NCBI GenBank assembly: GCA_963751425.1 | Contig: CAVVUF010000004.1 | Coordinates: forward strand, 572,981-636,980 | Length of the DNA: 64,000 bases | Origin: an uncultured Chloroflexia bacterium | GTDB taxonomy: Bacteria; Chloroflexota; Anaerolineae; Anaerolineales; UBA4823 | Direction of reading: 5' to 3' | In this document: positions 1-64,000 of the stretch, piece after piece | How positions within the stretch are numbered: position 1 is the first letter of the stretch | How the letters are laid out: the number at the start of each line of letters is the position of its first letter | Position numbers and translations under genes: made by a program | Notes under the pieces: generated by a model | Seen by the model: the letters and a program-made list of their open reading frames with translations, nothing else | What the model was told of the DNA's origin: nothing | Databases searched by the model: none

Positions 1-423
1 AAGACATTTGGTCACTAAGAAATTCTCCAAATGGGCGAAATAGATGTTGACATTGTCCAAAACAAGGATACTTAAATTCGTAAGGCATTTTCAATAACAA
101 GGACAAGATCGAAAAGCAGAATTAAGCTTATATTGGCCTGCAAAACCACTCTTTAAATGATCTGATGAATAGAGAGAAAGCTGATAAAGGCACGCCAGAG
201 TATGAGTAAACGAAAAAACAATATCAAGATCTGGACAGGATGTCAAAAATCCTTTGTAAAATATTATCCAAATCGAAGTATGATTTTTTTTGACTGCCGA
301 TAAATTGTAAGGAATGTTTTTAGAAAATCCGCAAAGATCTCAACGACTAAAGGACCAAAATATTGTTTATCATCGCGTGATTAAGCGTGACAAATTTGAA
401 AGAAGGTGTAGATTGCGGTTGAT

Positions 424-645
424 TTAACCCTTAAGATCTTCTTCATAGGATGCATGCATCAACAAAAAGCCTTTATCAAGTTTCCCTTGCAATAATGCAG
501 TCCCACCCCAAAAATAGAACATGGGGCCCTTATGAAGCTGAAAACTAAGTCTTTGTTCCGATTGTTGTATTGTTCGTAAGCGACGCTCCAAAAACCATTC
601 AGCTTCTTGATATTTACCGGCCCTAAAAAAAACATCCCAGATCAA
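424..645 (-). CDS. hypothetical protein (short ORF in the AT-rich segment)
   Basis: 73-aa ORF from the track. No motif recognised. It lies in AT-rich DNA with no other long ORFs around it. Confidence 0.2.
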   Translation of the reverse strand: MIWDVFFRAGKYQEAEWFLERRLRTIQQSEQRLSFQLHKGPMFYFWGGTALLQGKLDKGFLLMHASYEEDLKG

Positions 646-744
646 TCGTAAATTATTAAAATACCTCCCTGGTCGTCTCTGTATCTGAGTGATCCTTCAA
701 ATATTCTATATTTCATTTTTCCAAAACGAGGTAATATTTATGAT

Positions 745-1244
745 CTATAGTAAACCTAAATCATGGTTGTCTGTAAAACATCCCTCATAGAATTCATTGA
801 AGGCTTTATCTATACTATGAGAAATAGTTTCATAACCTTCTATAAGAATAATTTGAAATCGGTTAATCAATTCATTTTTCCACAATGAGATTACAACATC
901 CATTTGTGAGTTGTGCTTTTTTTTGTCTCCCCTGAGCACCTTTTTCCAAAGGGCATTTTTATTTTCTGCGAGCGAAGGTTGCTCTTTGAGATAGGCAATG
1001 GCACTAAGAGCATATGCCTTATTTTTTTTAGAATTTGTATAATTGCCTTTTGGCACACCTAAGACGGAAGGCCTTCTTCACACAAACCTAGAAATGCACT
1101 CCTTGGACACCCTTTGTTCTTGCTAGTTGAGTTTTCGCCGAAAATGGAACGAACGGCATTCTCCCATGGCACCTTTGGAGAGGCTACATTCTTGCTTTGA
1201 TATAGTTTCACGGCTTCAAAAGCTGCCAGACCGTATTTGTCCAT
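745..1244 (-). pseudogene. conserved hypothetical protein split by a frameshift (ORFs 1059-1244 and 745-1056)
   Basis: Two adjacent same-strand ORFs are separated by 2 nt in different frames. The N-terminal part ends ...KGCPRSAFLGLCEEGLPS* and the next ORF resumes (V)PKGNYTNSKKNKAYALSAI..., which reads like one protein broken at about 1056-1061. The family is not confidently recognised. Confidence 0.4.
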
Positions 1245-1344
1245 AATATCTCATCTTTACTCCAAGCCGATATCTTTTGGTTTTATGGAATTTTATTGCC
1301 ACAATTTCAACTAAATTGGCTAATAAAAGATCGCGTCCAATGAA

Positions 1345-2091
1345 CTATCCAAACCCAAACAGCCCTCCCTGCACAATCGGCGTCATATACGCGCACTGCT
1401 CCAGCGTCAGGTACATCCCATCCACCTGGTTTGTATTCATCCGGTATTCTCTTGCATGCTCTTCTGACCAGAAGAAGATTGTATTTCTTCAGTAAGCATC
1501 AATGATTGTGCGCTCGGTGAAGTGCTCCCAATCCATATCTGGCATAAACACCCAGGGCGCGGCATCCGCCTCGCACACAGTGACATGCATGCTGCTGTCG
1601 ACCGTGATGTGCATCACCTGCCCGCAGTGGCTGCATTGGGTGTGCACTTCAACCATGAGATACTCGTTTCTAAGGTTCCCTTCCACGAAGGGCGCCGCAA
1701 TGGCATCCTCCGCTCAGGCACCGTACAAACGCTCTCCTGTGCTGAAATTCAAGCGGTGCGGCGTGGGTTCCACCGTCACCGGGTAAGCCCAAAAAACCGC
1801 CCCTTGTTCATCACGTGCCAGGAAAAACAGCTTCTTTTCCAGCTCATCCAGGATCGCCTCCACGCGTTCAAGGGATATCCCCAGCTTCTCCGAGATGAAA
1901 CCAGGAGATAAAGGCTTTCCAGTATTCATCAGCTCCCTCACCGCAAAATAGCGGATTTGGTGGTGCTGCTCTGTCATAAAGCGCAGCATCTCCTGGCTGT
2001 GTTCGGGGACATGGGTCAAGTCGCTTTTCCACTGCGCCTCTGAGATTTCGAGAATTTGCTTTCCTCTCCCAAGCAAAACTTTTCCATCCAT
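1345..2091 (-). CDS. MerB-like (alkylmercury lyase family) protein with an N-terminal HTH-like region and two in-frame UGA codons (candidate Sec residues)
   Basis: A single frame is open from ATG 2091 to TAG 1345 except for TGA at 1714-1716 and TGA at 1489-1491. RBS AAGGAGG lies 8 nt upstream of the ATG. The translation is ...STGERLYGA-U-AEDAIAAPF...CSHCGQVMHITV...TIIDAY-U-RNTIFFWSEEHAREY...LTLEQCAYMTPIVQGGLF. This parallels MerB RLYAW-C96-ALD99...SSHC...LTV...SF-C159-CHVHFFAS...AEDW...VSVHEAFGLGQEF (MerB sequence recalled from memory). The ORF track shows only the 125-aa and 65-aa pieces. Confidence 0.6.
1459..1476 (-). promoter_or_regulatory. hairpin downstream of the second in-frame UGA (SECIS-like candidate with a GGUC tetraloop)
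   Basis: On the coding strand the sequence is UUCUUCU-GGUC-AGAAGAG, a 7-bp stem including one G-U pair. The GGUC loop sits at +20 to +23 after the UGA at 1489-1491. As I recall it, the E. coli fdhF SECIS has GGUC at +19 to +22. Confidence 0.5.
1678..1692 (-). promoter_or_regulatory. hairpin downstream of the first in-frame UGA (SECIS-like candidate)
   Basis: On the coding strand the sequence is CCCUUC-GUG-GAAGGG, or a 5-bp stem with loop CGUGG. It starts 22 nt after the UGA at 1714-1716. Confidence 0.35.
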
Positions 2092-2325
2092 GAAAAACGC
2101 CTCCTTAATTGATTATCGAAAGGTTACAGAAAAGGAAAAAGGGTGGAATAATCAGGTTTTTCTAGTTTGCTCTGCCTTTTCCGTATTTTCATAGCTTTTC
2201 CGACCTCTATTATCGCACTTTTCCCTTTTTTTCGCCTCTTTTGCGTCATTTCGTGTGCGTCGTGTTCCAGCTTTCTTTCGCTTATTGCGTGTTCCAGGTC
2301 CCCACACCCATCACGCATCAGATGA

Positions 2326-2352
2326 TTCACAAATCCCCCTTAGTGCTATAAT
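2326..2352 (+). promoter_or_regulatory. putative sigma70-type promoter upstream of the C1 peptidase gene
   Basis: TTCACA (2326-2331), a 15-nt spacer, then TATAAT (2347-2352). The spacer is shorter than optimal. Confidence 0.3.
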
Positions 2353-2416
2353 AAATATCACAAAAACCGTCATATTCATCAAAAAAGGAGTATTACCATG
2401 CCTGCCAAAGGAAAGT

Positions 2417-3190
2417 ATGCTCGCAGAAATCTTGAACTGCATCCCTTCAAAGGAATCCGAAAAGGATTTGATGTTTGTTAATGCCGTTGGGGCGGGTTTA
2501 TTTGCCGCCGCGCCTCCGGTACCCCCCTCCAAAGATCTACGCGAAGACTGGTGGGAGATCGGTGACCAGGGCAGCACTGGCTCTTGCGTGGGCTGGGCGA
2601 CAGCCGATTCCGTGCTCCGCTGGCACTACGTCAAGACCGGGCGGGTTGCCCAGGACGAGCACATCTCTCCACGCTTTATCTGGATGGCAGCCAAGGAAAC
2701 GGATTTGTCCCGTTCTCAGCCCACCACCTTTATCGAGCTGGAAGGCACCAGCCTGAAGGCCGCCCTGGATATTGCCCGCAAATTCGGCGCGGTGCTCGAT
2801 ACGGTGCTGCCTTTCAAATCCGGGAAGCTCTACCCCGATGAAGCCAAAACCTTCTACGCATTGGCTGCCCAATTGAAACTCTCCAGCTATTTTAACCTCA
2901 GCACCAAGCTTTCTTCCTGGCGCGCCTGGTTAGCCACCAAAGGCCCCATCCTGACCCGCCTGAACGTGGATGCCACCTGGGACAACGCCGATGCCACCCA
3001 GGGCAACCTGGATGTTTACCTGCCCGAAACCATTCGCGGCGGCCATGCCGTTGCCCTGGTAGGGTATACCCCCGACCGCTTCATCGTCCGCAACAGTTGG
3101 GGCACTGGCTGGGGTGACCAAGGCTTTGCCTATGCCTCCCAGGCTTATGCCCAGGCAGCCTTCACCGAGGCGTATGGCGTAACGATCTAA
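2417..3190 (+). CDS. papain-like cysteine peptidase (C1 family)
   Basis: Catalytic motifs are present: DQGSTGSCVGWA (Cys), GGHAVALVGY (His) and NSWGTGWGDQGFAY (Asn/Trp). Start chosen at ATG 2417 (MLAEILNCIPS...). The track ORF opens at 2255. Confidence 0.85.
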   Translation: MLAEILNCIPSKESEKDLMFVNAVGAGLFAAAPPVPPSKDLREDWWEIGDQGSTGSCVGWATADSVLRWHYVKTGRVAQDEHISPRFIWMAAKETDLSRSQPTTFIELEGTSLKAALDIARKFGAVLDTVLPFKSGKLYPDEAKTFYALAAQLKLSSYFNLSTKLSSWRAWLATKGPILTRLNVDATWDNADATQGNLDVYLPETIRGGHAVALVGYTPDRFIVRNSWGTGWGDQGFAYASQAYAQAAFTEAYGVTI

Positions 3191-3338
3191 TTAGCTGACA
3201 ATCCAATTGCGCAGTGTGCGCCCACTGCTTTGAACAGCGGTGGGCGACGCTGCGCCAACTTAAAGATTTTATCAAGCTCATGTCATTTTCCTCCACTGCT
3301 TAATATTTCATCCGCTTTTTCCGTGTCCATTATTTCCC

Positions 3339-5900
3339 CTACTTTCTCCGCTTTCTTTGTGCCGAGAACATCCTCAACTTCGCGCCCTCAGCCAACAGAA
3401 TGCTTAGCAGACCGGCAGTCCCCACCAGCCCAATTTCCCAAAGGTGCAGGGGGCCAAAGCTGAATAAGCCTCTCAAGAAGGGTATGGAAATTGCTAATCC
3501 CAGGAAAAACAGCGTCCCTAAGGTCACCCACCACAAGGCCGGGTTTGGGATGCGCAGGGTCGACAAAATCGAGCTTTTCCAGGAGCGGTTGGTGAAGATC
3601 AGCCCCAGGTTACCGAGCACCAGCGTGGTGAAGCTCATCATGCGCGCCTCGCTCTCGCCCAGCCCCTTGGATAAGACGACCGCATACACTCCCAGCGTCA
3701 GCGCCAGCACCCCCAACCCCTGGATCAACCCGATCAAAACCATTTGCCTGCCAAATAGAGGCTCACTCAGCTTGCGCGGCGGACGATCCATGATATTCTT
3801 TTCCTCTTCCTCCATCTCAAACACAATCGAGCAGGCCGGGTCGATGATCAATTCCAGGAAGAGGATATGCACCGGCAGCAGCGCCAGCGGCCACTTCAGC
3901 AGCACCGGGATCAGCGACATACCCGCAATCGGGATGTGCACCGAGAAGATAAAAGTCATGGCTTTCTTCAAATTATCGTGGATGCGCCGCCCCACCCGCA
4001 CTGCCTGGACAATGGAAGCAAAGTTATCATCCAGCAGCACCATCGCCGCCGCTTCACGCGCCACATCGGTGCCTCGCCCGCCCATGGCGATCCCGATATG
4101 CGCGGCTTTCAGCGCCGGGGCATCGTTCACGCCATCCCCGGTCATTGCCACCACCTCGCCATTGGCTTTAAGCGCCTGCACCAGGCGCAGCTTTTGTTCG
4201 GGCACAGCCCGCGCAAAGATGCAGGTGGTCTTGATGCGCTCCTTCAGATCTGCGTCGCTCATCGCGTCCAGCTCTGGTCCGGTGATGATCTGATCTGCCG
4301 GTTTTAGCCCAATCTTCTCGGCGATATTGCGCGCCGTTCCAGGATAATCGCCGGTGATCATGATGACCCGAATGCCAGCCGTGTAGCAGTCTTTCACCGC
4401 CTCCGGCACGCCCGGTCGCACCGGGTCAGCCAGTCCGAGCATGCCCAGGAATTCAAAACTGAAATCGTGCTGGGATTCTGGCAGGTCTTCATGCCTGAAT
4501 GTAGCCCGCGCCACGCCGATCACCCGCAGCCCGTGGTTGGCCATCCGGTCGATCTGCTTTTCCATCATCCTACGCTGGCTCTCGTCGAAATGGCAGAGGT
4601 CAGCCACTGCTTCGGGTGCGCCCTTAGCGGCGATAACATACTCCTGCCCATCCGGCGACTGCCAGACCCGTGACATCGCCAGCATTTCAGGCGAAAGCGG
4701 GTACTCACGCAGCAGCTTCCAATCTTTATGAATATGCTCGGTGTTTGAGAGGGTCCTCCCGCCCAATTCTTTCATCGCCTTTTCCATCGGGTCGAAAGGG
4801 TCCGTTGGGCTGGCTAAAATACTGTATTCGACAACTTCATGCAGCGTCTCAGGCAGCGTTGTGGGCGTATGCTCTACATCGAACACCTCCCCGTTTACCG
4901 CTACTTTGGTAACGGTCATCCGGTTGAGCGTCAGCGTGCCGGTTTTATCCACGCATAAGACCGTTGCCGCTCCCAGCATCTCTACTGCCGGGACGCGCCG
5001 CGTCAGCACCTGCCGTTGAGAGATGCGCCAGGCGCCCAACGCCAGGAAGATTGTCAGCACCACTGGAAACTCTTCCGGCAGCGTTGCCATCGCCAGGGTG
5101 ATCCCTGCCAGGAACCCCTCCAGCCAGTTGCCGCGCGTCAAGCCGAAGACAACCACGACGATGATGCACACGCTCACACCCAGGATCGCGAAGTTGCGCA
5201 CAATTTTGCCGGTCTGCCGTTGTAGATCTGTGTCCTCCGGTTCCAGGATTTGCAGCGCCTTGCCGATCTTGCCGATCTCGGTGCGCGGCCCGGTGGCATG
5301 CACCCGGGCAATTCCCTGTCCCTTGACCACCAGGGTACCTGAATAGATGAACGGCAAATCATCACCGCCTGGACGCACCATCCCTTGCTGCCCATCCCAG
5401 GCATTTTTCCGCACCGGGATCGATTCCCCCGTCAGCAGGGACTCGTCGACACTCAGGTTGTTCCCGGTGAGTAATGTCGCATCTGCCGGAACGCGGTCCC
5501 CTTCTGCGATCAGCACAATATCATCCCTCACCACTTCCCGCCCTGCAATCCGTTTTTGAGCGCCATCTCGGATCACCAGTGCGCGTGGGCTGGAAAGATC
5601 GCGCAAAGCTTCTAAGGCGCGCTCTGTCTTCTGCTCCTGGTAGACCGTGATACCGATGATGACAAATACAAACCCCAGCAGCATCAGCGCCTCTTCTGGG
5701 TCGCCCAGCGCCAGGTATAGACCGCCGCATATGATCAGCAGCATGAACATTGGCTCGCGGATAATTTCCCACAAGAGATGGAAAAAGGAGCGCTTCTTCG
5801 AAGAAGGCAGCTCATTAAAGCCATCTTGCGCCAGGCGTTCGAAAGCTTCTGGCTCAGTCAAACCTTGAAGATTGGTTTCATCAAAATCTGCGGTCATCAT
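3339..5900 (-). CDS. cation-transporting P-type ATPase, P2 (Ca2+/PacL-like) type
   Basis: 853 aa. Motifs TGES, DKTGTLT, TGDGVNDAPALK and the TM4 PEEFP (PEGL-like) motif are present. There is no CPC motif or N-terminal heavy-metal domain. Confidence 0.95.
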   Translation of the reverse strand: MMTADFDETNLQGLTEPEAFERLAQDGFNELPSSKKRSFFHLLWEIIREPMFMLLIICGGLYLALGDPEEALMLLGFVFVIIGITVYQEQKTERALEALRDLSSPRALVIRDGAQKRIAGREVVRDDIVLIAEGDRVPADATLLTGNNLSVDESLLTGESIPVRKNAWDGQQGMVRPGGDDLPFIYSGTLVVKGQGIARVHATGPRTEIGKIGKALQILEPEDTDLQRQTGKIVRNFAILGVSVCIIVVVVFGLTRGNWLEGFLAGITLAMATLPEEFPVVLTIFLALGAWRISQRQVLTRRVPAVEMLGAATVLCVDKTGTLTLNRMTVTKVAVNGEVFDVEHTPTTLPETLHEVVEYSILASPTDPFDPMEKAMKELGGRTLSNTEHIHKDWKLLREYPLSPEMLAMSRVWQSPDGQEYVIAAKGAPEAVADLCHFDESQRRMMEKQIDRMANHGLRVIGVARATFRHEDLPESQHDFSFEFLGMLGLADPVRPGVPEAVKDCYTAGIRVIMITGDYPGTARNIAEKIGLKPADQIITGPELDAMSDADLKERIKTTCIFARAVPEQKLRLVQALKANGEVVAMTGDGVNDAPALKAAHIGIAMGGRGTDVAREAAAMVLLDDNFASIVQAVRVGRRIHDNLKKAMTFIFSVHIPIAGMSLIPVLLKWPLALLPVHILFLELIIDPACSIVFEMEEEEKNIMDRPPRKLSEPLFGRQMVLIGLIQGLGVLALTLGVYAVVLSKGLGESEARMMSFTTLVLGNLGLIFTNRSWKSSILSTLRIPNPALWWVTLGTLFFLGLAISIPFLRGLFSFGPLHLWEIGLVGTAGLLSILLAEGAKLRMFSAQRKRRK

Positions 5901-5938
5901 TCACAAAAACTCCTAAAAGACGATATTTTTAATTCGGA

Positions 5939-6370
5939 TCAATCAATGCAACCCATACAATGCCAGAAAAGATGGCTTGACCCCGCCGCACCTGGAATAT
6001 GCGCGCAAATCAAAACATTCCTTGCCGGTAAGCTCGCTGCTGCGAGCCAGCCCGCAGGCCAGGTTATTGACTTTTCGGCGGAGGGGTTATTGGAGAAGGA
6101 AAGTGTGATAGAATCTGGAAGATGCGTGGATATCCTCGCCAGGACATCCACAGCTTGTGTATTCCCAGAGCCTGTTTTCGCCAGGACGAAATCATCTTCA
6201 TGCTCATCGAAATGTGAATGTCCTGGAAATCCCCCTGATCCGATGTTGTGGTGGTCGTTTTCCCATAAGATGACAGGATCTGCCAGTACACACAGTGCAA
6301 TACTGCACAAGCATAGGCTGAGAATAACTATATTGCTTTTCAGCAGAAGGTTTTCCCGTTTCTTACCCAT
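5939..6370 (-). CDS. hypothetical secreted/membrane-anchored His/Asp-rich protein
   Basis: 143-aa ORF. The N-terminus has a hydrophobic segment (IVILSLCLCSIALCVLA) followed by DHHNIGSGGFPGHSHFDEHEDD. It lies directly upstream of, and co-directional with, the P-type ATPase. No family recognised. Confidence 0.3.
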   Translation of the reverse strand: MGKKRENLLLKSNIVILSLCLCSIALCVLADPVILWENDHHNIGSGGFPGHSHFDEHEDDFVLAKTGSGNTQAVDVLARISTHLPDSITLSFSNNPSAEKSITWPAGWLAAASLPARNVLICAHIPGAAGSSHLFWHCMGCID

Positions 6371-6436
6371 ATTTTACGAGTTTCATGCCCTGTTTAGATA
6401 AAGCGATAATAAGATCATCCACCGGTATGTTATCAT

Positions 6437-6472
6437 ATACAAACAATTGAACAAAGGTTCAATCGTTTGTAT
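6437..6472. promoter_or_regulatory. 16-bp inverted repeat (candidate operator)
   Basis: ATACAAACAATTGAAC-aaag-GTTCAATCGTTTGTAT, with 15 of 16 positions complementary. It lies in the AT-rich divergent intergenic region between 5939-6370 (-) and 6702-8231 (+). Confidence 0.4.
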
Positions 6473-6701
6473 TATAAATTATCTTAGAAATGATGTCAAT
6501 CATTTTTTCGCCTACCTCTTTTCATGTGCTTTACCTTAAAAAAATTCCCAAGACCGCCCACCTTTGTTCATCTTAGTTTTTTCTGGAATCAAGATTGCCC
6601 AAAAACCCTCCCCGTGCTAAACTTTACAAGTATCTATTCGAAAAATGGGCATTTCAAGAATTTTCGGATAGGTTCTCAATATCTGCTCCAGGAAGGGATC
6701 T

Positions 6702-8231
6702 ATGAACGTTATCATCATTGGCTCTGGTCTGGCTGGATTGACCGCTGGTGCTGCGCTTGCCAAAGCCGGGCACCAGGTTAACATCTTCGAACAATATTCT
6801 CAGACTGGCGGTGTCACCGCTCCCTATGAAAAAGAAGGCTTCCGCTGGGATTTAGGCCAGCTGCTCATTGAAGGCCTGGGACCAGATGAACCTCTCGGGG
6901 GTATCCTGGCAGAGCTGGGTGTGTTGGGCAAAATCCAGGTCAAGGTCGATGAGCGCCGCTATGTCTTTCCAGATTTCGAGATCAACAAGCCCAAGGATTA
7001 TGCCGGTTTACGCTGGCGCATCGACTACCTGAAGGCGCAGTTCCCCGAAGACGCGGCTGGTTTGGAGCGCTACTGGAAAGACTATCTGCGCTTCACAGGC
7101 CTCATGACCATCGGCCGCCGCCTGGAGCAGACTGCGGGCCTATCGGCATATTTTTTGAAAGCGCGCCTGTTCCTCAAGTTATTGCCTCTCCTCTCCAAGA
7201 AGGATTGGAGCGCAAAGCAGCTCATGGATGATTATTTTAAGTCTGAAAAGCTCAAATGCGTCTTCACTTCCATCCTGGCCGATTTTTTCACCCCTCCCAG
7301 CCAGTTCATTGGGTTGGGCGTTTTCGCCCTAAATCCCGAAGTCTCCTTTGATAAACGCATGCCCCGTCAATTGGCAAAGGATACCGAGCAGCTTTATTAT
7401 TACAGCATCCTGGGAGGTATCCATACCCTCGTCAAAGCCCTGGTTGAAACCATCCAGGCTCAAGGCGGTCAGATCTATACCAGTCGCCCGGTTGCCCAGA
7501 TTATCCTCCAGAATGGCCGCGCCGCAGAAGTCGTAGACCGGGATGGGAAACGGACCCCCGCCGATGTTGTCATCGCTTCAGGGGGAGCAAAGGAAACCTT
7601 CTTTGACCTGGTGGGTGAGGAAAACCTGCCAGCAGAATTTGCTGCCCAGCTCCAGACCATTCCCTTGATGGACTCGGTTTTCATGGTGCATCTCGGATTG
7701 GATTTCGATCCTGCTCCCTACGTCCGAGGTGTGTGTACTTATTATTACGGTACTTATGACATTGAAGGAGGCATTGTTGAGAACCGCCAGGGTCTCTATC
7801 ACGAAGGTCGCTCTGGCTTTGTCGTCCATGTCCCCACCAACCATTCTCCCTCCATGGCCCCCACCGGCCGGCATGCGATGACCATTTACACCATCTGTCC
7901 CGATCAGCTCCAACAAGGCACCTGGGCGGAACGGAAAGAAGAGTATGCGGACAAGCTGATCCAATATGCTGAAGCGCATATCCCCGGTCTGAGCCAGCAC
8001 ATCCGGGTCGCAGAGATCCTCACCCCCGAGGATTTCCGCCTGCGCACCCACACCAAACACCACGCCTTCGGAGGCATTGCCCCCGTGATGGGCTCCTGGC
8101 GTGTACCCCACCAGACCCCCATCCAAGGATTGTGGTTTGTAGGGGCTCAAAGTGAAAGTGGCGGCGGGGTAAATAATGTCATTCCCGGCGCCTACAAAAC
8201 CGCGCAGGCCATCCTCAAAGCTAACGCCTGA
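6702..8231 (+). CDS. phytoene desaturase (CrtI)-family NAD(P)/FAD-dependent oxidoreductase
   Basis: 509 aa. The N-terminal dinucleotide-binding fold is VIIIGSGLAGLTAGAALAKAGHQVNIFEQ. Overall length and pattern are CrtI-like. Confidence 0.8.
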   Translation: MNVIIIGSGLAGLTAGAALAKAGHQVNIFEQYSQTGGVTAPYEKEGFRWDLGQLLIEGLGPDEPLGGILAELGVLGKIQVKVDERRYVFPDFEINKPKDYAGLRWRIDYLKAQFPEDAAGLERYWKDYLRFTGLMTIGRRLEQTAGLSAYFLKARLFLKLLPLLSKKDWSAKQLMDDYFKSEKLKCVFTSILADFFTPPSQFIGLGVFALNPEVSFDKRMPRQLAKDTEQLYYYSILGGIHTLVKALVETIQAQGGQIYTSRPVAQIILQNGRAAEVVDRDGKRTPADVVIASGGAKETFFDLVGEENLPAEFAAQLQTIPLMDSVFMVHLGLDFDPAPYVRGVCTYYYGTYDIEGGIVENRQGLYHEGRSGFVVHVPTNHSPSMAPTGRHAMTIYTICPDQLQQGTWAERKEEYADKLIQYAEAHIPGLSQHIRVAEILTPEDFRLRTHTKHHAFGGIAPVMGSWRVPHQTPIQGLWFVGAQSESGGGVNNVIPGAYKTAQAILKANA

Positions 8232-9840
8232 TCAAAGACCCCTGGCAGCCATACGGGCAGGCAGCAATAGCAAGATCGCCCTTGACCAGCTCACCCTGGT
8301 AATTAGCCCCGTTTCCTCTCACCCGGTAGCCGCTCAAGACAAAAGGAGCCAGCCACTCTGCATCCAGCCACTCTCCGTTATACTTGCGTGCCAGGTGAAC
8401 ATGCGTCCCCGTTGAGCTGCCACCCTCACAGGATGGATGCCCGAGGGGGTCGTTCACCTTCACGTACGCACCCGGTTGAATAAGACCTTCATCCGCCAGG
8501 TGTAAATACACCAGCACCCAGCCGGTCTGCTCCAGCCCATCTCCATCCAGGTCCAAGGCTACTGCATTATTTTCAGCGCGTACCACTAACCCGGCTGCCG
8601 AAGCTGTCACCCACTGCTTTGATACTTCACAGCGTCCTTCGTTGTTCGCCGGCGCAAAGTCCAGGGCGCCGCGCGGGGTACCAAAATTCCAGGCCCAATG
8701 CGGCCCACTGGTGAAGCTCCAATATTCTCCGGGCGGAAAAGGCAGCTCCAAAACTGGTTGGGCCAGGTCATAAGGGATCAATGGTTCCACAGCCGCCCTG
8801 GCCCAAGGGTCACCGAACATGTCTTGATATAAGTTCATAAACCCATTGAGCCCCGTCAGCTTCTGCCACCAGGTGCCCTGGTTATAAAACATCGCAAAAA
8901 AGTTGTGCAAGCCTGCCGTGGCTGCATTCATAAACGGGTGCAGGCGCAGTGCTGATCCATTTGCAAACTTGATCAGAACATAATTTCCTTGTTTATAACC
9001 ATAATAAGCCAGGTTGAGCTGAGTTCCGGCAATCCTCAGCTCATCATACAACCCGACCTGCCCAGTCGCCATGAACCCAATAGGATAATCCACCTGGTCT
9101 GGATCCTTCGGCTGCCCGTACACCCAACCTGAGCGTTCCTCCAGAACTGCGAGCAGAAGCTTGGGATTCACGGAAAGCTCATTTGCCACGCGCTGGACAA
9201 TTCCGGCTCCACTGAGGATCTGACCATCGACATCCTCATGGTAAGTGCTCAGGTATCCGCCTGCCTGATTCACAAAAGCTTCTACGTCAAATCCAACCGC
9301 AGAAGGGGAATAAACAAGCTCGCTGTCAGGCAGCAGTGAATCTGGCGGCGTGGTGGCGCCGGTAATTTTTGGTACGACGAGTTGCAGGCCCCCTGGGAGA
9401 TAAGCCTCGGCTGAGTATGGCTGCTGGTAAGTCAGATCCTCCAACCGGAGCTCAAACCGGTCTGCCAGGCGCTGCAGAGTCTCTCCAGGTCGGGTTACAT
9501 AAACGACAAATCCGGCTGGCGGTACCAGGGTAATTGCTGGGATTGTAGGAAAAGGCGTGGGAGAGGCGGCTTCAACCTGCGGAACAAGTGTTACCTGCGG
9601 AGCAGGTGTTGTAGATAAGGCTTCTTCAGGATTTTGTAAAATCGGAACGGACGAAAGCGTCTGGGTGGCAGCCTCGGTGGGCATAACAACCGCCTGGATC
9701 GGCGTTGTCATGGCTTGCATGGTTTCTAACAGCTCGCTTGCTTGGGCAGGTTGGTCAGGAGGAGTTGTGCTGCGGCAAGCCATTATCGCCACGCAAACAG
9801 CAACAATGATCCCGCCCAGGTGGCTCGCGGGCTTGGTCAT
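8221..9840 (-). CDS. LysM domain-containing M23 family metallopeptidase
   Basis: N-terminal signal/TM segment. LysM-like YVTRPGETLQRLADRFELRLEDL. C-terminal M23 motif GTHVHLARKYNGEW. Confidence 0.8.
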   Translation of the reverse strand: MTKPASHLGGIIVAVCVAIMACRSTTPPDQPAQASELLETMQAMTTPIQAVVMPTEAATQTLSSVPILQNPEEALSTTPAPQVTLVPQVEAASPTPFPTIPAITLVPPAGFVVYVTRPGETLQRLADRFELRLEDLTYQQPYSAEAYLPGGLQLVVPKITGATTPPDSLLPDSELVYSPSAVGFDVEAFVNQAGGYLSTYHEDVDGQILSGAGIVQRVANELSVNPKLLLAVLEERSGWVYGQPKDPDQVDYPIGFMATGQVGLYDELRIAGTQLNLAYYGYKQGNYVLIKFANGSALRLHPFMNAATAGLHNFFAMFYNQGTWWQKLTGLNGFMNLYQDMFGDPWARAAVEPLIPYDLAQPVLELPFPPGEYWSFTSGPHWAWNFGTPRGALDFAPANNEGRCEVSKQWVTASAAGLVVRAENNAVALDLDGDGLEQTGWVLVYLHLADEGLIQPGAYVKVNDPLGHPSCEGGSSTGTHVHLARKYNGEWLDAEWLAPFVLSGYRVRGNGANYQGELVKGDLAIAACPYGCQGSLIRR

Positions 9841-11324
9841 ACCCCTGTCCTGCCGGTCAGCTTTCGAAAACTATCCTTTAACTGATCATAAAGGGTGGTA
9901 AAAACCTGGTAATGGGAGGCATAAACCCCACTCGCATCAAGGTTGGGGAAGGTATCCACGGTCGGCTCCAACCAGGCGTTCAAGCCAGCAAATCCAGCTT
10001 GATCACCCACTGCCAGTGCAGCCAGGAATGCGCCTCCCAGTGCTGTTCCTCCGCTGTTTGGCCGCCAGCGGATCGGAACCTCTAGCACATCAGCAAAAAT
10101 TTGCCGCCACAGCGGGCTGCGTGCCCCACCGTTGATCGCGATAATTTCCTGGATCGGACTTCCCATCTCGGAAAAAATCCCTGCCATCTGCCTGAACGCT
10201 AAAGCCACCCCTTCCAACACAGCCCGGTAGAGATGCCCCCGCCGGTGCCGTGAAGACAACCCGATAAAGACTCCCCTGGCGTGTGGATCCCAGATGGGGG
10301 TCCGCTCACCCATCAAGTAAGGAAGAAAGATTAAGCCCTCCGATCCTGCAGAGACCTGGGCAGCTTCCTTCTCCAGAGTAACTAAAAACTCAGGACTCTC
10401 GTCACCGAGCATTTCTACAAACCAGCGCACAGACCCTCCAGCCATCACTCCCCCCAGGCTCAACCTTTCACCAGTCACATGCACGGTATTAAACACGCGC
10501 ACGTCGCTGCGCTCGGGTGCTGGAACTAATAAATTCCCCGCAGTTCCCAACATCACGGCTCCTACGTTTTTTTTCATCACCCCTGCCCCAAGGCAGGCAC
10601 AGGCATAATCGCCCCCACCGCAAACCACCGCGGTTCCCACCGGGAGATGGGTGGCTTCCGCAGCCTGGGCGGTTACCTTCCCGACCACTTGCCATGCGTC
10701 CTGGATCAGAGGCAGCTTTTCCATATCCAGATCCATTACCGTGCAAGCTTCCTCATCCCACTCTCGCCGATACAGGTTGTATACCGGGCTGCACAAACCT
10801 GCCTGGCTGTGGTCAACCACGGCCTCCCCCGTTAGCTGCAAGATCACATAGCTGGTCGCCTGGAGGATCTTCCAGGTTTGCCGATAACCCTCTGCCTCAT
10901 TCTGGCGGAACCACAACCACTTCACACCCCCATAGTAGCTGTCCAAAATATTTCCGCTGATCTCTTCAGCCTTCTTCTGACCCATCCGCTCAGCCAGCCA
11001 ATCCGCCTGCGGCGCAGCGCGGCGGTCGAGCCATAAGATTGCCGGGCGAAGCGGATTTCCCTTTCGATCGACCGGCACGCAGGAAGGTGCCTGCCCACTG
11101 ACACAAACTGCTGACACCTTACCATCTGGAGAAAACGTCACCACCTCCCGGCAAATCCTTTGAACAGCCTCCCACCAATCTAAAGGGTCTTGCTCAGCCC
11201 AACCTGCTTTAGGATATACAGCCTCATATGCCGCGCTGCTGGAGCTGAGCCGCGTCCCGTCCTCCTGATATAATTCCGCCTTTGCAGACGATGTGCCGAT
11301 ATCAAGCACAAGATAGGTGTGCAC
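9837..11324 (-). CDS. FGGY-family carbohydrate kinase (xylulokinase/glycerol-kinase-like)
   Basis: 495 aa. LVLDIGTSSAKA phosphate-1 motif and C-terminal INGGARSPLWRQIFADVL. GTG start. 4-nt overlap with the downstream gene. Confidence 0.9.
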   Translation of the reverse strand: MHTYLVLDIGTSSAKAELYQEDGTRLSSSSAAYEAVYPKAGWAEQDPLDWWEAVQRICREVVTFSPDGKVSAVCVSGQAPSCVPVDRKGNPLRPAILWLDRRAAPQADWLAERMGQKKAEEISGNILDSYYGGVKWLWFRQNEAEGYRQTWKILQATSYVILQLTGEAVVDHSQAGLCSPVYNLYRREWDEEACTVMDLDMEKLPLIQDAWQVVGKVTAQAAEATHLPVGTAVVCGGGDYACACLGAGVMKKNVGAVMLGTAGNLLVPAPERSDVRVFNTVHVTGERLSLGGVMAGGSVRWFVEMLGDESPEFLVTLEKEAAQVSAGSEGLIFLPYLMGERTPIWDPHARGVFIGLSSRHRRGHLYRAVLEGVALAFRQMAGIFSEMGSPIQEIIAINGGARSPLWRQIFADVLEVPIRWRPNSGGTALGGAFLAALAVGDQAGFAGLNAWLEPTVDTFPNLDASGVYASHYQVFTTLYDQLKDSFRKLTGRTGV

Positions 11325-11333
11325 TACGTTAAC

Positions 11334-12398
11334 TCATTCCCCCAGCCTGTTGCTTGAGAAAAACATCTCCCATGGAATCTCTACCTTTTCGCCTTCATGA
11401 ATGATCCGATATAGATGCTCCATTAAGGGAAACCCTCCCGCTCGGATCACGCCTCTTGCCTCCAATTTCGGCAGCGCTCTTCCGATGCGTGTGATAATCT
11501 CCACACTTTCCAGGGTTTCCCCCGCCATCATCTCGCGTGCCTCGGGATAGGGGTATTCCATCCCCAATAAGCGTCCCATTCGCACCGTACGCCCGCCAAA
11601 GACCGTTACATATAGGTCCCCTGCCCCTGGCAGCCAGGCGATATTGTCAATACCTCCGCCTAAAAGCTCTAAGAAACGCCGCATCTCCAGGCAGCTCTGC
11701 GCAAATAAAGCCGCCTGTGGATTATACATATGAGCCAACCCATCCACCCCGGCCTTTTCACCCATGCCAACCGCCAGACCTACCCCCAAGGCATAAGCAT
11801 TTTTCAATGCTGCACATACCTCTACCCCAACCATATCTGACGAAGTCCAAATATGATAATAATCTGTACGGAAAGTCTCTCGCAGGCGGTCGAGCACATT
11901 TTCATCTCGCCCGCAAAAAACGACCCCGGTCTGCCTGCGAGCAGCCAGCTCGTGAGCAATGCATGGCCCGCCGATTGCATTTAAGCTGATTCTGCCTCTT
12001 AAATGAGAAGGGATTTGTGCGTCAATGAACTCCGGTAGAATCTGAAAATTTCCATTCTCATCATCTACCAGGCCCTTGGTCACCGCGATCACAGGAACTT
12101 CAGGCTTCAAAAAGGGCCCAACCGTCTCAATGAACCACTGCACCCCAAAGCTGCTCACTCCTGAGGCCAGAAACTCAGCTTCCTCCAGGGCCTCCTGCAT
12201 TTGGGTATGCTCGAACAGTTGAACTTGCTCAGGAATCTTCCGGCTCAAGCGAGGGTGCAGACCGGTATTGCGCATACTGGCAACCGGCTCATTATCCAGC
12301 AGTGTACCCACCAATCTGACAGAATGTCCATTATCCACCAGGGGCCAGCATAGGGCTGTCCCCATCATTCCAGCCCCAATAATTGTAATGACAGACAT
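11334..12398 (-). CDS. NAD(P)H-dependent glycerol-3-phosphate dehydrogenase (GpsA family)-like
   Basis: 354 aa. IIGAGMMGTALCWPL Rossmann motif, VTKGL and AALKNAYALGVGLAVGMG, matching GpsA-family patterns. Confidence 0.75.
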   Translation of the reverse strand: MSVITIIGAGMMGTALCWPLVDNGHSVRLVGTLLDNEPVASMRNTGLHPRLSRKIPEQVQLFEHTQMQEALEEAEFLASGVSSFGVQWFIETVGPFLKPEVPVIAVTKGLVDDENGNFQILPEFIDAQIPSHLRGRISLNAIGGPCIAHELAARRQTGVVFCGRDENVLDRLRETFRTDYYHIWTSSDMVGVEVCAALKNAYALGVGLAVGMGEKAGVDGLAHMYNPQAALFAQSCLEMRRFLELLGGGIDNIAWLPGAGDLYVTVFGGRTVRMGRLLGMEYPYPEAREMMAGETLESVEIITRIGRALPKLEARGVIRAGGFPLMEHLYRIIHEGEKVEIPWEMFFSSNRLGE

Positions 12399-12521
12399 AT
12401 TCCAGGCGGCCTCCTTAGGAAATTATACCCCCTTGACACACCTCCCTGGCGGACAAAAACAATTCTCGTTAACATCTCAAGCATCGAAAAGCACTTATGC
12501 TATACTTACCGCGAGACCGCC

Positions 12522-15500
12522 ATGTCTACCCTCGTAACGCGTACGAAAATCATCTTACCGCAGCGCAGAAAGGAGCTGCTGACTCGACCGCGCCTGGTCC
12601 GGCAGCTTTATGATCTTTTGGATTACAAGCTGATCCTTGTGATTGCGCCGGCGGGGTATGGCAAGACCTCTTTACTGCTCGACTTTGCCCACCAGGTTGA
12701 GCTTCCCGTATGCTGGTATTCGATCGACAGCCTGGACCAAGATTTTCTACGTTTTCTTGAACACTTTATCGCCTCCGTCAGGCTGCACTTCCCAGAATTT
12801 GGGCAAGAATCCCTGACTGCCATCGAAACCACCAGCCAACCGCTCGACATCGACCGGTTAGTATCTACGTTGGTCAACGATGCCTATGAACACATCAAGG
12901 AACATTTCCTGCTCGTTCTGGACGATTACCACCTGGTAGATGGGCAAAAAGAAATCCAGACTTTTATTAACCGCTTCATCGTTGAGGTTGCAGAGAACTG
13001 CCACCTGGTGCTAGCTTCGCGCCTGCTGCTCTCTCTACCCGACATGCCTCTTTTTGTGGCGCGCTCCCAGGTGGGAGGCATTGGATACGAAGACCTGGCC
13101 TTTAAAGCTTCTGAAATTCAAACCTTGATATTTCAAAATTACAAAGTGTCCATGTCAGCGGAGACAGCCTCCCAACTGGTTCAAGAGTCAGAAGGTTGGA
13201 TCACAGGCTTGCTCCTGACTTCTCAATCAGCCTGGAAAGGGATGGCAGCCCATCTCCAGGCGGCGCGTATCTCAGATGTCGGGCTGTATGATTACCTCGC
13301 TCACCAGGTTTTGAATCAACAGCCTCCTGAATTAAGGGGTTTTCTGCTGCGCACATCTTTTCTTGAAGAATTTGATGCTTCTTTATGCCAGGCTGTTTTC
13401 GGAGATGGGGAAGATTGGTCTGGCTTTCTCCGTGAAGCGTTACATAATAATTTGTTTATTTTACCAATCGACGAAGAAGGAAAATGGATCCGGTATCATA
13501 ACCTGTTTCGCGACTTTCTCCAAGCCACCTTCGAAAGAGAATATCCGCAAGAAGTTGAAGGCTTAAAGCGCGCGATTGCTGCCGGGTATAAGCAGCAAAA
13601 GAATTGGGAAAAAGCTTTTGCTGTTTACCTGGCATTGGGAGAAATGCAATCTGCCGCTTCTGTTATTGAAAAGGCTGGCCCGGACCTGATCACAGGTATG
13701 CGCGTTGGAACGCTGCTTTCTTGGATCGAAAACATCCCAGTAGAGCTCGTTGATGCGCTCCCAACCATCGTTGCCATCAAAGGATCTGCATTGGTTAACT
13801 ATGGGCAAGTTGAACAAAGCCTGCCCTTCCTGGACCGGGCCGAGTTTGCTTTTCGCCTCTCCAATGACCAGCAAAACCTGGCTAATGTGCTCTCACACCG
13901 GGCAACTGCCTATCGTCTCCTGGGGAAATATCAGGCCTCCCTGAGCGACAGCCGTGAAGCTCTCCAGCTCGTCAATGGGAATCTATCTCTAAACGCTATC
14001 AAGGCTGAAGCCAATCGAGCCATGGGCATGTGCCTCTACCACCTGGGTCAGCTCGATGAGGCCATTCCCTGTTGGCAGACATCTCTGGAAAGCTATCAAG
14101 ATATAGATGACCAACAGAGTGCTGCCCTTGTACATATGGAACTGGGCATGGGCTTGATGTCAGCCGGCAGCTATCGCCAGGCCATGGACCATTACGAGAA
14201 GGCCCTGGATTATTGGCGCTCTGCCAGGAATATCTCCCGCCTGCCTTACGTGTTGAATAACCTGGGGGTCCTATACCACCTGGCTGGGGAATACATTCAA
14301 GCCAACCGCCTTTTCGAGGATGCCCTTGCTTATGCCCGGCAGACTGGGATGACCAGGATCGAGGCCTATACTCTTTGCAGTATAGGCGATTTGTATGCCG
14401 AGCTAAATGAGGAAGCCGCTGCCCAAGATGCTTATCGCCAATCTCAATCAATTGCCCGCAAGGTGAATGATCGTTACCTGTTATTTTATGCTAACCTGGT
14501 TGAGGCTGCCCAGGCGCGGCGATTGGGAGAGCTCACCCGCTCCAACGCCCTTTTAAATGTGTGTCGTTTGATGGCTGGCGAAGATCAATCTGATTTTGAG
14601 ATGGGTCAATGGCACCTGGAAGCCGGATTGACCTGCTTAGCCGAAAAATCTATTCCAGATGCTGTTCACCATTTACAAACAGCCGTCCGTATTTTCTCCT
14701 CTGGTGGGCAGAGGATTGATGCTGCGCGCGCCTGTTTGCTCTTAGCGAATGCCTACTACCAGCTGCCAGATCGTCTCGCTGCCCAGGAGATTATCAAAGA
14801 TGCATTTTCTCGAGCATCTACGCTCGATAGCCAGCACATCCTGGTGACCTGTGGGCGGGAATCTAAAACGCTCCTCCGAGATAGGTTTGAAGATCTCAGC
14901 CTGCGAGAGCAAGCCGCAGCGCTTTTAAATCACATAATTCGCTTTGAGGAGCAGCTTCCCATCATCCGGCGGGATATTCGCCCTCATGCGCTCTCGGGCC
15001 TGTTTGCGCCTCCAAGAATATCGATCTACACCCTTGGGAAAATGAAAGTCGAGCTGGATGGAAAGCCGGTTTCCGTTCCCGAATGGACAAACCAAAAAAC
15101 CGCCCGGGAAATGTTTTTCTTCCTGCTGGCGCATCCCGCAGGAGCTACTCGGGAAGAGCTTGGGGAGATCCTGTGGCCTGGCACATTTCCCGAACAATTG
15201 CGTATCCAATTCAAAAATGTGCTTTACCGCCTTCGCTATACCTTTACCTCTGAGACAATCACCTTTGACAGAAACCGGTACGCTTTCAATCGAGCCATCG
15301 ATTATTTTTATGATGTCGAAGCCTTTAAAGAGAGACTTTGCAAAGCTGAGGCAGCCAACCAGCCTTCCCAGCGAATTAATCTTTTGCAGACCGCTCTAAA
15401 GTTATATGAAGGTCCTTACCTGCCTGAGGGTAGCGGTGCCTGGCTGATGCCAGAACGCCAAAGGCTGCGTAGAGATTACATCCAAGCCTGTATCTCCCTT

Positions 15501-15737
15501 GCTCAACTCCAATTCGATTCTGGTGATACAAATTCTGCCATTCTAACCATCGACAATGCTCTTATTGAAGATTCTTGTTCAGAAGAATCTCACCGGCTGG
15601 CAATGAGGATTTATGCCGCCCAAGGCAACCGGGCAGCTATCTTCCTTCAATTTGAAGCTTGCGCAAAAGCGCTTAAAGAAATTGGCGCAGAACCTTCCGA
15701 CCAAACCCTGGCGCTTTTCCAAACCTTGACTCAATAG
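12522..15737 (+). CDS. large STAND-type regulator: MalT-like ATPase, TPR repeats and a C-terminal winged-helix/BTAD (SARP-like) domain
   Basis: 1071 aa. Walker A APAGYGKTSLL and Walker B LVLDDYH are present, with a central TPR-like region. The C-terminus (ISIYTLGKMKVELDGKPV...TREELGEILWP...YRLRY...LKLYEGPYLPE...AMRIYAAQGNRAAIFLQFEAC) is typical of SARP/BTAD. Confidence 0.8.
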   Translation: MSTLVTRTKIILPQRRKELLTRPRLVRQLYDLLDYKLILVIAPAGYGKTSLLLDFAHQVELPVCWYSIDSLDQDFLRFLEHFIASVRLHFPEFGQESLTAIETTSQPLDIDRLVSTLVNDAYEHIKEHFLLVLDDYHLVDGQKEIQTFINRFIVEVAENCHLVLASRLLLSLPDMPLFVARSQVGGIGYEDLAFKASEIQTLIFQNYKVSMSAETASQLVQESEGWITGLLLTSQSAWKGMAAHLQAARISDVGLYDYLAHQVLNQQPPELRGFLLRTSFLEEFDASLCQAVFGDGEDWSGFLREALHNNLFILPIDEEGKWIRYHNLFRDFLQATFEREYPQEVEGLKRAIAAGYKQQKNWEKAFAVYLALGEMQSAASVIEKAGPDLITGMRVGTLLSWIENIPVELVDALPTIVAIKGSALVNYGQVEQSLPFLDRAEFAFRLSNDQQNLANVLSHRATAYRLLGKYQASLSDSREALQLVNGNLSLNAIKAEANRAMGMCLYHLGQLDEAIPCWQTSLESYQDIDDQQSAALVHMELGMGLMSAGSYRQAMDHYEKALDYWRSARNISRLPYVLNNLGVLYHLAGEYIQANRLFEDALAYARQTGMTRIEAYTLCSIGDLYAELNEEAAAQDAYRQSQSIARKVNDRYLLFYANLVEAAQARRLGELTRSNALLNVCRLMAGEDQSDFEMGQWHLEAGLTCLAEKSIPDAVHHLQTAVRIFSSGGQRIDAARACLLLANAYYQLPDRLAAQEIIKDAFSRASTLDSQHILVTCGRESKTLLRDRFEDLSLREQAAALLNHIIRFEEQLPIIRRDIRPHALSGLFAPPRISIYTLGKMKVELDGKPVSVPEWTNQKTAREMFFFLLAHPAGATREELGEILWPGTFPEQLRIQFKNVLYRLRYTFTSETITFDRNRYAFNRAIDYFYDVEAFKERLCKAEAANQPSQRINLLQTALKLYEGPYLPEGSGAWLMPERQRLRRDYIQACISLAQLQFDSGDTNSAILTIDNALIEDSCSEESHRLAMRIYAAQGNRAAIFLQFEACAKALKEIGAEPSDQTLALFQTLTQ

Positions 15738-15967
15738 AACACAATCACTCTGTTATCCTTGTCAAACATGACACACGCCGAAAATGATATTCGGGAGCTG
15801 TCATGCTTTTTAGGTTTATTCTGGAACAATTCAGGCAAGGAAATTGTAACCATCAGATGGGAGTTTATACCGCAAACTCTCATTTTATTTTAATCTTTAA
15901 GAGGCAGTTTAAGAGCCTCTCATATGAATAATATAAGAAATTATTTATTTTTTCGGAGGCTTCTTTC

Positions 15968-16111
15968 ATGAAAAACCAATTCAACCGCATCTCTCTGACC
16001 ATTACCAAAGTAGACCAGCGTCATGTTAAGTTAGCTCTGATCTTCATCAGCCTGGCACTGTTTGTCATCGGGGCAGGCGCTCCCGCTTGTGGTGGCGAAA
16101 TCGGCAGATAA
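15968..16111 (+). CDS. small single-TM protein (47 aa), absent from the ORF track
   Basis: ATG is preceded by GGAGG at an 8-nt spacing. Sequence MKNQFNRISLTITKVDQRHVKLALIFISLALFVIGAGAPACGGEIGR. The TAA stop lies 3 nt before the TTG start of the next gene. Confidence 0.45.
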   Translation: MKNQFNRISLTITKVDQRHVKLALIFISLALFVIGAGAPACGGEIGR

Positions 16112-16114
16112 CCC

Positions 16115-16708
16115 TTGATCCTGCTCTACGCAGTCCTGGTCGGTCTCCTGGCTGGCCTGCTGCGAGCCTGGGCTGGAAAACGCCCGTTACGGGTTCCGGA
16201 TCTGCGCCTGATCGGTTTAATCATTCTTGTTTTTCTACCGCAATTTTTCACCTTCTATTTTCCTCTAACGCGCAAATCTATACCCGATAAATGGGCCTCA
16301 ATAGCTCTGGCAGTTTCCCAGGTAGCTTTCTTAGTCTTTATCTGGGTAAACCGCAGGCAACCAGGGTTCTGGATGCTGGGGTTAGGATTGTTCCTCAACC
16401 TGTCCGTTATTTTACCCAACGGCGGTTGGATGCCAATCACCCCTCAAACTGCATCTCGAATTTATCCCGCCGCCCCGGTCTCATCCTGGAGAATTGGAGA
16501 GCGCCTTGGCTCAAGCAAAGATGTCGTTTTCAGACTTAGAGATATCCGGTTGGAATGGCTATCCGATCGATTCGTTCTACCTATCGGTCCCAAAATAGCT
16601 TTCAGCCTTGGTGATATTTTCCTTTCATTGGGCGCCTTCTGGTTCTGTTGGAGCTTAGGTAGTATTGAGAAAGCTCAGCGCCTGGATCGATCGCCTCCCC
16701 ATCCATGA
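16115..16708 (+). CDS. DUF5317-like polytopic membrane protein
   Basis: 197 aa with multiple TM helices. NGGWMP and SLGDIFLSLG motifs match what I recall for DUF5317. Confidence 0.65.
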   Translation: MILLYAVLVGLLAGLLRAWAGKRPLRVPDLRLIGLIILVFLPQFFTFYFPLTRKSIPDKWASIALAVSQVAFLVFIWVNRRQPGFWMLGLGLFLNLSVILPNGGWMPITPQTASRIYPAAPVSSWRIGERLGSSKDVVFRLRDIRLEWLSDRFVLPIGPKIAFSLGDIFLSLGAFWFCWSLGSIEKAQRLDRSPPHP

Positions 16709-16804
16709 TTTATCAGATCCCTCTCAGAAATTTTTCAGTCATCTGTGGTGTAAGTTTTCAGCTTTTATCCCAACAACCTAATCAGTATTTATTTGGAGGA
16801 AAAA

Positions 16805-17107
16805 ATGAAATTTTCGAACTCGTCTCATGAAACAAATGAACTCAGCCGTTTATTATGCGCAGCAGTGGTAAGTCCGCGGTTTCGCGATCAGCTGCTCAAA
16901 GATCCCGATGGTGCAATGCGTTCTGGTTACCAATCGGAGACTTTTCATCTATCACCTAAAGAGCGCTCCTGGGTTCTTTCGACCCAGGCTGTGGACCTGA
17001 CCGACTTTGCCTCTCAGCTGGTAGATTTCCAGACTCGCAGCCAATACAAACCCATCTCAATCGAAATGCCCAAGGAAGCTGTGCTCGGCTCAGCCTTGAT
17101 TCGATAA
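16805..17107 (+). CDS. small LigA-domain-like protein (unknown function)
   Basis: ATG 16805 follows GGAGG (16795-16799). LSRLLCAAVVSPRFRDQLLKDPDGAM...FHLSPKERSWVL resembles the LigA-subunit-like / NHLP-like helical fold. Ends 3 nt before the HD-GYP gene. Confidence 0.55.
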   Translation: MKFSNSSHETNELSRLLCAAVVSPRFRDQLLKDPDGAMRSGYQSETFHLSPKERSWVLSTQAVDLTDFASQLVDFQTRSQYKPISIEMPKEAVLGSALIR

Positions 17108-17110
17108 GGC

Positions 17111-18646
17111 ATGTTTACCGATACCAATCTTCCTAAACTTTTTCCTGCTATGGTTGGAACTCAGAGCAGCACGAACACCCTGCTCACCCTGCTGAATAAC
17201 CTTCCGGGGATGGTCTATCGTTGCCGAGACGATCCAGACTGGACCATGGAATTTATCAGCAGCGGTTGTCTTGACCTGACAGGATATTCCTCCACCGACC
17301 TGATCCGTAACAAAGTTATCTCGTATGGCAGTTTAATCCATCCTGATGATCGCCAGCGGATTTGGGTAGAACTCCAATCTTCCTTGCAGCACAATACCTC
17401 CTACGAGATCGTTTATCGTATCAAAACCCGGCAGGGAAAGGAAAAGTGGGTGCGAGCCTTAGGCCGCGGCACAGTCGATGCTGTGAAACAGTATTTTATC
17501 CTGGAGGGCTTCATCGCGGATGTCACCGATCAGATTCGGATAGAGCGGCAGCTTCAGCTTCAAACCAGCCGTATGCAAGCCTTGCGAAAAATCGATATGG
17601 CGATCTCTGCCAGTTTTGATTTGAGCCTGACGCTCAACATTTTGCTTGAACAGATCACAAACCAGCTGAATGTCGATGCCGCTGACATCTTGCTTTACAG
17701 TCCCTACACCCATACGCTTGGTTTTGCTGCCGAGCGTGGCTTTACCACCAATGCCCTCAAGCATACCAATCTACGCCTGGGAGAAAGCTTTGCTGGGCAG
17801 GCGGCCATCTCACGCCAGGTTGTGCACATTCCTGATCTCAATCAATCTTTAGGGCAGTTCACCCAATCACCTTTTCTTATTAATGAAGGCTTTATCTCTT
17901 ATTTTGGAGTTCCACTGATTGCCAAAGGACAGATCAAAGGCGTCCTGGAGATCTTCCACCGCTCGAAATTGCAAGCTACCGTAGATTGGTTGGAGTTCCT
18001 CGAAGCCGTAGCCGGGCAGGCTGCCATCGCCCTGGATAATGCCACCTTATTCAACGAGCTGCAGCATTCGAATGCCGAGCTGGCAAAATCCTATGATGCC
18101 ACCCTCGAAGGTTGGGTAAAAGCCCTGGAATTAAGAGACCGAGAAACAGAAGGGCACGCCCAACGCGTCATCTGGATGACGATGGAATTGGCCGAGCGCA
18201 TGGGGTTGGATACCGAGAATTTACCCCATATCCGGCGAGGCGCCTTGTTACATGATATCGGAAAAATGGGTGTGCCCGATTCGATCCTCCTCAAGCCAGG
18301 TCCGTTAGATCAAGATGAATGGAAGGTGATGAAACAGCATCCTGTCTATGCCTATCAATGGCTATCGCCCATCTCCTACCTGGGTCCTGCTCTGCAAATC
18401 CCTTATTATCATCATGAAAAATGGGATGGGTCTGGTTACCCGAATGGGCTCAAGGGAGAACAGATTCCTCTTCCGGCACGCATCTTTGCCGTTGCCGATG
18501 TTTGGGATGCTTTAACATCCGATCGACCTTATCGCTCAGCCTGGACAGAAAATGAGGCCGATGATTATATCCGCACTGAAGCAGGGAAACACTTTGATCC
18601 GCAGGTTGTCGATTATTTCTTCAAATATAAAGAGTACCTGATGTAA
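17111..18646 (+). CDS. PAS-GAF-HD-GYP domain protein (putative c-di-GMP phosphodiesterase)
   Basis: 511 aa. N-terminal PAS-like region, central GAF region, and C-terminal HAQRV...HDIGKMGVP...HHEKWDGSGYPNGL...DVWDALTSDRPYR. Confidence 0.9.
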   Translation: MFTDTNLPKLFPAMVGTQSSTNTLLTLLNNLPGMVYRCRDDPDWTMEFISSGCLDLTGYSSTDLIRNKVISYGSLIHPDDRQRIWVELQSSLQHNTSYEIVYRIKTRQGKEKWVRALGRGTVDAVKQYFILEGFIADVTDQIRIERQLQLQTSRMQALRKIDMAISASFDLSLTLNILLEQITNQLNVDAADILLYSPYTHTLGFAAERGFTTNALKHTNLRLGESFAGQAAISRQVVHIPDLNQSLGQFTQSPFLINEGFISYFGVPLIAKGQIKGVLEIFHRSKLQATVDWLEFLEAVAGQAAIALDNATLFNELQHSNAELAKSYDATLEGWVKALELRDRETEGHAQRVIWMTMELAERMGLDTENLPHIRRGALLHDIGKMGVPDSILLKPGPLDQDEWKVMKQHPVYAYQWLSPISYLGPALQIPYYHHEKWDGSGYPNGLKGEQIPLPARIFAVADVWDALTSDRPYRSAWTENEADDYIRTEAGKHFDPQVVDYFFKYKEYLM

Positions 18647-18666
18647 ACAGGGTAATGCTCCTTGGA

Positions 18667-18702
18667 AAATCCGCCTCCCCAAACAGGAGGCGGATTTTTT
18701 TG
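18667..18702. terminator. bidirectional rho-independent terminator
   Basis: AAAATCCGCCTCC-ccaaaca-GGAGGCGGATTTT followed by a T-run, between the convergent genes 17111-18646 (+) and 18703-19476 (-). Confidence 0.7.
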
Positions 18703-19476
18703 TTAAATCACCAGCCAGAATTTTCCCATCGTACCTACGCCTGGCTCCTCATAAGTCGCCATCTGGAAGCCTTTCGATAGCAAGAATTGCCGGTACTCCT
18801 GACCGGTACCCATCAAAATCACCATTCCCCCAGGTTTGGTAACCCGCACCATTTCCCTGAATTCCTCTTCGGGCAGGTCGCCAAACACATGACCGCTCAT
18901 CGTAACGTCCGCAAACCCCTCGGGGAATGGGATATCCGTAATAGTTCCATCCACACAAAAGACGTTCTGGAGCCCATTTTGATGAGCTTTCTCCTTGAGA
19001 TACGTGCGCAGGTTCGTTACTGGCTCAACGGCAAACACCACCGCAGCTTTTTCTGCAGCCACCAAAGTCAACCGCCCCGGACCAGCGCCCACATCGATAA
19101 CGGTGTTACCCGTGAAATCTACCAGGGAGGTCAATTCGGTTGAATCCCATTGGTTGAACTTCAGAGCATCATATATAGAAGGATCAATCACATACACAAG
19201 CAAATCCTCGACCGTTCCCAACACACCTAATTCAGCCTGCCGGGTTTCTTCTGGGCTAACTGGATTTTCTGGCGACTTGCTCATGACCCTATCTAGCCAC
19301 TCATTTAAATCTGGGCATTTATGCCGCATGAACCATTCCACTGCCGGGTTAGCCTGGAGCGCAATCGCCAAGCCTTGTTCCGGCAGCCATCCTGGGAACC
19401 AGCTCAGCTGCACGCGCTCTAACAATAACAGCGCATTGAAAGAAAGTTGGGTCACATCCATCCAATTTAGCGTCAT
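18703..19476 (-). CDS. class I SAM-dependent methyltransferase
   Basis: 257 aa. Motif I is VIDVGAGPGRLTL, followed by a Rossmann-like pattern. Confidence 0.8.
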   Translation of the reverse strand: MTLNWMDVTQLSFNALLLLERVQLSWFPGWLPEQGLAIALQANPAVEWFMRHKCPDLNEWLDRVMSKSPENPVSPEETRQAELGVLGTVEDLLVYVIDPSIYDALKFNQWDSTELTSLVDFTGNTVIDVGAGPGRLTLVAAEKAAVVFAVEPVTNLRTYLKEKAHQNGLQNVFCVDGTITDIPFPEGFADVTMSGHVFGDLPEEEFREMVRVTKPGGMVILMGTGQEYRQFLLSKGFQMATYEEPGVGTMGKFWLVI

Positions 19477-19576
19477 CCATCACTCTCCAACCATGCTAAA
19501 TAAAAAGATGAACAGGGGTTATCAGATATCCGATTTGCATCCTGTTCATCCCGATGATCTTGTTGCAAGTGCTGTT

Positions 19577-20821
19577 TTATCCGAAAAGCTGCTCAGCCCC
19601 CTTGCCCTGCTGGATCAGTGGAATATAAGTGTCAAGCTCTTTTTGAACCGCCGGATCGGTCAGATCGATCACCTTCTTCTTTTCGGCAGACATATAAGCA
19701 GCCATTACCAACCGGGTGATCTCCAAACCATAAGTCCAGGGCAAATACCCGTCCCGACCTTCCATGAAGGCTGTGGCGGCTTCTTCGTTCTCATCAGTAT
19801 ATCCGTACAAGTCTGCTTCGTTGTGCTGGACCGCCAGCAAGCCGCGGGAGGCGGTGGATTTCTCCAGCGCAAGCTCGGCATTGGCGGTGGCTTCCGCAGC
19901 CGCGTCCCCAATAAAAATCTGGAGCGAGGATGCCAGGGTATTGATTTCAAAGGCATAACCCGGTCCCATACCATCCATGAACAGCCTCAACCCTTGCTTC
20001 TCAAACATCCAAGAGTCCGTGAACTGCGCCTTGACGATCTGCCCGGTCTCCGGGTTCCGGTAGGTGATCATCCCGGTAGCAAAATCCTCTGCGGGAGTCC
20101 TCTTATAATCTACACCGCGCTCTTTCAACAGCTTATCCCGCCACTGCGGCAGCCCCCACTTCAGCAAGGCCACATCGGCTAACACAGACACCGGCTGGAG
20201 AAAAGTCAGCGGCTTTCCAATCGGTGTAAGCGCATACCAGCCCACAGCGATGCTGTGACAGCCCATGTCGCACAGCACCCCACCCCCTTGCCGCGTAGGA
20301 TCCCAGAACCAGCCCTCATGCGGTCCGCCGTGCTCTTCAGCGGACCGCGTCAAAGCCAGCGGTCCCATCGTTTTCTGTTGGGGCGCAAGCTGGGCAAGCT
20401 GAGATTGAACCGGCTTCATGAAAATTTGGTTTTCGAAGTAAGCCGTTTTGAGGTTAGCTTCCTTGGCCAGCTCAACCAGCCTGCGCGCTTCTTTTACATT
20501 TCGACCGAGGGGTTTCTCACAAATAATACCCTTCAGCACTGCGCCTTTCTTAACCGCCTCCACAATCTGTTCAACGATCTCCACGCGGGCAAAGTTTGGC
20601 GCATATACAGCGATCGCATCCACATGCTTCGCCAGCTCTACCACGCTTGGGTAAACTTTTCCCTCACCCAAGCCATACTTTTTAACCGTAGCCGAAAGCA
20701 CTTCTGCACCTTTAATGGCTGTGATGCCTGCCACTTCCATGTTGCGCACCTGGGTGAGGGCGCGCACATGGAAATTTGCCACAAAGCCTGCACCAACGAT
20801 ACCAAGTTTCAAAGCTGCCAT
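19577..20821 (-). CDS. Gfo/Idh/MocA family oxidoreductase
   Basis: 414 aa. N-terminal LKLGIVGAGFVANFHVRAL NAD-binding fold and EKP motif (ICEKPLG). Confidence 0.9.
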   Translation of the reverse strand: MAALKLGIVGAGFVANFHVRALTQVRNMEVAGITAIKGAEVLSATVKKYGLGEGKVYPSVVELAKHVDAIAVYAPNFARVEIVEQIVEAVKKGAVLKGIICEKPLGRNVKEARRLVELAKEANLKTAYFENQIFMKPVQSQLAQLAPQQKTMGPLALTRSAEEHGGPHEGWFWDPTRQGGGVLCDMGCHSIAVGWYALTPIGKPLTFLQPVSVLADVALLKWGLPQWRDKLLKERGVDYKRTPAEDFATGMITYRNPETGQIVKAQFTDSWMFEKQGLRLFMDGMGPGYAFEINTLASSLQIFIGDAAAEATANAELALEKSTASRGLLAVQHNEADLYGYTDENEEAATAFMEGRDGYLPWTYGLEITRLVMAAYMSAEKKKVIDLTDPAVQKELDTYIPLIQQGKGAEQLFG

Positions 20822-20872
20822 AGACTGCTCCTTTTTTGGAATGTGGTGAATAACGAATCCGTAAACTAGAGG

Positions 20873-20957
<85 letters not shown>

Positions 20958-21007
20958 CAGCCCAAAAATTTTATCACAAAACATTCCTCTGGTATACTTC
21001 GAGAAAT

Positions 21008-22486
21008 ATGTCCCGCATATCACGTGCTTCGCTGATTATCGCTGTCTTTTTTGGAGTGGATAAAATACTCGGCCTGCTGCGGGCGGTGCTCTTCAACCGC
21101 ACCTTCAGCCCCGCAGATCGCGATGTATTCTTTGTCGCAAATAATATCCCAGATCTGCTCTCGGCGTTGATCTCAGGTGGAGCCCTCGGCATTGCGCTGA
21201 TCCCTGTACTTACCGAGCATCTCCAGCTCAAAGGTCGCCCTGCTGCCTGGCATCTCTTCTCCCAGATCATCAACCTGGCTTTCCTGGTCACCGCCAGCAT
21301 TGCTTTGGGGATCATCCTCCTGGCGGACCCCCTGGTCCAGCACGTCATTGCTCCTGGCTTTAATGACCCGGCAAAATGGGAGCTGACCTCCAGGCTGATG
21401 CGCCTGGACTTGCTGGCCATAATGATTTTTTCAATCAGCGGCCTGGTTATGGCCGGCTTGCAGGCCAACCAGCACTTCCTGTTCCCCGCCATGGCTCCTG
21501 CGTTTTATAATTTAGGGCAAATATTCGGCATCCTGGTTTTAGCGCCCCGTTTTGGCATCTATGGGTTGGCCTACGGCGTGATCTTGGGGGCGCTCCTGCA
21601 CCTGGGGATCCAAATCCCCGGGTTGTTGATTCATAAATTTCATTGGTCACCGGGGATTGACCTAAAAAACCCCGGTGTCCGGCAAGTGCTGCGCCTCATG
21701 GGGCCCCGCCTCCTCACCATGTTATGTTTGCAGAGTTACTTCCTGCTGCGCGATCGTTTTGCCTCTTTCTACCAGGAGGGAGCTGTTTCAGCGCTTAATA
21801 ACGGCTGGTTTATCCAGCAGGTCCCCGAAACGCTGATCGGAACCGCCATCGCCATTGCCTTATTACCCTCTTTATCTGAATATTTGACAAAACAGGAACG
21901 CGAAAGGTTTCGAGAAACCGTCAACCGGGCGCTGCGGGTCATGCTCGCCTTTACGTTACCCATCGCAGCCCTATTGGCTGTTGCCATTCGTCCTATCGTG
22001 CAAATCCTCTTTGGGTTTGGACCTGCCGAGACAGAAATGGTGGTATGGAGTACACGCGCTTTCTTGTTGGGGCTGACCGGTCATACCTGGTTAGAGGTGG
22101 CTGTTCGCTCATTTTATGCCCAACAAGACGCAAAAACGCCTCTCAAAGCAGCCTTCCTCCAGATAATGGTTTTTTCCGTGGCAGCCTGGGGGCTTTCCAG
22201 CTGGCTGGGTCCTGCAGGCATCGCCCTGGCAGATTCACTCACCTTCACCGGGCAGGCTTTATTGTTACTCTTCATCCTCAATCGCCGGTTCCCACTGGTT
22301 CTGCAAGTGAGGAATACCCTGGTGCGCACGCTGGCCGCCAGCGCTGTAGGAGGTTTTTTGGCGCTGGTCCTGCTGCTCTATCTTCCCCTTCCTTCTCTGG
22401 CGAAAACATTGGGCGCTTTGGCTGCTGGCGGCTTGGCTGCGCTGCCATGGATCTGGCCTGAGATCCGCTCCCTGGTGAAATTATAA
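21008..22486 (+). CDS. murJ: lipid II flippase MurJ (MviN family)
   Basis: 492-aa polytopic protein. The N-terminus SLIIAVFFGVDKILGLLRAVLFNRTF and overall pattern are typical of MurJ. Confidence 0.85.
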   Translation: MSRISRASLIIAVFFGVDKILGLLRAVLFNRTFSPADRDVFFVANNIPDLLSALISGGALGIALIPVLTEHLQLKGRPAAWHLFSQIINLAFLVTASIALGIILLADPLVQHVIAPGFNDPAKWELTSRLMRLDLLAIMIFSISGLVMAGLQANQHFLFPAMAPAFYNLGQIFGILVLAPRFGIYGLAYGVILGALLHLGIQIPGLLIHKFHWSPGIDLKNPGVRQVLRLMGPRLLTMLCLQSYFLLRDRFASFYQEGAVSALNNGWFIQQVPETLIGTAIAIALLPSLSEYLTKQERERFRETVNRALRVMLAFTLPIAALLAVAIRPIVQILFGFGPAETEMVVWSTRAFLLGLTGHTWLEVAVRSFYAQQDAKTPLKAAFLQIMVFSVAAWGLSSWLGPAGIALADSLTFTGQALLLLFILNRRFPLVLQVRNTLVRTLAASAVGGFLALVLLLYLPLPSLAKTLGALAAGGLAALPWIWPEIRSLVKL

Positions 22487-22487
22487 A

Positions 22488-24005
22488 ATGAAAAGGGTTG
22501 CCTACCTCCTGGTTTTGATCATCCTAGGCCTGGGCGCGGTCATTTTTCCGGCGGCAACTTCGTCCTCACCCATCCCCTGGCAAGATCGGGTTGATCCCTG
22601 GGTGCTCGAGGATGCTCAGGCAGGCAAAACAGAATTTATCATCTTTCTATCCAAACAAGCTGACCTCAGCTTAGCCGCCTCGCTTCCAACGAAGCTAGAA
22701 AAAGGCACGTATGTGTATGAAACTTTACATGCCTTCGCCGAACAGACCCAAAAACCTATCCTGGATCAATTAGCCGCCTTGGGTGTAGATTATCGACCCT
22801 TCTGGGTTGCCAACATGCTTTGGGCATCCGGCGATCTCTCCGACATCCAGGCCATCGCCAGCTTGAAGGATGTAGCTCATCTATATGCCAACCCCAAAAT
22901 CCAGCTTGACGAACCCGAAGAATTGCTCGAAACAGGGCCGCTGGCTCCATCCCTGGGCCTGGAATGGAATATTCATCTGGTCAATGCCGATGATGTTTGG
23001 GCGGCTGGGTTCACCGGGCAAGGCGTGGTCATTGGTGGAGCAGATACGGGCTATGACTGGACGCATCCCGCCCTCAAAAACCAGTATCGTGGCTGGGACG
23101 GGGCCACAGCTAATCACAACTATAGCTGGCATGATGCTGTGCATGCCGATATCAATGGTGGCGGGAATAGCTGCGGCTTCAACTTAACGGAACCCTGTGA
23201 TGACAGCAGTCATGGAACTCATACGATGGGCATCATGGTCGGTGACGATGGAGCTGGGAACCAAATCGGCATGGCGCCTGGCGCACGCTGGATCGGCTGC
23301 CGGAATATGGAAGGCAATACAGGCACCCCTGCCACCTATATCGAGTGCTACCAGTGGTTTATCGCCCCAACTGACTTAAATGATGCTAATCCCGACCCAT
23401 CCAAATCGCCCGATGTGATCAACAATTCCTGGTACTGCCCCCCCGAAGAAGGCTGCACCGATCCAAATGTATTACTTACCGTTGTAAATAATGTCCGCCT
23501 GGCAGGTATCCTGACCGTACACTCTGCAGGTAACAAAGGCCCCACCTGCAGCACGATCGGCTATGCGGCAGGCATGTATGATGCCTCTTTCACAGTGGGA
23601 AACACCAACAGTAATGATGTGATCGACAGATCCAGCTCCTCCAGCCGTGGACCGGTGACCGCAGATAGCAGCGGCCGGATCAAGCCGGATATCTCTGCTC
23701 CCGGCACAGGGATTCGTTCCAGTATTCCGGGCGGCTATGCCACCCTGACCGGCACCAGCATGGCCGCGCCCCATGTGGCCGGGCTGGCGGCCCTGCTCAT
23801 TTCCGCCCGTCCCGAATTAGCCGGGCAGGTGGACCAGATCGAAACCATCATCACCCGCTCCGCCATCCATCTCACCACGTCAGATGGCTGCGGAGGTTTG
23901 CCTGCCGATGCCGTTCCGAATAACACCTATGGTTGGGGACGCATCGATGCCTGGGCTGCTTACCAATTCAGGTTCTGGTACTATTTACCATGGGTTTATC
24001 GCTAG
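22488..24005 (+). CDS. secreted S8 family (subtilisin-like) serine peptidase
   Basis: Signal peptide present. Catalytic triad motifs GGADTGYD (Asp), HGTHTMGIMVG (His) and GTSMAAPHVAGLAAL (Ser). Confidence 0.9.
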   Translation: MKRVAYLLVLIILGLGAVIFPAATSSSPIPWQDRVDPWVLEDAQAGKTEFIIFLSKQADLSLAASLPTKLEKGTYVYETLHAFAEQTQKPILDQLAALGVDYRPFWVANMLWASGDLSDIQAIASLKDVAHLYANPKIQLDEPEELLETGPLAPSLGLEWNIHLVNADDVWAAGFTGQGVVIGGADTGYDWTHPALKNQYRGWDGATANHNYSWHDAVHADINGGGNSCGFNLTEPCDDSSHGTHTMGIMVGDDGAGNQIGMAPGARWIGCRNMEGNTGTPATYIECYQWFIAPTDLNDANPDPSKSPDVINNSWYCPPEEGCTDPNVLLTVVNNVRLAGILTVHSAGNKGPTCSTIGYAAGMYDASFTVGNTNSNDVIDRSSSSSRGPVTADSSGRIKPDISAPGTGIRSSIPGGYATLTGTSMAAPHVAGLAALLISARPELAGQVDQIETIITRSAIHLTTSDGCGGLPADAVPNNTYGWGRIDAWAAYQFRFWYYLPWVYR

Positions 24006-25327
24006 GATTGTATAAAGAACCTGCCGGGCTTTGACCCGGCAGGATTTCTTATACAGAACTCTTTTTCGTAAGGCTCGCCATCTGCCGCTGGCGCCTGGCT
24101 GCGGCCAACCACGCCCGCCAGCACGATCATCGTCATAATGTAAGGTGCCATCAATAAGAAGTCGGATGGGATCCTGACCCCCAGGATGGCAAGCTTCGAT
24201 GCCAGTGCATCGGCAAAGCCAAACAACAGGCCTGCGCCAAAGGCGCCAAAGGGCATCCAGTTGCCGAAGATCATAGCTGCCAGGGCAATAAAACCACGCC
24301 CGGCTGTCATCACCTCGTCAAAGCGGCCTACCGAGCCGAGTGTAAAATAAGAGCCAGCAAACCCTGCCATCATCCCGCCTAGAAGAACCGATATGTAGCG
24401 GGTCTTGAAGACATTGATACCCAGGGTGTCCGCCGCCTTGGGATGTTCACCCACCGAGCGCATGCGCAGCCCCCAGCGCGTATAAAACAAGGCAACATGC
24501 AAGATAACGAGAAAGAAATACATGGCATACACATAAATATTGTGGTTAAACAGGATCGGACCAAAGAAAGGAATCTTCGAAAGCACCGGCACAGGCCAGG
24601 GTGCAAAGATCCCAGAGTTATTAAGCTCCTGGTAAGTTTGTAAATATTTTGCCGATATAAAAGAGGTAATCCCCGTGGCAAAAATGTTAATCACTGTGCC
24701 AGAAATAATCTGGTTGATCCGATACTTGATCGAGAGCACGCCATGCACCCATGCCAGCAGCGCCCCGGTAATCAATGCGCCGAGTACTCCCAACCACAGG
24801 CTGCCGGTCACGCTGGCGACCACTGTGCTGACCATCGCGCCACCCAACATCATCCCTTCAATGGCGATATTGACCACCCCGGCTCGCTCGCAAAGAATAC
24901 CCGAAAGCGCTCCCAGGGTCAGCGGTACAGACTTTTGCAGCGTGGCGTTCAACAAGCCCGCCAGGTTTAACGACTTATCCGCGGCTGCCCAGACAATAAA
25001 AGCAAAAAAGAACGACCCAACCACCAACGCCAGGATGGTGTTGGTGCGTTTGCCAAAACCGCGCGCCCTTGCCAGCTGCACCCCTCCAAAGAAAGCACAG
25101 GCAAAAGCCAATCCATTCAAAACAGCCATGCTGGGCAACTGCCAATTGGCAGTGGTGGCGTCTGAACCGCTGGGCACCATTACAAACGTGGTGATCGCGC
25201 TGTTGGTGGTGGTGCGCCCAAACATGATCCAGATCGCTGCTCCGATTAACAGGAACACAATTCCCATCACCCGCATGCGGGTTAGAGAGACCGTATCAGC
25301 TTCCTTACGGGTCGTTGCGCTCGTCAT
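24002..25327 (-). CDS. ABC transporter permease (BMP/nucleoside-type system, NupQ/YufQ-like)
   Basis: 441-aa polytopic protein with a BPD_transp_2-like pattern. Last gene of the operon 24002-29319. Confidence 0.85.
   Translation of the reverse strand: MTSATTRKEADTVSLTRMRVMGIVFLLIGAAIWIMFGRTTTNSAITTFVMVPSGSDATTANWQLPSMAVLNGLAFACAFFGGVQLARARGFGKRTNTILALVVGSFFFAFIVWAAADKSLNLAGLLNATLQKSVPLTLGALSGILCERAGVVNIAIEGMMLGGAMVSTVVASVTGSLWLGVLGALITGALLAWVHGVLSIKYRINQIISGTVINIFATGITSFISAKYLQTYQELNNSGIFAPWPVPVLSKIPFFGPILFNHNIYVYAMYFFLVILHVALFYTRWGLRMRSVGEHPKAADTLGINVFKTRYISVLLGGMMAGFAGSYFTLGSVGRFDEVMTAGRGFIALAAMIFGNWMPFGAFGAGLLFGFADALASKLAILGVRIPSDFLLMAPYIMTMIVLAGVVGRSQAPAADGEPYEKEFCIRNPAGSKPGRFFIQS
24020..24050 (+). 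terminator. hairpin terminator after the S8 peptidase gene
   Basis: CCTGCCGGG-ctttga-CCCGGCAGG followed by ATTTCTT. It overlaps the last codons of the convergent permease gene. Confidence 0.5.
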
Positions 25328-25330
25328 GGA

Positions 25331-26626
25331 TTATTTCCCTCCCCAACCGCTTACGGTTACGCCTTCTTCAAAAATTTCCGGTGCGCGCAAGCGATATATG
25401 GTCCGGATAATGGCAGGCGCGGCAATAAATGCCAGGATCAGCGCCTGCAGCACGGAGATAATGTCAACCGGTATCCCCGCTACTAACTGCATACGCGTGG
25501 CGCCGTTGCGTAAAATTCCAAATAACAGTGCCGCCAAAACCACCCCCAAAGGATGGCTTTTTCCTAACAGTGCCAGGGCTATACTATCAAAACCATAACC
25601 CGATGAAAATGCCATCGCCAGGTTATGGTTGACTCCCAATACTTCATTCGAGCCTGCCATTCCCGCCAGTGCCCCCGACAGAGACATCGCCAGTACGATG
25701 CAGGTGACTATGTTCATCCCTGCATAGCGGGCGGCACGCGAGTTGGCGCCTACCGTGCGCAGGTCAAAACCCCAGCGGGTCTTGAATAGAAACCAATACA
25801 CCAACCAGGCCATAAACAGCGCAATAAAAAAGCCCATATGAAAACGGATCGGTGCGCCAAAAAATTTCGGCAGAAAGGCACTTTCCTAAATCGTTGGGCT
25901 GATTGGGTTGAACGAATCCGGGCGTTTCATCGGCCCGGTCAGCAGCCAATCGCTTAGCCTGAAGGCGATGTAATTCATCATGATCGTATTGATCACTTCG
26001 TGACCGCCAGTCTTCGCCTTCAGCCACCCGGGGATCATCCCCCACAGGCCTCCCCCCAGCGCCCCAGCCAAAAATGCCAGTGGGATGTGAATGATTGACG
26101 GTAAACCCTTCACCGCATAGCCCACGAAGGCAGCAAAGATCGCGCCGATGAAGATCTGCCCTTCAACGCCGATATTGAACAACCCGGCGCGAAAGCCTAA
26201 TGCCACTGCCAGCCCGCCGAAGATATACGGCGTGGTTGCCACTAGGCTCTCAAATAAGGGATTGATGGCGCGCCGGATTTGAGCTGCGTCACCGCTTTGC
26301 AGGGCTTGAATGATGCGAACCGGATCACCGATCGCGCCGGTGAACAGGGCCCAATAAGCAGTCCCAACCGCTTTCAGGCCAGCAACCAGACTCGCCAGCG
26401 GCGATTGGCTCCAGGCCGTATATACTTCATCTGTGGTCAAGATAATGATGATCGCCCCAACCAGCAATCCCGAGAAGATTGCCAGGGTGGGGATGAGAAC
26501 TGCCTGGCTAATCCCCTTACGACGACCCGCTGGCTTTGTCGAGGAGGGCGCTGTGAGCTCCTCCAAAAAGATCTTGCCCGCATCTTGCTTGGGTTTCTTG
26601 TCATTCGGTTCGTTGTTTGTTTTCAC
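25331..26626 (-). pseudogene. ABC transporter permease (NupP/YufP-like) interrupted by an in-frame TAG
   Basis: ORFs 25886-26626 and 25331-25837 are in the same frame. The only interruption is TAG at 25886-25888, reading ...NPISPTI*ESAFLPKFFGAPIRFHMGFFIAL.... Confidence 0.75.
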
Positions 26627-28191
26627 ATGGTCTCCTCGGAGCCTTGCTCCGTAGGCTTAGCTTCATCCCTCTGTGATACGGCTGGCTTGATCCCCGCCAT
26701 CAACAGACCAACCCCCTCTTTGGTCGCCTCATCCGCCCGCAAAATATCGATGATCTCACCCCGGTACATCACCGCAATGCGATCCGAAAGCTCCATGATC
26801 TCATCCAGCTCAGATGAAACCAACAGCACCGCACAACCCGCATCGCGTTTCTCCAGGATGCGCCCGTGGATATACTCAATCGAACCGACGTCCAACCCCC
26901 GGGTGGGCTGAGAAGCGACCAGAAGATGGATCGGCCGCGACAATTCACGCGCGATGATCACTTTTTGTTGGTTACCGCCCGAGAGTGACCCGGCTGACGT
27001 GGCCGCACCAGGGGTGCGGATATCGAACTCCTCGATCAGCTTGTTGGCATTTGCCAAAATTGCAGCTTCTTGTAAAACAACCCCCTTGCTAAATGGAGGA
27101 ATATAATACGTATTCAAAACAAGATTATCCGCTACCGGAAAGGGTAATACCAACCCATCGCGCTGCCGGTCTTCCGGCACGTGCGCTGTACCCTGCTCCG
27201 TGATCAGGCGGGGTGTAGCTTGGGTGATCGTATTTCCTTTCAGGTGGATCTTCCCTTGCACGGTGGGTCGCAGCCCGGTGATCGCCTCCACCAGCTCTGT
27301 TTGGCCGTTGCCCTGCACCCCCGCCAGCCCCAAGATTTCACCCGCCCGCACTTCGAGCGATACATCGTTCACAGCAATCTGATGCCGTTCACCCTTGACA
27401 ACCAGGTTCTCCAGGACCAACACCGCCTCACCCACCTTCGCCGGTTCCTTTTCCAACTCAAGCTGCACCTGGCGTCCCACCATCATCTCCGCCAGCTTGC
27501 GCTGGTCGGCTTCAGCAGGGGTGGTCGCGCCGATCACCTTGCCGCGGCGGATCACCGTAATCCGATCCGCTGCTTCCATCACCTCCCGCAGCTTGTGGGT
27601 GATAAAGATGATGGATTTTCCCTGCTCGACCAGCGAATGCATGATCTTGAAAAGCTCATCCGCTTCTTGAGGCGTCAGCACCGCTGTGGGCTCATCCAGG
27701 ATCAAGATATCCGCAGACCGGTAAAGCAGCTTGATAATTTCCACGCGCTGCTGCACGCCCACCGGCAGATCCTTAACATAGTAATCCGGATCGACTTCCA
27801 GTTTATACATTTCTGAAATCTGGCGGATTTTAGCGGCGGCAGTTTTGCGATCCAGGAATTCGCCCATCTTAAGGTTTTCATATCCCAGCATCACATTTTC
27901 CGTGACGGTAAAGACCGGGATCAGCATGAAATGCTGGTGCACCATGCCGATGCCTGCCCGGATAGCATCATTCGGTGAGGCAACCTGGATCGCTTTGCCC
28001 CGGACAATGATCTCCCCTTCATCCTGCTTATATAAACCATACAGGATGTTCATCAGGGTGGACTTCCCTGCCCCATTCTCACCCAGGAGGGCATGAATCT
28101 CTCCAGGTTCGAGGGTCAGGTCAATATGATCATTGGCGAGTACTCCGGGGAAACGTTTGGTAATTCCACGTAATTCGAGGATTGGGGTCAT
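26623..28191 (-). CDS. ABC transporter ATP-binding protein with duplicated ATPase domains (sugar/nucleoside type)
   Basis: Walker A GENGAGKST, signature/Walker B ILILDEPTAVL, and a second domain GVQGNGQTEL...LSGGNQQKV...LLVASQPTRGLD. Start placed at ATG 28191 (MTPILELRGITKRF), preceded by GGGAGGG. Confidence 0.9.
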   Translation of the reverse strand: MTPILELRGITKRFPGVLANDHIDLTLEPGEIHALLGENGAGKSTLMNILYGLYKQDEGEIIVRGKAIQVASPNDAIRAGIGMVHQHFMLIPVFTVTENVMLGYENLKMGEFLDRKTAAAKIRQISEMYKLEVDPDYYVKDLPVGVQQRVEIIKLLYRSADILILDEPTAVLTPQEADELFKIMHSLVEQGKSIIFITHKLREVMEAADRITVIRRGKVIGATTPAEADQRKLAEMMVGRQVQLELEKEPAKVGEAVLVLENLVVKGERHQIAVNDVSLEVRAGEILGLAGVQGNGQTELVEAITGLRPTVQGKIHLKGNTITQATPRLITEQGTAHVPEDRQRDGLVLPFPVADNLVLNTYYIPPFSKGVVLQEAAILANANKLIEEFDIRTPGAATSAGSLSGGNQQKVIIARELSRPIHLLVASQPTRGLDVGSIEYIHGRILEKRDAGCAVLLVSSELDEIMELSDRIAVMYRGEIIDILRADEATKEGVGLLMAGIKPAVSQRDEAKPTEQGSEETM

Positions 28192-28235
28192 CTGGACGAT
28201 ATGCCCTCCCAAATAGGTTTTGACCATTTTACCAT

Positions 28236-28271
28236 AAATAAGAAAATCCCCTCCCAAGATTGAGAGGGGAT
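28236..28271 (-). terminator. intercistronic hairpin/attenuator between the BMP solute-binding protein and ATPase genes
   Basis: On the minus strand the sequence is ATCCCCTC-loop-GAGGGGAT followed by TTTTCTTATTTAT. Confidence 0.45.
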
Positions 28272-28293
28272 TAGCTGTATCAAAACAAATGGT

Positions 28294-29319
28294 TTACTTG
28301 GTCGTGACCGTCCCGGCGATGATATCTGCCTTGACGGTTTCAAGTTCCGCTTTCAGGTCAGCAGGAACCATTCGAATCGAAGTTGTGGTAGGGAGCCAGG
28401 CCAACGCCGCCGTTCGTCAGCGTACCCACCGTCACGCCACCCTTGAAGGTGCCGTCTTTGGCTGCCTTGATGGCATCCTTGGTGGTGATGTCCATATTCT
28501 TCAGAACAGAGGTCAGGGTGATATCAGCATAGTCTGGATTGGTGAGCACCCAGTCGCTATCAACACCAATGATCGAGGCATTGCCGCGCTCTTTGGCAAC
28601 CGCAGCCGTGCCCAGACCCACCGGACCAGCCACCGGCATGATAATGTCAGCGCCTTCGTCCATCAGGGTCTCGCCCATCTTGCGCCCGTCATCGGTGCTC
28701 TCGAAGTTGCCCGTGAACAGGCCAGTCTGCGCAGCCGGATCCCAGCCCAAGGCCTTGACGGTCGTGCCGTGCTTCTGGTTGTAGTACTGGACGCCCATTC
28801 ATAGAAGCCATCCATGAAGACCGTCACGGTCGGGATCTGCATCCCACCGAAGGTACCCACTGCGCCCGTCTTGGTCATGCCCGCCGCCAGGTAACCAGCT
28901 AAGAAGGCAGCTTCGTCGGTATTGAACACCTGGCCCAGCACATTGTTGATGGCGGGGTCATAAGCGTAGTCAACGATCGAGAACTTGACATCCGGGTTGG
29001 CTTCCGCGGCCGCCTTGGTGGCATCGCCCAACAGGAAACCGACGGTGATAATGATGTCGCATCCTTCATCGATGAAAGCGTTGATGTTCTTCTCGTAGTC
29101 GGTCTGCTGCTGAGACTCAAGGTACTTACCATCAATGCCGAGTTCTTTCATAGCATCTTGAACGCCCTTCCACGCTGTGGCGTTGAAGGATTTGTCATCG
29201 ATACCGCCGGTGTCAGTCACCTGGCAGGCTTTGAATTTGCTGCTACCTGCGCCGCCGCAAGCAGTAAGCAGCATGGTTGTGATGAGCACTACAGCCATTA
29301 ACGCATACAGTTTTTTCAT
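28294..29319 (-). pseudogene. BMP-family (PnrA/Med-like) ABC substrate-binding lipoprotein with two frameshifts
   Basis: MKKLYALMAVVLITTMLLTACGG has a lipobox. The body is spread over three frames. The frame changes near 28795-28805 (...TVTVFMDGFY / GVQYYNQKHG...) and near 28365-28375 (...APYHNFDS / MVPADLKAELETVKADIIAGTVTTK*). Confidence 0.8.
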
Positions 29320-29366
29320 TTCTTTTCTCCTCTTATTAGAAACGATTGGTTGATTGATGGCGTTAT

Positions 29367-30527
29367 TCACGCCTTTATAAGTGTAGCATTAAGACGGCAG
29401 ATTGGCAATGTGCCATTCTTCATGTTTTTCACCCTGACAGAAAAAACCCTTAACGCAGTTTCCCCGGTCTGGGGATCTACCCCCGTGTCAATTACCCCTC
29501 CCAACATCTCGTTGAGAATTTTTTCTGCCAGGCTCTGACGCCCAGGGCTAAACAGGGCCGGGTTTACATCTTGAATAACCAGGGGGGCTGTCATGTCGAA
29601 CCCGCCCTTCCCAGCCAGCAGATCGGGCAAATACTCAAGGATGGATGCGACGGGATCCGTCGTGATCGAGGCAATCCAGTGAGCCCGAATGTCTTCCGGT
29701 GGGGTCCCGCTGCTGATGATATTAATCCCAGCTTGTGCGAGCGCCCTCAGCAAATCATCCTGAACAGCCCCCGGAAAAACATACACTGTGTCGACTGCCT
29801 GGCTTACCAGCGCATCTACAGCCGCCTGCCAATCAGCCTGGCTCGCATTCGAAGGGATTTCCAGATAAAGCGGGTAATCAAAGATTGGACCATGGTACGC
29901 CAGGCACAACCCGCAGAAATATACTGCCCCATTCAGAAAGCCATTCCGCGCTGCTTTTCCTTCGGTCGTATCCCCAGTGCTGAGCGCCCCCACGCGCCAA
30001 TCGGGTGTCAGCATGGCGGCAATCGCCCCTGCCAGAAACCCTTGCTGGTCATAACGTATCTCGCCACTGACCTGGCTCAGGTTTGCCATCGGTGGGATGT
30101 CCTCCATGCCCACCGTTACAAACTGCACCTGAGGGGCCTGAGAGGCCAGCTCTGCAATCCCAGGGTCCGGTGGCAAGGCAATCACCAACATTAACCCTGG
30201 CTCTTGAGGATCCAATTCGGTGCGCGTTTCCCAGCGCAGGCCGGCTTGGGTGATCGGTCCTTCCAGCCCAGAGCGCAAAGACTCAGCCAGCACCGGGTCG
30301 CTTCCAACAGGCGCCAATAGAACCGCCAGAGGCGCAGGCTGGGTTTCAGTCGGCGCCTGCGCAGGGGTGGGGGTTATCGAAGGTGGCGCTTGCAGGGTAG
30401 CAGTTGATGACGTAGGGACCGTGAGAATCGGCAGGCTGGTCGGGGAAACAGACCGGCAGGCTGACAGAACCATCCCCAAAAAAATCATCCACACGAATAT
30501 CCAGAGACGATATACTCGAACGTTCAA
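29367..30527 (-). CDS. BMP-family-like putative substrate-binding lipoprotein (divergent)
   Basis: Signal peptide with LSAC lipobox and an S/T/P-rich linker. YDQQGFLAGAIAAMLTPDWRVGALS...NGFLNGAVY resembles the BMP/PnrA fold. The C-terminal tail is uncertain. Confidence 0.5.
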   Translation of the reverse strand: MNVRVYRLWIFVWMIFLGMVLSACRSVSPTSLPILTVPTSSTATLQAPPSITPTPAQAPTETQPAPLAVLLAPVGSDPVLAESLRSGLEGPITQAGLRWETRTELDPQEPGLMLVIALPPDPGIAELASQAPQVQFVTVGMEDIPPMANLSQVSGEIRYDQQGFLAGAIAAMLTPDWRVGALSTGDTTEGKAARNGFLNGAVYFCGLCLAYHGPIFDYPLYLEIPSNASQADWQAAVDALVSQAVDTVYVFPGAVQDDLLRALAQAGINIISSGTPPEDIRAHWIASITTDPVASILEYLPDLLAGKGGFDMTAPLVIQDVNPALFSPGRQSLAEKILNEMLGGVIDTGVDPQTGETALRVFSVRVKNMKNGTLPICRLNATLIKA

Positions 30528-30668
30528 ACAGGTACCTCCAGCGGAGTATTGTACTATAGGTATCGCTTACTCCGCATATTTCCATCCATCTAACCACAGT
30601 ACAGTTCTTGCAACCATGCCATTTACACCTCTTTTCGATTGCACCCGAAATTCCTGTATAATACGCCT

Positions 30669-31139
30669 ATGATCGAGCTCAATATTCCCGGTCGGAAAAG
30701 CTTGCAGTTGGAACACCTTGTTTGTGATGTGAATGGCACTTTAGCAACTGATGGCCAGCTCATAGAAGGCCTCGTGCGCCTCTTATCGAGCCTGCGCGAC
30801 CGGTTAACCTTACATCTGCTGACCGCCGATACGCATGGACGTCAAGAGATCATCGATCACCAACTGAACCTCCACGCAGTCCACATCCAACCGGGCGATG
30901 AAGCTGTCCAGAAAGCGAACTACATCCGCGAGCTGGGTGCAGAGCAGGTTGTTGCCATTGGCCAGGGGGCCAACGATGCCGACATGCTTAAGACAGCCGG
31001 TTTAGGAATTTGTGTATTATCCGTCGAAGGGACTGCCGTGGAAACACTTCTATCGGCAGATTTGGTCGTCAGCAACATTTTTGATGCTCTTCACCTCCTA
31101 GAAAATCCAATCAGAATCGTGGCTAGTTTACGAAAATGA
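30669..31139 (+). CDS. stand-alone HAD-superfamily protein resembling the P-type ATPase phosphorylation domain (COG4087-like)
   Basis: CDVNGTLA (DxxGT motif), GQGANDADML (GDGxND-like), about 156 aa. Start placed at ATG 30669 (MIELNIPG). Confidence 0.75.
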   Translation: MIELNIPGRKSLQLEHLVCDVNGTLATDGQLIEGLVRLLSSLRDRLTLHLLTADTHGRQEIIDHQLNLHAVHIQPGDEAVQKANYIRELGAEQVVAIGQGANDADMLKTAGLGICVLSVEGTAVETLLSADLVVSNIFDALHLLENPIRIVASLRK

Positions 31140-32329
31140 ATCTTCCCCAATCAGAGCAATTTCCGCACGATCCAGATCACCTGCCCCCAGCTCGCCGGAG
31201 GCGCGCCCGCCGGCTGTTAGCACCCATCGAAGCCGACGAGCGCGCCGCCTTTATTGATGAGCTGGCTCATATAACCTCTCCCACCTTCGATTTTTTCCTA
31301 TTCTCTCTCCTATCTGGTTTGGTCCTGGCGGTGGGTTTACTCCTGGATACCCCCGCATTGATCCTGCTCGGTGTGCTGCTGGCGCCTTTCATGGCTCCGG
31401 TCATCGGTATTTCTTTTAGTACGGTCACTGGATCCATTCGTACATTTGTCATCAATTTCACCGGCCTGCTAATTGGCAGCCTGATGGTCTTTGCTGCTGG
31501 ATTTCTGGTTGGATTGATCACGTTGGTATGGAAACCCGGCGAGCTGAGCCAGGTTCACCTTCACGCCCAGGTTTCCTGGCCTAACTTTCTCGTCCTGGCA
31601 GCCGGAGCGATCGTGACTACCGCGGCACTGATTCGCCGACAGCGCAACGCTTCGGTGTTCAGCGTTGCCTTGGCTTACGAGCTCTATATTCCAGTCGCGG
31701 TAGCAGGTTTTGGCCTCAGCAGTGGCATCCCCAATTTGTTCCCTGATGGCCTGGTTATTTTTGCTCTCCACCTTGCCTGGGCTGTTTTATTTGGCACCCT
31801 TACATTTTTTATCTTGGGTTTACGCCCCCTGACTCTTTTTGGCTATACCCTGGGCGCCGCAGCGGCCCTGATCGGGATTATCATCCTGATCGGTATCAGT
31901 GGAGCAGGTGCGGTCCTGGGTGCCAAGGTCGGTTTACCCACCCCGATTCCCAGCGCCACACCTACCTTTACCCCCATTCCGCCTACGCCGACACACACCC
32001 TCACGCCGGTGCCCCCCACGCAAACGCCTACCCCAACGACCACCCCCACCCTCACCCCGTCGCCTTCGCCTACGCTGAGTCCAACCCCCACACCAGTCTA
32101 CGCCTATATCAATGCTTCTTCTGGAAATCCCCCGGGCGCGAAAATCCGTACGGAACCTGGTGGAAAAGTCATCCGCAGCTATCTAAACAATACCCTGGTC
32201 ATTGTCTATCCAGATACCATCGAGCAGGATGGCTTGATCTGGGCGCATATTCTGGTTGTAGAAGATAATACCGATGGTTGGATCCTGCAATCTCTCTTGC
32301 TGGCGGCTACTCCTGCGCCGGTGTGGTGA
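31136..32329 (+). CDS. DUF389-like membrane protein with a PT-rich linker and a C-terminal SH3b-like domain
   Basis: ATGA start/stop overlap with the HAD gene. The DUF389-like N-terminus is DERAAFIDELAHITSPTFDFFLFSLLSGLVLAVG...LLAPFMAPVIG. A P/T linker lies at about nt 31930-32095. The C-terminus is YAYINASSGNPPGAKIRTEPGGKVIRSYL...DGWILQSLL. Confidence 0.7.
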   Translation: MNLPQSEQFPHDPDHLPPARRRRARRLLAPIEADERAAFIDELAHITSPTFDFFLFSLLSGLVLAVGLLLDTPALILLGVLLAPFMAPVIGISFSTVTGSIRTFVINFTGLLIGSLMVFAAGFLVGLITLVWKPGELSQVHLHAQVSWPNFLVLAAGAIVTTAALIRRQRNASVFSVALAYELYIPVAVAGFGLSSGIPNLFPDGLVIFALHLAWAVLFGTLTFFILGLRPLTLFGYTLGAAAALIGIIILIGISGAGAVLGAKVGLPTPIPSATPTFTPIPPTPTHTLTPVPPTQTPTPTTTPTLTPSPSPTLSPTPTPVYAYINASSGNPPGAKIRTEPGGKVIRSYLNNTLVIVYPDTIEQDGLIWAHILVVEDNTDGWILQSLLLAATPAPVW

Positions 32330-32732
32330 AATTTTGTAGATCCGATGGTCCAAAAGACCCCGGCAGCAAGCCTGCTACGGTACTTTCCAGCGTTAACTGA
32401 CCATCCGCATTTACGATCAACACCACCGTATCCAGGCCAAATTCCGCCAGTACTTGCCGGCAAGAACCGCATGGAGTGCCTCCATTCTCTGTCGCCACTG
32501 CAATGGCTGCAAACGCCATTTCCCCCTCTGAGACAGCCTTGTATACAGCCACGCGCTCTGCACACATACTTGTTGGATAGGCTGCATTCTCTACATTTAC
32601 TCCCAGGAATACTTTGCCCGACCTGGTCAACAAAGCCGCCCCCACCCGGTAATGGGAATAAGGTGCGTAGGCGCGTTGTTTTACAGATACAGCTTGCTCA
32701 ATAAGCTCCCGGCGTTGTTTAATTGTGATCAT
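32307..32732 (-). CDS. cdd: cytidine deaminase
   Basis: 141 aa with zinc motifs CAERVAVYKA and PCGSCRQVLAEF. Confidence 0.9.
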   Translation of the reverse strand: MITIKQRRELIEQAVSVKQRAYAPYSHYRVGAALLTRSGKVFLGVNVENAAYPTSMCAERVAVYKAVSEGEMAFAAIAVATENGGTPCGSCRQVLAEFGLDTVVLIVNADGQLTLESTVAGLLPGSFGPSDLQNFTTPAQE

Positions 32733-34002
32733 CTGGCTCTCCTTCAGTCCTTGGCAAAGGAATTATTCTCCTGGCCCTAATTTTTCGGATTCGTCTTCCA
32801 CTCACCTGCTCTACCGTTAATTCCAGATCATCCACCTGGAGGCTTTCTCCACTTTCCGGAACTCGCCCAATCCGGTTGTACATGAAACCTCCGATTGTAT
32901 CTGCTTCATCTTTCAGTAAATTCGTTCCCATCAACTCATTAAAATCGTCTAGATCGACCCGCCCCAGAAAGATCGTTTCCCCTTCCCCCACCTCCTGGTA
33001 AGGCGATTCCTCTAATTGATCAAATTCATCGCGGACTTCGCCGATGATCTCTTCAACAATATCTTCCAGAGTCACCAGGCCAGCCACCCCTCCGTATTCA
33101 TCGATCACAATCGCCATGTGAATGTGCCTTGCCTGCATTTCATCTAACAGCTCGTCTACTTTCTTGGCCTCGGGCACGAAATACGCCGGGCGGGTCACTC
33201 CCCGCAAAGCCCCCGATTGATCTCCCTTTAGCCACAAGCTAAGCAAATCCTTCGCATATAACAAACCGACAACATGATCTATTGTCTCTTCGTATACTGG
33301 CATCCGCGAATGCCCCGAAGCAAGCAAAGCCTCCACTGCTTGAGGCAGGGGTAGTGAAACATCCAAAGCAGTAATATAGATGCGCGGCACCATGATCTCC
33401 CTTGCCAGGGTGTCTCCCAGCTGGAAGATTGAATAGATCATCTCGCGCTCATCTTGCTCCAAAACCCCTTCTTCCTGCCCCGCATCCACCAAGCTCTTTA
33501 ACTCGTCCTCCGTAACTGTCCCCTCGCGTACTACTTCCTCCTGGTGATGGAGCGACAAGAAGAATGCTGTGATCGGAGAAAGCAGCACCGTAATCGCCTT
33601 GGCAAATAGGGCTAAACGGATCGCCCATTTCTCTGGAGCTCGGTAGACCAGTGCTTCTATGATCTGTTCCATTCCCAATAAAATGGAAGCAGCCAAAACG
33701 ATTATTCCACTCCACGCCAGCCAGCTCATAGAGGCTGAAAGATATGCCGTAAGCAGCACGATCAACAAGCCCGCAATCAAGAAATGCAGGATCGTTTGCA
33801 TGATCTGCAGGCTGACTTTCAGATGACGTTGAGCATGCAGTAAATCTAACACACGTGTGACGCCTTTTTCTTGTTCATCCCGCTGTGAAACCAAACGGGC
33901 CAGGTGCGTTTGAAAAAAAGCAGCCTGCGAGCTCGTCACAAGAAAATCTACAATGACAAACAGAGCCAATGCCAGTAAGATCAATACGTCAGAAAAACTC
34001 AC
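32719..34002 (-). CDS. hemolysin-family/CNNM protein (DUF21 - CBS pair - CorC_HlyC)
   Basis: 427 aa. N-terminal 4-TM DUF21 domain, central CBS pair (IMVPRIYITALD..., PVYEETIDHVVGLLYAKDLL) and C-terminal CorC/HlyC domain. Confidence 0.9.
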   Translation of the reverse strand: MSFSDVLILLALALFVIVDFLVTSSQAAFFQTHLARLVSQRDEQEKGVTRVLDLLHAQRHLKVSLQIMQTILHFLIAGLLIVLLTAYLSASMSWLAWSGIIVLAASILLGMEQIIEALVYRAPEKWAIRLALFAKAITVLLSPITAFFLSLHHQEEVVREGTVTEDELKSLVDAGQEEGVLEQDEREMIYSIFQLGDTLAREIMVPRIYITALDVSLPLPQAVEALLASGHSRMPVYEETIDHVVGLLYAKDLLSLWLKGDQSGALRGVTRPAYFVPEAKKVDELLDEMQARHIHMAIVIDEYGGVAGLVTLEDIVEEIIGEVRDEFDQLEESPYQEVGEGETIFLGRVDLDDFNELMGTNLLKDEADTIGGFMYNRIGRVPESGESLQVDDLELTVEQVSGRRIRKIRARRIIPLPRTEGEPDDHN

Positions 34003-35348
34003 GTTTGCTCTTTTTTACGGATAGCCCGCGCCGGCACGCCCACCACAATCGTATTCGGCGGTACATCATGCGTCACCACCGCCCCCGCCCCGGTTATTGC
34101 CCCTTCTCCCACTTTCACGGGGGCAACCAACATGGTGTCGCTGCCAATAAAGGCGCCCTTACCGATCTGGGTCGGATTTTTATGTACGCCATCGAAGTTG
34201 CAGGTCACGGTACCTGCGCCAATGTTAACATCGCCTTCAACCGTGGTATCGCCCAAGTAAGAGAAATGTCCCATCTTCGTGCCCGGCCCCAGGTAAGAAT
34301 TCTTGACCTCGCCGAAATTCCCCATGTGCACGCCTTTCGCCAGGTGTGCGCCTTTTCGCAACCGGGCAAAGGGCCCCACATCCACATCGTCCTCCAACCT
34401 GGCTCCTTCCAGCATCGATGCCAACACAGTGCAGTTGTTCCCTATACTGGTATTGCGAATCATGGCATTCGGTCCCAGTTCGCAGTTTTCACCTACCCGC
34501 GTTTTTCCTTGTAGATAGGTATTGGGCCAGATCATCGTATCCTGACCGATCTCGACGCCTGGCTCAATGTAGGTTGTTGCGGGATCCATAATGGTAACAC
34601 CCGCCAGCATCCAATCCTGGTTGATCCGGTTGCGTAAGATCACCGCTGCCTCCGCCAGGTGGACCCGGGTGTTAATTCCAATTGTCTCATCTTGATCAGC
34701 CGCCCGAACAGCCTGGATCGAAAGACCATCCGCCACAGCCAACCCTGCCAGGTCAGTTAGATAATATTCACCCTTTAGAGAGAGTGAGATGCGCGGTAAA
34801 GCTTGCCATAACCAATCGGCTCTAAAACAATACACTCCCGCATTCAGCTCCCTGATCTGCAATTCTTCCGGCGTGGCCTGGGCCTCTTCCACGATCGCCC
34901 TAACCCCCCCATCTCGGTCGCGCACCACCCTGCCAAACCCGCGCGGATCATCTACAACCACAGTTAGCATGGTCATCGGCCCCTGGTGATTAACCTGGGT
35001 TTGGATCATCTGTTGGAGTGTCGACGTTTTCAACCCTGGCATATCGCCATAGGTCACCACCACAAAGTCTGATTGGCCCTTTAAAAGGGCTTCAGCCTGC
35101 TGAACCGCATGCCCTGTACCTAATTGCTCCTCCTGCAAGACAAACTCCGCTGCATCACCAATTGCCTCACGCACTTTCTCTGCCCCATGCCCAACAACCA
35201 TCACCGGTTTTGTGCCTGTGGCCTGGCGTGCCGCCTCGAGACTATACCAGACCAATGGCTTTCCCAAAATCGGGTGAAGCACTTTTGGCAGGCTGGACTT
35301 CATGCGCGTCCCCTGACCTGCAGCCAGAACAACAGCTCTTATTTCCAT
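33999..35348 (-). CDS. glmU: bifunctional UDP-N-acetylglucosamine diphosphorylase / glucosamine-1-phosphate N-acetyltransferase
   Basis: 449 aa. LAAGQGTRMKSSLPKVLHPILGKPLV and a C-terminal left-handed beta-helix with hexapeptide repeats. Confidence 0.95.
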   Translation of the reverse strand: MEIRAVVLAAGQGTRMKSSLPKVLHPILGKPLVWYSLEAARQATGTKPVMVVGHGAEKVREAIGDAAEFVLQEEQLGTGHAVQQAEALLKGQSDFVVVTYGDMPGLKTSTLQQMIQTQVNHQGPMTMLTVVVDDPRGFGRVVRDRDGGVRAIVEEAQATPEELQIRELNAGVYCFRADWLWQALPRISLSLKGEYYLTDLAGLAVADGLSIQAVRAADQDETIGINTRVHLAEAAVILRNRINQDWMLAGVTIMDPATTYIEPGVEIGQDTMIWPNTYLQGKTRVGENCELGPNAMIRNTSIGNNCTVLASMLEGARLEDDVDVGPFARLRKGAHLAKGVHMGNFGEVKNSYLGPGTKMGHFSYLGDTTVEGDVNIGAGTVTCNFDGVHKNPTQIGKGAFIGSDTMLVAPVKVGEGAITGAGAVVTHDVPPNTIVVGVPARAIRKKEQT

Positions 35349-35356
35349 GCGAAATC

Positions 35357-35401
35357 TCCTCGGTAAAAAAACTCATGCACTGCCACACCAGGCAGTGCAT
35401 G
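35357..35401 (-). terminator. rho-independent terminator after tRNA-Gln, abutting the glmU RBS
   Basis: On the minus strand CATGCACTGCC-tggtgt-GGCAGTGCATG (perfect 11-bp stem) is followed by AGTTTTTTTACC, then GAGGAG and the glmU ATG at 35348. Confidence 0.7.
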
Positions 35402-35475
35402 GTTATGGATCATCACATGATCCAAAATAGAGGGCCTTTCTTCGTGCACAATCAAACTAAACACCGTAATTCAGG

Positions 35476-35546
35476 CTGGGGCATCCGGACTCGAACCAGA
35501 ATAAACAGATCCAAAGTCTGCCGTGCTGCCGTTGCACCATGCCCCA
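35476..35546 (-). tRNA. tRNA-Gln (anticodon UUG)
   Basis: The reverse complement is TGGGGCA-TG-GTGC-AACGGCA-GCAC-G-GCAGA-CTTTGGA-TCTGT-TTAT-TCTGG-TTCGAGT-CCGGA-TGCCCCA-G, a canonical cloverleaf with anticodon TTG. Confidence 0.85.
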
Positions 35547-35626
35547 ATAACTCCCGCGAGCAGAGCGGAGTTTATTGTAACATAAGCATCTCAGGGATGG
35601 CAATAGTTCTGAGGGAATCTCTATGT

Positions 35627-36737
35627 TTACTGTGGCGTTAATCCCATCTTACGGGCTTCCTCATAGGACAGGAAGCCGTTTTCTTTATCACCAGTTGAGG
35701 CGCCGTTTTCAACCAGCGCGCTCCAAAATGCGTCCAGGTCGGTCGATTTCACACCTTTTTCCGCTTCCTGACTGAATAACACATCCACGGCAGCAAGATC
35801 CTCGGGTTTCGCCTCCTCTAAAACTTCTTCTATCACCGGACTCTCCTCAGCCGGGGAGACTCCTGCTCCGGTCACTTCTTCTAGTACCTGTGCCTCCTCA
35901 AAGAGTTTCTGAATCTCCCCCGCCGCAGAGGTGATCCGTCTCCCTGGGCTTAGAAGCGACGCCTGGAACGCCTGCCCTCCCACAACCAGGAGTGCCTGCG
36001 AAGTTCCAACCGGAGCCACACAAAGGTAATGATCGGCTCCTGAAAAACACAATAGGCTGGAGGGAATACCCTGACTCAGAGAGCTGGATATATCCAGGCT
36101 GTTCTGAAGCGTGGTAAGCAAGCGGGAAACCAGGGCTGGGTTCGTTAATAATGCCAATATCCCCTACCTGAGAAACTGCTTTGCCCTGGGCGTCAATCAC
36201 TGCCACCGCCTGTGCATTTAGCTGATCCCTCAAAGTACCCAAGGTCGTTAACAATCCAGCCTTCTCAACTTCCTGCGCTTTGACGGCCACCGGCTTGGTT
36301 ATTTCGGCTATCAAAGCAGTATCCGCCTTTACTTCTTCTTTTTCCTCACCGGCTGGCGCCCCTTCAACAATCCCCAAGCACCTCTGCGCTGCATCCAGCA
36401 GTTTCAATGCCCCGACTGGCTTATAAAAGAAAGCATCTGCCCCAATCTGATCGACTTGTTCTTTAACTTGGGGATCCGTCATGCCGGTGATCATGATGAT
36501 CTTCAAGTCGGGATTATTCTTCCGGATCCGTCTCACCAGGTCCAACCCCGAGATACCCGGCAGCTTGATATCCGTGATGAGCAAATGCACCTGCGTGCGG
36601 AAAGCTACCAGCAAGGCTTCCTCGCCGGAGGGCAGCTCGACAATATCCATCCCTGGCCCCAGCATTTGCAGTCCATCTGCAATCATGCGGCGCACATCCC
36701 GCTGGTCATCAACGATTAAAATGCGGAAGCTGCTCAT
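35627..36737 (-). pseudogene. response regulator (REC domain) with a C-terminal Roadblock/LC7-like region and acidic tail, containing one frameshift
   Basis: The REC domain is ILIVDDQRDVRRM...LLITDIKLPGISGLDL...KIIMITGM. The frame changes near 36140-36160 (...SQVGDIG / LLTNPALVSRLLTTLQNSLD...HYLCVAPVGTSQALLVVG). The track shows overlapping ORFs 35898-36737 and 35627-36157. The Roadblock assignment is weak. Confidence 0.65.
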
Positions 36738-36808
36738 TTCTTTTTTTATTCTATCACAGGATCAATTCTACCCTGCATTTTTTACGGGAGCAGCATCTTG
36801 TTCCCAGC

Positions 36809-37825
36809 TTACTCCACTCGCCAGCAGGCAATCCAGTGGTTGGGGCTGGCTTCTCTGAAAGGCGGCGTCTCAAGTTTGCAATGCTCCATGGCCACCGGGC
36901 AGCGGGGATGGAACCGGCAGCCCCCGGGTGGGTTCAACGGGCTCGGCACATCTCCCTGCAGAATGATGCGCTCGCGTTTGATGGTTGGATCGGGGATCGG
37001 GATTGCGGACATCAGAGCCTGGGTATAAGGGTGCAGTGGATTACGGAAGAAATCCGCACGGGGCGCCATCTCAACCATTATTCCTAAATACATTACCGCC
37101 ACCCGATCTGAGATATGCTCAACAACGCTCAGGTTATGGGCAATGAACAGATAGGTCAGGCCAAACTCTTTCTGCAAATCCTTTAAAATGTTCAGGACCT
37201 GAGACTGGATCGATACATCCAAAGCCGAAACCGGCTCATCTGCCACGATAAACTTCGGTCGCAGCGCCAAAGCCCGGGCAATTCCGATCCGCTGCCGCTG
37301 CCCGCCCGAAAATTCATGCGGATAGCGCCGCGCATGATAATCTTCCATCCCAACCTTGCGCAGCATTTCAATCGTGGTTTCAAAACGCTCGCGCCCTGTA
37401 CCAATGTTATGAATCTTCAATCCTTCAGAAATGGAATCGCCAACGGGCACGCGCGGGTCTAGCGACGCATAGGGATCCTGGAAGATGATCTGCATGTTGC
37501 GCCGCATCGCCTTAAGTTCTTTGCCCTTTAGTTTAAAGACATCCTGCCCGTCTAAAATGACCGATCCCGAGGTGGGCTCCACCAGCCTCAGCAGTGTACG
37601 ACCTACGGTCGTCTTTCCACACCCTGATTCACCTACCAGGCCTAAAGTCTCACCCTCCCGCACCGCGAAGCTCACATCATCCACTGCCTGTACCCAGGCA
37701 ATCGTCTTCTGCAGCACACCTCCCCGCACGGGAAAGTACTTCACCAGGTTTTTTACCTGGATCAAATCGCTTTTGCCATTCCCCGACCCCTTTATTTCTT
37801 TTGCAGAAGTCAACGGTTCTTTCAT
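36809..37825 (-). CDS. peptide-type ABC transporter ATP-binding protein (OppF/DppF-like), system 1
   Basis: [35 protein letters not shown] and the C-terminal [11 protein letters not shown] tail. Confidence 0.9.
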
Positions 37826-37861
37826 GAATGCCTCGTATATCGACTTATCAGCCTCATCATC

Positions 37862-38882
37862 TCATGCCCTCCATATCGCGCGGTGGTCTTCATGATCCTG
37901 GTACATCCAGCATCGCACAGTATGTTTAGGGGCAATCGGCAGCAGCTCCGGTTCCAGCTCTGTACAAATTTTCAACTGGTACTCCATCCTGGCTCGGCAG
38001 CGCGGTGCAAACCGGCAGCCGGGGGGCAGATTGATCAGGTTTGGCACACTACCCGGAATCACATCGAGCAATTCCTTGACCTGTCCCAACACCGGAATGG
38101 AAGCCATTAAACCCTGCGTGTAAGGGTGCAGCGGCTTGGCAAACAAAGTTTTTACATCCGTTTGTTCAACGATCCGTCCTGCATACATCACCGCCACACG
38201 GTCTGCCATCTCGGCGATTACCCCCAGGTCGTGCGTGATCAGAATGACCGCTGTATCCATCCGGTTGCGCAAGTCACGCATCAAATCGAGGATCTGCGCC
38301 TGGATGGTCACATCCAGAGCGGTGGTCGGTTCATCAGCGATCAAGAGCTGAGGATTCAAGGCCAATGCCATGGCGATCATCACACGCTGCGCCTGCCCGC
38401 CGGACATTTCATGCGGATACGCATGCGCCTTCTTTTCCGGATCAGGGATCCCCACCGTGCGTAGAAGGTCCACAGCTCGTTCCCAGGATTTTTGTTTGTT
38501 CAACCCCTGGTGGATGCTCAGCACCTCTGCCACTTGATCCCCAACTTTAAAACCGGGTTAAACTCGACTGCGGTTGCTGGAAGATCATCGACATCCGGTT
38601 CCCGCGCATTTGAACCATATCTGCTTCTGAAAGCTTAAGTATATCCTTGCCTTCGAAATAAATTTCCCCTTCCACGACTTGACCCGGCGGGCTGATCAAG
38701 CGCATGATCGAAAGCGAAGTCACGCTCTTTCCACAACCGCTTTCTCCCACCAACCCCAACACTTCCCCGCGGCCAACGGTAAAATCAACCCCGTCTACCG
38801 CTTTCACTACCCCGTCTTCGGTGAAGAAGTACGTCTTCAGATTTCTTAGCTCAAGCAAGATTTCGCGGCTTCGATCGATCAT
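37862..38882 (-). pseudogene. peptide-type ABC transporter ATP-binding protein (OppD/DppD-like), system 1, frame-disrupted
   Basis: [24 protein letters not shown] and [11 protein letters not shown] are present. The frame breaks at about 38533-38560, reading ...[13 protein letters not shown] where SLNPV(L/F)KVGDQVAEV is expected. This is consistent with two 1-nt losses in A/T homopolymers. Confidence 0.8.
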
Positions 38883-38957
38883 ACCCTTTTCCTTCAGTCA
38901 GTAGAGACCATCCCGTAGATTTATCCATCCATTTTATCAAATGATTGCCATTAATAC

Positions 38958-41555
38958 TTATATTTTTCGCAACCTGGGGTTGAAGATACTATCCAGTGCA
39001 AAGCCGACCATCGCAAAAGACAACCCGGTAAGTACCATCAGTCCCACCGGCTCTAAAACCCAGTATAAATTCCCTTGAAATGCACCTTTTTGGACTGCAT
39101 CGTAAATTACTTTTCCCCAGGTCGGCATGTTCGGCTCGCTGACATTCAAGAACGCCAGGGTGGCCTCAAAACAAACATAGGTTGGGATCAAAATAATCAC
39201 CTGGGGTATCAATAAAGGCAAAATGCGCGGAATCATATACCGGAAGATGATCCTCCAGTTACTGCTGCCATAAGCCCGGGCGGCTTCAATATAAGGGGCG
39301 TCTTTCATCTCGAGAAAGGCTGCCCGGTAATTCTTAATGGCACTGCTGAACACGTTAAGGATCACCACTACCATTAATACTACCCAAATACTTTGGGAGT
39401 AAAGATAAAAAACCATAATCGCCACAGGCAGCACCGGGATGATCATGTTGATATCGGCAAGCCGCTGGATGACTTGATCGACCCTGCCACCAAACCAAAC
39501 ACCCGTGGCTGCCAGCATCATCGATGTCAGGGTGGTCGCAATCGCCCCAAAGAAGCCAAAAGCCAGGGCAATCGGGGCTCCCCAAAGCAAAGCCACCATT
39601 AAATCTCTGCGCATGGCGTCCGTGCCTGCCCAACCGTAAACCTTCCCATACAGGATCATGTCAGCGTTCAGGTCAGCTTCATCCTCAAAGACCAGGCCAT
39701 CGATCTGCAGAATATACCTGCCAGGCACTGGCGTGGGCTGCTCAAAATTCGGATTAGCAAATAAAATTTCCACCGCCGGATGCCCCCCTTGCCCTCCCGT
39801 CGCGAATTTCTGTTGGTTTTTCTTCGGGTCAAGCAATTCCTTCGGGGCATCCTGGGACAGCACAAAGGATTGGAGCGGCTGTAACGAAAAGCTCCCCAAA
39901 TCGAATTTTCTACCATCCGGTGTTTTCCATATCATAGAGACAAATGGCCGTTTCTCAGAGAACTGGCTGCGAAAGTTGATCGTCAAGTCTTTCGGAAAAT
40001 CTCCATAAGGATATTTGAAGCTGTAGAGCAGGGTGATTTTCTGTACCCCTCCCTCGGCCGGTAATACCTTCTTGATCGCCGTGCCATCCTGGCTGCTGAG
40101 GATAATATTCGGAGGCAGATCCTTTCTTCGGAAAAAGTTGATCCAGGTGGGACGTGCATTTTCCGGCAGCTTAAGATTCTCTGGGTTGCTTGTCTGCCAC
40201 AAATGAACCGCTTCTGGATAGGGGATGGTAAAAATCGTGTAAATCGATACCCCGATCATCAGGAAAATGATCAAAACTCCCACCACAGCCAGCGGGTAGC
40301 GGGTGATTTCGCGCAGAAAATTATTCAGAGCACGATAATTTCCTTTCCTTACCCCTGGCCTGGATCTCATGGCTTCATTTCGAGGGGCAAGGCTGCTCCG
40401 AACCCGGGCAGGCTTGCTGATCGGGAATGCCGGGCGCTTGCCCAGGTTCTTGAGGTCATCTCGGAGTCCGGCAAACCCACGGCGCTGCCTGACTGGCACT
40501 ACGGTCTGCTCCTCCCCGGTGATCCTGATGCGAGGGTCGAATAAAGCGTAGAAGAAATCTAACAAGAAAACCGATACTGCCAGCAAAAGTGCAAAAATGA
40601 CGATCAGGGCGAGCACCACCCCTCTTTCATAAATGGGTACAGCCGTGATAAATAATTTCCCGATGCCGGGCCAATTAAAAATTTTCTCCAAAACGATGAT
40701 ACCTTGCCAAAAACCAATCAGCAAAAAAGTAAAATTTGTAATTAAAAAAGGCAGGACCGGCCTGAGGATATATTGCCGATCGATGGTCCTCCCCGGTAAA
40801 CCCATTGCCACTGCCATTTCCACATAATCTTCACCTTGATGGATTAAAAAGTAGGTCCGCCAGGTATACACTCCCTGGAAGAAGGTGCTCAGGATAATTG
40901 CCAGGAATGGCAATAGCATGTGTTTAGCCACAATTGGAACATAGCCGAGCTTCGTGGCCGGTGGAAAGGTATCGTACATTCCCCCATAAGGCAGGAGATG
41001 TAACTGAGAGGCAAAGATAGCGATCAAAAGGACCGCATAGATCCAATTCGGTACCGATGACAGGGGGGAAAGCGTGAGCATCAACCCGTCCCAAAATCCT
41101 CCATGGCGTTTTGACAGGTAAAGTGCGGTCGCAACACTCGCCAGGAACACAAAGGCATTCGCCACCCCCGCCAGGAGGAGCGTATTCGGCAGCGCCTCAA
41201 GGATGATTTTACGGATATCGCGCAAGTCATCCTTCTGCGTCTCCATCGCATTGGCTTTTCCCCAGTTGAAGGTGATCCCCTGGTAAAACCAGCGCAAACT
41301 CCGCAGCAAGAAGGGTTGATGTAACCCGAAGGCTTCCTCCATCTCCCACCGCATCTTCTCATACAACTGGGTCTGTTCGTCGGGTGACAGCATCGTCGTA
41401 TCATTCGACATGAAATAGCCTTGCAGCGCATCATCGACCCTGGCCCGGTAGATCTGATCAATATAGCCCCCATAATTGATGACTACCACAGCCAGGTAAA
41501 TCCCGATACTGACCGTAACGACCAGCAGCCCGGCTTTAACCAGGCCATATTTCAC
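38958..41555 (-). CDS. fused peptide-type ABC permease (OppB/DppB-like N-half plus OppC/DppC-like C-half), system 1
   Basis: Single 865-aa ORF. The N-half has DYVEMAVAMGLPGRTIDRQYILRPVLP and ends ...FFYALFDPRIRI. A basic linker follows. The C-half has a roughly 200-aa extracytoplasmic loop and YIEAARAYGSSNWRIIFRYMIPRILP. Confidence 0.85.
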   Translation of the reverse strand: MKYGLVKAGLLVVTVSIGIYLAVVVINYGGYIDQIYRARVDDALQGYFMSNDTTMLSPDEQTQLYEKMRWEMEEAFGLHQPFLLRSLRWFYQGITFNWGKANAMETQKDDLRDIRKIILEALPNTLLLAGVANAFVFLASVATALYLSKRHGGFWDGLMLTLSPLSSVPNWIYAVLLIAIFASQLHLLPYGGMYDTFPPATKLGYVPIVAKHMLLPFLAIILSTFFQGVYTWRTYFLIHQGEDYVEMAVAMGLPGRTIDRQYILRPVLPFLITNFTFLLIGFWQGIIVLEKIFNWPGIGKLFITAVPIYERGVVLALIVIFALLLAVSVFLLDFFYALFDPRIRITGEEQTVVPVRQRRGFAGLRDDLKNLGKRPAFPISKPARVRSSLAPRNEAMRSRPGVRKGNYRALNNFLREITRYPLAVVGVLIIFLMIGVSIYTIFTIPYPEAVHLWQTSNPENLKLPENARPTWINFFRRKDLPPNIILSSQDGTAIKKVLPAEGGVQKITLLYSFKYPYGDFPKDLTINFRSQFSEKRPFVSMIWKTPDGRKFDLGSFSLQPLQSFVLSQDAPKELLDPKKNQQKFATGGQGGHPAVEILFANPNFEQPTPVPGRYILQIDGLVFEDEADLNADMILYGKVYGWAGTDAMRRDLMVALLWGAPIALAFGFFGAIATTLTSMMLAATGVWFGGRVDQVIQRLADINMIIPVLPVAIMVFYLYSQSIWVVLMVVVILNVFSSAIKNYRAAFLEMKDAPYIEAARAYGSSNWRIIFRYMIPRILPLLIPQVIILIPTYVCFEATLAFLNVSEPNMPTWGKVIYDAVQKGAFQGNLYWVLEPVGLMVLTGLSFAMVGFALDSIFNPRLRKI

Positions 41556-41624
41556 TAGCCTGGCAAATGTGCTGGTGGAAGGTATTCCACCCGGGTCCCG
41601 CGGTGAAGGCTGGTTAAGATACTA

Positions 41625-41674
41625 AGTCATAAAAAACCGTTTACAAAGTGCCCGGTGGCCGCAGCACCCGGCAC
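41625..41674 (-). terminator. putative terminator between peptide ABC system 2 and system 1
   Basis: On the minus strand an imperfect GC-rich hairpin (GTGCCGGGTG...CACCGGGCAC) is followed by TTTGTAAACGGTTTTTTAT. Confidence 0.4.
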
Positions 41675-41729
41675 CCACAGGTGACTGTGTAAAAGGGCCT
41701 AAATTATGCCTCTAATTACAGAATGCCGG

Positions 41730-41933
41730 TCAATGATCCCTGCGCTTACGGATATACATGAGCGATCCAACCACTCCAAGGATCAAGCCCGACAGCGAGG
41801 CAGCATAGGCAAGGAAATTCAGGAAAAAAGTGGAGGGTAAAATCTTCATGACCATCAGGAAAGGGGCGACCGCCCCAAAAAGGACCAGCAAGAAACCAAT
41901 CCCGATCATCATCCAGGGAGAGAGGGGTTTCAT
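41730..41933 (-). CDS. small two-TM membrane protein
   Basis: 67 aa, MKPLSPWMMIGIGFLLVLFGAVAPFLMV...LSGLILGVVGSLMYIRKRRDH. 4-nt overlap with the upstream ATPase gene. Confidence 0.5.
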   Translation of the reverse strand: MKPLSPWMMIGIGFLLVLFGAVAPFLMVMKILPSTFFLNFLAYAASLSGLILGVVGSLMYIRKRRDH

Positions 41934-42976
41934 TTTTCTTCCCCAGGCTTATACAGCCAACAAGCCGCCAGGTGATTGGCCTCAACTTCAAAATCGGGCG
42001 GTACTTGCACGTTGCACAGCCCATCCATGAACCGGGCGCAGCGCGGGTGGAAGCGGCAGCCTGCTGGCGGGTGTACCAGGCTCGGCGGCTCACCCGGCGG
42101 GACATCGCGGTAAACTGCGGCATTGCGTGCATCCGGGTCAGAAGAGGCTGCCAGTAAAGCATGCGTGTAGGGGTGGCGCGAACTGCGCAGCAAATTATAG
42201 ACCGGCGCTTTCTCAACCAGGTTTCCAGCGTACATCACAAAGATGCGCTCAGAAAAATAACGTACCGTAGAAAGGTCGTGTGTAATGTAAATAAAGGCCA
42301 GGTTGTGGGTGGTCTGCAAGCCGCGCAGCAAACGCAGGATCTCCACCCGCACCGAGGCATCCAGCATCGAGACCGGCTCATCCGCCACGATCATCTTCGG
42401 TTCCAGGATCATCGCCCTGGCAATGACCACACGCTGCTGCTGGCCTCCTGAGAGCATATGCGGAAATTTATACAGGTAGTCATCCACCGGAAACATCTTG
42501 ATCTCTTCGAGGGTCTTGTGGATGCGCTCATTGATCTCATTTCGATCCTTGATCCCATTGATGACCAAGGGTTCCGTTAGGATGCGCTCAACCGTCATGA
42601 ACGGCGGCAGCGCGCCATAAGGGTCCTGCTGGATATATCCCACTTGAGAACGATACCAGCGCAGCTCTTTTGGAGAAAAGCTGCTAATCTGTTGGCCGTC
42701 GAAGAAAACTTGACCCCCCGTGGGTTGGTACAAACCCAGGATCGTCTTCATCAAGCTGGATTTCCCGCAGCCGCTCTCTCCTACCACGGCAATGGCTTCC
42801 CCCTGGTGCAGGTCGAAGGTGACCCCGTCCACCGCTTTCACATAACCAGCATGCCCAACCCCAAAACGCTTGAGCTCGAACCACACTTGCAAATCTTTTA
42901 CGGACATTAACACATCGGTTTTTCGGCTGGCAGCTTGAACTGGAGCTTTCTCTTGATTTTCTTGTGTGAGCACCAT
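41930..42976 (-). CDS. peptide-type ABC transporter ATP-binding protein (OppF-like), system 2
   Basis: [35 protein letters not shown] and [11 protein letters not shown]. Confidence 0.9.
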   Translation of the reverse strand: MVLTQENQEKAPVQAASRKTDVLMSVKDLQVWFELKRFGVGHAGYVKAVDGVTFDLHQGEAIAVVGESGCGKSSLMKTILGLYQPTGGQVFFDGQQISSFSPKELRWYRSQVGYIQQDPYGALPPFMTVERILTEPLVINGIKDRNEINERIHKTLEEIKMFPVDDYLYKFPHMLSGGQQQRVVIARAMILEPKMIVADEPVSMLDASVRVEILRLLRGLQTTHNLAFIYITHDLSTVRYFSERIFVMYAGNLVEKAPVYNLLRSSRHPYTHALLAASSDPDARNAAVYRDVPPGEPPSLVHPPAGCRFHPRCARFMDGLCNVQVPPDFEVEANHLAACWLYKPGEEK

Positions 42977-42988
42977 TAACCACTCCTT

Positions 42989-43954
42989 CTAGACGTACTT
43001 CCAGCAAGCAACCTTGCGGTCTTCCACTTTCACCGTCGGTGGATCCTGATCGCATTTTTCAAAGCGTGAAGGACAGCGCTCTGCAAAGCGGCAGCCCGGC
43101 GGCAGGTTATACAGGCTGGGCGGTTGGCCGGTAATAAATTCCGGCTCCTTATCGCCTCTCAGGCGCGGCACAGAGGCCATCAGCATCTGCGAATAGGGAT
43201 GCAGGGGTTTCGTGAAGAAATTCATCGCGTCGCTGTCTTCGACGATCAAGCCCGCGTACATCACCGCCACCCGGTTGGCCAGCTCAGAAGAGGTGGCAAT
43301 GTCATGCGTGATCAAGATATAACTGATCTCAAGCTCTTTCTTGATGCGCTTGAGCACGTTCATAATGTTCGCCTGGGTGAGTACATCCAGGGCCGAGGTA
43401 GGCTCATCCAGGATGATCAGGCGCGGCATGGTTACCAGCGCCATGGCAATGGCGGCGCGTTGGCGCATTCCGCCCGACAACTCAAAAGCATAACGTCCCA
43501 GAAAATCGACCGGCACCCCTACGTTTTGGAACATCTTTGCCGCTTGGGCCAGGGCGTCGTCTTTCTTCATGTTGCTGTGCACGATCATCGGCTCAGCCAC
43601 CTGGTCGCCGACTTTCAACACCGGGTTGAGTGAGTTCATAGCCGCCTGGGGGACCATCGACATGCGCACCCAACGCACCCCGTGGCGGAACTCCTCATCG
43701 CTCAAAGGCATCACATCCTGACCTTCCAGGAACACCTTGCCCGAATAGGTCTCCACGTTGCGCGGCAGCAAACGCAGGATGGCCTTCGCCAGCGAGCTCT
43801 TGCCGCAGCCCGACTCTCCCAACACCACCACCGCTTCTTGGTACCCAAGGTCGAAGTTCACGCCATCCACGGCGCGCACTGCGCCTTTGCCAGTACGGAA
43901 GTGCAGTTTCAAGTCTTCCAAATGCAGTAAGGTTTTATCAGCCATAGCGTTCAC
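42989..43954 (-). CDS. peptide-type ABC transporter ATP-binding protein (OppD-like), system 2
   Basis: [34 protein letters not shown] and PPGCRFAERC. Confidence 0.9.
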   Translation of the reverse strand: MNAMADKTLLHLEDLKLHFRTGKGAVRAVDGVNFDLGYQEAVVVLGESGCGKSSLAKAILRLLPRNVETYSGKVFLEGQDVMPLSDEEFRHGVRWVRMSMVPQAAMNSLNPVLKVGDQVAEPMIVHSNMKKDDALAQAAKMFQNVGVPVDFLGRYAFELSGGMRQRAAIAMALVTMPRLIILDEPTSALDVLTQANIMNVLKRIKKELEISYILITHDIATSSELANRVAVMYAGLIVEDSDAMNFFTKPLHPYSQMLMASVPRLRGDKEPEFITGQPPSLYNLPPGCRFAERCPSRFEKCDQDPPTVKVEDRKVACWKYV

Positions 43955-45291
43955 ATACCTCGCAAGCGGGGGTTAAAGATGCGGTCCAACGCGAAGCCTA
44001 CCAGGGCAAAAGCCAGGCCGGTGAGCATCAAGAGCGCAGAGGGTTCCAGGATCCAGTAATACAGTCCCTGGTACAGGGCTCCATTCGAGTTGGCATCGTT
44101 AATCACCTTGCCCCAGGTAGGCAGCACCGGGTCGCCTAGCCCGAGCACCGCCAGCGAGGCTTCCAGGAAGACATACACGGGAATGGCGGTTACCAGGGTC
44201 GGGATCAGGATTGGGACGATGCGCGGCAGCAGGTAGCGGAAGATAATGCGCGCATTGCTGGCGCCGTAGGCGCGCGCCGCTTCAATATACGACGATTCTT
44301 TGATCTGTAAGAAGATCGCCCGGTAGCTTTTGATGCCATACCCAAATATGCTCAAGAGGATCGTCGCTCCCAGGATGACCCCCAGGCTGCGCGAATAGAA
44401 CGTGCCCACCATGATCAGGATGGACAGGAAAGGCAGGATCAGATTGATCTCCGTGATGCGCTGGATGAGCTCATCGATCCACCCGGCGTACCAGACCCCA
44501 AACGCGGCAATGATCATGGTCAATACCGAGGTGCCCAAGGCAGCGATCAAGCCGAACGACAGCGCCACCGGCAGCCCCCACAGCAGGGCAATCATCAGGT
44601 CACGCCGCAGGTGGTCGGTCCCCGCCCATCCGGCTACCAGCCCATAGACAACCATCTCAGCATCGATATCGGCATCCTTCTCGAACAGATTGCCAATGAT
44701 CTGCAGCTCATAATGCCCATGCACCGGTGAAAGCGTCGCCGAGTTCAGGTCGACAAACAAAGCCTGCTCCGGCGGCAGCCCTCCCAGTTTCCGCTTGAGC
44801 TTCTCATCTTGCGAGACACGGTAGGTTTCCACTTTCCCAATGGAGAAAGACCCCATTTGGGTCTCCCCTGTCGGCGAAACCCAGGTCAGCGACACCAGGG
44901 GCTTTTTTTCCTCGAATTGCGAAGTAAAAAAGATGGCTATTTCCTGCGGGAAACTATCATAGGTCCACTCGAACGGGAAGGTCATCAGCACCTGGGTCAG
45001 GTCTTCCGTCACCGGCTTGACCGTTTTCGTGGCCGTGCCGTCCTTCGTGCTCAACACAATCGTCTTGGGCAAATCGTGGATGCGAAACCAGTTCACCCAT
45101 TCGGGCTGCGCCAGCTTGGGGGACTTATGCCAGACCACCTCGCCCCCCCGCCACAGGTTGACCGCTTTTTGGTATGGGAAAGCGATCACGATGATCACTG
45201 CCAGGATGATCATGATGATAATGATGGTTGCCCCCACCGCGGCCGAGGGATATTGATAGATATCACGCAGGGTGCGTTTGATCGCATTCAT
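43951..45291 (-). CDS. peptide-type ABC permease (OppC-like) with a large extracytoplasmic loop, system 2
   Basis: 446 aa, paralogous to the C-half of 38958-41555. Contains YIEAARAYGASNARIIFRYLLPRIVP. Confidence 0.9.
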   Translation of the reverse strand: MNAIKRTLRDIYQYPSAAVGATIIIIMIILAVIIVIAFPYQKAVNLWRGGEVVWHKSPKLAQPEWVNWFRIHDLPKTIVLSTKDGTATKTVKPVTEDLTQVLMTFPFEWTYDSFPQEIAIFFTSQFEEKKPLVSLTWVSPTGETQMGSFSIGKVETYRVSQDEKLKRKLGGLPPEQALFVDLNSATLSPVHGHYELQIIGNLFEKDADIDAEMVVYGLVAGWAGTDHLRRDLMIALLWGLPVALSFGLIAALGTSVLTMIIAAFGVWYAGWIDELIQRITEINLILPFLSILIMVGTFYSRSLGVILGATILLSIFGYGIKSYRAIFLQIKESSYIEAARAYGASNARIIFRYLLPRIVPILIPTLVTAIPVYVFLEASLAVLGLGDPVLPTWGKVINDANSNGALYQGLYYWILEPSALLMLTGLAFALVGFALDRIFNPRLRGM

Positions 45292-46437
45292 ACGTTGCGG
45301 CCCTCCCCGCCGATCTTGACGCGCGGGTCAACAATGGCATAAACGAAATCTAACACGAAAACCGTGATGGCCAGAAGGTAGGAGAAAACCACCGTGGTGC
45401 CCACGATGACGGACGTTTCATACAGATTGACCGCCGTGAAGGTAATGCGGCCGATCCCCGGCCAGTTGAACACCGTTTCAAAGATCGGCGCCCCCGTCCA
45501 CGATACGATCAAAAGAAAAGCAAAGGAGGTAATAATATTGGGCAGTGTCGGGCGCAGCACATAGCGCCGCTCAACATCCTTATCACTCAAGCCCTTGGCT
45601 TTGGCCATCTCGACATAATCTTCGCTGGAATAGATCAAGAAATAGGTCCGGTAGGCGTAGACGGCGCCAAAAAAACCAGCGATCGTAAATGCAAACACAG
45701 GCAGGATCATATGCTGCAACAGGCTGAGGGCATATAAAATCGGTTCTTCGGGCGGCGGGGCAGAGACCATCCCGCCATACGGCAGCCACCCCAGCCAGGA
45801 GGCAAAGATCAAGATCAGGAACAGGCTGTAAAACCAGGCCGGGATGGCGGAAGTCGGCGACATGCCGATGATAAATTTATCCAGCTTGCTCCCATACTTG
45901 CGAGAGAGGCTCAAGCCGACTCCCACGGAAAGAAAGAAGTTAATCAGCGAGGCACTGCCTGTCAGCAGCAGGGTGGCCGGCAGGCGCTCGAGGATAATAT
46001 TTTTCACCTGCCGCGAGCCCGCATCGCTGGACATATAAGACGCCCTCCCCAGGTTGAGCGTCAGGGCATTCTTCAAGAAGCCAAAGCTGCGCACCACAAA
46101 CGGCCTGTCCAGCCCGCACCCGGTGTTCTTCCAGAGCGATCATTTCCTCCACGCGGCGGGTGCGCGTCGCCACATCCAGGGCTTTTAGCGCCGGGTCGGT
46201 CAGCACCCGCTGCGAGATCGTCTCGCGGATATCGCCGCGGCGGATCTCGTCCACGTAACCGCCCATGTTGGCGATCAGCACGGTCAGGTACACGCCGACC
46301 GCCACGGTCATGGCCAGCAGCAAGATGCGCACCACCATGTATTTGGCCACACGCACCACAGAGCTGGAACTTTGCCTGGCTTTCTTGACCTCTTCTACTG
46401 GAACATTACCTGGCACACTCAGGTTTGCTTCAGCCAT
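45288..46437 (-). pseudogene. peptide-type ABC permease (OppB-like), system 2, with one frameshift
   Basis: ORFs 45940-46437 and 45288-46097 overlap in different frames. The frame changes at about 46100-46135 (...MIALEEH / GLDRPFVVRSFGFLKNAL...). Contains DYVEMAKAKGLSDKDVERRYVLRPTLP. Confidence 0.8.
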
Positions 46438-46498
46438 AGGCTTGCCCTTTCAAAAAAGCTTCTATCTTCGAAAACATATGGAAATACGACTGCCAGTT

Positions 46499-46546
46499 GT
46501 CACCCTGAGCGAAGCCAATGCATCCATCCGCTTCACTCAGCATGCC
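46499..46546. repeat. short palindromic element related to the 52401-53345 repeat family
   Basis: GTCACCCTGAGCGAAGC...GCTTCACTCAGCATGCC, with imperfect inverted termini sharing the CTGAGC/GCTCAG-type core of the larger repeats. Confidence 0.4.
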
Positions 46547-46628
46547 AAAAGCCTGGATCTTCAAGAAAACCTGTTTTGAAACCGCGTATTATATTTTCTA
46601 AAAGAGCCAATTGCACGCTCAAGCAGTG

Positions 46629-46660
46629 CCCGATGGGAGCAGTGGCCTGCTCCCATCGGG
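46629..46660 (-). promoter_or_regulatory. perfect 14-bp intercistronic hairpin after the solute-binding protein gene (system 2)
   Basis: CCCGATGGGAGCAG-tggc-CTGCTCCCATCGGG. No U-tract follows on the coding (minus) strand, so it is more likely an mRNA-stabilising or processing structure than a full terminator. Confidence 0.55.
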
Positions 46661-46681
46661 ATGAAAAAAAGAAGTTACAAA

Positions 46682-49271
46682 TTACGGGGCAGTGACGAAC
46701 TCGAAGACGCCGAAGGCGGGTACACTCACCACCTTGGAGACGACCGCCACTTCCAGCTTGTTGGAGCCGGCGGCGAGCTTCGAGGTCAGCTCCGCGGGCA
46801 GGGTGACCTTGTACTGGCCATCGGCTACGGCTTCCGCCGCGCCCTTGCCAGCCAGGGCGCCCGTGGCATCGAAGACCAGGTAAGATACCGAGGCGATCTC
46901 AGACGCCGGGTAAGCTTCGTCTTTGAAGTAAACCATAACGTCGAAAGCAGCCTCTTGCCCGATGGTCACATTCGCCGGGCCATCCACTTCCACCGTCGCC
47001 ATCATGGGCTCGCTGAAGCGGTCCCACTTGTTCGACAGGTCGGTGAACTTCGGGTTGTTGGCCACGGTGACCGTGTTCTCGGTCGGGAAGACGCCATCCA
47101 GGTAGTATGGGCCATTGCCGACCCAGAAGAACTTCTTGAGGTCGTACCAGGCCTGCAGGTTGGCGTAGCGCGCCGCGGCTTCGTCCGCCGTCACGTACTC
47201 GCCCATGGTGGGGGCATAGGGGATCGCCGTCTGGGCGGTGGCGCTCACCAGCTCCGAGGCCAGGATCTCCAGGCTCGGGCCGCTGATATAGCTCATCCAC
47301 TCGACCTGCTTTTCATCGGCCTTAGCCGCCGAGAAGGCCAGCTTGCCGTCTACCTCAGCCATGTTGCCGATGGCGATCATATGCCAGGGAGCCACGCCAT
47401 AACCGTACTGCGGCCACCAGGTGGAGACTGCATTGACCATCAGCTCGGCATCCAGGAACCACTGGTTGTCGTAGGTCTCGATCACCAGCGGGTCGGTGGA
47501 GACGATCTTGACCGCCTTGAAGTGAGCCATGAAAGCGGCCAGGGTTTCAGCCGCGGAGGCGTCAAAGATGGCGCTCTCAGGCTTGCCGCGGTCGAAGGTC
47601 ATGATCATGCCCATCATGAAATCGGCCGGGGTCAGCGGGCTGCCATCGTGCCATTCGGTCTTCCACAGGTCAGATGGGTAGTAAACCACTGTCTTGGACA
47701 GGGCCGTCTGGGTGTCTGTATAAACCTCAGAGACGGTCAGCCACTTCTGGTTGACGGCGTCCCAATCTGCCCAGGCATCGCCGGGCACCTGGATCTCAGG
47801 CGCCGTGCTCACCGTCACCTAGTCCGACGATGTGGAGACGGGCAGGCCTTCCTTGACGGTCACTTCGGCGCGCTCGAGGCGCTGCGGCAGGTTCAAGCCG
47901 GTGTAAGGATCCGTCACAAATGCCTGGTCTTCCACCATTCGGCGCACAGTGGTGTCATAGATCCAGTTCGAGCCAGCCACCGGGTTCCAGGGGTCCACCA
48001 GCACGCCCGGCTGGGCTACCTGGGCTGCGCCGCCTTCCTGGCCTACGATGCGCAGGGTGTAGGGCAGCAGGGATGAACCCGCAATGCCGCCCGCCAGGTC
48101 AGAGGCCACCTTCAGGTCATTGCGGAAGGGCGAGAAGCTCTTCTGATCGGCAATCCACATGCGCACCGAGTCCTCCAGGGACATGGGCAGCGCCTGTTCA
48201 AACAAGGCGCGGCGCTCGTCCATGTTGACAAAGTCGTTGTTGCGCAGCTTGAGCGCTACTGTATTGAATTCCTCTGTGGGAGTATACGCCTGGAATAATG
48301 GAATGGGGTAATCGTTCGGGGTATAGTAGAAGCTGAAGTTGGCGCCGTTATCGCGGCTGGATCGCGGTGGTGATCCAGCCGCCGGTGTAGATGTTGAACA
48401 AGCAGTCGGTTGGGTTGCCGTGCACCCAGATGGGGGAAGCTTCGGAACGGGTCTTGTACTGGCGGATCGGCGGTGAAGCCGAGCTCGCCCAACTGTTGGG
48501 CAGCATAATCGCCGATCTGCTTCCGCTCGTCTTCGGTGCGGATCAGCACCATCACGCTGACCGGGGCACCGTTGAACTGGAACTTGCCATCCACCACGGT
48601 GGCGCCCATGCCTTCCATCTCGGCCGTGATGATTTCCTTGGCCTTGTCCAGGTTGTAAGCGTACTTGGCTTCCAACTCTCGAGAAACATCCACGTAACGG
48701 GCATAATCGGGGAAGGCAGAGTTGAGCACAGTAAACTTAGCCTGGGCCATGCCGCCATAGATCTCTTGAATCACGTAATTCCGGTCGATCGCATAGTTCA
48801 TCGCCTCGCGGATCTTTGGGATTCGAGAAGGGGTTGAGCTTGGTGGTGTCGGTGCAGACCGCCGGGTTGAAGGTCAGCTCAGTCGTAGAGCCAAAAGCAT
48901 TGGAATAGCTCAGGTTGGGGTCTGAGGTCACCTTCTGAAAGCGCTCCGGACCGGTCACGCTGTAAGCGTAGACATCGATATCGCCGGACTGTAGCTGGCT
49001 GATGGCTGCATCGGCCGAGTTCTGCTCGGTGAAGACCACCAGGTCCAGCCAGCCGCCCGTGCGGGTGACCGGCTCGGGGGTTGCCGTGGGGAGCTGCAAC
49101 CTCAACGACCTCGGTCTCTTTGACTGTAACAACTTGGGTTTGGACAACCTCTTTCGTGACCTCGACGGTCGTGACAACTTCGACCGTCTGAACGGTGCCG
49201 CCGCAGGCTGTTAAGACCATGCTGGCGATCACGACCAGGCTGAGGACCCACATAATTTTATTTCGTAACAT
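46682..49271 (-). pseudogene. family-5 (peptide/nickel type) ABC substrate-binding lipoprotein, system 2, heavily disrupted
   Basis: The lipobox signal is MLRNKIMWVLSLVVIASMVLTACGG. The homologous reading runs through five track ORFs (48879-49271, 48737-49177, 48256-48801, 47819-48223, 46682-47818) plus an unlisted frame segment at about 48355-48465. Frame changes occur near 49088-49091, 48811-48815, about 48465 and about 48355, with an in-frame TAG at 47819-47821. Confidence 0.8.
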
Positions 49272-49415
49272 GTTTTCTCCTCCAAGAAATTTATACTAGG
49301 TTGATTTTTGTTTGTTACTAAACATCTCTTTCTGAAAAGCTTACAGACATCCTTCCAGGACTTCACCTCCTCTCCAATAGCTTAAATTTAGATTAATTTC
49401 CCAGGTTAGGCTTCA

Positions 49416-49444
49416 AATATACCTATAAATCCTTATTTGGTCAA
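49416..49444 (-). promoter_or_regulatory. putative sigma70-type promoter for the system-2 operon
   Basis: On the minus strand: TTGACC (49444-49439), a 17-nt spacer, then TATATT (49421-49416), about 145 nt upstream of the solute-binding protein start. Confidence 0.4.
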
Positions 49445-49511
49445 TCCTTCTAAAATTTGTCAAGACACATGGTTTTTGCGAAGCGATGTGCTTTTTGATT
49501 GCAGCAATCTC

Positions 49512-51482
49512 CTATTCGCATGCCTCTCCATAATTAAAACCCTCGATATTCCAAAAGGCTTCCTGGGTCGAAGCATCCAGTTCTACCCCGCAAAAATCCG
49601 GCCGCGTCAGTACCGTCTTGAAATGCCAGTACAGCGGGAGCGCTGGCAGGTCTTCCGCCAGGATGGCCTGCGCCTGGAAGTAAGCCTGGGTGTGCAAAGG
49701 CGCCTCCGCCAGGGTGAACCGGCCGTCCCGGCAGGCCCGGTCGTATTCCGGGTTCGCATACCCGCTGGCATTCACCCCGCCCCAGCCTTTGGAATAGTCC
49801 GGGTAAGGGCCTGGGATCTCATCACTGGTATATAAGTAGCAAGGCGGCTCCCAGGCAGCCGGCCAGGCAAACTGCGCCATCTGGAATTGCCGCCCGAACA
49901 CCGGTCCCTCCGGTCCAGGCGCCAGGTACTCCTGCGATTCTTGGGTCAGGAGGTTGGTCCCGATCCCGCATTCAGCCAGGTCAGCCTGCACCAGTTTCGC
50001 CGCAGCCTGGCGCTCCTCATCCGGTGAAACCAGGTAATCCACCATAAAAGAGACATTATCCGGCAAGCCTGCCACCCCCAGCGACGTGCGCGGCGTCCCT
50101 GGGTCGTTGTCCTGGTCCACCCAGCCTGCTTTTTGCAGCAGCTCTTGTCCCTTCAGCGGGTCGTAGGTGTTGGAGGCGGCCTGCGGGTTAAAGTATGGGT
50201 TTGCTGCTGAGACGTACGCCTGAGCGGGTCCCGTCCTTCCACTAAAGAGCTGGTCTACCAGCGCCTGCCGGTCGATGCACAGGGCGGCAGCCTGGCGCAC
50301 TTCTTTCGCTGCAAAAAAACGGGGGCTCTGCTCATCTAATGAAACGATCCCGAACAGGACCTGTTCCCAGGCTGTGTCTGGCTGCTGGATGGCACTGACC
50401 TTTCCCTGCTGCTGCAAGTCTTCCAGCTGCGCAAGTGCCACATCCTGCACGGCATTCGGATCGACCAGGTCACACTCCCCCGCCTGCAAGGCGTCCACTG
50501 CTTCCGAGCCGCTCGGCATAAACCGGAAAGTCAAGAACTCAAAGGCCGGCAGTCCTTCTGCAGAGCGGAAGTAATTCGGGTTCTTTTGCAGGGTAATGTG
50601 GTCGCCGCCCACCCATTCCACGATCTGGTAAGCTCCCCAGCCCAGCGGCATGCGGGCTGAAATCTCCGCCGTACCCAATTCCTCTGGCTTGAGCATTCCC
50701 CAGGCCAGCCGCGGCAGCGGCGAGAAGAATTTACCGGCCACATCTCCATCCAGGTAACCCGGCACGCCGCGCCACTCCACAGTCAGGTTATCCTTTGCCT
50801 GGTAGGTCTTTGTCCGCTGGATCAAGGCTGGCAGCGCCGCCGGGTAGAGAGCGTTGGCGACTTCATAAGAATAAACCGAATCGTCCGCGGTGAGCGGGTT
50901 CCCATTCGCCCACAGCAGGCCTTCCTTCAGGCGGAAGCGGATCACCCATTCATCCACCTGCACCGCCTGGTCCCCCGTGTAAGCCTGGGCGCAGCCCTGC
51001 TCATAACAGCCGCTTGGCCGGTAGACGACCCCCTCTCCCAGGGTATTCAGGTTCCCGTACGCATCGACGAGCGCCTCTCCTTTGTTCAGCGCCGCCGGTT
51101 CAAAGAGCACATCCCCATCCTGCAGCGCCGGCAGCTTTGCCAGGATCACAGGCTGGTTTTGAAAATTCTGCCGGTCAAAGGGGCCATCGTAAATCGCCGC
51201 CAGCACGCTCTTAGCCGCCGATGAAACGGCATCGTAGAGGAACAGCGACTTCGGCTCCTTCCCCAGGCAGATCGACAACTGGCGCGGCAGGGGCGTTTCT
51301 GTCAATTGCGGCAGGCTTGTCTCCGTAGGCCCAGGCAGCGGAGGCTCGGTCTTCGCCAGCACGGGCAAGCCGGAGGTGGGCAGCCCCTCCGTAGGCGTAT
51401 TAAATTGACAGGCAGACAGGATTATGAAACAAATCAGTAAGAAAGGCAGCTTTTTCAAGATCAACCCATAAATTCCTCTCAA
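49512..51482 (-). CDS. family-5 ABC substrate-binding lipoprotein (orphan; no adjacent permease of its own)
   Basis: 656 aa. Signal peptide with ILSAC lipobox and a family-5 solute-binding protein pattern throughout. The TTG start overlaps the stop of the upstream 83-aa ORF (TTGA). Confidence 0.85.
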   Translation of the reverse strand: MRGIYGLILKKLPFLLICFIILSACQFNTPTEGLPTSGLPVLAKTEPPLPGPTETSLPQLTETPLPRQLSICLGKEPKSLFLYDAVSSAAKSVLAAIYDGPFDRQNFQNQPVILAKLPALQDGDVLFEPAALNKGEALVDAYGNLNTLGEGVVYRPSGCYEQGCAQAYTGDQAVQVDEWVIRFRLKEGLLWANGNPLTADDSVYSYEVANALYPAALPALIQRTKTYQAKDNLTVEWRGVPGYLDGDVAGKFFSPLPRLAWGMLKPEELGTAEISARMPLGWGAYQIVEWVGGDHITLQKNPNYFRSAEGLPAFEFLTFRFMPSGSEAVDALQAGECDLVDPNAVQDVALAQLEDLQQQGKVSAIQQPDTAWEQVLFGIVSLDEQSPRFFAAKEVRQAAALCIDRQALVDQLFSGRTGPAQAYVSAANPYFNPQAASNTYDPLKGQELLQKAGWVDQDNDPGTPRTSLGVAGLPDNVSFMVDYLVSPDEERQAAAKLVQADLAECGIGTNLLTQESQEYLAPGPEGPVFGRQFQMAQFAWPAAWEPPCYLYTSDEIPGPYPDYSKGWGGVNASGYANPEYDRACRDGRFTLAEAPLHTQAYFQAQAILAEDLPALPLYWHFKTVLTRPDFCGVELDASTQEAFWNIEGFNYGEACE

Positions 51483-51730
51483 ACAACCATGCGTGAAACC
51501 GTTAATCCGTTTTGGTAGGAATATAAAATATCACAGGAATGCAATAAATGATCCCATCTCGCGGGCTGGTAGTTCTGGAGCATCACCACCGGGCGAAGCT
51601 TACGCGGTTTTACAACCGGTGTGTTGGCTGCCAGCAGCAAGATGCGCTCCCGCAACTGTTCCGGTGCCTTGCGCCTCCCAGCCCAACCCTTCAAGATCTT
51701 CCCCAGGTACAGGTTCCCAAAATCATCCAT
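51479..51730 (-). CDS. hypothetical protein between the ECF sigma and solute-binding protein genes (possible sigma-factor partner)
   Basis: 83-aa ORF starting 10 nt after the reconstructed sigma stop and overlapping the solute-binding protein start. No TM segment or zinc-finger motif recognised. Confidence 0.4.
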   Translation of the reverse strand: MDDFGNLYLGKILKGWAGRRKAPEQLRERILLLAANTPVVKPRKLRPVVMLQNYQPARWDHLLHSCDILYSYQNGLTVSRMVV

Positions 51731-51740
51731 GCCTCACCAC

Positions 51741-52326
51741 CTAGGTAAACTCATACTGCATCTCGGGCTTGCCCTCCCCTGAGAGCAAAGCCAGGTGCTC
51801 TTTCAGCGCCTGCCGCCCATAATGCAAGGCGTGATTTAACCGTACCCACGGGGATCTCCAGAATATCAGAAATCTCTTGCAGCGATAGATCGTTAATGTA
51901 GTAAAGAACAACAACCACCCGCTGAGGTAAGGGTAAAGACGTGAGTGCCTGCTGGACCTGCGCCCAGGTGTCGTTAAACTCCACCTGGCTCAAAGGCGGG
52001 TTTTTCCGTCCGCTCACCAGCCATTCCGCTATGTCCTCCAGTGACTTCGTCCAGCGGTTGTGGCGCTTCACCCAGGTATAAGCCAGGTTGGTCGTCACCC
52101 GGTACAGCCAGGGCTCCAAGGGACGTTCCGTGTCAATCCGCCGCGCAAAGCGGTGCAGGCGCAAAAAAACATCCTGCAGCAAATCGGCTGCTGCATCCGG
52201 GTCGCCAGTGATCGCCAGCGCCGTGCGGTACACCATGCGCTGGTAGCGGTCATACAAGAGCCCCAGCGCTTCCAGGCTTCCCTGGCAAAGCTGCACGATT
52301 AATTCCCGGTCAGAGATCGCGTCCAA
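51741..52326 (-). pseudogene. ECF-type RNA polymerase sigma-70 family factor with a C-terminal frameshift
   Basis: Region 2 is DLLQDVFLRLHRF...PWLYRVTTNLA and region 4 is LPLPQRVVVVLYYINDLSLQEISDILEIPVGTVKSRL. After SRL the expected HYGRQALKEHLALLSGEGKPEMQYEFT* is in the +1 frame, with an extra G near 51824-51828. Confidence 0.8.
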
Positions 52327-52400
52327 CAGGCCTCCTGAGTATATTTAACATTATACCAATCCATCCGTGAAAAAGTTCACGAAATTTGATTTACTAAGGG

Positions 52401-52747
52401 TTAGCACGACAAACCATCCGTGTCGTTCTGAGCCAGCGATCTGTGCTGGCGAAGAACCCCCCTGACTCGGCTACAAGAGTTCTCCAGCCCGCCAGCTATG
52501 TTTCCCGAGTTCATACTACAGGGGTCCTTCACTGCGTTCAGGACGACACAGAATTGTTTGTCGTTCTGAGCCAGCGATCTGTGCTGGCGAAGAACCCCCC
52601 TGACTCGGCCACAAAAGTCCTCCAGCCCGCCAGCTGTTTCCCGAGTCATACCACAGGGGTCCTTCACTGCGTTCAGGACGACACAGAATTGTTTGTCGTT
52701 CTGAGCCAGCGAACGTGTGCTCGGCGACAGAACCCCTTTGACGCGGG
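52401..52747. repeat. array of long palindromic repeats (left block: a partial unit, two full units of 138/135-nt period, and a unit truncated by the insertion)
   Basis: Units start at 52422, 52560 and 52695 with GTCGTTCTGAGCCAGCGA(T/A)C(T)GTGCTGGCGAAGAACCCC and end ...CTTCACTGCGTTCAGGACGAC. The termini are inverted repeats of each other. Confidence 0.85.
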
Positions 52748-52796
52748 CAATCACCGTGCTTCTGCGAGAGGATAGTGAACCTCAGATCTTCTCATC

Positions 52797-53093
52797 TCAA
52801 GCCTCCTCCTCATACCACCCTTCGCTCAGATCTTCCCACTTCGGATTCATCGACTGGATCAGAGCAATCTTCTTTTTTCTCAGCCAGCCCTTGATCTGTT
52901 TTTCCCGCAGCAGTGCCGAATTCACATCATGTGTTTCTTCATAAAAAACCAGTCGATCAATATTGTACTTCTTGGTAAAACCCTCCACCAGTTTTTGCTT
53001 GTGTTCATACACCCGGCGAAAGAGATCATTTGTGATACCTGTGTAAAGTGTGCCCGTTGAGCTGGTGAGGATATAGACGTAATAGGTCTTCAT
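52797..53093 (-). CDS. GIY-YIG nuclease family protein (UPF0213/YhbQ-like)
   Basis: 98 aa. YVYILTSSTGTLYTGITNDLFRRVYEHK...GFTKKYNIDRLVFYE...REKQIKGW. Confidence 0.85.
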   Translation of the reverse strand: MKTYYVYILTSSTGTLYTGITNDLFRRVYEHKQKLVEGFTKKYNIDRLVFYEETHDVNSALLREKQIKGWLRKKKIALIQSMNPKWEDLSEGWYEEEA

Positions 53094-53115
53094 GGAAAAA
53101 GTATATCAAACCTTA

Positions 53116-53345
53116 TGACGCGGGTGCAAGAGTCCTCCATCCCGCCAGGAGTACTTCCAGAGTCTGGTCACAGGGGTGCTTCGCTACGCTCAGCACGACA
53201 AACCTATTCTGTCGTTCTGAGCCAGCGAACTGTGCTGGCGAAGAACCCCTTTGACCGGGTGCAGAGTCCTCCATCCCGCCAGGAGGACTTCCAGAGTCTG
53301 GTCACAGGGGTGCTTCGCTACGCTCAGCACGACAAATCCATTTTT
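53116..53345. repeat. array of long palindromic repeats (right block: the remainder of the interrupted unit plus one full unit)
   Basis: The full unit at 53211-53333 is GTCGTTCTGAGCCAGCGAACTGTGCTGGCGAAGAACCCCTTTGACCGGGTGCAGAGTCCTCCATCCCGCCAGGAGGACTTCCAGAGTCTGGTCACAGGGGTGCTTCGCTACGCTCAGCACGAC. Segment 53116-53210 is the matching right part of a unit. Confidence 0.85.
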
Positions 53346-53367
53346 TCGTGCCTAAGAAGTCCTCCCT

Positions 53368-53396
53368 AACAAAAAACGGGCGCTAAGCGCCCGTTT
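53368..53396 (-). terminator. rho-independent terminator of the Dpp-like operon
   Basis: On the minus strand AAACGGGCGC-tta-GCGCCCGTTT is followed by TTTTGTT, about 25 nt after the stop at 53420. Confidence 0.75.
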
Positions 53397-53419
53397 GAAT
53401 TTCAATCAAAATGCAAACT

Positions 53420-54460
53420 TTACTTCCGCGTGCCCCGCATCTTCGGGTCGAGCACATCCCGCAGCGCATCCCCCACCAGGTTCCAGCCCAATACAAACAG
53501 CACCAGCGCTATGCCAGGGAAGAATACAATATACCAGTAGTCGTTCAGGTTGGTGATCCAGGAGCGCGCAAAGCTCAAGAGCTGCCCCCAATCTGCATAC
53601 CCGATTTCCGTGCCGATGCCCAAAAAGCTCAGCGCCGCGAAGCTCAAGACATACCCGCCCACATCCAGCGAAGCCAGCACCAGCGTGGGGAAGATCGCAT
53701 TCGGCAGGATGTGCTTGGTCAGGATGCGCCGGTCCTTGACGCCAATCACCCGCGCCGCCAGCACATAGTCGCGCTCGCGCACCGAGAGGATATCGCCGCG
53801 CACAATGCGCGAGTATCCCATCCAGCCAAAGGCGATCAAGGCGATCACCGCTGGCATCACACTCCTTCCCAGCTTGGGCGTCAGCACTGCCGCCAGGATC
53901 AGCGCCGCCAGGATGAAGGGCAAGGTCAGGAAGATATCCACAATGCGCATCAGGACATTGTCGAGCACCCCGCCGTAATAAGCTGAAACCGACCCGATCA
54001 GCACCCCAATGGTCACCGTAACAGCAGTAATTAGAACCCCCGTCCACAGGGCGGTGCGCGTGCCCCAGATCACCCCGTAGAAGATATCCCACTGCCCCGA
54101 GGTCGTGCCCATCAGGTGCACCCATCCTTCGGATTCCATGATCCAATCCCACCACACCGGCAGCGGCGGCGGGTTGCGCTTCCACTCGGTCATGGGCGGT
54201 TTGGGGTCCGGGCTGAAGCCATCGCGCGGAATTTTGTAAGGATCCCGCACGGTTTTTGGCGGCGCGATCACCGGCGCCAAAATCGCCGTCACGAGGAACA
54301 GGGCGATGATGATAAACCCAGCGATCGAGGCGGGCGTGGTCAGCAGCCCCCGGATGATGCGGTAGTTTTCCGGTCCCAAAAAGCGTTCCAGGCGGCCGAT
54401 CTTGCGCGCCGCGATCGTTTCGGGCAGCACTTCATCCATTTGTGTTTGAGAGACAGTCAT
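53420..54460 (-). CDS. peptide-type ABC permease (DppC/OppC-like), system 3
   Basis: 346 aa. DYVLAARVIGVKDRRILTKHILPNAIFP, 6 TM segments. Confidence 0.9.
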   Translation of the reverse strand: MTVSQTQMDEVLPETIAARKIGRLERFLGPENYRIIRGLLTTPASIAGFIIIALFLVTAILAPVIAPPKTVRDPYKIPRDGFSPDPKPPMTEWKRNPPPLPVWWDWIMESEGWVHLMGTTSGQWDIFYGVIWGTRTALWTGVLITAVTVTIGVLIGSVSAYYGGVLDNVLMRIVDIFLTLPFILAALILAAVLTPKLGRSVMPAVIALIAFGWMGYSRIVRGDILSVRERDYVLAARVIGVKDRRILTKHILPNAIFPTLVLASLDVGGYVLSFAALSFLGIGTEIGYADWGQLLSFARSWITNLNDYWYIVFFPGIALVLFVLGWNLVGDALRDVLDPKMRGTRK

Positions 54461-54471
54461 CCGTTACCTTC

Positions 54472-55533
54472 CTAAGCCAGGCGCACGCGTGGATCGATAA
54501 AGCCGTACAGCACATCCACAGCTAAGTTTGCCACAATCAAGATAAACCCATTGAAAAGGGCAAACCCCAGCACGGTGACCACGTCCAGCGAAGCCGCCGC
54601 CGCGGCGGCCGCCGACCCGATCCCCGGGTAGGTAAAGACCGTTTCGGTGATCACCACCCCTCCCAGCAGACCCACCACCTGGAAGCCGGCCAGCGTCGCC
54701 ACCGGGATCAAGGCATTGGGCCTGGCGTGCTTGTTGATCACATCCTTCTCCTTGACGCCCTTGGCGCGCGCCGTAGTCACGTATTCCTGGTTTAGCGTCT
54801 CCAGCATCGAAGAGCGCGTCACGCGCAGGAAGGTGGCCCAGTTGATATAGGAAAGCGTCAGGATCGGCAGAACCAGGTGGCGCATCGCATCCAGGGTGAT
54901 ATCCGGGCGCCCATTCAATATGCCGTCAACGGTCATCAAGTGGGTGTATTGGGTAAAACTCGCAGAATTTACGACCTGGTTCGCCCAATCCGAAAGCCTG
55001 CCCGGCGGGAACCAGCCCAGGTTGGCGTAAAAGATCATCAGCACGATCAGCCCGAAGACAAAGGTCGGGAAAGACGAGCCGATGATGCTGAAGATACGCG
55101 CCCCCTGGTCGAAAAGACCATTGTGGTGCACGGCAGCCTGCACCCCCAGCCACAGGCCGACCGCAATGATCGGCACCACCGCCCACAGCGCCAGCTCCAG
55201 CGTGGCCGGGAAGCGCTGCTTGATTAAATCAACCACCGGCTGCGAACCGACTCGCGAATAGCCGAAGTTACCTTGCAAAATGCCGGGTTTAAACTCACCA
55301 TTCTTATCTTTAAAGCCCGCCAGCCAGCGCCAGTACTGCACGTATACCGGCTGGTCAAACCCGTAGCGCTTGATGATCCCTTCGACCACATTCTCATTCT
55401 TGGGGATATCGCGCACATACAGCGCCGAGCGCTCCACCGGGCTGAGGAACTGCAGCATGATGAAGATCAGCACCGTGACGCCGAAGAGCAGCAGCGGCAG
55501 GAGCATTAAGCGGCGGATGATATAAGCAGTCAT
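54472..55533 (-). CDS. peptide-type ABC permease (DppB/OppB-like), system 3
   Basis: 353 aa. MTAYIIRRLMLLPLLLFGVTVLIFIM..., EYVTTARAKGVKEKDVINKHARPNALIP, and ends FIDPRVRLA. Confidence 0.9.
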   Translation of the reverse strand: MTAYIIRRLMLLPLLLFGVTVLIFIMLQFLSPVERSALYVRDIPKNENVVEGIIKRYGFDQPVYVQYWRWLAGFKDKNGEFKPGILQGNFGYSRVGSQPVVDLIKQRFPATLELALWAVVPIIAVGLWLGVQAAVHHNGLFDQGARIFSIIGSSFPTFVFGLIVLMIFYANLGWFPPGRLSDWANQVVNSASFTQYTHLMTVDGILNGRPDITLDAMRHLVLPILTLSYINWATFLRVTRSSMLETLNQEYVTTARAKGVKEKDVINKHARPNALIPVATLAGFQVVGLLGGVVITETVFTYPGIGSAAAAAAASLDVVTVLGFALFNGFILIVANLAVDVLYGFIDPRVRLA

Positions 55534-55624
55534 TCAAGCACCTCTCTTCTCGAGGGTTCGTCTCGCACAGAAGTTAATGTCCAAAGCAGGCGCTAACTTC
55601 CGGGCAAGAAAACATCCAGGGGGA

Positions 55625-55652
55625 TTGCAGGGGCTGTTGCCAGCCCCTGCAA
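55625..55652 (-). promoter_or_regulatory. perfect 12-bp intercistronic hairpin after the solute-binding protein gene (system 3)
   Basis: TTGCAGGGGCTG-ttgc-CAGCCCCTGCAA, between the solute-binding protein stop (55671) and the permease start (55533). No U-tract on the coding strand. Confidence 0.55.
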
Positions 55653-55670
55653 ATGCAAACGTAAAGGAAT

Positions 55671-57752
55671 TTACTTCTTTGAAAGTGCGTAGTAATAGAA
55701 TCCGGGAGCGATGGGGTTCGCGTAGTAACCCTGCACCCAGCGCTGTTCGTAGTGACGGCCCGTCGCCAGCGCCAGAAGGATCTGAGGCGGGTTATCAAAG
55801 ATCTGCTGGTTCAGCTCGGTGTAGATCTCGGCGCGCTTGGCCGGGTCGGTCTCAGCCACGCCGGCGTTGATCAAGGTCGCAAACTGATCCGTCAGCTCCG
55901 CGGGGAGCTGCTGGCGGCGGCCGTAGGTACCGATGATGTAAGGTTGGAACCAGTTGTGCGGGTCATGGATATCTTCCACCCAACCGGAGAAGAACATCGG
56001 CAGGGCAGCGGCGCGCTGGTTGCGCAGGAAGGTCGGCCAGGGCAGGCCGATGATCTCGATCGAGAACAGCTCGTTCACTTCAGCCAGGTTGCCCGCCAGG
56101 ATTTCAGCAATCGTCTGGCGCACGGTATTGCCCGTGTTGTAAGCCACCTGCATGCGGAAGCCGGTTGTCCACACATCGCCTTCGGGGTCTTCGCCCGCCA
56201 CGATGCCGTCCTTGTCCATATCAGCCAGCTTGAACTCTTCCTCGCACTTGGCCGGATCGTAGGTGTACTTCGGGCCGTTGGGGTCGTAACCCGGCATGCC
56301 GGGCAGCTCGATGCTCACCGCCTGTTTCGCTTCGCCCGCCAGGGCATCGTTGATATAGGTGTCCCAATCGAAGCAGTAGTTGAAAGCCTTACGGACGTGC
56401 ACGTCGCTGAAGAAATCAGGCGGGATGCCGTTGCCATCCAGCTTGCCCGAGCCAAGCAGCGGGTTGGGGCTTTCTTCAGAGGTGGCAATGTTAAAGGTCA
56501 TGAAGGCATCCGTACGGGTCGCCGGGGGATTGCCCTTATACAAACGGAAGGGCTGGTCGCTCTCAGACACGCAGGCATCGAAATCGTTGATACTATCGTT
56601 GTAGAGGCAGGTCTCGCCGACCATCGGGTCGACCTGAGCAATATCGGTGCGGTTGACGGTAGCCAAATCGGCGTCACCAGCCTGCAGCATGGCGAAACGC
56701 GTGCCCCATTCATCCACTTTCTTGATAATGACACGCTCCAGGGCTGCCGGTCCGCTCGGTCCACCTTCCCAGCCGGGCTCGGTACGCCAGTAATTGTCAT
56801 TGCGCGCCAGGACCAATTCTTGTCCCTTGGTCCAGCTTTCCAGCTTGAAGGGGCCGGTGCCGTTGGCAATGCTGGTGAAGGGATCGACATCCGAAGTGGT
56901 GCCGTAGTAGTTCTGCCAGGTTTCGCAAGTGCCGTCCCAGCCGCCGTTGGCAGCCACCCAGGCTTGATTCATCACCACACCCCAGGAATTTGCCAGGGTC
57001 GGGATGAAGGGCGCCCAGGGCTGCGCCAGGGTCATGGTCACGGTGCCCGCTGCATCGTCAGCCACAACTACCGACTTGACCTTTTCGCAGGTTTCCATCA
57101 GCTTGGCGGGGTCAGCAGCCTTCATGGCCTCCTGATCGTCATACAGGTTGCCTTCGGGGTCAACCAGCAGGGAAATGTCATCGATGCCGACGCCGAAGAA
57201 GGGCTCGGTCATCAACCACTGCGGGGAGGCCGTGCCGCCCTGCAGCAGCCCGCGCTGGAAGGTGTAAGCCACATCGGCGGGGGTCATATCCGCGCCGTCG
57301 TGGAACTTGACACCCGTGCGGATTTTGAAGGTGTAGGTCAGGCCATCCGCCGAAATGCCGCCATTTTCCACAGTGGGCACTTCCAAAGCTAACTGCGGGA
57401 TGAAGGTGGTGGGCTTTTCACGGTCGTAATCAATCAGCTTGTCATAAACATTCTGAATGATTTCGCCGCCCGCCGTTTCATAGGCCAGGGCCGGGTCCAG
57501 GGTCTCGGGCTCACCAAATACAGCATTCACCAGCGTGGTCGGATCCTTGGAATTAAACTCAGCAGCAGCAGCGGCCGGTTCCGGTGTAGCAGTGACAACC
57601 ACGGTCTCGCCTTCTTTTACGACTTCTTGGGTCACAACTTCCTTGACCACAACCGTCTCAACGACCGTTTCAGCGGTCGGCGTTGCGCAAGCAGCCAGCA
57701 GCATGCTGGCAGCTACGATCAACGACATTACGATAAATAGTTTGTTACGCAT
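55671..57752 (-). CDS. family-5 ABC substrate-binding lipoprotein, system 3
   Basis: 693 aa. MRNKLFIVMSLIVAASMLLAAC lipobox, a V/T/E-rich tether, then the family-5 solute-binding protein body. Confidence 0.9.
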   Translation of the reverse strand: MRNKLFIVMSLIVAASMLLAACATPTAETVVETVVVKEVVTQEVVKEGETVVVTATPEPAAAAAEFNSKDPTTLVNAVFGEPETLDPALAYETAGGEIIQNVYDKLIDYDREKPTTFIPQLALEVPTVENGGISADGLTYTFKIRTGVKFHDGADMTPADVAYTFQRGLLQGGTASPQWLMTEPFFGVGIDDISLLVDPEGNLYDDQEAMKAADPAKLMETCEKVKSVVVADDAAGTVTMTLAQPWAPFIPTLANSWGVVMNQAWVAANGGWDGTCETWQNYYGTTSDVDPFTSIANGTGPFKLESWTKGQELVLARNDNYWRTEPGWEGGPSGPAALERVIIKKVDEWGTRFAMLQAGDADLATVNRTDIAQVDPMVGETCLYNDSINDFDACVSESDQPFRLYKGNPPATRTDAFMTFNIATSEESPNPLLGSGKLDGNGIPPDFFSDVHVRKAFNYCFDWDTYINDALAGEAKQAVSIELPGMPGYDPNGPKYTYDPAKCEEEFKLADMDKDGIVAGEDPEGDVWTTGFRMQVAYNTGNTVRQTIAEILAGNLAEVNELFSIEIIGLPWPTFLRNQRAAALPMFFSGWVEDIHDPHNWFQPYIIGTYGRRQQLPAELTDQFATLINAGVAETDPAKRAEIYTELNQQIFDNPPQILLALATGRHYEQRWVQGYYANPIAPGFYYYALSKK

Positions 57753-57921
57753 TACTTTCTCCTCCTTTATGAGAAAAAGTTTTATGTGTTTGATTTTTTA
57801 CCATTTGTATTGCTTCACCCAAAATGGTGAAATTGCCTAACGTTTACCCAGGACATCACCTCCTTCTAAATCTATTTTACACCTCCCCCTTCCCTTCGCA
57901 GGGAAGGGGCCGGGGGTCAGG

Positions 57922-58899
57922 TTACACCAAAAAACACGCCACCCAATGGTCGGGAGAAATCTCCCGCCATTCGGGTTGGGAGAGCGCACAGCGCTCTTCT
58001 GCGAGCCGGCAGCGGGTGCGGAAGCGGCACCCAGAAGGCGGGTTCACCGGGCTGGGCACATCTCCCTTTAGAATAATGCGCTCGCGGCTCTGCTCAATCA
58101 CCGGGTCAGGCACCGGCACCGCCGAGAGCAGCGCCTGGGTGTAGGGATGCAGCGGGTGATCGTGCAGCTCTTTGACACCTGCCAGCTCCACAATCACACC
58201 CAGGTACATCACCGCCACGCGCTTGCTGATGTGCCGTACCACCGACAGGTCATGGGCGATGAACAAATAGGTCAGGCCAAATTCCTCCTGCAAATCTTCC
58301 AGCAGGTTGATCACCTGCGCCTGGATCGATACATCCAGGGCGGAGATGGGCTCGTCGCATACGATCAGGTCCGGGTTCAAGGCCAGGGCGCGCGCAATGC
58401 CGATGCGCTGCCGCTGCCCGCCGGAAAATTCGTGGGGATAGCGCGCCCCAAAGCTGGGACTCAAGCGCACCACTTCCAGCAGCTCATTCACCCGATCCAG
58501 GGTCTCTTCGCCGCGGGTAATCCCATGCACCTGCATCGGCTCGCTGATGATATCCGCCACGGTCATGCGCGGGTTCAGGCTGGCATAAGGGTCCTGGAAG
58601 ATCATCTGCATGCGCTTGCGCATTTTGCGCAGATCTTCCCGCGCTAACCCCACCAGGTCTGTGCCATCAAAATAGACATGTCCCGCCGTTGGACGGTAAA
58701 GCTGCAAGATCGTCCTTCCCGCCGTCGACTTGCCGCAGCCCAATTCTCCCACCAGACCAAAGGTCTCGCCCTTCCGAATATCAAAGCTGATCCCATCCAC
58801 TGCGTGGACGGCGCCCACCTGGCGCTGGAAGACTCCCCGCAAAACCGGGAAGTGCTTTACCAAGCCATCCACCTTCAACAAGACCTGGTCATCAGACAT
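57922..58899 (-). CDS. peptide-type ABC transporter ATP-binding protein (DppF-like), system 3
   Basis: [35 protein letters not shown] and [11 protein letters not shown]. Confidence 0.9.
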
Positions 58900-59899
58900 T
58901 GCGTTCTCTTCCTTCTACAACATTCCACCAACAAGCCACGCCATGTTCCGTGCCCACCTGCATCAGAGGTGGATTTTCCTTGCAGCGCTCGAAAGCATGG
59001 TTGCAGCGCACCGCAAAAGGGCACCCTACCGGCTTATGGTACAGCAAGGGCGGCACGCCGCGGATCGCCGTCAGGCGCTGGCGCTGGTCCATATCCACCC
59101 GCGGCAGGCTGCCGAGCAAGCCCAGTGTATAGGGGTGCGTTGGGTTGGCATACAGCTCACGCACCGGCGCTTCTTCAATAATAAACCCGGCATACATCAC
59201 GATCACGCGCTGCGCCAGCCTGGCCACCACCCCCAGGTCATGCGTGATCCAGATGATCGACATGGCAATCTCGTCGCGCAAGCGCTTGACCAGGTCCACG
59301 ATCTGCGCCTGGATGGTCACATCCAGTGCGGTGGTCGGCTCGTCTGCAATCAGGATTTGCGGATTGCACGCCAGTGACATGGCAATCATCACCCGCTGGC
59401 GCATCCCACCCGAAAACTGGTGCGGATAATCTTCCAGGCGCTTTTCAGCCTCAGGAATGCCTACCAGTTGGAGCAGCTCGATCGCCCGATCATGCGATTG
59501 GCGCTTGGTCATCGCCATGTGCAGCATCAGCGGTTCGGCGATCTGCCGTTCGATGGTCAAGACCGGGTTCAACGAGGTCATTGGGTCCTGGAAAACCATG
59601 GCAATCTGCGCGCCGCGGATGTGCCGGATCTCTTCATTTTCCATTTTCAAGAGGTCACGATCATGGAACCAGGCTTCGCCGCTTTCAATTTTTCCTGGAG
59701 GTCTGGCGATCAACTGCAGTGCCGAAAGCATCGTCACCGACTTCCCGCAGCCGCTTTCACCGACGATCCCCAATGTCTCGCCTTCCGCCAGTTCAAACGA
59801 TACACCGTTTACCGCATGGACAACGCCCTCGGGGGTATAGAAGCGGGTCACCAGGTTGTCGACTTTCAGGATGGGAGTACGCCCATTACTCGAAGTCAT
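58892..59899 (-). CDS. peptide-type ABC transporter ATP-binding protein (DppD-like), system 3
   Basis: [35 protein letters not shown] and [10 protein letters not shown]. Confidence 0.9.
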
Positions 59900-60042
59900 G
59901 AGCAGCCATGTCTCCTTAATAGGAATTTTTTTTCAAAGCGCGCAAACCCCTTCAGCCCCTCTTTTTGGTTTGCACCATGATTTTCTTGGGTATATAAGAA
60001 GCTCATCCTCAAATGAATACTCTTACAGCCTTCAAAAGGTTC

Positions 60043-60067
60043 AAAAAGCCCATAAAGGGCTTTTTTT
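60043..60067 (-). terminator. rho-independent terminator downstream of rsgA
   Basis: AAAAAGCCC-ataaa-GGGCTTTTTTT. The structure is symmetric, so it provides a U-tract on both strands. Confidence 0.6.
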
Positions 60068-60151
60068 AAGCAAACGACATTATACTCCAAATTTGGCTCT
60101 TTGGGATTGCCCGTTAAAGTTGATCTGCAGCGGCAGTTCCTGAAAGACCAA

Positions 60152-61078
60152 TCAGTTTTCCTCTTGTCCCTGGCGCATGCGGACGTAACTCTCATAGCGT
60201 CCAGGGTTGATCTGTCCGCGCCCCAATGCCTCTCGAACCGCACAGCCGGGCTCATGCGTATGGGTGCAGTCGTTGAACTGGCACGCCTCCACCAGCCTGC
60301 GCAGCTCCGGAAAGTAACCGTCGATCTCATGCGGCTCGATATCCCACAAAGCCAGGGCTTTCAAACCAGGGGTATCGACGATGTACCCGCCTTCTGCCAG
60401 CGGGAATAACTGCCTGACCACCGTCGTATGGCGGCCCTTGCTGGTTGCCTGGCTGGTTTCACGCACCGCCAACCCAAGGCCCTCCTGCAGCGCATTCAGC
60501 AAGCTGGATTTTCCAACTCCCGAGGGACCCGCCAGCGCCGATAGCTTGCCGCTCAAGCATTCGCGCAGCGCTTCAAGACCTGTTTGGCTGCGCGCCGAGG
60601 TATACAGAACGGGGTAACCGATCTGCTCGTAGCAGCCAAAAAGCGCCTGCGCTCGCTCCTGGCTGACCAGATCAATCTTGTTCGCTACGATCAAGCTCGG
60701 GAGTGCCTGTTTTTCCGCGATCACCAGGAAGCGGTCTAACATTCCCAGGCGCGGCTCAGGGTTAAAGCAGGAAAAGACAAACACGGCCTGGTCTGGGTTG
60801 GCCACGATGATCTGCTGGTACATGCCGCGCGGCGTCGGGTCCATACGCGCCAGCATATGTTTGCGGGGCAAAAGCGCTTCAATCATCCCCTGCCCAGGCG
60901 AATGGGAAGTGACCTGCACCCGGTCTCCTACGGCTGCAATATCACCCAGGCGCGGCCCTTTTTTTAGCCGTCCACGCAGCTGACAGACTAATGATCCTTG
61001 ATCTGTCTCAACCGTGAAGAACCCCGACTGAGACTGGATGATCAAGCCTTCCAGAAGCTTTGACTCGCTGCCGCTCAT
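60152..61078 (-). CDS. rsgA: ribosome small-subunit-dependent GTPase A
   Basis: 308 aa. N-terminal OB fold, circularly permuted GTPase (NKIDL...[14 protein letters not shown]) and a C-terminal zinc knuckle [16 protein letters not shown]. Confidence 0.9.
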
Positions 61079-63346
61079 GGACTCGGGGTAGGCGTCTCCT
61101 CGGGGGCTGTGCCCGGTAAAGGTGTCTCGGTTGGCTGCGGAGTTGGTGTGGGCACCACCCCGATCGAGGATTCCCAGGGATATTTCACCTGCGCCTTCCC
61201 CAGGAAATAGGTTTCCAACACACGCCGGAAGATCGGCGCCGCGACCTCAGAGCCTTCTCCGCCGTTCTCAACCAGCACCACCACGGCGATATCGGGTTTG
61301 TTTTCTTTTTCGGCATAAGTATAGCCAGCAAACCAGGCGTGCGGCTCCCCAGACCCCAACTCTGCCGTGCCGGTCTTTCCTGCAATCGGAATCTTATAGC
61401 TGGTGCTAAAGGGATTCAGCACATAATAAGCCGTCCCGCGCGGGTTCCTGACCACGCTCACCATAGCATCCTGGAGAGTCTGCATCATCGTCCCCGTGAT
61501 GGGTAATGTACCGCGGAGGGTGGGCGTGAACTGGTCCGTAATCGTCCCATCGGTTGCCACGATCTTTTCAACCACCTTGGGCGTATACAGCCTGCCTCCA
61601 TTGCCAATCGCAGCAATGAAATCAGCCACCTGCAAAGGCGTCACCAGCGTGCCCCCCTGCCCGATCGCCAGGTTGGTCGCATCTACCTGGCTGCCCGGGT
61701 CGGGGATCTGCCCCATTTCTTCGGGGATCTCGATCCCGGTGCGGCTGCCCAGCCCAAAAGCCCGCGCCATTTCCGATACATCGGTGGTCAGGCCATCATT
61801 GAACAGCGTCAGACCGATATGCCAGAACCAGGGATTGCAGGAGCGCATCAGCCCCTGCGGCAGCGTCAAGAATTCCGCTGGCCTGGGTTTTTCCATCTTC
61901 CAGGAAATGGTCATAAGTCCAATCGTGCAGCTCCACCCCCGTCAGCTCACGGAAAAAGTATTCGCAGTTGTACTCCGACTCCGGTGTAAACTTTCCACTC
62001 TTCAGGGCTGCAGAAAACGTGATCAGCTTGAATACCGATCCCAGGGGATACTGCCCCTGGGCGGCGCGGTTTAGCAAAGGCAGCTTATCCTGGTCGAACA
62101 GGTCGTTGATCTGATAGCTGTAGTTGGCATTCTGCGGCTCAAACAAGTTCGGGTTGTATTCAGGCGATGAAGCCATCGCCAGCACTCTCCCGGTATCGCG
62201 CTCAAGTACAACCACAGCCCCCCGGAAATCCCCTAAAGCATCCTGCACACCCCTCTGTAAATCTTTATCCAGCGTGGTATAGATGGCCTTTGCAGGCTCC
62301 GGAGATGTCTCAGCCAGCCGGGTAACGATGGCTCCATCCGGGCCAATCAAGTAAAGCGTACCGCCGCGTTTTCCAGCCAGGTATTCTTCTCCCCAGGCTT
62401 CCAGCCCCTTCTGCCCCACCCGGTCGCTCCATACGTTGTAACCCAGGCGCTTGTATTCCTCCACCTCTTCCTGTTGGATAGCGCTCACGTAACCGACCAC
62501 GTGCGGTGCAATGCCCCCGTTAAAATAATAGCGTGCCCTGAAAGGCTGGGCAATGACGCCGGTGAACTGGCTCACCGCCCCGCCCAATTTATCCCAATCT
62601 TCCGCCGAAACATCCGCCACAGGCAGGTACCAGCCACTCTGGCGATAAGCATTGATCTTGTCACGCAGCTTCTCCGGGCGGATGCCGGTCAGCCGGTAGA
62701 TGGCTGTCAGCAAGGAATTTTGAGTATCTTCGCCTACCTGCCCTGTATCCAGGCCAATTGCCACTGCGTCCGACTGGGCCACCAGTGCGGACCCGTCGCG
62801 GTCATAAATATTGGCGCGGGAAGGGCTTTGGTACTCCATGCGCAGCTTATTGCCACCTTTCAGCTCAGGCATCAACAGCGCTTCATCCCACTGCACCTGC
62901 CATTGGCCATTTTCGAAGCTCAGGTTCATCTGCGTATCGCGCTTTAAATCACCCACCAGGGTGCTGTTTAAAACCACGTTATAGGCTACTTGGGCGGTGC
63001 GCGGGTGGATGATATTCTGTGTAATCGCATAATCCCACCCGCTCAATGCGGCCTCGGCGGCTACATCCCGGTAGAACTTGGTGAAGTCTTCTTCTGTGAT
63101 GGCATCTTTGCTGATCGGGGTGAGCATGGCGTACATGGCTGCATAATCTTCAGCCTTCCAGGCATCCAGGTAAGCCCTGGCGGTCGTGGTGGGGTCAGGC
63201 ACGCTGGTTGTCTGCATGCTGGCAGGCTGCAGTGTCTCTGTTGCCGTCGCTGAAGGGGTTACCGTAGGGGCAGCGGATGGCTTCCCACAGCTCACCAGAA
63301 AAGCCAATAGAATGATCCAAATAAAAAATTGTATTTTCTTCATCAT
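61075..63346 (-). pseudogene. penicillin-binding protein 2-type transpeptidase with an N-terminal NTF2-like domain, containing one frameshift in an A5 run
   Basis: SxxK is SVFK, SxN is RSCN and KTG is GKTGTA. The frames join at 61888-61892, where GAT GGA AAAAC CC... reads DHFLEDGK then [12 protein letters not shown] if one A is removed. 4-nt overlaps with both flanking genes. Confidence 0.85.
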
Positions 63347-64000
63347 GCTTCTAATATCTTCTCATATACCGGGCACTCATACTCCAAGGCAGCCTGGCAT
63401 GCCCGGGGAACATCATTTCGAGCGTAGACGCCCGCTTTCTTTAAGGTACGCAGCAAGTTGCACAGTGGAAGCCCAACCACGTTTGCATAACAACCCTGCA
63501 AAGGACGGGCTGGGTTGAAACCTCGGTGCTGGATGGCGTAAGCACCTGCCTTATCCATCGGATCTCCGCTGCGCACATAAGCCAGGATCTCCTCATCGGA
63601 ATAATCGCGCATGCATACATCGGTGCTGCAAAAATCCCTCAGCACGGGGCTATCCAAGCCTCGCAAGACCACCAGTCCCGTAAATACCTGGTGAGTCCTC
63701 CCGCGCAGCTGCTGCAGCATCTTTACAGCTTGATCGGCATCCGCGGGCTTTCCCAAGATCATGCCATCAGCCACCACGGTGGTATCGGCAGCCACAATCA
63801 CCTCATCACCCTGGGTTTGGGCTGCCGCCCTGGCTTTGGCTTCCGCCAGCCGGGCCACATACCTCTCAGGAGTTTCACCTTCTTGATGGCTTTCGTCCAC
63901 ATCGGCTGCTGAAACCCGGAAATCCCAACCTCCCAGTGCCACCAGCTGCTTACGGCGGGGAGAATTGGAGGCTAAGACGATCCGGGGAAAAGTACGCTCC
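63343..64000 (-). CDS. maf: Maf-family nucleoside triphosphate pyrophosphatase (5' end may run off the window)
   Basis: The frame stays open to the window edge (...RIVLASNSPRRKQLVALGGWDF...). Motifs ADTTVV, GKP, RGRTHQVFTG and GAYAIQ are present, plus a Cys-containing C-terminal extension. Confidence 0.85.
   Translation of the reverse strand, partial: ERTFPRIVLASNSPRRKQLVALGGWDFRVSAADVDESHQEGETPERYVARLAEAKARAAAQTQGDEVIVAADTTVVADGMILGKPADADQAVKMLQQLRGRTHQVFTGLVVLRGLDSPVLRDFCSTDVCMRDYSDEEILAYVRSGDPMDKAGAYAIQHRGFNPARPLQGCYANVVGLPLCNLLRTLKKAGVYARNDVPRACQAALEYECPVYEKILEA

Follow-up and report, generated by a model that had tools for sequence, protein, structure and literature searches.

Gene Structure and Genomic Context

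The window considered here (the whole stretch of DNA analysed, 64 kb) carries a MerB-like gene on its minus strand at 1345..2091, comprising 248 codons and a TAG stop and containing two in-frame UGA codons. A first-pass annotation had described a single minus-strand frame running from ATG 2091 to TAG 1345, broken only by these two TGA codons and preceded by a strong AAGGAGG ribosome-binding site, and all of its coordinates were verified. By direct reading, the start codon is the ATG at 2091-2089 and the true stop codon is the TAG at 1345..1347 (minus strand), where collinearity with the closest relative, L005, also stops. The Shine-Dalgarno sequence read at 2100..2106 on the minus strand is separated from the ATG by an 8-nt spacer. 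UGA-1 (1714..1716, minus strand) is codon 126 and UGA-2 (1489..1491, minus strand) is codon 201. They are candidate selenocysteine (Sec) codons at the MerB Cys96 and Cys159 positions, respectively. The list of open reading frames contained only a 125-aa and a 65-aa piece of this gene, leaving 9 codons between the pieces and 47 codons past the second TGA, as had been noted earlier; the local contexts RLYGA-U-AED and DAY-U-RNTIFFWSEEH were likewise reproduced by translation.

The gene is flanked by a C1 peptidase (2255-3190), a P-type cation ATPase (3339-5900) and a DUF6979 gene. The first-pass annotation had named the peptidase and a Ca-type ATPase as neighbours outside any mer operon, and this holds; no merA, merR, merT or merP was found near the gene. 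Its placement at the border of an AT-rich segment is also correct, the GC content being 0.31-0.43 at positions 1-1350 vs 0.50-0.62 across the greater part of the 4.5 kb that follow. When 1,324 flanking ORFs were clustered all against all, no conserved neighbourhood emerged among the homologues: no neighbour family was present in more than 12 of 82 loci, and neither MerA nor another conserved partner was found at the homologue loci. A mer-operon or SAO-type system is ruled out by this lack of conserved neighbours, although individual Sao profiles were not run on the neighbours. The downstream DUF6979 gene is split and was considered as another case of recoding; it is broken by a TAG and a frameshift, not by TGA. 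All in-frame TGA junctions of the window were scanned for a second selenoprotein gene, and two of them fill unassigned DNA, at 31136-32704 and at 46259-48076; both have the appearance of non-coding or antisense sequence.

Relation to MerB

The conceptual product matches the Pfam MerB profile (PF03243) with 57.5 bits vs a gathering score of 27, residues 106-233 being aligned with profile positions 2-117 of 126. In the alignment with MerB2 (5c17), U126, D129, C153 and U201 fall on C102, S105, C123 and C165, which are the equivalents of MerB C96, D99, C117 and C159. This equivalence was reached via MerB2 only, as the profile search of PDB sequences gave no direct alignment with E. coli MerB. The roles of the catalytic and structural residues of MerB have been described, and Ser105 of MerB2 is a native D99S variant (PMC10114901). 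All three positions of the catalytic triad Cys96/Asp99/Cys159 are filled in the window protein (U126, D129, U201), provided that Sec is counted as an equivalent of Cys.

Asp129 is encoded by the GAT at 1705..1707 (minus strand), three residues past U126 and at the position of the proton donor Asp99; it is invariant in the family alignments A1 and A4. The C153-x-H155-C156 motif (TGC AGC CAC TGC) lies at 1624..1635 on the minus strand. C153, the counterpart of the structural Cys117 of MerB in the alignment, shows no variation; H155 hardly varies in A1, nor does C156 in A4. The most conserved motif of the protein, FFWSE.H, is invariant in A1 and A4 and is located downstream of the second UGA.

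The fold was assessed using homologue P0001, which is 85% identical and was modelled with W at both sites in place of the window protein. The AlphaFold model has a pLDDT of 91.9 and a pTM of 0.88; active-site distances were not obtained from it. In a Foldseek search of the PDB with this model, the top 11 matches were all MerB or MerB2 (E 2e-11 to 4e-7, target TM 0.60-0.81), and no significant PDB match to anything else was found. The description of the gene as MerB-like is thus borne out by the Pfam cut-off and by the predicted fold of a close homologue. Earlier claims that the UGAs occupy both catalytic Cys positions and that the catalytic Asp is kept three residues past the first of them agree with the alignment, in which both U residues coincide with Hg-binding cysteines of a solved MerB2 structure and D129 takes the Asp99 position. 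A profile alignment placing the UGAs away from the Cys columns had been named as a refuting outcome and did not occur. The more specific models were not satisfied. The cut-offs of the NCBIfam MerB equivalogs NF009710 and NF033555 were missed (58.5 vs 193 bits and 49.5 vs 200 bits), as was that of the SaoL model NF040728 (50.3 vs 140 bits, residues 34-173 only).

Conservation of the UGA Codons

At both sites TGA is present in 81 of the 83 sequences compared, which come from several phyla, share 47-93% identity and lack other stops or frameshifts. The codons at site 1 are TGA (81/83), TGT (1) and TCC (1); those at site 2 are TGA (82/83) and TGC (1). The TGC belongs to L004, which has Ser at site 1. 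As judged from the codon comparison, chance falls far short of explaining why both TGAs recur at identical codons in 81 of 83 sequences. Relatives are encoded in species-representative genomes by at least 437 matches, mostly in Anaerolineae and Acidobacteriota, and an exhaustive search yielded 833 cluster representatives of the two-Sec MerB-like family. Carriers of the gene include the complete genomes CP070639.1 and OZ252150.1 and the MAG of CAVWGW010000015.1. Cys-containing homologues, which had been expected for a Cys/Sec replacement, were found at each site. Six independent lineages carry TGT or TGC at site 1, and 15 of the 243 database proteins examined have Cys there. Ser/Cys variants and catalytically dead paralogues are present in the wider family.

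Database records of the family are strongly affected by the two codons. Among the 243 entries examined, 143 end exactly at the first UGA, 15 end at the second one, and 38 show a spurious Trp at both sites. The window gene represents a widespread protein family of soil bacteria whose members are mis-annotated in public databases as truncated or mistranslated.

RNA Hairpins Downstream of the UGA Codons

Synonymous sites of the gene are near saturation (162 codons, 81 sequences) except at codons +7 to +12 past UGA-1 and +5 to +10 past UGA-2. A candidate SECIS element for UGA-1, hairpin 1, lies at 1678..1692 on the minus strand. It reads CCCUU(C)-GUG-(G)AAGGG in the window and has the family consensus CCCUU-[CGUGC]-AAGGG, with a stem of 5-7 bp and the loop CGUGC 26 nt from UGA-1. 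RNAalifold predicted this hairpin independently, and the prediction matches the frozen synonymous block. Its cells are paired in 92% of cases vs 31-59% in slid controls, its score was matched by none of 500 shuffles, and compensatory changes altering both sides were found in 3 of the 7 pairs tested. An alternative site-1 hairpin, GCGGAGG...CCUUCGU, which appeared in the minimum free energy fold of the single sequence, was rejected, because synonymous positions that vary freely (GCG/GCA, GAG/GAA) disrupt its pairs.

The candidate SECIS for UGA-2, hairpin 2 (1459..1476, minus strand; UUCUUCU-[GGUC]-AGAAGAG), is encoded by the invariant FFWSEE motif. The RNAalifold structure has a 7-bp stem and a GGUC loop 19 nt from UGA-2. 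The codons TTC TTC TGG TCA are used in 83/83 sequences and GAA in 82/83, despite the existence of six Ser codons. In this hairpin 99% of cells are paired; it is invariant and hence shows no covariation. A single-sequence fold at site 2 missed it.

The consensus model of the bacterial SECIS includes an apical loop of 3-9 nt, a stem of 4-16 bp, a G in the first two loop positions, a UGA-to-loop distance of 16-37 nt and a minimum free energy of -7.5 kcal/mol or lower (PMC13188914). Both hairpins satisfy the loop, stem, G-position and spacing criteria. Hairpin 1 alone reaches -10.0 kcal/mol and meets the energy criterion, while hairpin 2 alone, as a minimal element, reaches -5.4 kcal/mol vs the -7.5 kcal/mol of the model. 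A natural control is offered by the oldest clade with Cys at site 1 (L086/L093), in which hairpin 1 has decayed while hairpin 2 is retained; hairpin 1 has decayed in L004 as well. The constraint on hairpin 1 is not strictly tied to the adjacent UGA, because its core is intact in five of the six lineages in which a Cys codon replaces UGA-1. Recent conversion of UGA to Cys can explain the intact hairpins of these lineages, though this is not proven; an effect of hairpin 1 on the decoding of UGA-2, if it existed, would also account for them. The comparative evidence establishes that two short predicted RNA hairpins, one past each UGA, are under selection at the nucleotide level.

Readings of the UGA Codons

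The reading frame, the assignment to the MerB family and fold, the alignment of the UGAs with the catalytic cysteines and the cross-phylum conservation of the UGAs have been demonstrated. Very probably, both metal-binding cysteines of a MerB relative have been replaced by Sec here; Sec insertion itself has not been shown. The product is likely to be a stand-alone 248-residue enzyme of MerB fold with U126 and U201 at the Cys96 and Cys159 positions and D129 retained, for which no experimental evidence exists. At each UGA, a separate in-frame SECIS would recruit SelB and Sec-tRNA(Sec) for recoding, hairpin 1 serving UGA-1 and hairpin 2 serving UGA-2; this step is inferred, with good support. The first-pass annotation had recognised the signature of a Cys/Sec replacement and proposed a double selenoprotein, for which the alignment, the conservation, the Cys homologues and the SECIS-like hairpins provide support, insertion of Sec remaining an inference. 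Recoding at a single Sec site has an efficiency of 30-40% in E. coli (PMC4513850). Two recoding events multiply the inefficiency, which is a point against the double-Sec reading.

The UGAs could instead be real stops, the gene being a pseudogene or encoding a true 125-residue protein, with the downstream frame as a decaying relic. Gene callers using the standard code do give only the 125-aa piece, the many database proteins that end at UGA-1 conform to it, and no Sec machinery is seen in the window. Against this stand the retention of both TGAs across several phyla without other stops or frameshifts, the location of the most conserved motif past the second TGA, and the confident MerB fold of the full-length model (P0001); moreover, the first 125 residues miss nearly all of the Pfam MerB match. 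The pseudogene explanation had earlier been called improbable on similar grounds, and homologues that naturally end at the first UGA, which would have refuted the Sec proposal, were not found. On the comparative data, the reading as a relic or short protein is practically untenable and may be regarded as already refuted in practice. The UGAs might also be read through without Sec, by a reassigned code (Trp or Gly), an opal suppressor or a selC* tRNA-Cys acting via a SelB-like factor. The family members translated with Trp at both sites would fit this, the Sec machinery of the source genome is unverified, and Sec-like tRNA-Cys with a UCA anticodon and possible nonsense-suppressor allo-tRNAs occur in some anaerobes and Acidobacteria (PMC5389517). 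However, the W residues result from the miscalling of short contigs as code 4; the codons there are standard-code stops (TGA in L002), and the other Trp residues of the gene are encoded by TGG. The genetic code is standard, because TGA serves as an ordinary stop in the window more often than any other codon, ending 21 of its 43 large ORFs (83% of the window is coding). Furthermore, both sites are catalytic Cys positions that swap with Cys codons and not with Trp or Gly codons, and hairpins at a fixed SECIS-like spacing indicate delivery of the SelB type. The selC* tRNA-Cys is known from Firmicutes, Thermodesulfobacteria, Nitrospirae and Proteobacteria, not from Chloroflexi, and is always accompanied by a complete Sec system (PMC5389517). 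Read-through without Sec is accordingly considered very improbable.

Genes for selA, selB, selD and tRNA-Sec were found neither in the 64-kb window (ARAGORN and Rfam; Pfam on 30 ORFs, including all of SelA, SelB or SelD size) nor in 1.3 Mb of homologue flanks (ARAGORN). Nothing follows from this absence, as sel genes may well be unlinked to selenoprotein genes. Sec use is documented in both Chloroflexota and Acidobacteriota (PMC13582414; PMC13326102; PMC5389517).

Comparison with Known Selenoproteins

The first-pass annotation knew of no established selenoprotein family among MerB proteins. This has to be corrected, since SaoL (NCBIfam NF040728), a MerB-like selenoprotein with one Sec at the Cys159 position, was already described by Haft and Gwadz (bioRxiv 10.1101/2022.07.06.499078 / J Bacteriol 2023). 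Like the window protein, SaoL belongs to Pfam PF03243 and has Sec at the Cys159 position and Asp at the Asp99 position. As in the window family, its members are routinely truncated in databases and occur outside mer operons in environmental, largely anaerobic bacteria. However, the single Sec of SaoL forms part of a Cys-Sec (CU) dipeptide and its Cys96 position is still occupied by Cys, whereas the window protein has Sec at both positions. The residue before the second Sec is Tyr or Phe in the window family (AY-U in the window) and Cys in SaoL; SaoL has about 213 residues compared with 248. SaoL is also the marker of the SAO locus, a conserved set of nine genes that includes transporters, while the window family has no conserved neighbours.

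MerB (EC 4.99.1.2; plasmid R831b; PDB 3F0O/3F0P) and MerB2 of Bacillus megaterium (PDB 5C17) have the same fold as the window family and, by alignment, the same catalytic geometry, with equivalents of Cys96, Asp99, Cys159 and the structural Cys117 (PMC10114901). The identity of the window protein to them is about 16-22%. In contrast to them, both thiols are replaced by selenols, an equivalent of Cys160 is lacking, and an extra conserved CxHC motif is present. Other two-Sec or metal-related selenoproteins include MbdU (a metal-binding double selenoprotein), the UxxU metal-binding protein called a "putative mercuric reductase", and HgcA (PMC13188914). They are precedents for two Sec in one bacterial polypeptide and for Sec as a recurrent ligand of soft metals, although their folds are unrelated and their Sec usually lie within one short motif. 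In the window protein, the two Sec are 75 residues apart, have a hairpin each and would meet only in the folded active site, for which no distances were measured. The two-Sec MerB-like family is absent from the selenoprotein catalogues checked, including a 2026 review table that covers the Haft and Tolstoy 2025 families. Thus, the concept of a MerB-like selenoprotein is not new; the two-Sec family is new and is distinct from SaoL.

Possible Function

By homology with MerB, the substrate would be an organometallic R-M+ whose metal is bound by the two selenolates, with a weakening of the C-M bond. D129 would protonate the carbon, R-H would be released, and the metal would remain on the bis-selenolate site. 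The chances that this inferred mechanism of selenolate binding and D129 protonolysis applies are about even. The substrate need not be mercury; neither it nor the release route of the tightly bound metal has been identified. Two points argue against a mercury lyase with turnover: Hg(II) would be bound extremely tightly by a bis-selenolate site, and the gene is not linked to one for a metal acceptor.

A true double selenoprotein of MerB fold might not be an organometallic lyase at all and could instead carry a diselenide/selenol redox pair or a soft-metal binding or sequestration site without C-M cleavage. This would agree with the absence of the gene from mer operons and of a conserved metal-accepting partner such as MerA, with scores far under the NCBIfam cut-offs of characterised MerB, and with the dead paralogues and Ser/Cys variants of the wider family. 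Turnover is, by inference, hard to picture with such tight Hg(II) binding, and Haft and Gwadz consider a MerB-type substrate of SaoL uncertain given Sec at the metal site. On the other hand, the proton-donating Asp is invariant, which would be expected of protonolysis but not of redox chemistry or mere binding. The catalytic core fold of MerB is retained in full, and selenium-based mimics of MerB cleave Hg-C bonds (PMC10114901). A purely redox or binding role is rather unlikely.

The family of presumed double selenoproteins could act independently of mer in low-oxygen soils and sediments, demethylating or dealkylating methylmercury or other organometal(loid)s, a proposal that is speculative and improbable at present. 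If it were true, the two selenolates would supply affinity and nucleophilicity for trace levels of substrate. Such an enzyme would fit the biotic demethylation that has long been observed and is not explained by mer, and merB gene surveys would have overlooked it, since truncation or mistranslation affects its gene in every case.

Significance

If confirmed, the window protein would have a MerB-type active site composed wholly of selenium ligands, both catalytic Cys being replaced, compared with only one in SaoL. The bis-selenolate and Asp site would then be a distinctive catalytic arrangement for carbon-metal chemistry. The family is large and hidden; a survey of merB diversity or of selenoproteomes would overlook its members or misinterpret them. 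Two separate candidate bacterial SECIS elements, both in frame, lie here within one short gene, which makes it a clean example from nature; being frozen across phyla, they are useful for studying how SelB recognises its elements and how multiple Sec codons are decoded. Which genes underlie the mer-independent degradation of methylmercury in anoxic soils has been described as unresolved (PMC10114901), and the family provides a testable candidate for organometal transformation in such soils.

Gene, reading frame and genomic context

The MerB-like gene lies on the minus strand from ATG 2091-2089 to TAG 1347-1345, with a Shine-Dalgarno sequence AAGGAGG (2106-2100, minus strand) 8 nt upstream of the start codon. 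Its frame is interrupted only by TGA at codon 126 (1716-1714; UGA-1, site 1) and at codon 201 (1491-1489; UGA-2, site 2), and in the mechanical ORF list it appears as pieces of 125 and 65 aa. It is neighboured by genes for a papain-type C1 peptidase (2255-3190, plus strand) and a P-type cation ATPase (3339-5900, minus strand), and GC content drops to 0.31-0.43 across positions 1-1350. Re-reading of the sequence confirmed everything that the first-pass annotation had stated about the frame, start, ribosome-binding site, both TGAs, ORF pieces, neighbours and AT-rich border.

The closest relative, locus L005 (93% protein identity), is collinear with positions 1343-12300 at 87-91% nucleotide identity, and this collinearity breaks off where the MerB-like gene terminates, at its stop codon. 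The AT-rich DNA below 1343, which has no counterpart in L005 (compared with L005:10749 onward), is therefore lineage-specific; judged from this alignment, the boundary at about 1343 suggests a lineage-specific insertion or replacement. Directly downstream of the MerB-like gene, a member of the DUF6979 family (745-1244, minus strand) is split in two, with profile residues 1-59 encoded at 1059-1244 and residues 64-127 at 745-1056 in a different frame, both on the minus strand; close to the split are a TAG (1059-1061) and an A8 homopolymer run. This split gene was rejected as a recoding site, since the TAG combined with the frame change indicates a frameshifted pseudogene or an assembly indel. 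A 471-aa ORF at 46661-48076 (plus strand) has no Pfam match and is rich in Arg, Gly and His, as antisense shadows typically are; the true gene in this place may lie on the opposite strand or lack annotation. Apart from the MerB-like gene, no convincing in-frame-TGA gene was found in the window.

Clustering of 1,324 flank ORFs from the window and 82 homologous loci revealed no neighbour family common to more than 12 loci: the gene is a loner without a conserved neighbourhood. The only recurrent neighbour noticed, absent from the window, is a MarR-family regulator gene that lies divergent to the MerB-like gene on each of the three contigs of the P0039/P0041 clade, which carries Cys at site 1 (L086:5472-5885, L087:995-1408, L093:65-517). 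It is a possible clue to regulation.

Family, fold and active site

Profile searches were performed with the 248-aa read-through product in which U was written as C. Residues 106-233 matched the Pfam MerB model PF03243 with 57.5 bits, passing the gathering score of 27, which supports the initial MerB-like assignment. The cut-offs of the NCBIfam models of characterised MerB were missed by a wide margin (58.5 vs 193 and 49.5 vs 200 bits), as was that of the model of the MerB-like selenoprotein SaoL (50.3 vs 140 bits). The only solved structure reachable by sequence was MerB2 of Bacillus megaterium (5c17), a natural D99S variant of MerB (PMC10114901). By residue count in the alignment, U126, D129, C153 and U201 correspond to MerB2 Cys102, Ser105, Cys123 and Cys165, which show a constant offset of +6 from MerB numbers 96, 99, 117 and 159; the earlier placement of the two UGAs at both catalytic Cys positions is thereby borne out. 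The essential residues of MerB are Cys96, Asp99 and Cys159, and its Cys117 has a structural role (PMC10114901).

The fold was modelled on the database homologue P0001 (85% identical to the window protein) with 29 relatives, and not on the window protein itself. The model reached a mean pLDDT of 91.9 and a pTM of 0.88. In a Foldseek search of the PDB, its top 11 matches were all MerB or MerB2 (E 2e-11 to 4e-7; target-normalised TM 0.60-0.81), and nothing significant was found besides these.

A conserved C-x-H-C motif is encoded at 1624-1635 (minus strand; family columns C153, H155 and C156), its first Cys occupying the position of the structural Cys117. We know of no MerB counterpart of its His and second Cys. 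The motif could provide a second site for handling or transferring metal.

Conservation of the two UGA codons

A word-indexed search of 5.8 billion proteins yielded 95 relatives in three length classes. Those of about 250 aa are seemingly full-length entries from roughly 1-kb metagenome contigs with Trp at both sites; in the DNA of one of them (L002) both sites are TGA, stops under the standard code, and the entries of this class are TGA/TGA genes miscalled under genetic code 4. Proteins of about 200 aa carry Cys at site 1 and end directly before site 2; reading the DNA of one such member (L001) past its stop gives TIIDAY, the stop and then RNSVFFWSEEHAREYR. Those of about 136-160 aa end directly before site 1. 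Across GTDB, scanned with one genome for each species, at least 437 relatives were confirmed, mostly in Anaerolineae and other Chloroflexota, with further carriers among Acidobacteriota, Thermodesulfobacteriota, Myxococcota, Zixibacteria, Ktedonobacteraceae and some Clostridia.

The possibility that the interrupted frame is a pseudogene or a sequencing error was weighed against the codons of the window and 82 distinct loci with 47-93% protein identity. Of the 83 genes, 81 have TGA at site 1 (TGT and TCC once each) and 82 at site 2 (TGC once), and the two sites are exactly 75 codons apart in 78 of 80 loci parsed. Downstream of the second TGA the motif F206-F207-(W208)-S209-E210-x-H212 is invariant. 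With both TGAs kept at this divergence and the sequence behind them conserved, the gene is not a pseudogene or an error, in agreement with the first-pass annotation, which had held a pseudogene improbable.

Reassignment of TGA was excluded for genetic codes 4 and 25: of the 43 non-overlapping ORFs that reach 150 aa or more and together cover 83% of the window, 21 end with TGA, 12 with TAA and 10 with TAG, and Trp in the MerB-like gene is encoded by TGG. The genetic code is standard. Neither tRNA-Sec nor a sel gene was found in the 64-kb window or the homologue flanks, so Sec use by this genome is inferred. At the level of the phylum, use of Sec is documented for Chloroflexota and Acidobacteriota (PMC13582414; PMC13326102), and tRNA-Sec of Chloroflexi has been described (PMC5389517).

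SECIS-like hairpins

Synonymous-codon entropy at 162 gap-free codon columns of 81 sequences is close to maximum nearly throughout the gene, with two exceptions, one after each UGA. The first covers codons +7 to +12 after UGA-1 (ACG CCC TTC GTG CAA GGG; GTG and GGG in 77/81 each) and the second codons +5 to +10 after UGA-2 (TTC TTC TGG TCA GAA GAA; each of the first four in 81/81). The TCA is frozen despite six codons for Ser, and the Ser five codons upstream uses all six. RNAalifold, run blind on two 66-nt alignments (one per UGA), returned two structures only: hairpin 1, CCCUU-[CGUGC]-AAGGG (1692-1678, minus strand), and hairpin 2, UUCUUCU-[GGUC]-AGAAGAA (1476-1459, minus strand).

Covariation of hairpin 1 was tested on the core plus two flanking pairs, seven pairs in all. 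In this extended form 92.4% of cells pair vs 31-59% with the partner slid by 1-3 columns; both sides changed in three of the seven pairs (C-G to U-A twice, G-C to C-G once), and the score was reached by 0 of 500 shuffles. In hairpin 2, 99.2% of cells pair without variation. Since its sequence never varies, no covariation is available, and the case for this putative element is its frozen synonymous sites.

The published bacterial SECIS model asks for a loop of 3-9 nt on a stem of 4-16 bp, a G within the first two positions of the loop, a UGA-to-loop distance of 16-37 nt and an MFE of -7.5 kcal/mol or lower (PMC13188914). Both hairpins satisfy the loop, stem, loop-G and spacing requirements (spacings 26 and 19 nt); the energy threshold is met by hairpin 1, folding alone at -10.0 kcal/mol, and not by minimal hairpin 2 (-5.4 kcal/mol). 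In the E. coli element, whose minimal stem-loop of 17 nt begins 11 nt downstream of the UGA, G23 and U24 are essential (PMC8659212). With the U of UGA taken as nt 1, the loop GGUC of hairpin 2 occupies nt 23-26, one nucleotide off the position of these two residues.

Hairpin 1, if it serves UGA-1, is expected to be lost where a Cys codon replaced UGA-1, which occurred in eight genes of six independent lineages. In the one clearly old clade (L086/L093, whose two sequences differ at 52% of synonymous sites) hairpin 1 has decayed, and amino acids have changed there too, and hairpin 2 is intact, still after a UGA. Hairpin 1 has decayed as well in L004, with Ser at site 1. The 15-nt core CCC TTC GTG CAA GGG is intact in the other five Cys lineages (L001, L085, L088, L090, L091, L092). 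As these are isolated tips, their hairpins can have been retained because Sec gave way to Cys only recently; L085 and L091 differ at only 31% of synonymous sites, which leaves a chance of about 11% for an unchanged hairpin 1 under neutrality. The retained hairpin reflects either recent conversions or a role beyond decoding UGA-1, and an extra role such as helping to recruit SelB for the second UGA cannot be excluded. This control agrees with the SECIS reading of hairpin 1 and does not settle it.

Proposed mechanism

Decoding of both UGAs gives a 248-residue MerB-fold protein with catalytic positions U126, D129 and U201. Each UGA would be decoded by SelB and Sec-tRNA(Sec) via its own downstream hairpin, an inferred step that is well supported. 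TGA conservation, Cys alignment and SECIS-like hairpins all favour the double-selenocysteine enzyme first proposed, and it is considered very probable that the gene encodes a genuine selenoprotein with a MerB fold and two Sec, which are decoded by means of two in-frame SECIS elements. Its activity as an organometallic lyase, inferred by homology with MerB, is given about an even chance.

If the protein works in the way of MerB (PMC10114901), its two selenolates would coordinate the metal of R-M+, D129 would give a proton to the carbon, R-H would leave, and the metal would remain on the selenolates. Removing Hg(II) held in this way should be very difficult, and no metal-acceptor gene linked to the MerB-like gene was found in the window or the flank ORFs of the 82 loci. 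A non-mercury organometal as substrate, a single-turnover or sequestration role instead of a turnover lyase, and a redox role are all possible. The same substrate caution was raised for SaoL by Haft and Gwadz (bioRxiv 10.1101/2022.07.06.499078).

Database entries and known MerB-like selenoproteins

When 1.84 billion cluster representatives were searched exhaustively with a profile, 833 matched with E <= 0.001 and 421 with E <= 1e-10. All 243 retrieved proteins (P0001-P0243) were aligned to the family profile: 143 end directly before site 1, 15 have Cys at site 1 and end directly before site 2, and in 38 both Sec positions read Trp, a result of calling short metagenome contigs with code 4. Two have Ser at site 1 and Cys at site 2, seven are full-length with E, G or S at site 1 and no Cys at site 2, none is full-length with Cys at both sites, and the other 38 are fragments or have ambiguous endings. 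Cys at site 2 occurs only with Ser at site 1 (P0009, L004:261-1013; P0101). A more distant branch (P0100, P0102, P0103, P0108, P0160, P0161, P0176) lacks catalytic residues at both sites, some members having FFCSEEH instead of FFWSEEH. The proteins of this branch may be non-catalytic paralogues.

The single Sec of SaoL belongs to a CU dipeptide and takes the Cys159 position, whereas its Cys96 position still holds Cys; SaoL is the marker of a nine-gene SAO locus in anaerobes (bioRxiv 10.1101/2022.07.06.499078). The window family shares the Sec at the Cys159 position; unlike SaoL, it has a second Sec at the Cys96 position, and it fails every defining feature of SaoL (model score, CU motif and neighbourhood). 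The initial remark, that MerB was not known as an established selenoprotein family, needs correcting for MerB-like proteins, SaoL having been published; of the two-Sec family no description was found in the sources consulted. The only MerB-like entry in the most complete table of prokaryotic selenoprotein families consulted, that of a 2026 review, is SaoL, with its CU motif and one Sec (PMC13188914); NCBIfam release 20 has no model for a two-Sec MerB-like family, and neither BSepDB nor deep-Sep mentions MerB in its main text. That the family has been mentioned before is not entirely ruled out. In public protein collections the two-Sec family as a whole is mis-annotated.

Follow-up and report, generated by a model that had tools for sequence, protein, structure and literature searches.

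Probable bacterial SECIS elements downstream of two in-frame UGA codons in a MerB-fold gene from an uncultured Chloroflexota bacterium

We identified a MerB-like gene with two in-frame UGA codons, each followed by a short hairpin, in a 64,000-nucleotide stretch of DNA (the window). The two hairpins are very probably bacterial SECIS elements, one for each UGA of this MerB-fold gene (probability about 0.88). An earlier note on the same DNA had proposed this from the sequence of the window, and the proposal is supported here, chiefly by comparative data. The family of double-Sec MerB-fold proteins to which the gene would belong is apparently undescribed.

The MerB-like gene and its UGA codons

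A single minus-strand open reading frame (2091..1345) runs through TGA 1716-1714 and TGA 1491-1489, both in frame. It spans both hairpins, which therefore lie within coding sequence, as the earlier note had stated. The features are as follows.

1345..2091, minus strand: MerB-like gene, putatively encoding a selenoprotein; 248 sense codons including the two in-frame UGA codons
2091-2089 and 1347-1345, minus strand: start codon ATG and stop codon TAG, the ends of the MerB-like gene
2100..2106, minus strand: Shine-Dalgarno sequence AAGGAGG, 8 nt 5' of the ATG, read directly from the sequence
1714..1716, minus strand: UGA-1, codon 126, putative Sec, equivalent to Cys96 of MerB
1678..1692, minus strand: hairpin 1, CCCUUC-GUG-GAAGGG, at +22..+36, its stem beginning 21 nt past UGA-1
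1685..1713, minus strand: competing helix, GCGGAGG paired with CCUUCGU (5' arm of hairpin 1), plus an inner GCC/GGC stem
1489..1491, minus strand: UGA-2, codon 201, putative Sec, equivalent to Cys159 of MerB and to the Sec position of SaoL
1459..1476, minus strand: hairpin 2, UUCUUCU-GGUC-AGAAGAG, its stem beginning 12 nt past UGA-2

The Pfam MerB model (PF03243) matches the window protein with an E-value of 1.8e-15 and 57.5 bits (cutoff 27). An AlphaFold model of the orthologue P0001, which is 85% identical to the window protein, has a pLDDT of 90.7. When this model was searched against the PDB with Foldseek, all 11 significant matches were to MerB or MerB2, with E-values of ~1e-10 to 1e-11 for ten crystal-structure chains and target-normalised TM scores of 0.71-0.81 for the crystal structures and 0.59 for an NMR model.

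In alignments with the verified E. coli MerB sequence, UGA-1 falls on Cys96, D129 on Asp99 and UGA-2 on Cys159. These equivalences were taken from Cys-substituted pairwise alignments; a PDB profile search with a W-containing alignment was rejected, as the W placeholders shifted the alignment. The catalytic triad positions of MerB (Cys96/Asp99/Cys159) thus appear to be occupied, and conserved, as UGA(Sec)126, Asp129 and UGA(Sec)201. The window protein shares with MerB and MerB2 (PF03243; PDB 3F0O, 5C17) the fold, the positions of the triad and the F-F-x-S motif after the second catalytic residue. It differs from MerB in the probable replacement of both catalytic Cys by Sec, in an N-terminal extension of ~40 residues, and in having only ~23% identity. 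The NCBIfam MerB equivalogs NF009710 and NF033555 are not reached (58.5 versus a cutoff of 193, and 49.5 versus 200, respectively).

In the window, genes for a C1 peptidase and a P-type ATPase lie upstream of the MerB-like gene, and downstream of it is a split DUF6979 gene. No mer genes were identified among these neighbors or in the neighborhoods of 81 orthologous loci. There is no conserved gene neighborhood, as no neighbor is common to more than 8 of the 81 loci.

The hairpins and their conservation

Orthologues were compared in two samples, a genome set (n=81) and a non-redundant set (n=129) that covers several phyla. TGA is kept at both sites in MAGs of Chloroflexota, Acidobacteriota, Myxococcota, Thermodesulfobacteriota, Clostridia and Zixibacteria, down to ~48% protein identity. 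Complete or near-complete genomes with the gene include CP070639.1, OZ252150.1 and MAG CAVWGW01, of which the first two have TGA at both sites. Site 2 is TGA in 81/81 sequences of the genome set and in 123/124 of the non-redundant set. Site 1 is TGA in 80/81 and 112/128, respectively; the remainder have TGC, TGT or TCC.

The RNA after UGA-2 reads AGAAAUACAAUC-UUCUUCU-GGUC-AGAAGAG. Hairpin 2 (1476..1459, minus strand) is exactly as first described, with a 7-bp stem that includes one terminal G-U pair and a GGUC tetraloop at +20..+23. It is recovered by the RNAalifold consensus, and its stem is 100% paired in 81/81 genome-set sequences, the sole variation being a change of U-A to a U-G wobble. 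In the non-redundant set all 7/7 pairs are formed in 117/123 sequences and the GGUC loop is present in 120/123. The hairpin encodes the peptide FFWSEE (codons 206-211), over which third-position entropy ranges from 0.00 to 0.50 bit. A longer lower stem at this site (columns 10-19 with 47-56) was rejected, with 60% of cells paired and the stem missing in the window; an AAU/GAA to AAC/GAG covariation in that lower stem is confounded by genomic GC3.

Hairpin 1 (1692..1678, minus strand) allows two readings, a 6-bp stem on a GUG loop and a 5-bp stem on a CGUGG loop, and both its position at +22..+36 and the 5-bp alternative were confirmed. The family consensus is (G)CCCUU-CGUGC-AAGGG(C). This hairpin is also recovered by RNAalifold, with its core stem ~98% paired. 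The conservation in UGA-containing orthologues on which the proposal depended is found at both sites: the stem of hairpin 1 is intact in 110/112 TGA-containing non-redundant sequences, as is the loop (GUG or CGUGC) in about 110/112, alongside the complete pairing of hairpin 2. One compensatory series was identified, in which CCC..GGG becomes UCC..GGA (9 sequences), with U-G and C-A intermediates also seen. Here a Pro to Ser change (CCC to UCC) is accompanied by a synonymous change of GGG to GGA that restores pairing. The encoded peptide is PFV[Q/E]G, and third-position entropy over codons 133-138 is 0.10-0.49 bit. Synonymous positions that are unpaired in the loop (UUC codon 135 and GUG codon 136) are frozen too, which fits sequence-specific recognition of the loop. 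A 3-bp mini-hairpin (GAC GCG AUC GCG) between UGA-1 and hairpin 1 was rejected as a further element; its third positions are unconstrained and its CG to UA covariation is confounded by GC3.

Codons 133-138 and 206-211 are the only parts of the gene at which third-position entropy falls to 0.0-0.5 bit, versus a gene-wide mean of ~1.6 bit. Elsewhere in the gene, the third positions of codons for invariant Gly, Pro and Thr are at 1.7-2.0 bit. Genomes that differ widely in GC content use the same codons at the hairpin positions. No indels occur in the alignments around either site, so the spacing from UGA to hairpin is invariant. As the stems hardly vary, classical covariation support is limited to the one pair in hairpin 1. 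A double constraint, on RNA and on peptide, would explain why the stems are near-invariant rather than freely covarying.

Sequences with Cys in place of the UGA-encoded residue are informative, although the expected loss of hairpins in such versions was only partly found. In the non-redundant set the stem of hairpin 1 is intact in 110/112 TGA forms versus 6/15 Cys forms (Fisher p 1.4e-8, a value that overstates independence because the nine broken Cys sequences constitute one clade). In this well-sampled clade ('CGEDS', at least 9 sequences with Cys at site 1) hairpin 1 is lost, and UGA-2 and hairpin 2 are kept. The clade encodes PFVQA/G with drifting codons (CCT/CCG/TCC, GTC/GTT/GTG and CAA/CAG). 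At site 2, the codons at hairpin 2 are relaxed in both of the known Cys forms, also as expected. The expectation failed in five of six independent Cys-at-site-1 lineages, in which hairpin 1 is still present. None of these five is close to any sampled Sec relative: the nearest sampled Sec relatives of the Cys singletons are 57-78% identical, and four-fold sites are saturated.

The anticipated free-energy advantage over shuffled sequences was not found. MFE z-scores against dinucleotide shuffles range from +0.29 to -1.72 for the two sites in the window, and the unconstrained MFE fold of the free window RNA contains neither hairpin. A bSECIS-like hairpin of at least 5 bp occurs downstream of 18.8% of all 2162 TGA triplets in the window, and one at -5.4 kcal/mol or below occurs downstream of 7.7% of them. 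Thus, on the window sequence alone neither hairpin is beyond chance, whereas both are far beyond chance when judged by the orthologue alignments. Folding of single sequences against shuffles was rejected as a discriminating test because the minimal hairpin of the verified E. coli fdhF element folds at only -4.2 kcal/mol. On the folding statistics of one sequence, what is probably a real element would have been passed over; it was conservation at synonymous sites that revealed the hairpins. Searches of Rfam at gathering and permissive thresholds returned no relevant family, only one chance snoRNA match (E 3.4), a result whose weight is possibly small.

Hairpin 2 folds in the window at -5.4 kcal/mol alone and -6.2 kcal/mol constrained, with a pair probability of 0.06-0.17. 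Hairpin 1 folds at -7.9 kcal/mol alone and -16.0 kcal/mol constrained. Its pair probability in the window rises from 0.008 in free RNA to 0.999 when the first 15 nt are occluded. The MFE fold of the free window RNA at site 1 is the competing helix (-17.3 kcal/mol). Hairpin 1 in the window is therefore predicted to be masked by this helix, and to form only when the ~12 nt that directly follow the UGA are kept open. The competing helix was rejected as a conserved element, with 78% of cells paired in the orthologues and column shuffles not exceeded on any measure.

SECIS models, decoding and alternative readings

The bSECISearch consensus model (PMC13188914 Fig. 2) describes a loop of 3-9 nt and an upper stem of 4-16 bp, with a G at loop position 1 or 2 and, as a rule, G or U after it, 16-37 nt from UGA to apical loop, and an MFE of -7.5 kcal/mol or below (PMC13188914). 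A more general rule is a stem of 6-8 bp with a conserved loop G ~20 nt past the UGA (PMC4605307). Both hairpins are located in coding sequence directly past an in-frame UGA that aligns with a Cys of homologues, with loops of 3-5 nt and upper stems of 5-7 bp. The loop G is present in each (GGUC in hairpin 2; GUG or CGUGC in hairpin 1), and the spacing from UGA to loop (19 nt at site 2 and 26-27 nt at site 1) is inside the 16-37 nt range. Hairpin 1 passes the energy threshold (-7.9/-16.0 kcal/mol); hairpin 2 of the window lies above it (-5.4/-6.2 kcal/mol), and site 2 passes in 84% of the 81 genome-set sequences.

The earlier note gave the E. coli fdhF SECIS as a 31-mer with GGUC at +19..+22, and the sequence given is exact (100% match inside fdhF in 5412/5426 E. 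coli genomes). Like the fdhF element, hairpin 2 is found in coding sequence right after its UGA and has a GGUC tetraloop, placed one nucleotide further from the UGA (+20..+23). The two apical hairpins are both short and similar in stability (-4.2 kcal/mol for fdhF and -5.4 kcal/mol for hairpin 2). The fdhF stem carries a bulged U. In contrast, there is no bulge in hairpin 1 or in hairpin 2, which is a perfect, A-U-rich 7-bp stem in all sequences, and hairpin 2 also lacks a conserved lower helix back to the UGA. Hairpin 1 differs from fdhF in its loop, (C)GUG(C/G) instead of GGUC, and in being 7-8 nt more distant from its UGA.

On the basis of the established pathway of Sec insertion in bacteria, we infer that a complex of SelB, GTP and Sec-tRNA(Sec) would bind each apical stem-loop via the loop G and U. 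The bound complex would be held at the mRNA entrance of the ribosome with the UGA in the A site, and Sec would be inserted in competition with release factor 2. At UGA-1 of the window, the approaching ribosome, once positioned on the UGA, would melt the competing helix that masks hairpin 1. Hairpin 2 would act with an fdhF-like geometry (12-nt spacer) and hairpin 1 from further out (21-nt spacer). The product would be a 248-residue enzyme in which Sec126-Asp129-Sec201 replaces the Cys96-Asp99-Cys159 triad of MerB. A search of the 64-kb window and of the DNA flanking loci L001-L060 identified no genes for selA, selB, selC, selD or tRNA(Sec); these spans are too short to inform on this point. 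The Sec-decoding trait and tRNA(Sec) are documented at the phylum level in Chloroflexi and Acidobacteria (PMC1794560, PMC5389517). The tRNA(Sec) reported for Chloroflexi is of the 8/4 type.

It is improbable that the UGA codons are instead decoded as Cys, via a tRNA(Sec)-like tRNA(Cys) (selC*) and a dedicated SelB-like factor, with the hairpins serving as recoding signals. DNA alone cannot tell Sec from Cys insertion, and selC* tRNA(Cys), which are possible opal suppressors, occur in anaerobic Firmicutes, Thermodesulfobacteria, Nitrospirae and Deltaproteobacteria (PMC5389517). However, that study has no selC* in Chloroflexi or Acidobacteria, the home of most family members. Several lineages have swapped UGA-1 for a Cys codon, yet UGA is kept in more than 110 sequences, which argues that the UGA-encoded residue is not equivalent to Cys. 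The homologous position of SaoL is also treated as Sec.

The hairpins could be by-products of the peptide motifs PFVQG and FFWSEE in combination with codon bias, without any RNA function, but we consider this very unlikely. Both peptides are conserved in Cys-type homologues as well (canonical MerB and MerB2 also have F-F-x-S after Cys159), the folding energies do not stand out, and the five Cys-at-site-1 lineages that retain hairpin 1 could be read in the same way. However, conservation of a peptide cannot freeze third positions, which are at 0.0-0.3 bit in the hairpins versus 1.7-2.0 bit at invariant residues. The Cys clade writes P-F-V-Q with many different codons, and the Pro to Ser change is matched by a synonymous change in the Gly codon. 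The use of identical codons across genomes of widely differing GC content also argues against codon bias.

There is similarly little likelihood that the hairpins modulate translation independently of SelB (by pausing, near-cognate read-through or selenium-independent attenuation), to give products of 125, 200 and 248 residues. Read-through of stop codons can be stimulated by downstream structures in other systems, and annotation pipelines do predict truncated products of this gene. However, the G-U loops, fixed spacing and shared loop sequence across phyla suggest a specific binding partner, and an A-U-rich 7-bp stem of -5.4 kcal/mol would be a poor roadblock. Also at odds with this possibility, the UGA codons are exactly at the two catalytic Cys positions, and a 125-residue fragment would be without the catalytic core.

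A further reading is effectively refuted, in which the UGA codons truly terminate translation of a pseudogene or split gene, or UGA means Trp or Gly (genetic code 4 or 25), and the hairpins are incidental. Both sites are W in JGI gene calls and most other calls end at residue 125, but TGA is the commonest genuine stop in the window (15/34 long ORFs), which excludes a UGA-sense code there. The sites align with Cys rather than Trp or Gly, and more than 110 sequences spread over several phyla have TGA at exactly these two codons. Purifying selection is identical in all three segments of the gene (codon-position entropy of ~0.9/0.7/1.6 in the orthologue set before, between and after the UGAs), so coding constraint is undiminished past each of them.

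Relation to SaoL and significance

SaoL is a MerB-like organometallic lyase selenoprotein (Haft & Gwadz 2022 preprint; NF040728). It resembles the window protein in the MerB fold, the Sec at the Cys159 position, the Asp at the Asp99 position and the typical truncation at the UGA in databases. However, the single Sec of SaoL is part of a CU dipeptide and its Cys96 position is still Cys, whereas the window family would have Y-U (F-U in many orthologues) at the second site and an extra Sec at codon 126. The SaoL HMM NF040728 gives the window protein 50.3 bits (cutoff 140). Further, the gene for SaoL is part of a nine-gene SAO locus found in strict anaerobes, whereas the window family is without conserved neighbors and is found mainly in Chloroflexota and Acidobacteriota MAGs. 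The window protein is thus, by sequence comparison, distinct from SaoL. No other described MerB-like selenoproteins were found in the literature, and in a 2026 selenoprotein inventory the one-Sec SaoL is the sole entry for the MerB fold.

A genome scan identified 362 loci that match the MerB-like double-UGA family. Most cluster representatives in a library of 1.8 billion proteins stop at residue 125 or show W at the Sec sites. Thus, the family is largely hidden by mis-annotation. No NCBIfam models that capture the double-UGA family were identified. We suggest, as a tentative proposal that is rather less likely than not, that these sequences represent an undescribed and widespread stand-alone MerB-fold family (no mer or SAO locus) with a diselenol Sec-Asp-Sec site. 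Its members would be common among the Chloroflexota (Anaerolineae) and Acidobacteriota of soil, sediment and groundwater, and would be systematically mis-annotated as fragments of 125 residues.

The sequences also provide an unusually clean natural experiment in SECIS evolution: RNA and protein are constrained together, a Pro-to-Ser change is paired with a compensatory synonymous change in a Gly codon, and, where Cys has replaced Sec, one SECIS has decayed although the other is still present on that mRNA. If the proposal is correct, the two sequence-invariant SECIS elements would be a natural cassette for placing two Sec into one protein. Replacement of both metal-binding Cys by Sec suggests a much higher affinity for soft metals. 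The protein would then be a candidate for cleavage of methylmercury or other metal-carbon bonds independently of a mer operon, and the gene a candidate for organometal metabolism, possibly of methylmercury, in uncultured bacteria that are abundant in soil and sediment and have no mer operon.

A MerB-like gene interrupted by two UGA codons

We identified a MerB-like gene on the minus strand that contains two in-frame UGAs (UGA-1 at site 1 and UGA-2 at site 2), each followed by a candidate SECIS hairpin (hairpins 1 and 2).

Features of the MerB-like gene and its surroundings (window positions)
2091 to 1345, minus: MerB-like ORF, from ATG 2091 to TAG 1347-1345, its frame broken solely by two TGAs
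8 nt upstream of ATG 2091, minus: AAGGAGG, read from the sequence
1716-1714, minus: UGA-1, in-frame TGA, codon 126
1685-1713, minus: competing helix, in which GCGGAGG (the 7 nt directly after UGA-1) pairs with the 5' arm of hairpin 1
1692-1678, minus: hairpin 1, CCCUUC-GUG-GAAGGG, downstream of UGA-1
1491-1489, minus: UGA-2, in-frame TGA, codon 201
1476-1459, minus: hairpin 2; the RNA after UGA-2 reads AGAAAUACAAUC-UUCUUCU-GGUC-AGAAGAG
1059-1244, minus: DUF6979 ORF, matching profile positions 1-59
745-1056, minus: DUF6979 ORF, matching profile positions 64-127
2417-3190, plus: papain-family C1 peptidase, upstream neighbour
3339-5900, minus: P-type cation-transporting ATPase, upstream neighbour
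6702-8231, plus: FAD amine oxidoreductase, upstream neighbour

A genome scan found 362 relatives, from which 80 loci were kept. These are mostly from Chloroflexota (Anaerolineae), the others being from Acidobacteriota, Myxococcota, Thermodesulfobacteriota, Clostridia and Zixibacteria MAGs. TGA is present at both sites in 79 of the 80 (L040, the exception, carries TGT at the first). Scanning metagenomes and looking up contigs provided 57 further loci. Among 129 non-redundant sequences, 112 carry TGA at site 1, against 15 with TGC or TGT and 1 with TCC; at site 2, 123 carry TGA and 1 carries TGC. Codon-position entropy (~0.9/0.7/1.6 bit) is equal before, between and after both UGAs, and of the window's 34 long ORFs, 15 terminate at TGA. 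Together, these data exclude a pseudogene or split gene, and likewise a genetic code in which UGA is a sense codon.

Most public protein calls of this family (P0001-P0243) end at residue 125, at UGA-1, and some at residue 200; no NCBIfam model attains its cutoff. Translation under code 4 has put W at both Sec sites in the full-length JGI calls.

None of the three upstream neighbours is kept beside the MerB-like gene in other loci, and comparison across loci revealed no conserved gene neighbourhood. Downstream, a DUF6979 (PF22399) gene is broken into two ORFs that lie in different frames (745-1244, minus), with the break near 1056-1061, after a TAG. The split may reflect a frameshifted pseudogene, a programmed frameshift or an error in sequencing.

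Hairpins in the window and across orthologues

The earlier note had proposed a bacterial SECIS element after each UGA, and the minus-strand sequence agrees with its description of both hairpins. Judged from the window sequence alone, they are no more than chance: of the 2162 TGA triplets in the window, 18.8% are followed by a bSECIS-like hairpin with 5 bp or more (7.7% by one at -5.4 kcal/mol or lower). The suggestion that folding energy would stand out from shuffled controls failed, with MFE z-scores of +0.29 to -1.72 against dinucleotide shuffles. Stability does not discriminate SECIS elements, given that the verified fdhF minimal hairpin has just -4.2 kcal/mol.

Both hairpins are absent from unconstrained MFE folds of the free window RNA, where a UGA-containing GAAGAA/UUCUUC helix competes with hairpin 2, and a GCGGAGG/CCUUCGU helix with hairpin 1. 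The competing structure at site 1 (-17.3 kcal/mol, seen in the window and in the orthologous locus L001) hides the SECIS in free RNA, and has no structural conservation across the family. It could tie SECIS formation to the ribosome: at UGA-1, the mRNA channel would keep the UGA plus 12 nt beyond it single-stranded, and folding suggests that hairpin 1 would then form (pair probability in the window 0.008 in free RNA, 0.999 with these nucleotides single-stranded). For hairpin 2, the window gives a marginal pair probability of 0.06 to 0.17, but across the family the hairpin is robust (median 0.84-0.89).

Across UGA-containing orthologues both hairpins are conserved, with near-invariant stems, frozen synonymous sites and fixed spacing. 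Aligning 81 sequences by codon shows that entropy at third positions falls to 0.10-0.49 bit over codons 133-138 and to 0.00-0.50 bit over codons 206-211, compared with ~1.6 bit on average over the gene and 1.7-2.0 bit at codons of invariant residues (e.g., G119, T110, P184, G225). The drop occurs at these codons only, and therefore RNA-level purifying selection is restricted to exactly the two hairpins that had been named. RNAalifold finds both without prior information. Spacing from UGA to hairpin is constant (21 nt at site 1, 12 nt at site 2) because neither alignment contains an indel.

The hairpin 2 stem is paired in 100% of cells in 81/81 sequences, the sole variation being U-A to U-G wobble; in the larger set, 7/7 pairs form in 117 of 123 sequences, and the loop is GGUC in all except three (GUUC twice, GGAC once). 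Amino-acid changes within hairpin 2 (L096, L100-L111, L124, L130) preserve the structure. A change of Glu to Gly (GAA to GGA) holds pairing through a U-G wobble, and in the loop, Trp to Cys gives GUUC and Ser to Thr gives GGAC.

Hairpin 1 has the consensus (G)CCCUU-CGUGC-AAGGG(C), with its core paired in ~98% of cells. The outer pair shows a compensatory series: CCC..GGG in the majority and UCC..GGA in nine sequences, with UCC..GGG and CCC..GGA as intermediates. The change of CCC to UCC replaces Pro by Ser, and its compensating partner is synonymous at Gly. In the unpaired loop, synonymous positions are frozen as well (UUC, codon 135; GUG, codon 136), a pattern that fits a sequence-specific reader such as SelB.

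Published bSECIS criteria are a loop of 3-9 nt with G within its first two positions (usually then G or U), a stem of 4-16 bp, a UGA-to-loop distance of 16-37 nt and an MFE of -7.5 kcal/mol or lower (PMC13188914). Hairpin 1 lies within all of these limits (GUG loop or 5-nt variant, 5-6 bp, 26-27 nt, -7.9 kcal/mol). Hairpin 2 lies within those for loop (GGUC), stem (7 bp) and spacing (19 nt). Its energy in the window is above the threshold (-5.4 kcal/mol alone, -6.2 constrained), although in the genome set 84% of the 81 sequences reach the required value. It also agrees with the general rule of a 6-8 bp stem and a conserved loop G ~20 nt past the UGA (PMC4605307). The E. coli fdhF SECIS 31-mer given in the earlier note proved exact (100% match inside fdhF in 5412/5426 genomes); its GGUC lies at +19 to +22, compared with +20 to +23 in hairpin 2. 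Both hairpins appear to be ordinary bacterial SECIS elements in kind. The observation is borne out, and the interpretation as two SECIS elements is upheld, with a probability of about 0.88.

Cysteine-containing forms

Loss of the hairpin in Cys-containing versions, a check set out in the earlier note, was found in one site-1 clade; five other site-1 Cys lineages retain hairpin 1, against the prediction. An intact hairpin 1 stem occurs in 110/112 TGA forms versus 6/15 Cys forms (Fisher p 1.4e-8, a value that ignores kinship, as the nine broken stems are one clade). This clade (L086/87, L089, L091-097, L128; at least 9 distinct sequences) has TGC at site 1 in the peptide CGEDS. The same P-F-V-Q is coded by CCT/CCG/TCC, GTC/GTT/GTG and CAA/CAG, and the closing Gly is replaced by Ala or Ser. 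Its Sec-type sisters (L098-L111) keep hairpin 1. The clade lost hairpin 1 yet has site-2 TGA and hairpin 2 intact, which shows that hairpin 1 is unnecessary for decoding site 2. The only two site-2 Cys forms have relaxed codons at hairpin 2 (L081, GAA GCA; L137, TCG GAG GAT). CGEDS-clade genes (L086 5472-5885, L087 995-1408, L089 65-517) adjoin a divergently transcribed MarR-family regulator, unlike Sec/Sec genes, which are without a conserved neighbour.

The lineages that retain hairpin 1 (L040, L082/83, L084, L085, and L088 with L090) have nearest sampled Sec relatives at 57-78% identity, with four-fold sites saturated. They may be recent conversions on unsampled branches, or hairpin 1 may have a residual role. 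L088 (TGC at site 1) and L090 (TGT) have 77% identity, with differences at 37% of their four-fold sites, and despite this divergence share the same 21-nt hairpin 1 region (rough chance estimate ~0.07). Both are Deltaproteobacteria-type and carry an extended hairpin 1, ACUCCCUUCGUGCAAGGGAGA (L088, ~1204-1250), unexpected if the hairpin serves UGA-1 alone.

Selenocysteine and the MerB-like family

We infer that Sec is the residue at both UGAs; selC*-type Cys insertion is a minor alternative. The 64-kb window contains neither tRNA(Sec) nor a SelB- or SelD-like motif, and the flanks of loci L001-L060 are likewise devoid of tRNA(Sec). The Sec trait is recorded in Chloroflexi and Acidobacteria at phylum level only (PMC1794560, PMC5389517).

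Besides SaoL (NCBIfam NF040728), we found no MerB-like selenoprotein in the literature. SaoL was described in a 2022 preprint by Haft & Gwadz. Reviews list it with one Sec and a CU motif (PMC9312934, PMC13188914). SaoL and the window protein are distinct. With 50 bits, the window protein falls short of the SaoL cutoff of 140; it lacks the CU dipeptide and the SAO locus, and has an additional predicted Sec at the position of Cys96. The MerB-like double-Sec family is apparently undescribed; recent large MAG surveys may list it as an unvalidated candidate.

In P0036, a GNAT acetyltransferase domain is fused to the MerB-like domain, and in P0009 and P0101, Ser occupies site 1 and Cys occupies site 2. 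Full-length homologues at greater distance (P0100, P0102, P0103, P0108, P0161, P0166) carry residues other than Cys at the two catalytic positions (E/L, G/G, S/R).

Pfam MerB recognises the read-through product (E 1.8e-15), whose scores are too low to pass the NCBIfam models of MerB and SaoL. An AlphaFold model of orthologue P0001 (85% identical; pLDDT 90.7, pTM 0.87) has 11 significant PDB matches, all 11 MerB or MerB2, with target-normalised TM of 0.71-0.81 for crystal structures and 0.59 for an NMR model. The R831b MerB reference, confirmed as 100% identical to annotated merB genes, has Cys at 96, 117, 159 and 160 and Asp at 99. Pairwise alignment places U126 on Cys96, D129 on Asp99 and U201 on Cys159, the MerB triad. 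Together, the Pfam match, the P0001 model and this alignment point to a MerB-fold enzyme with a predicted Sec-Asp-Sec triad.
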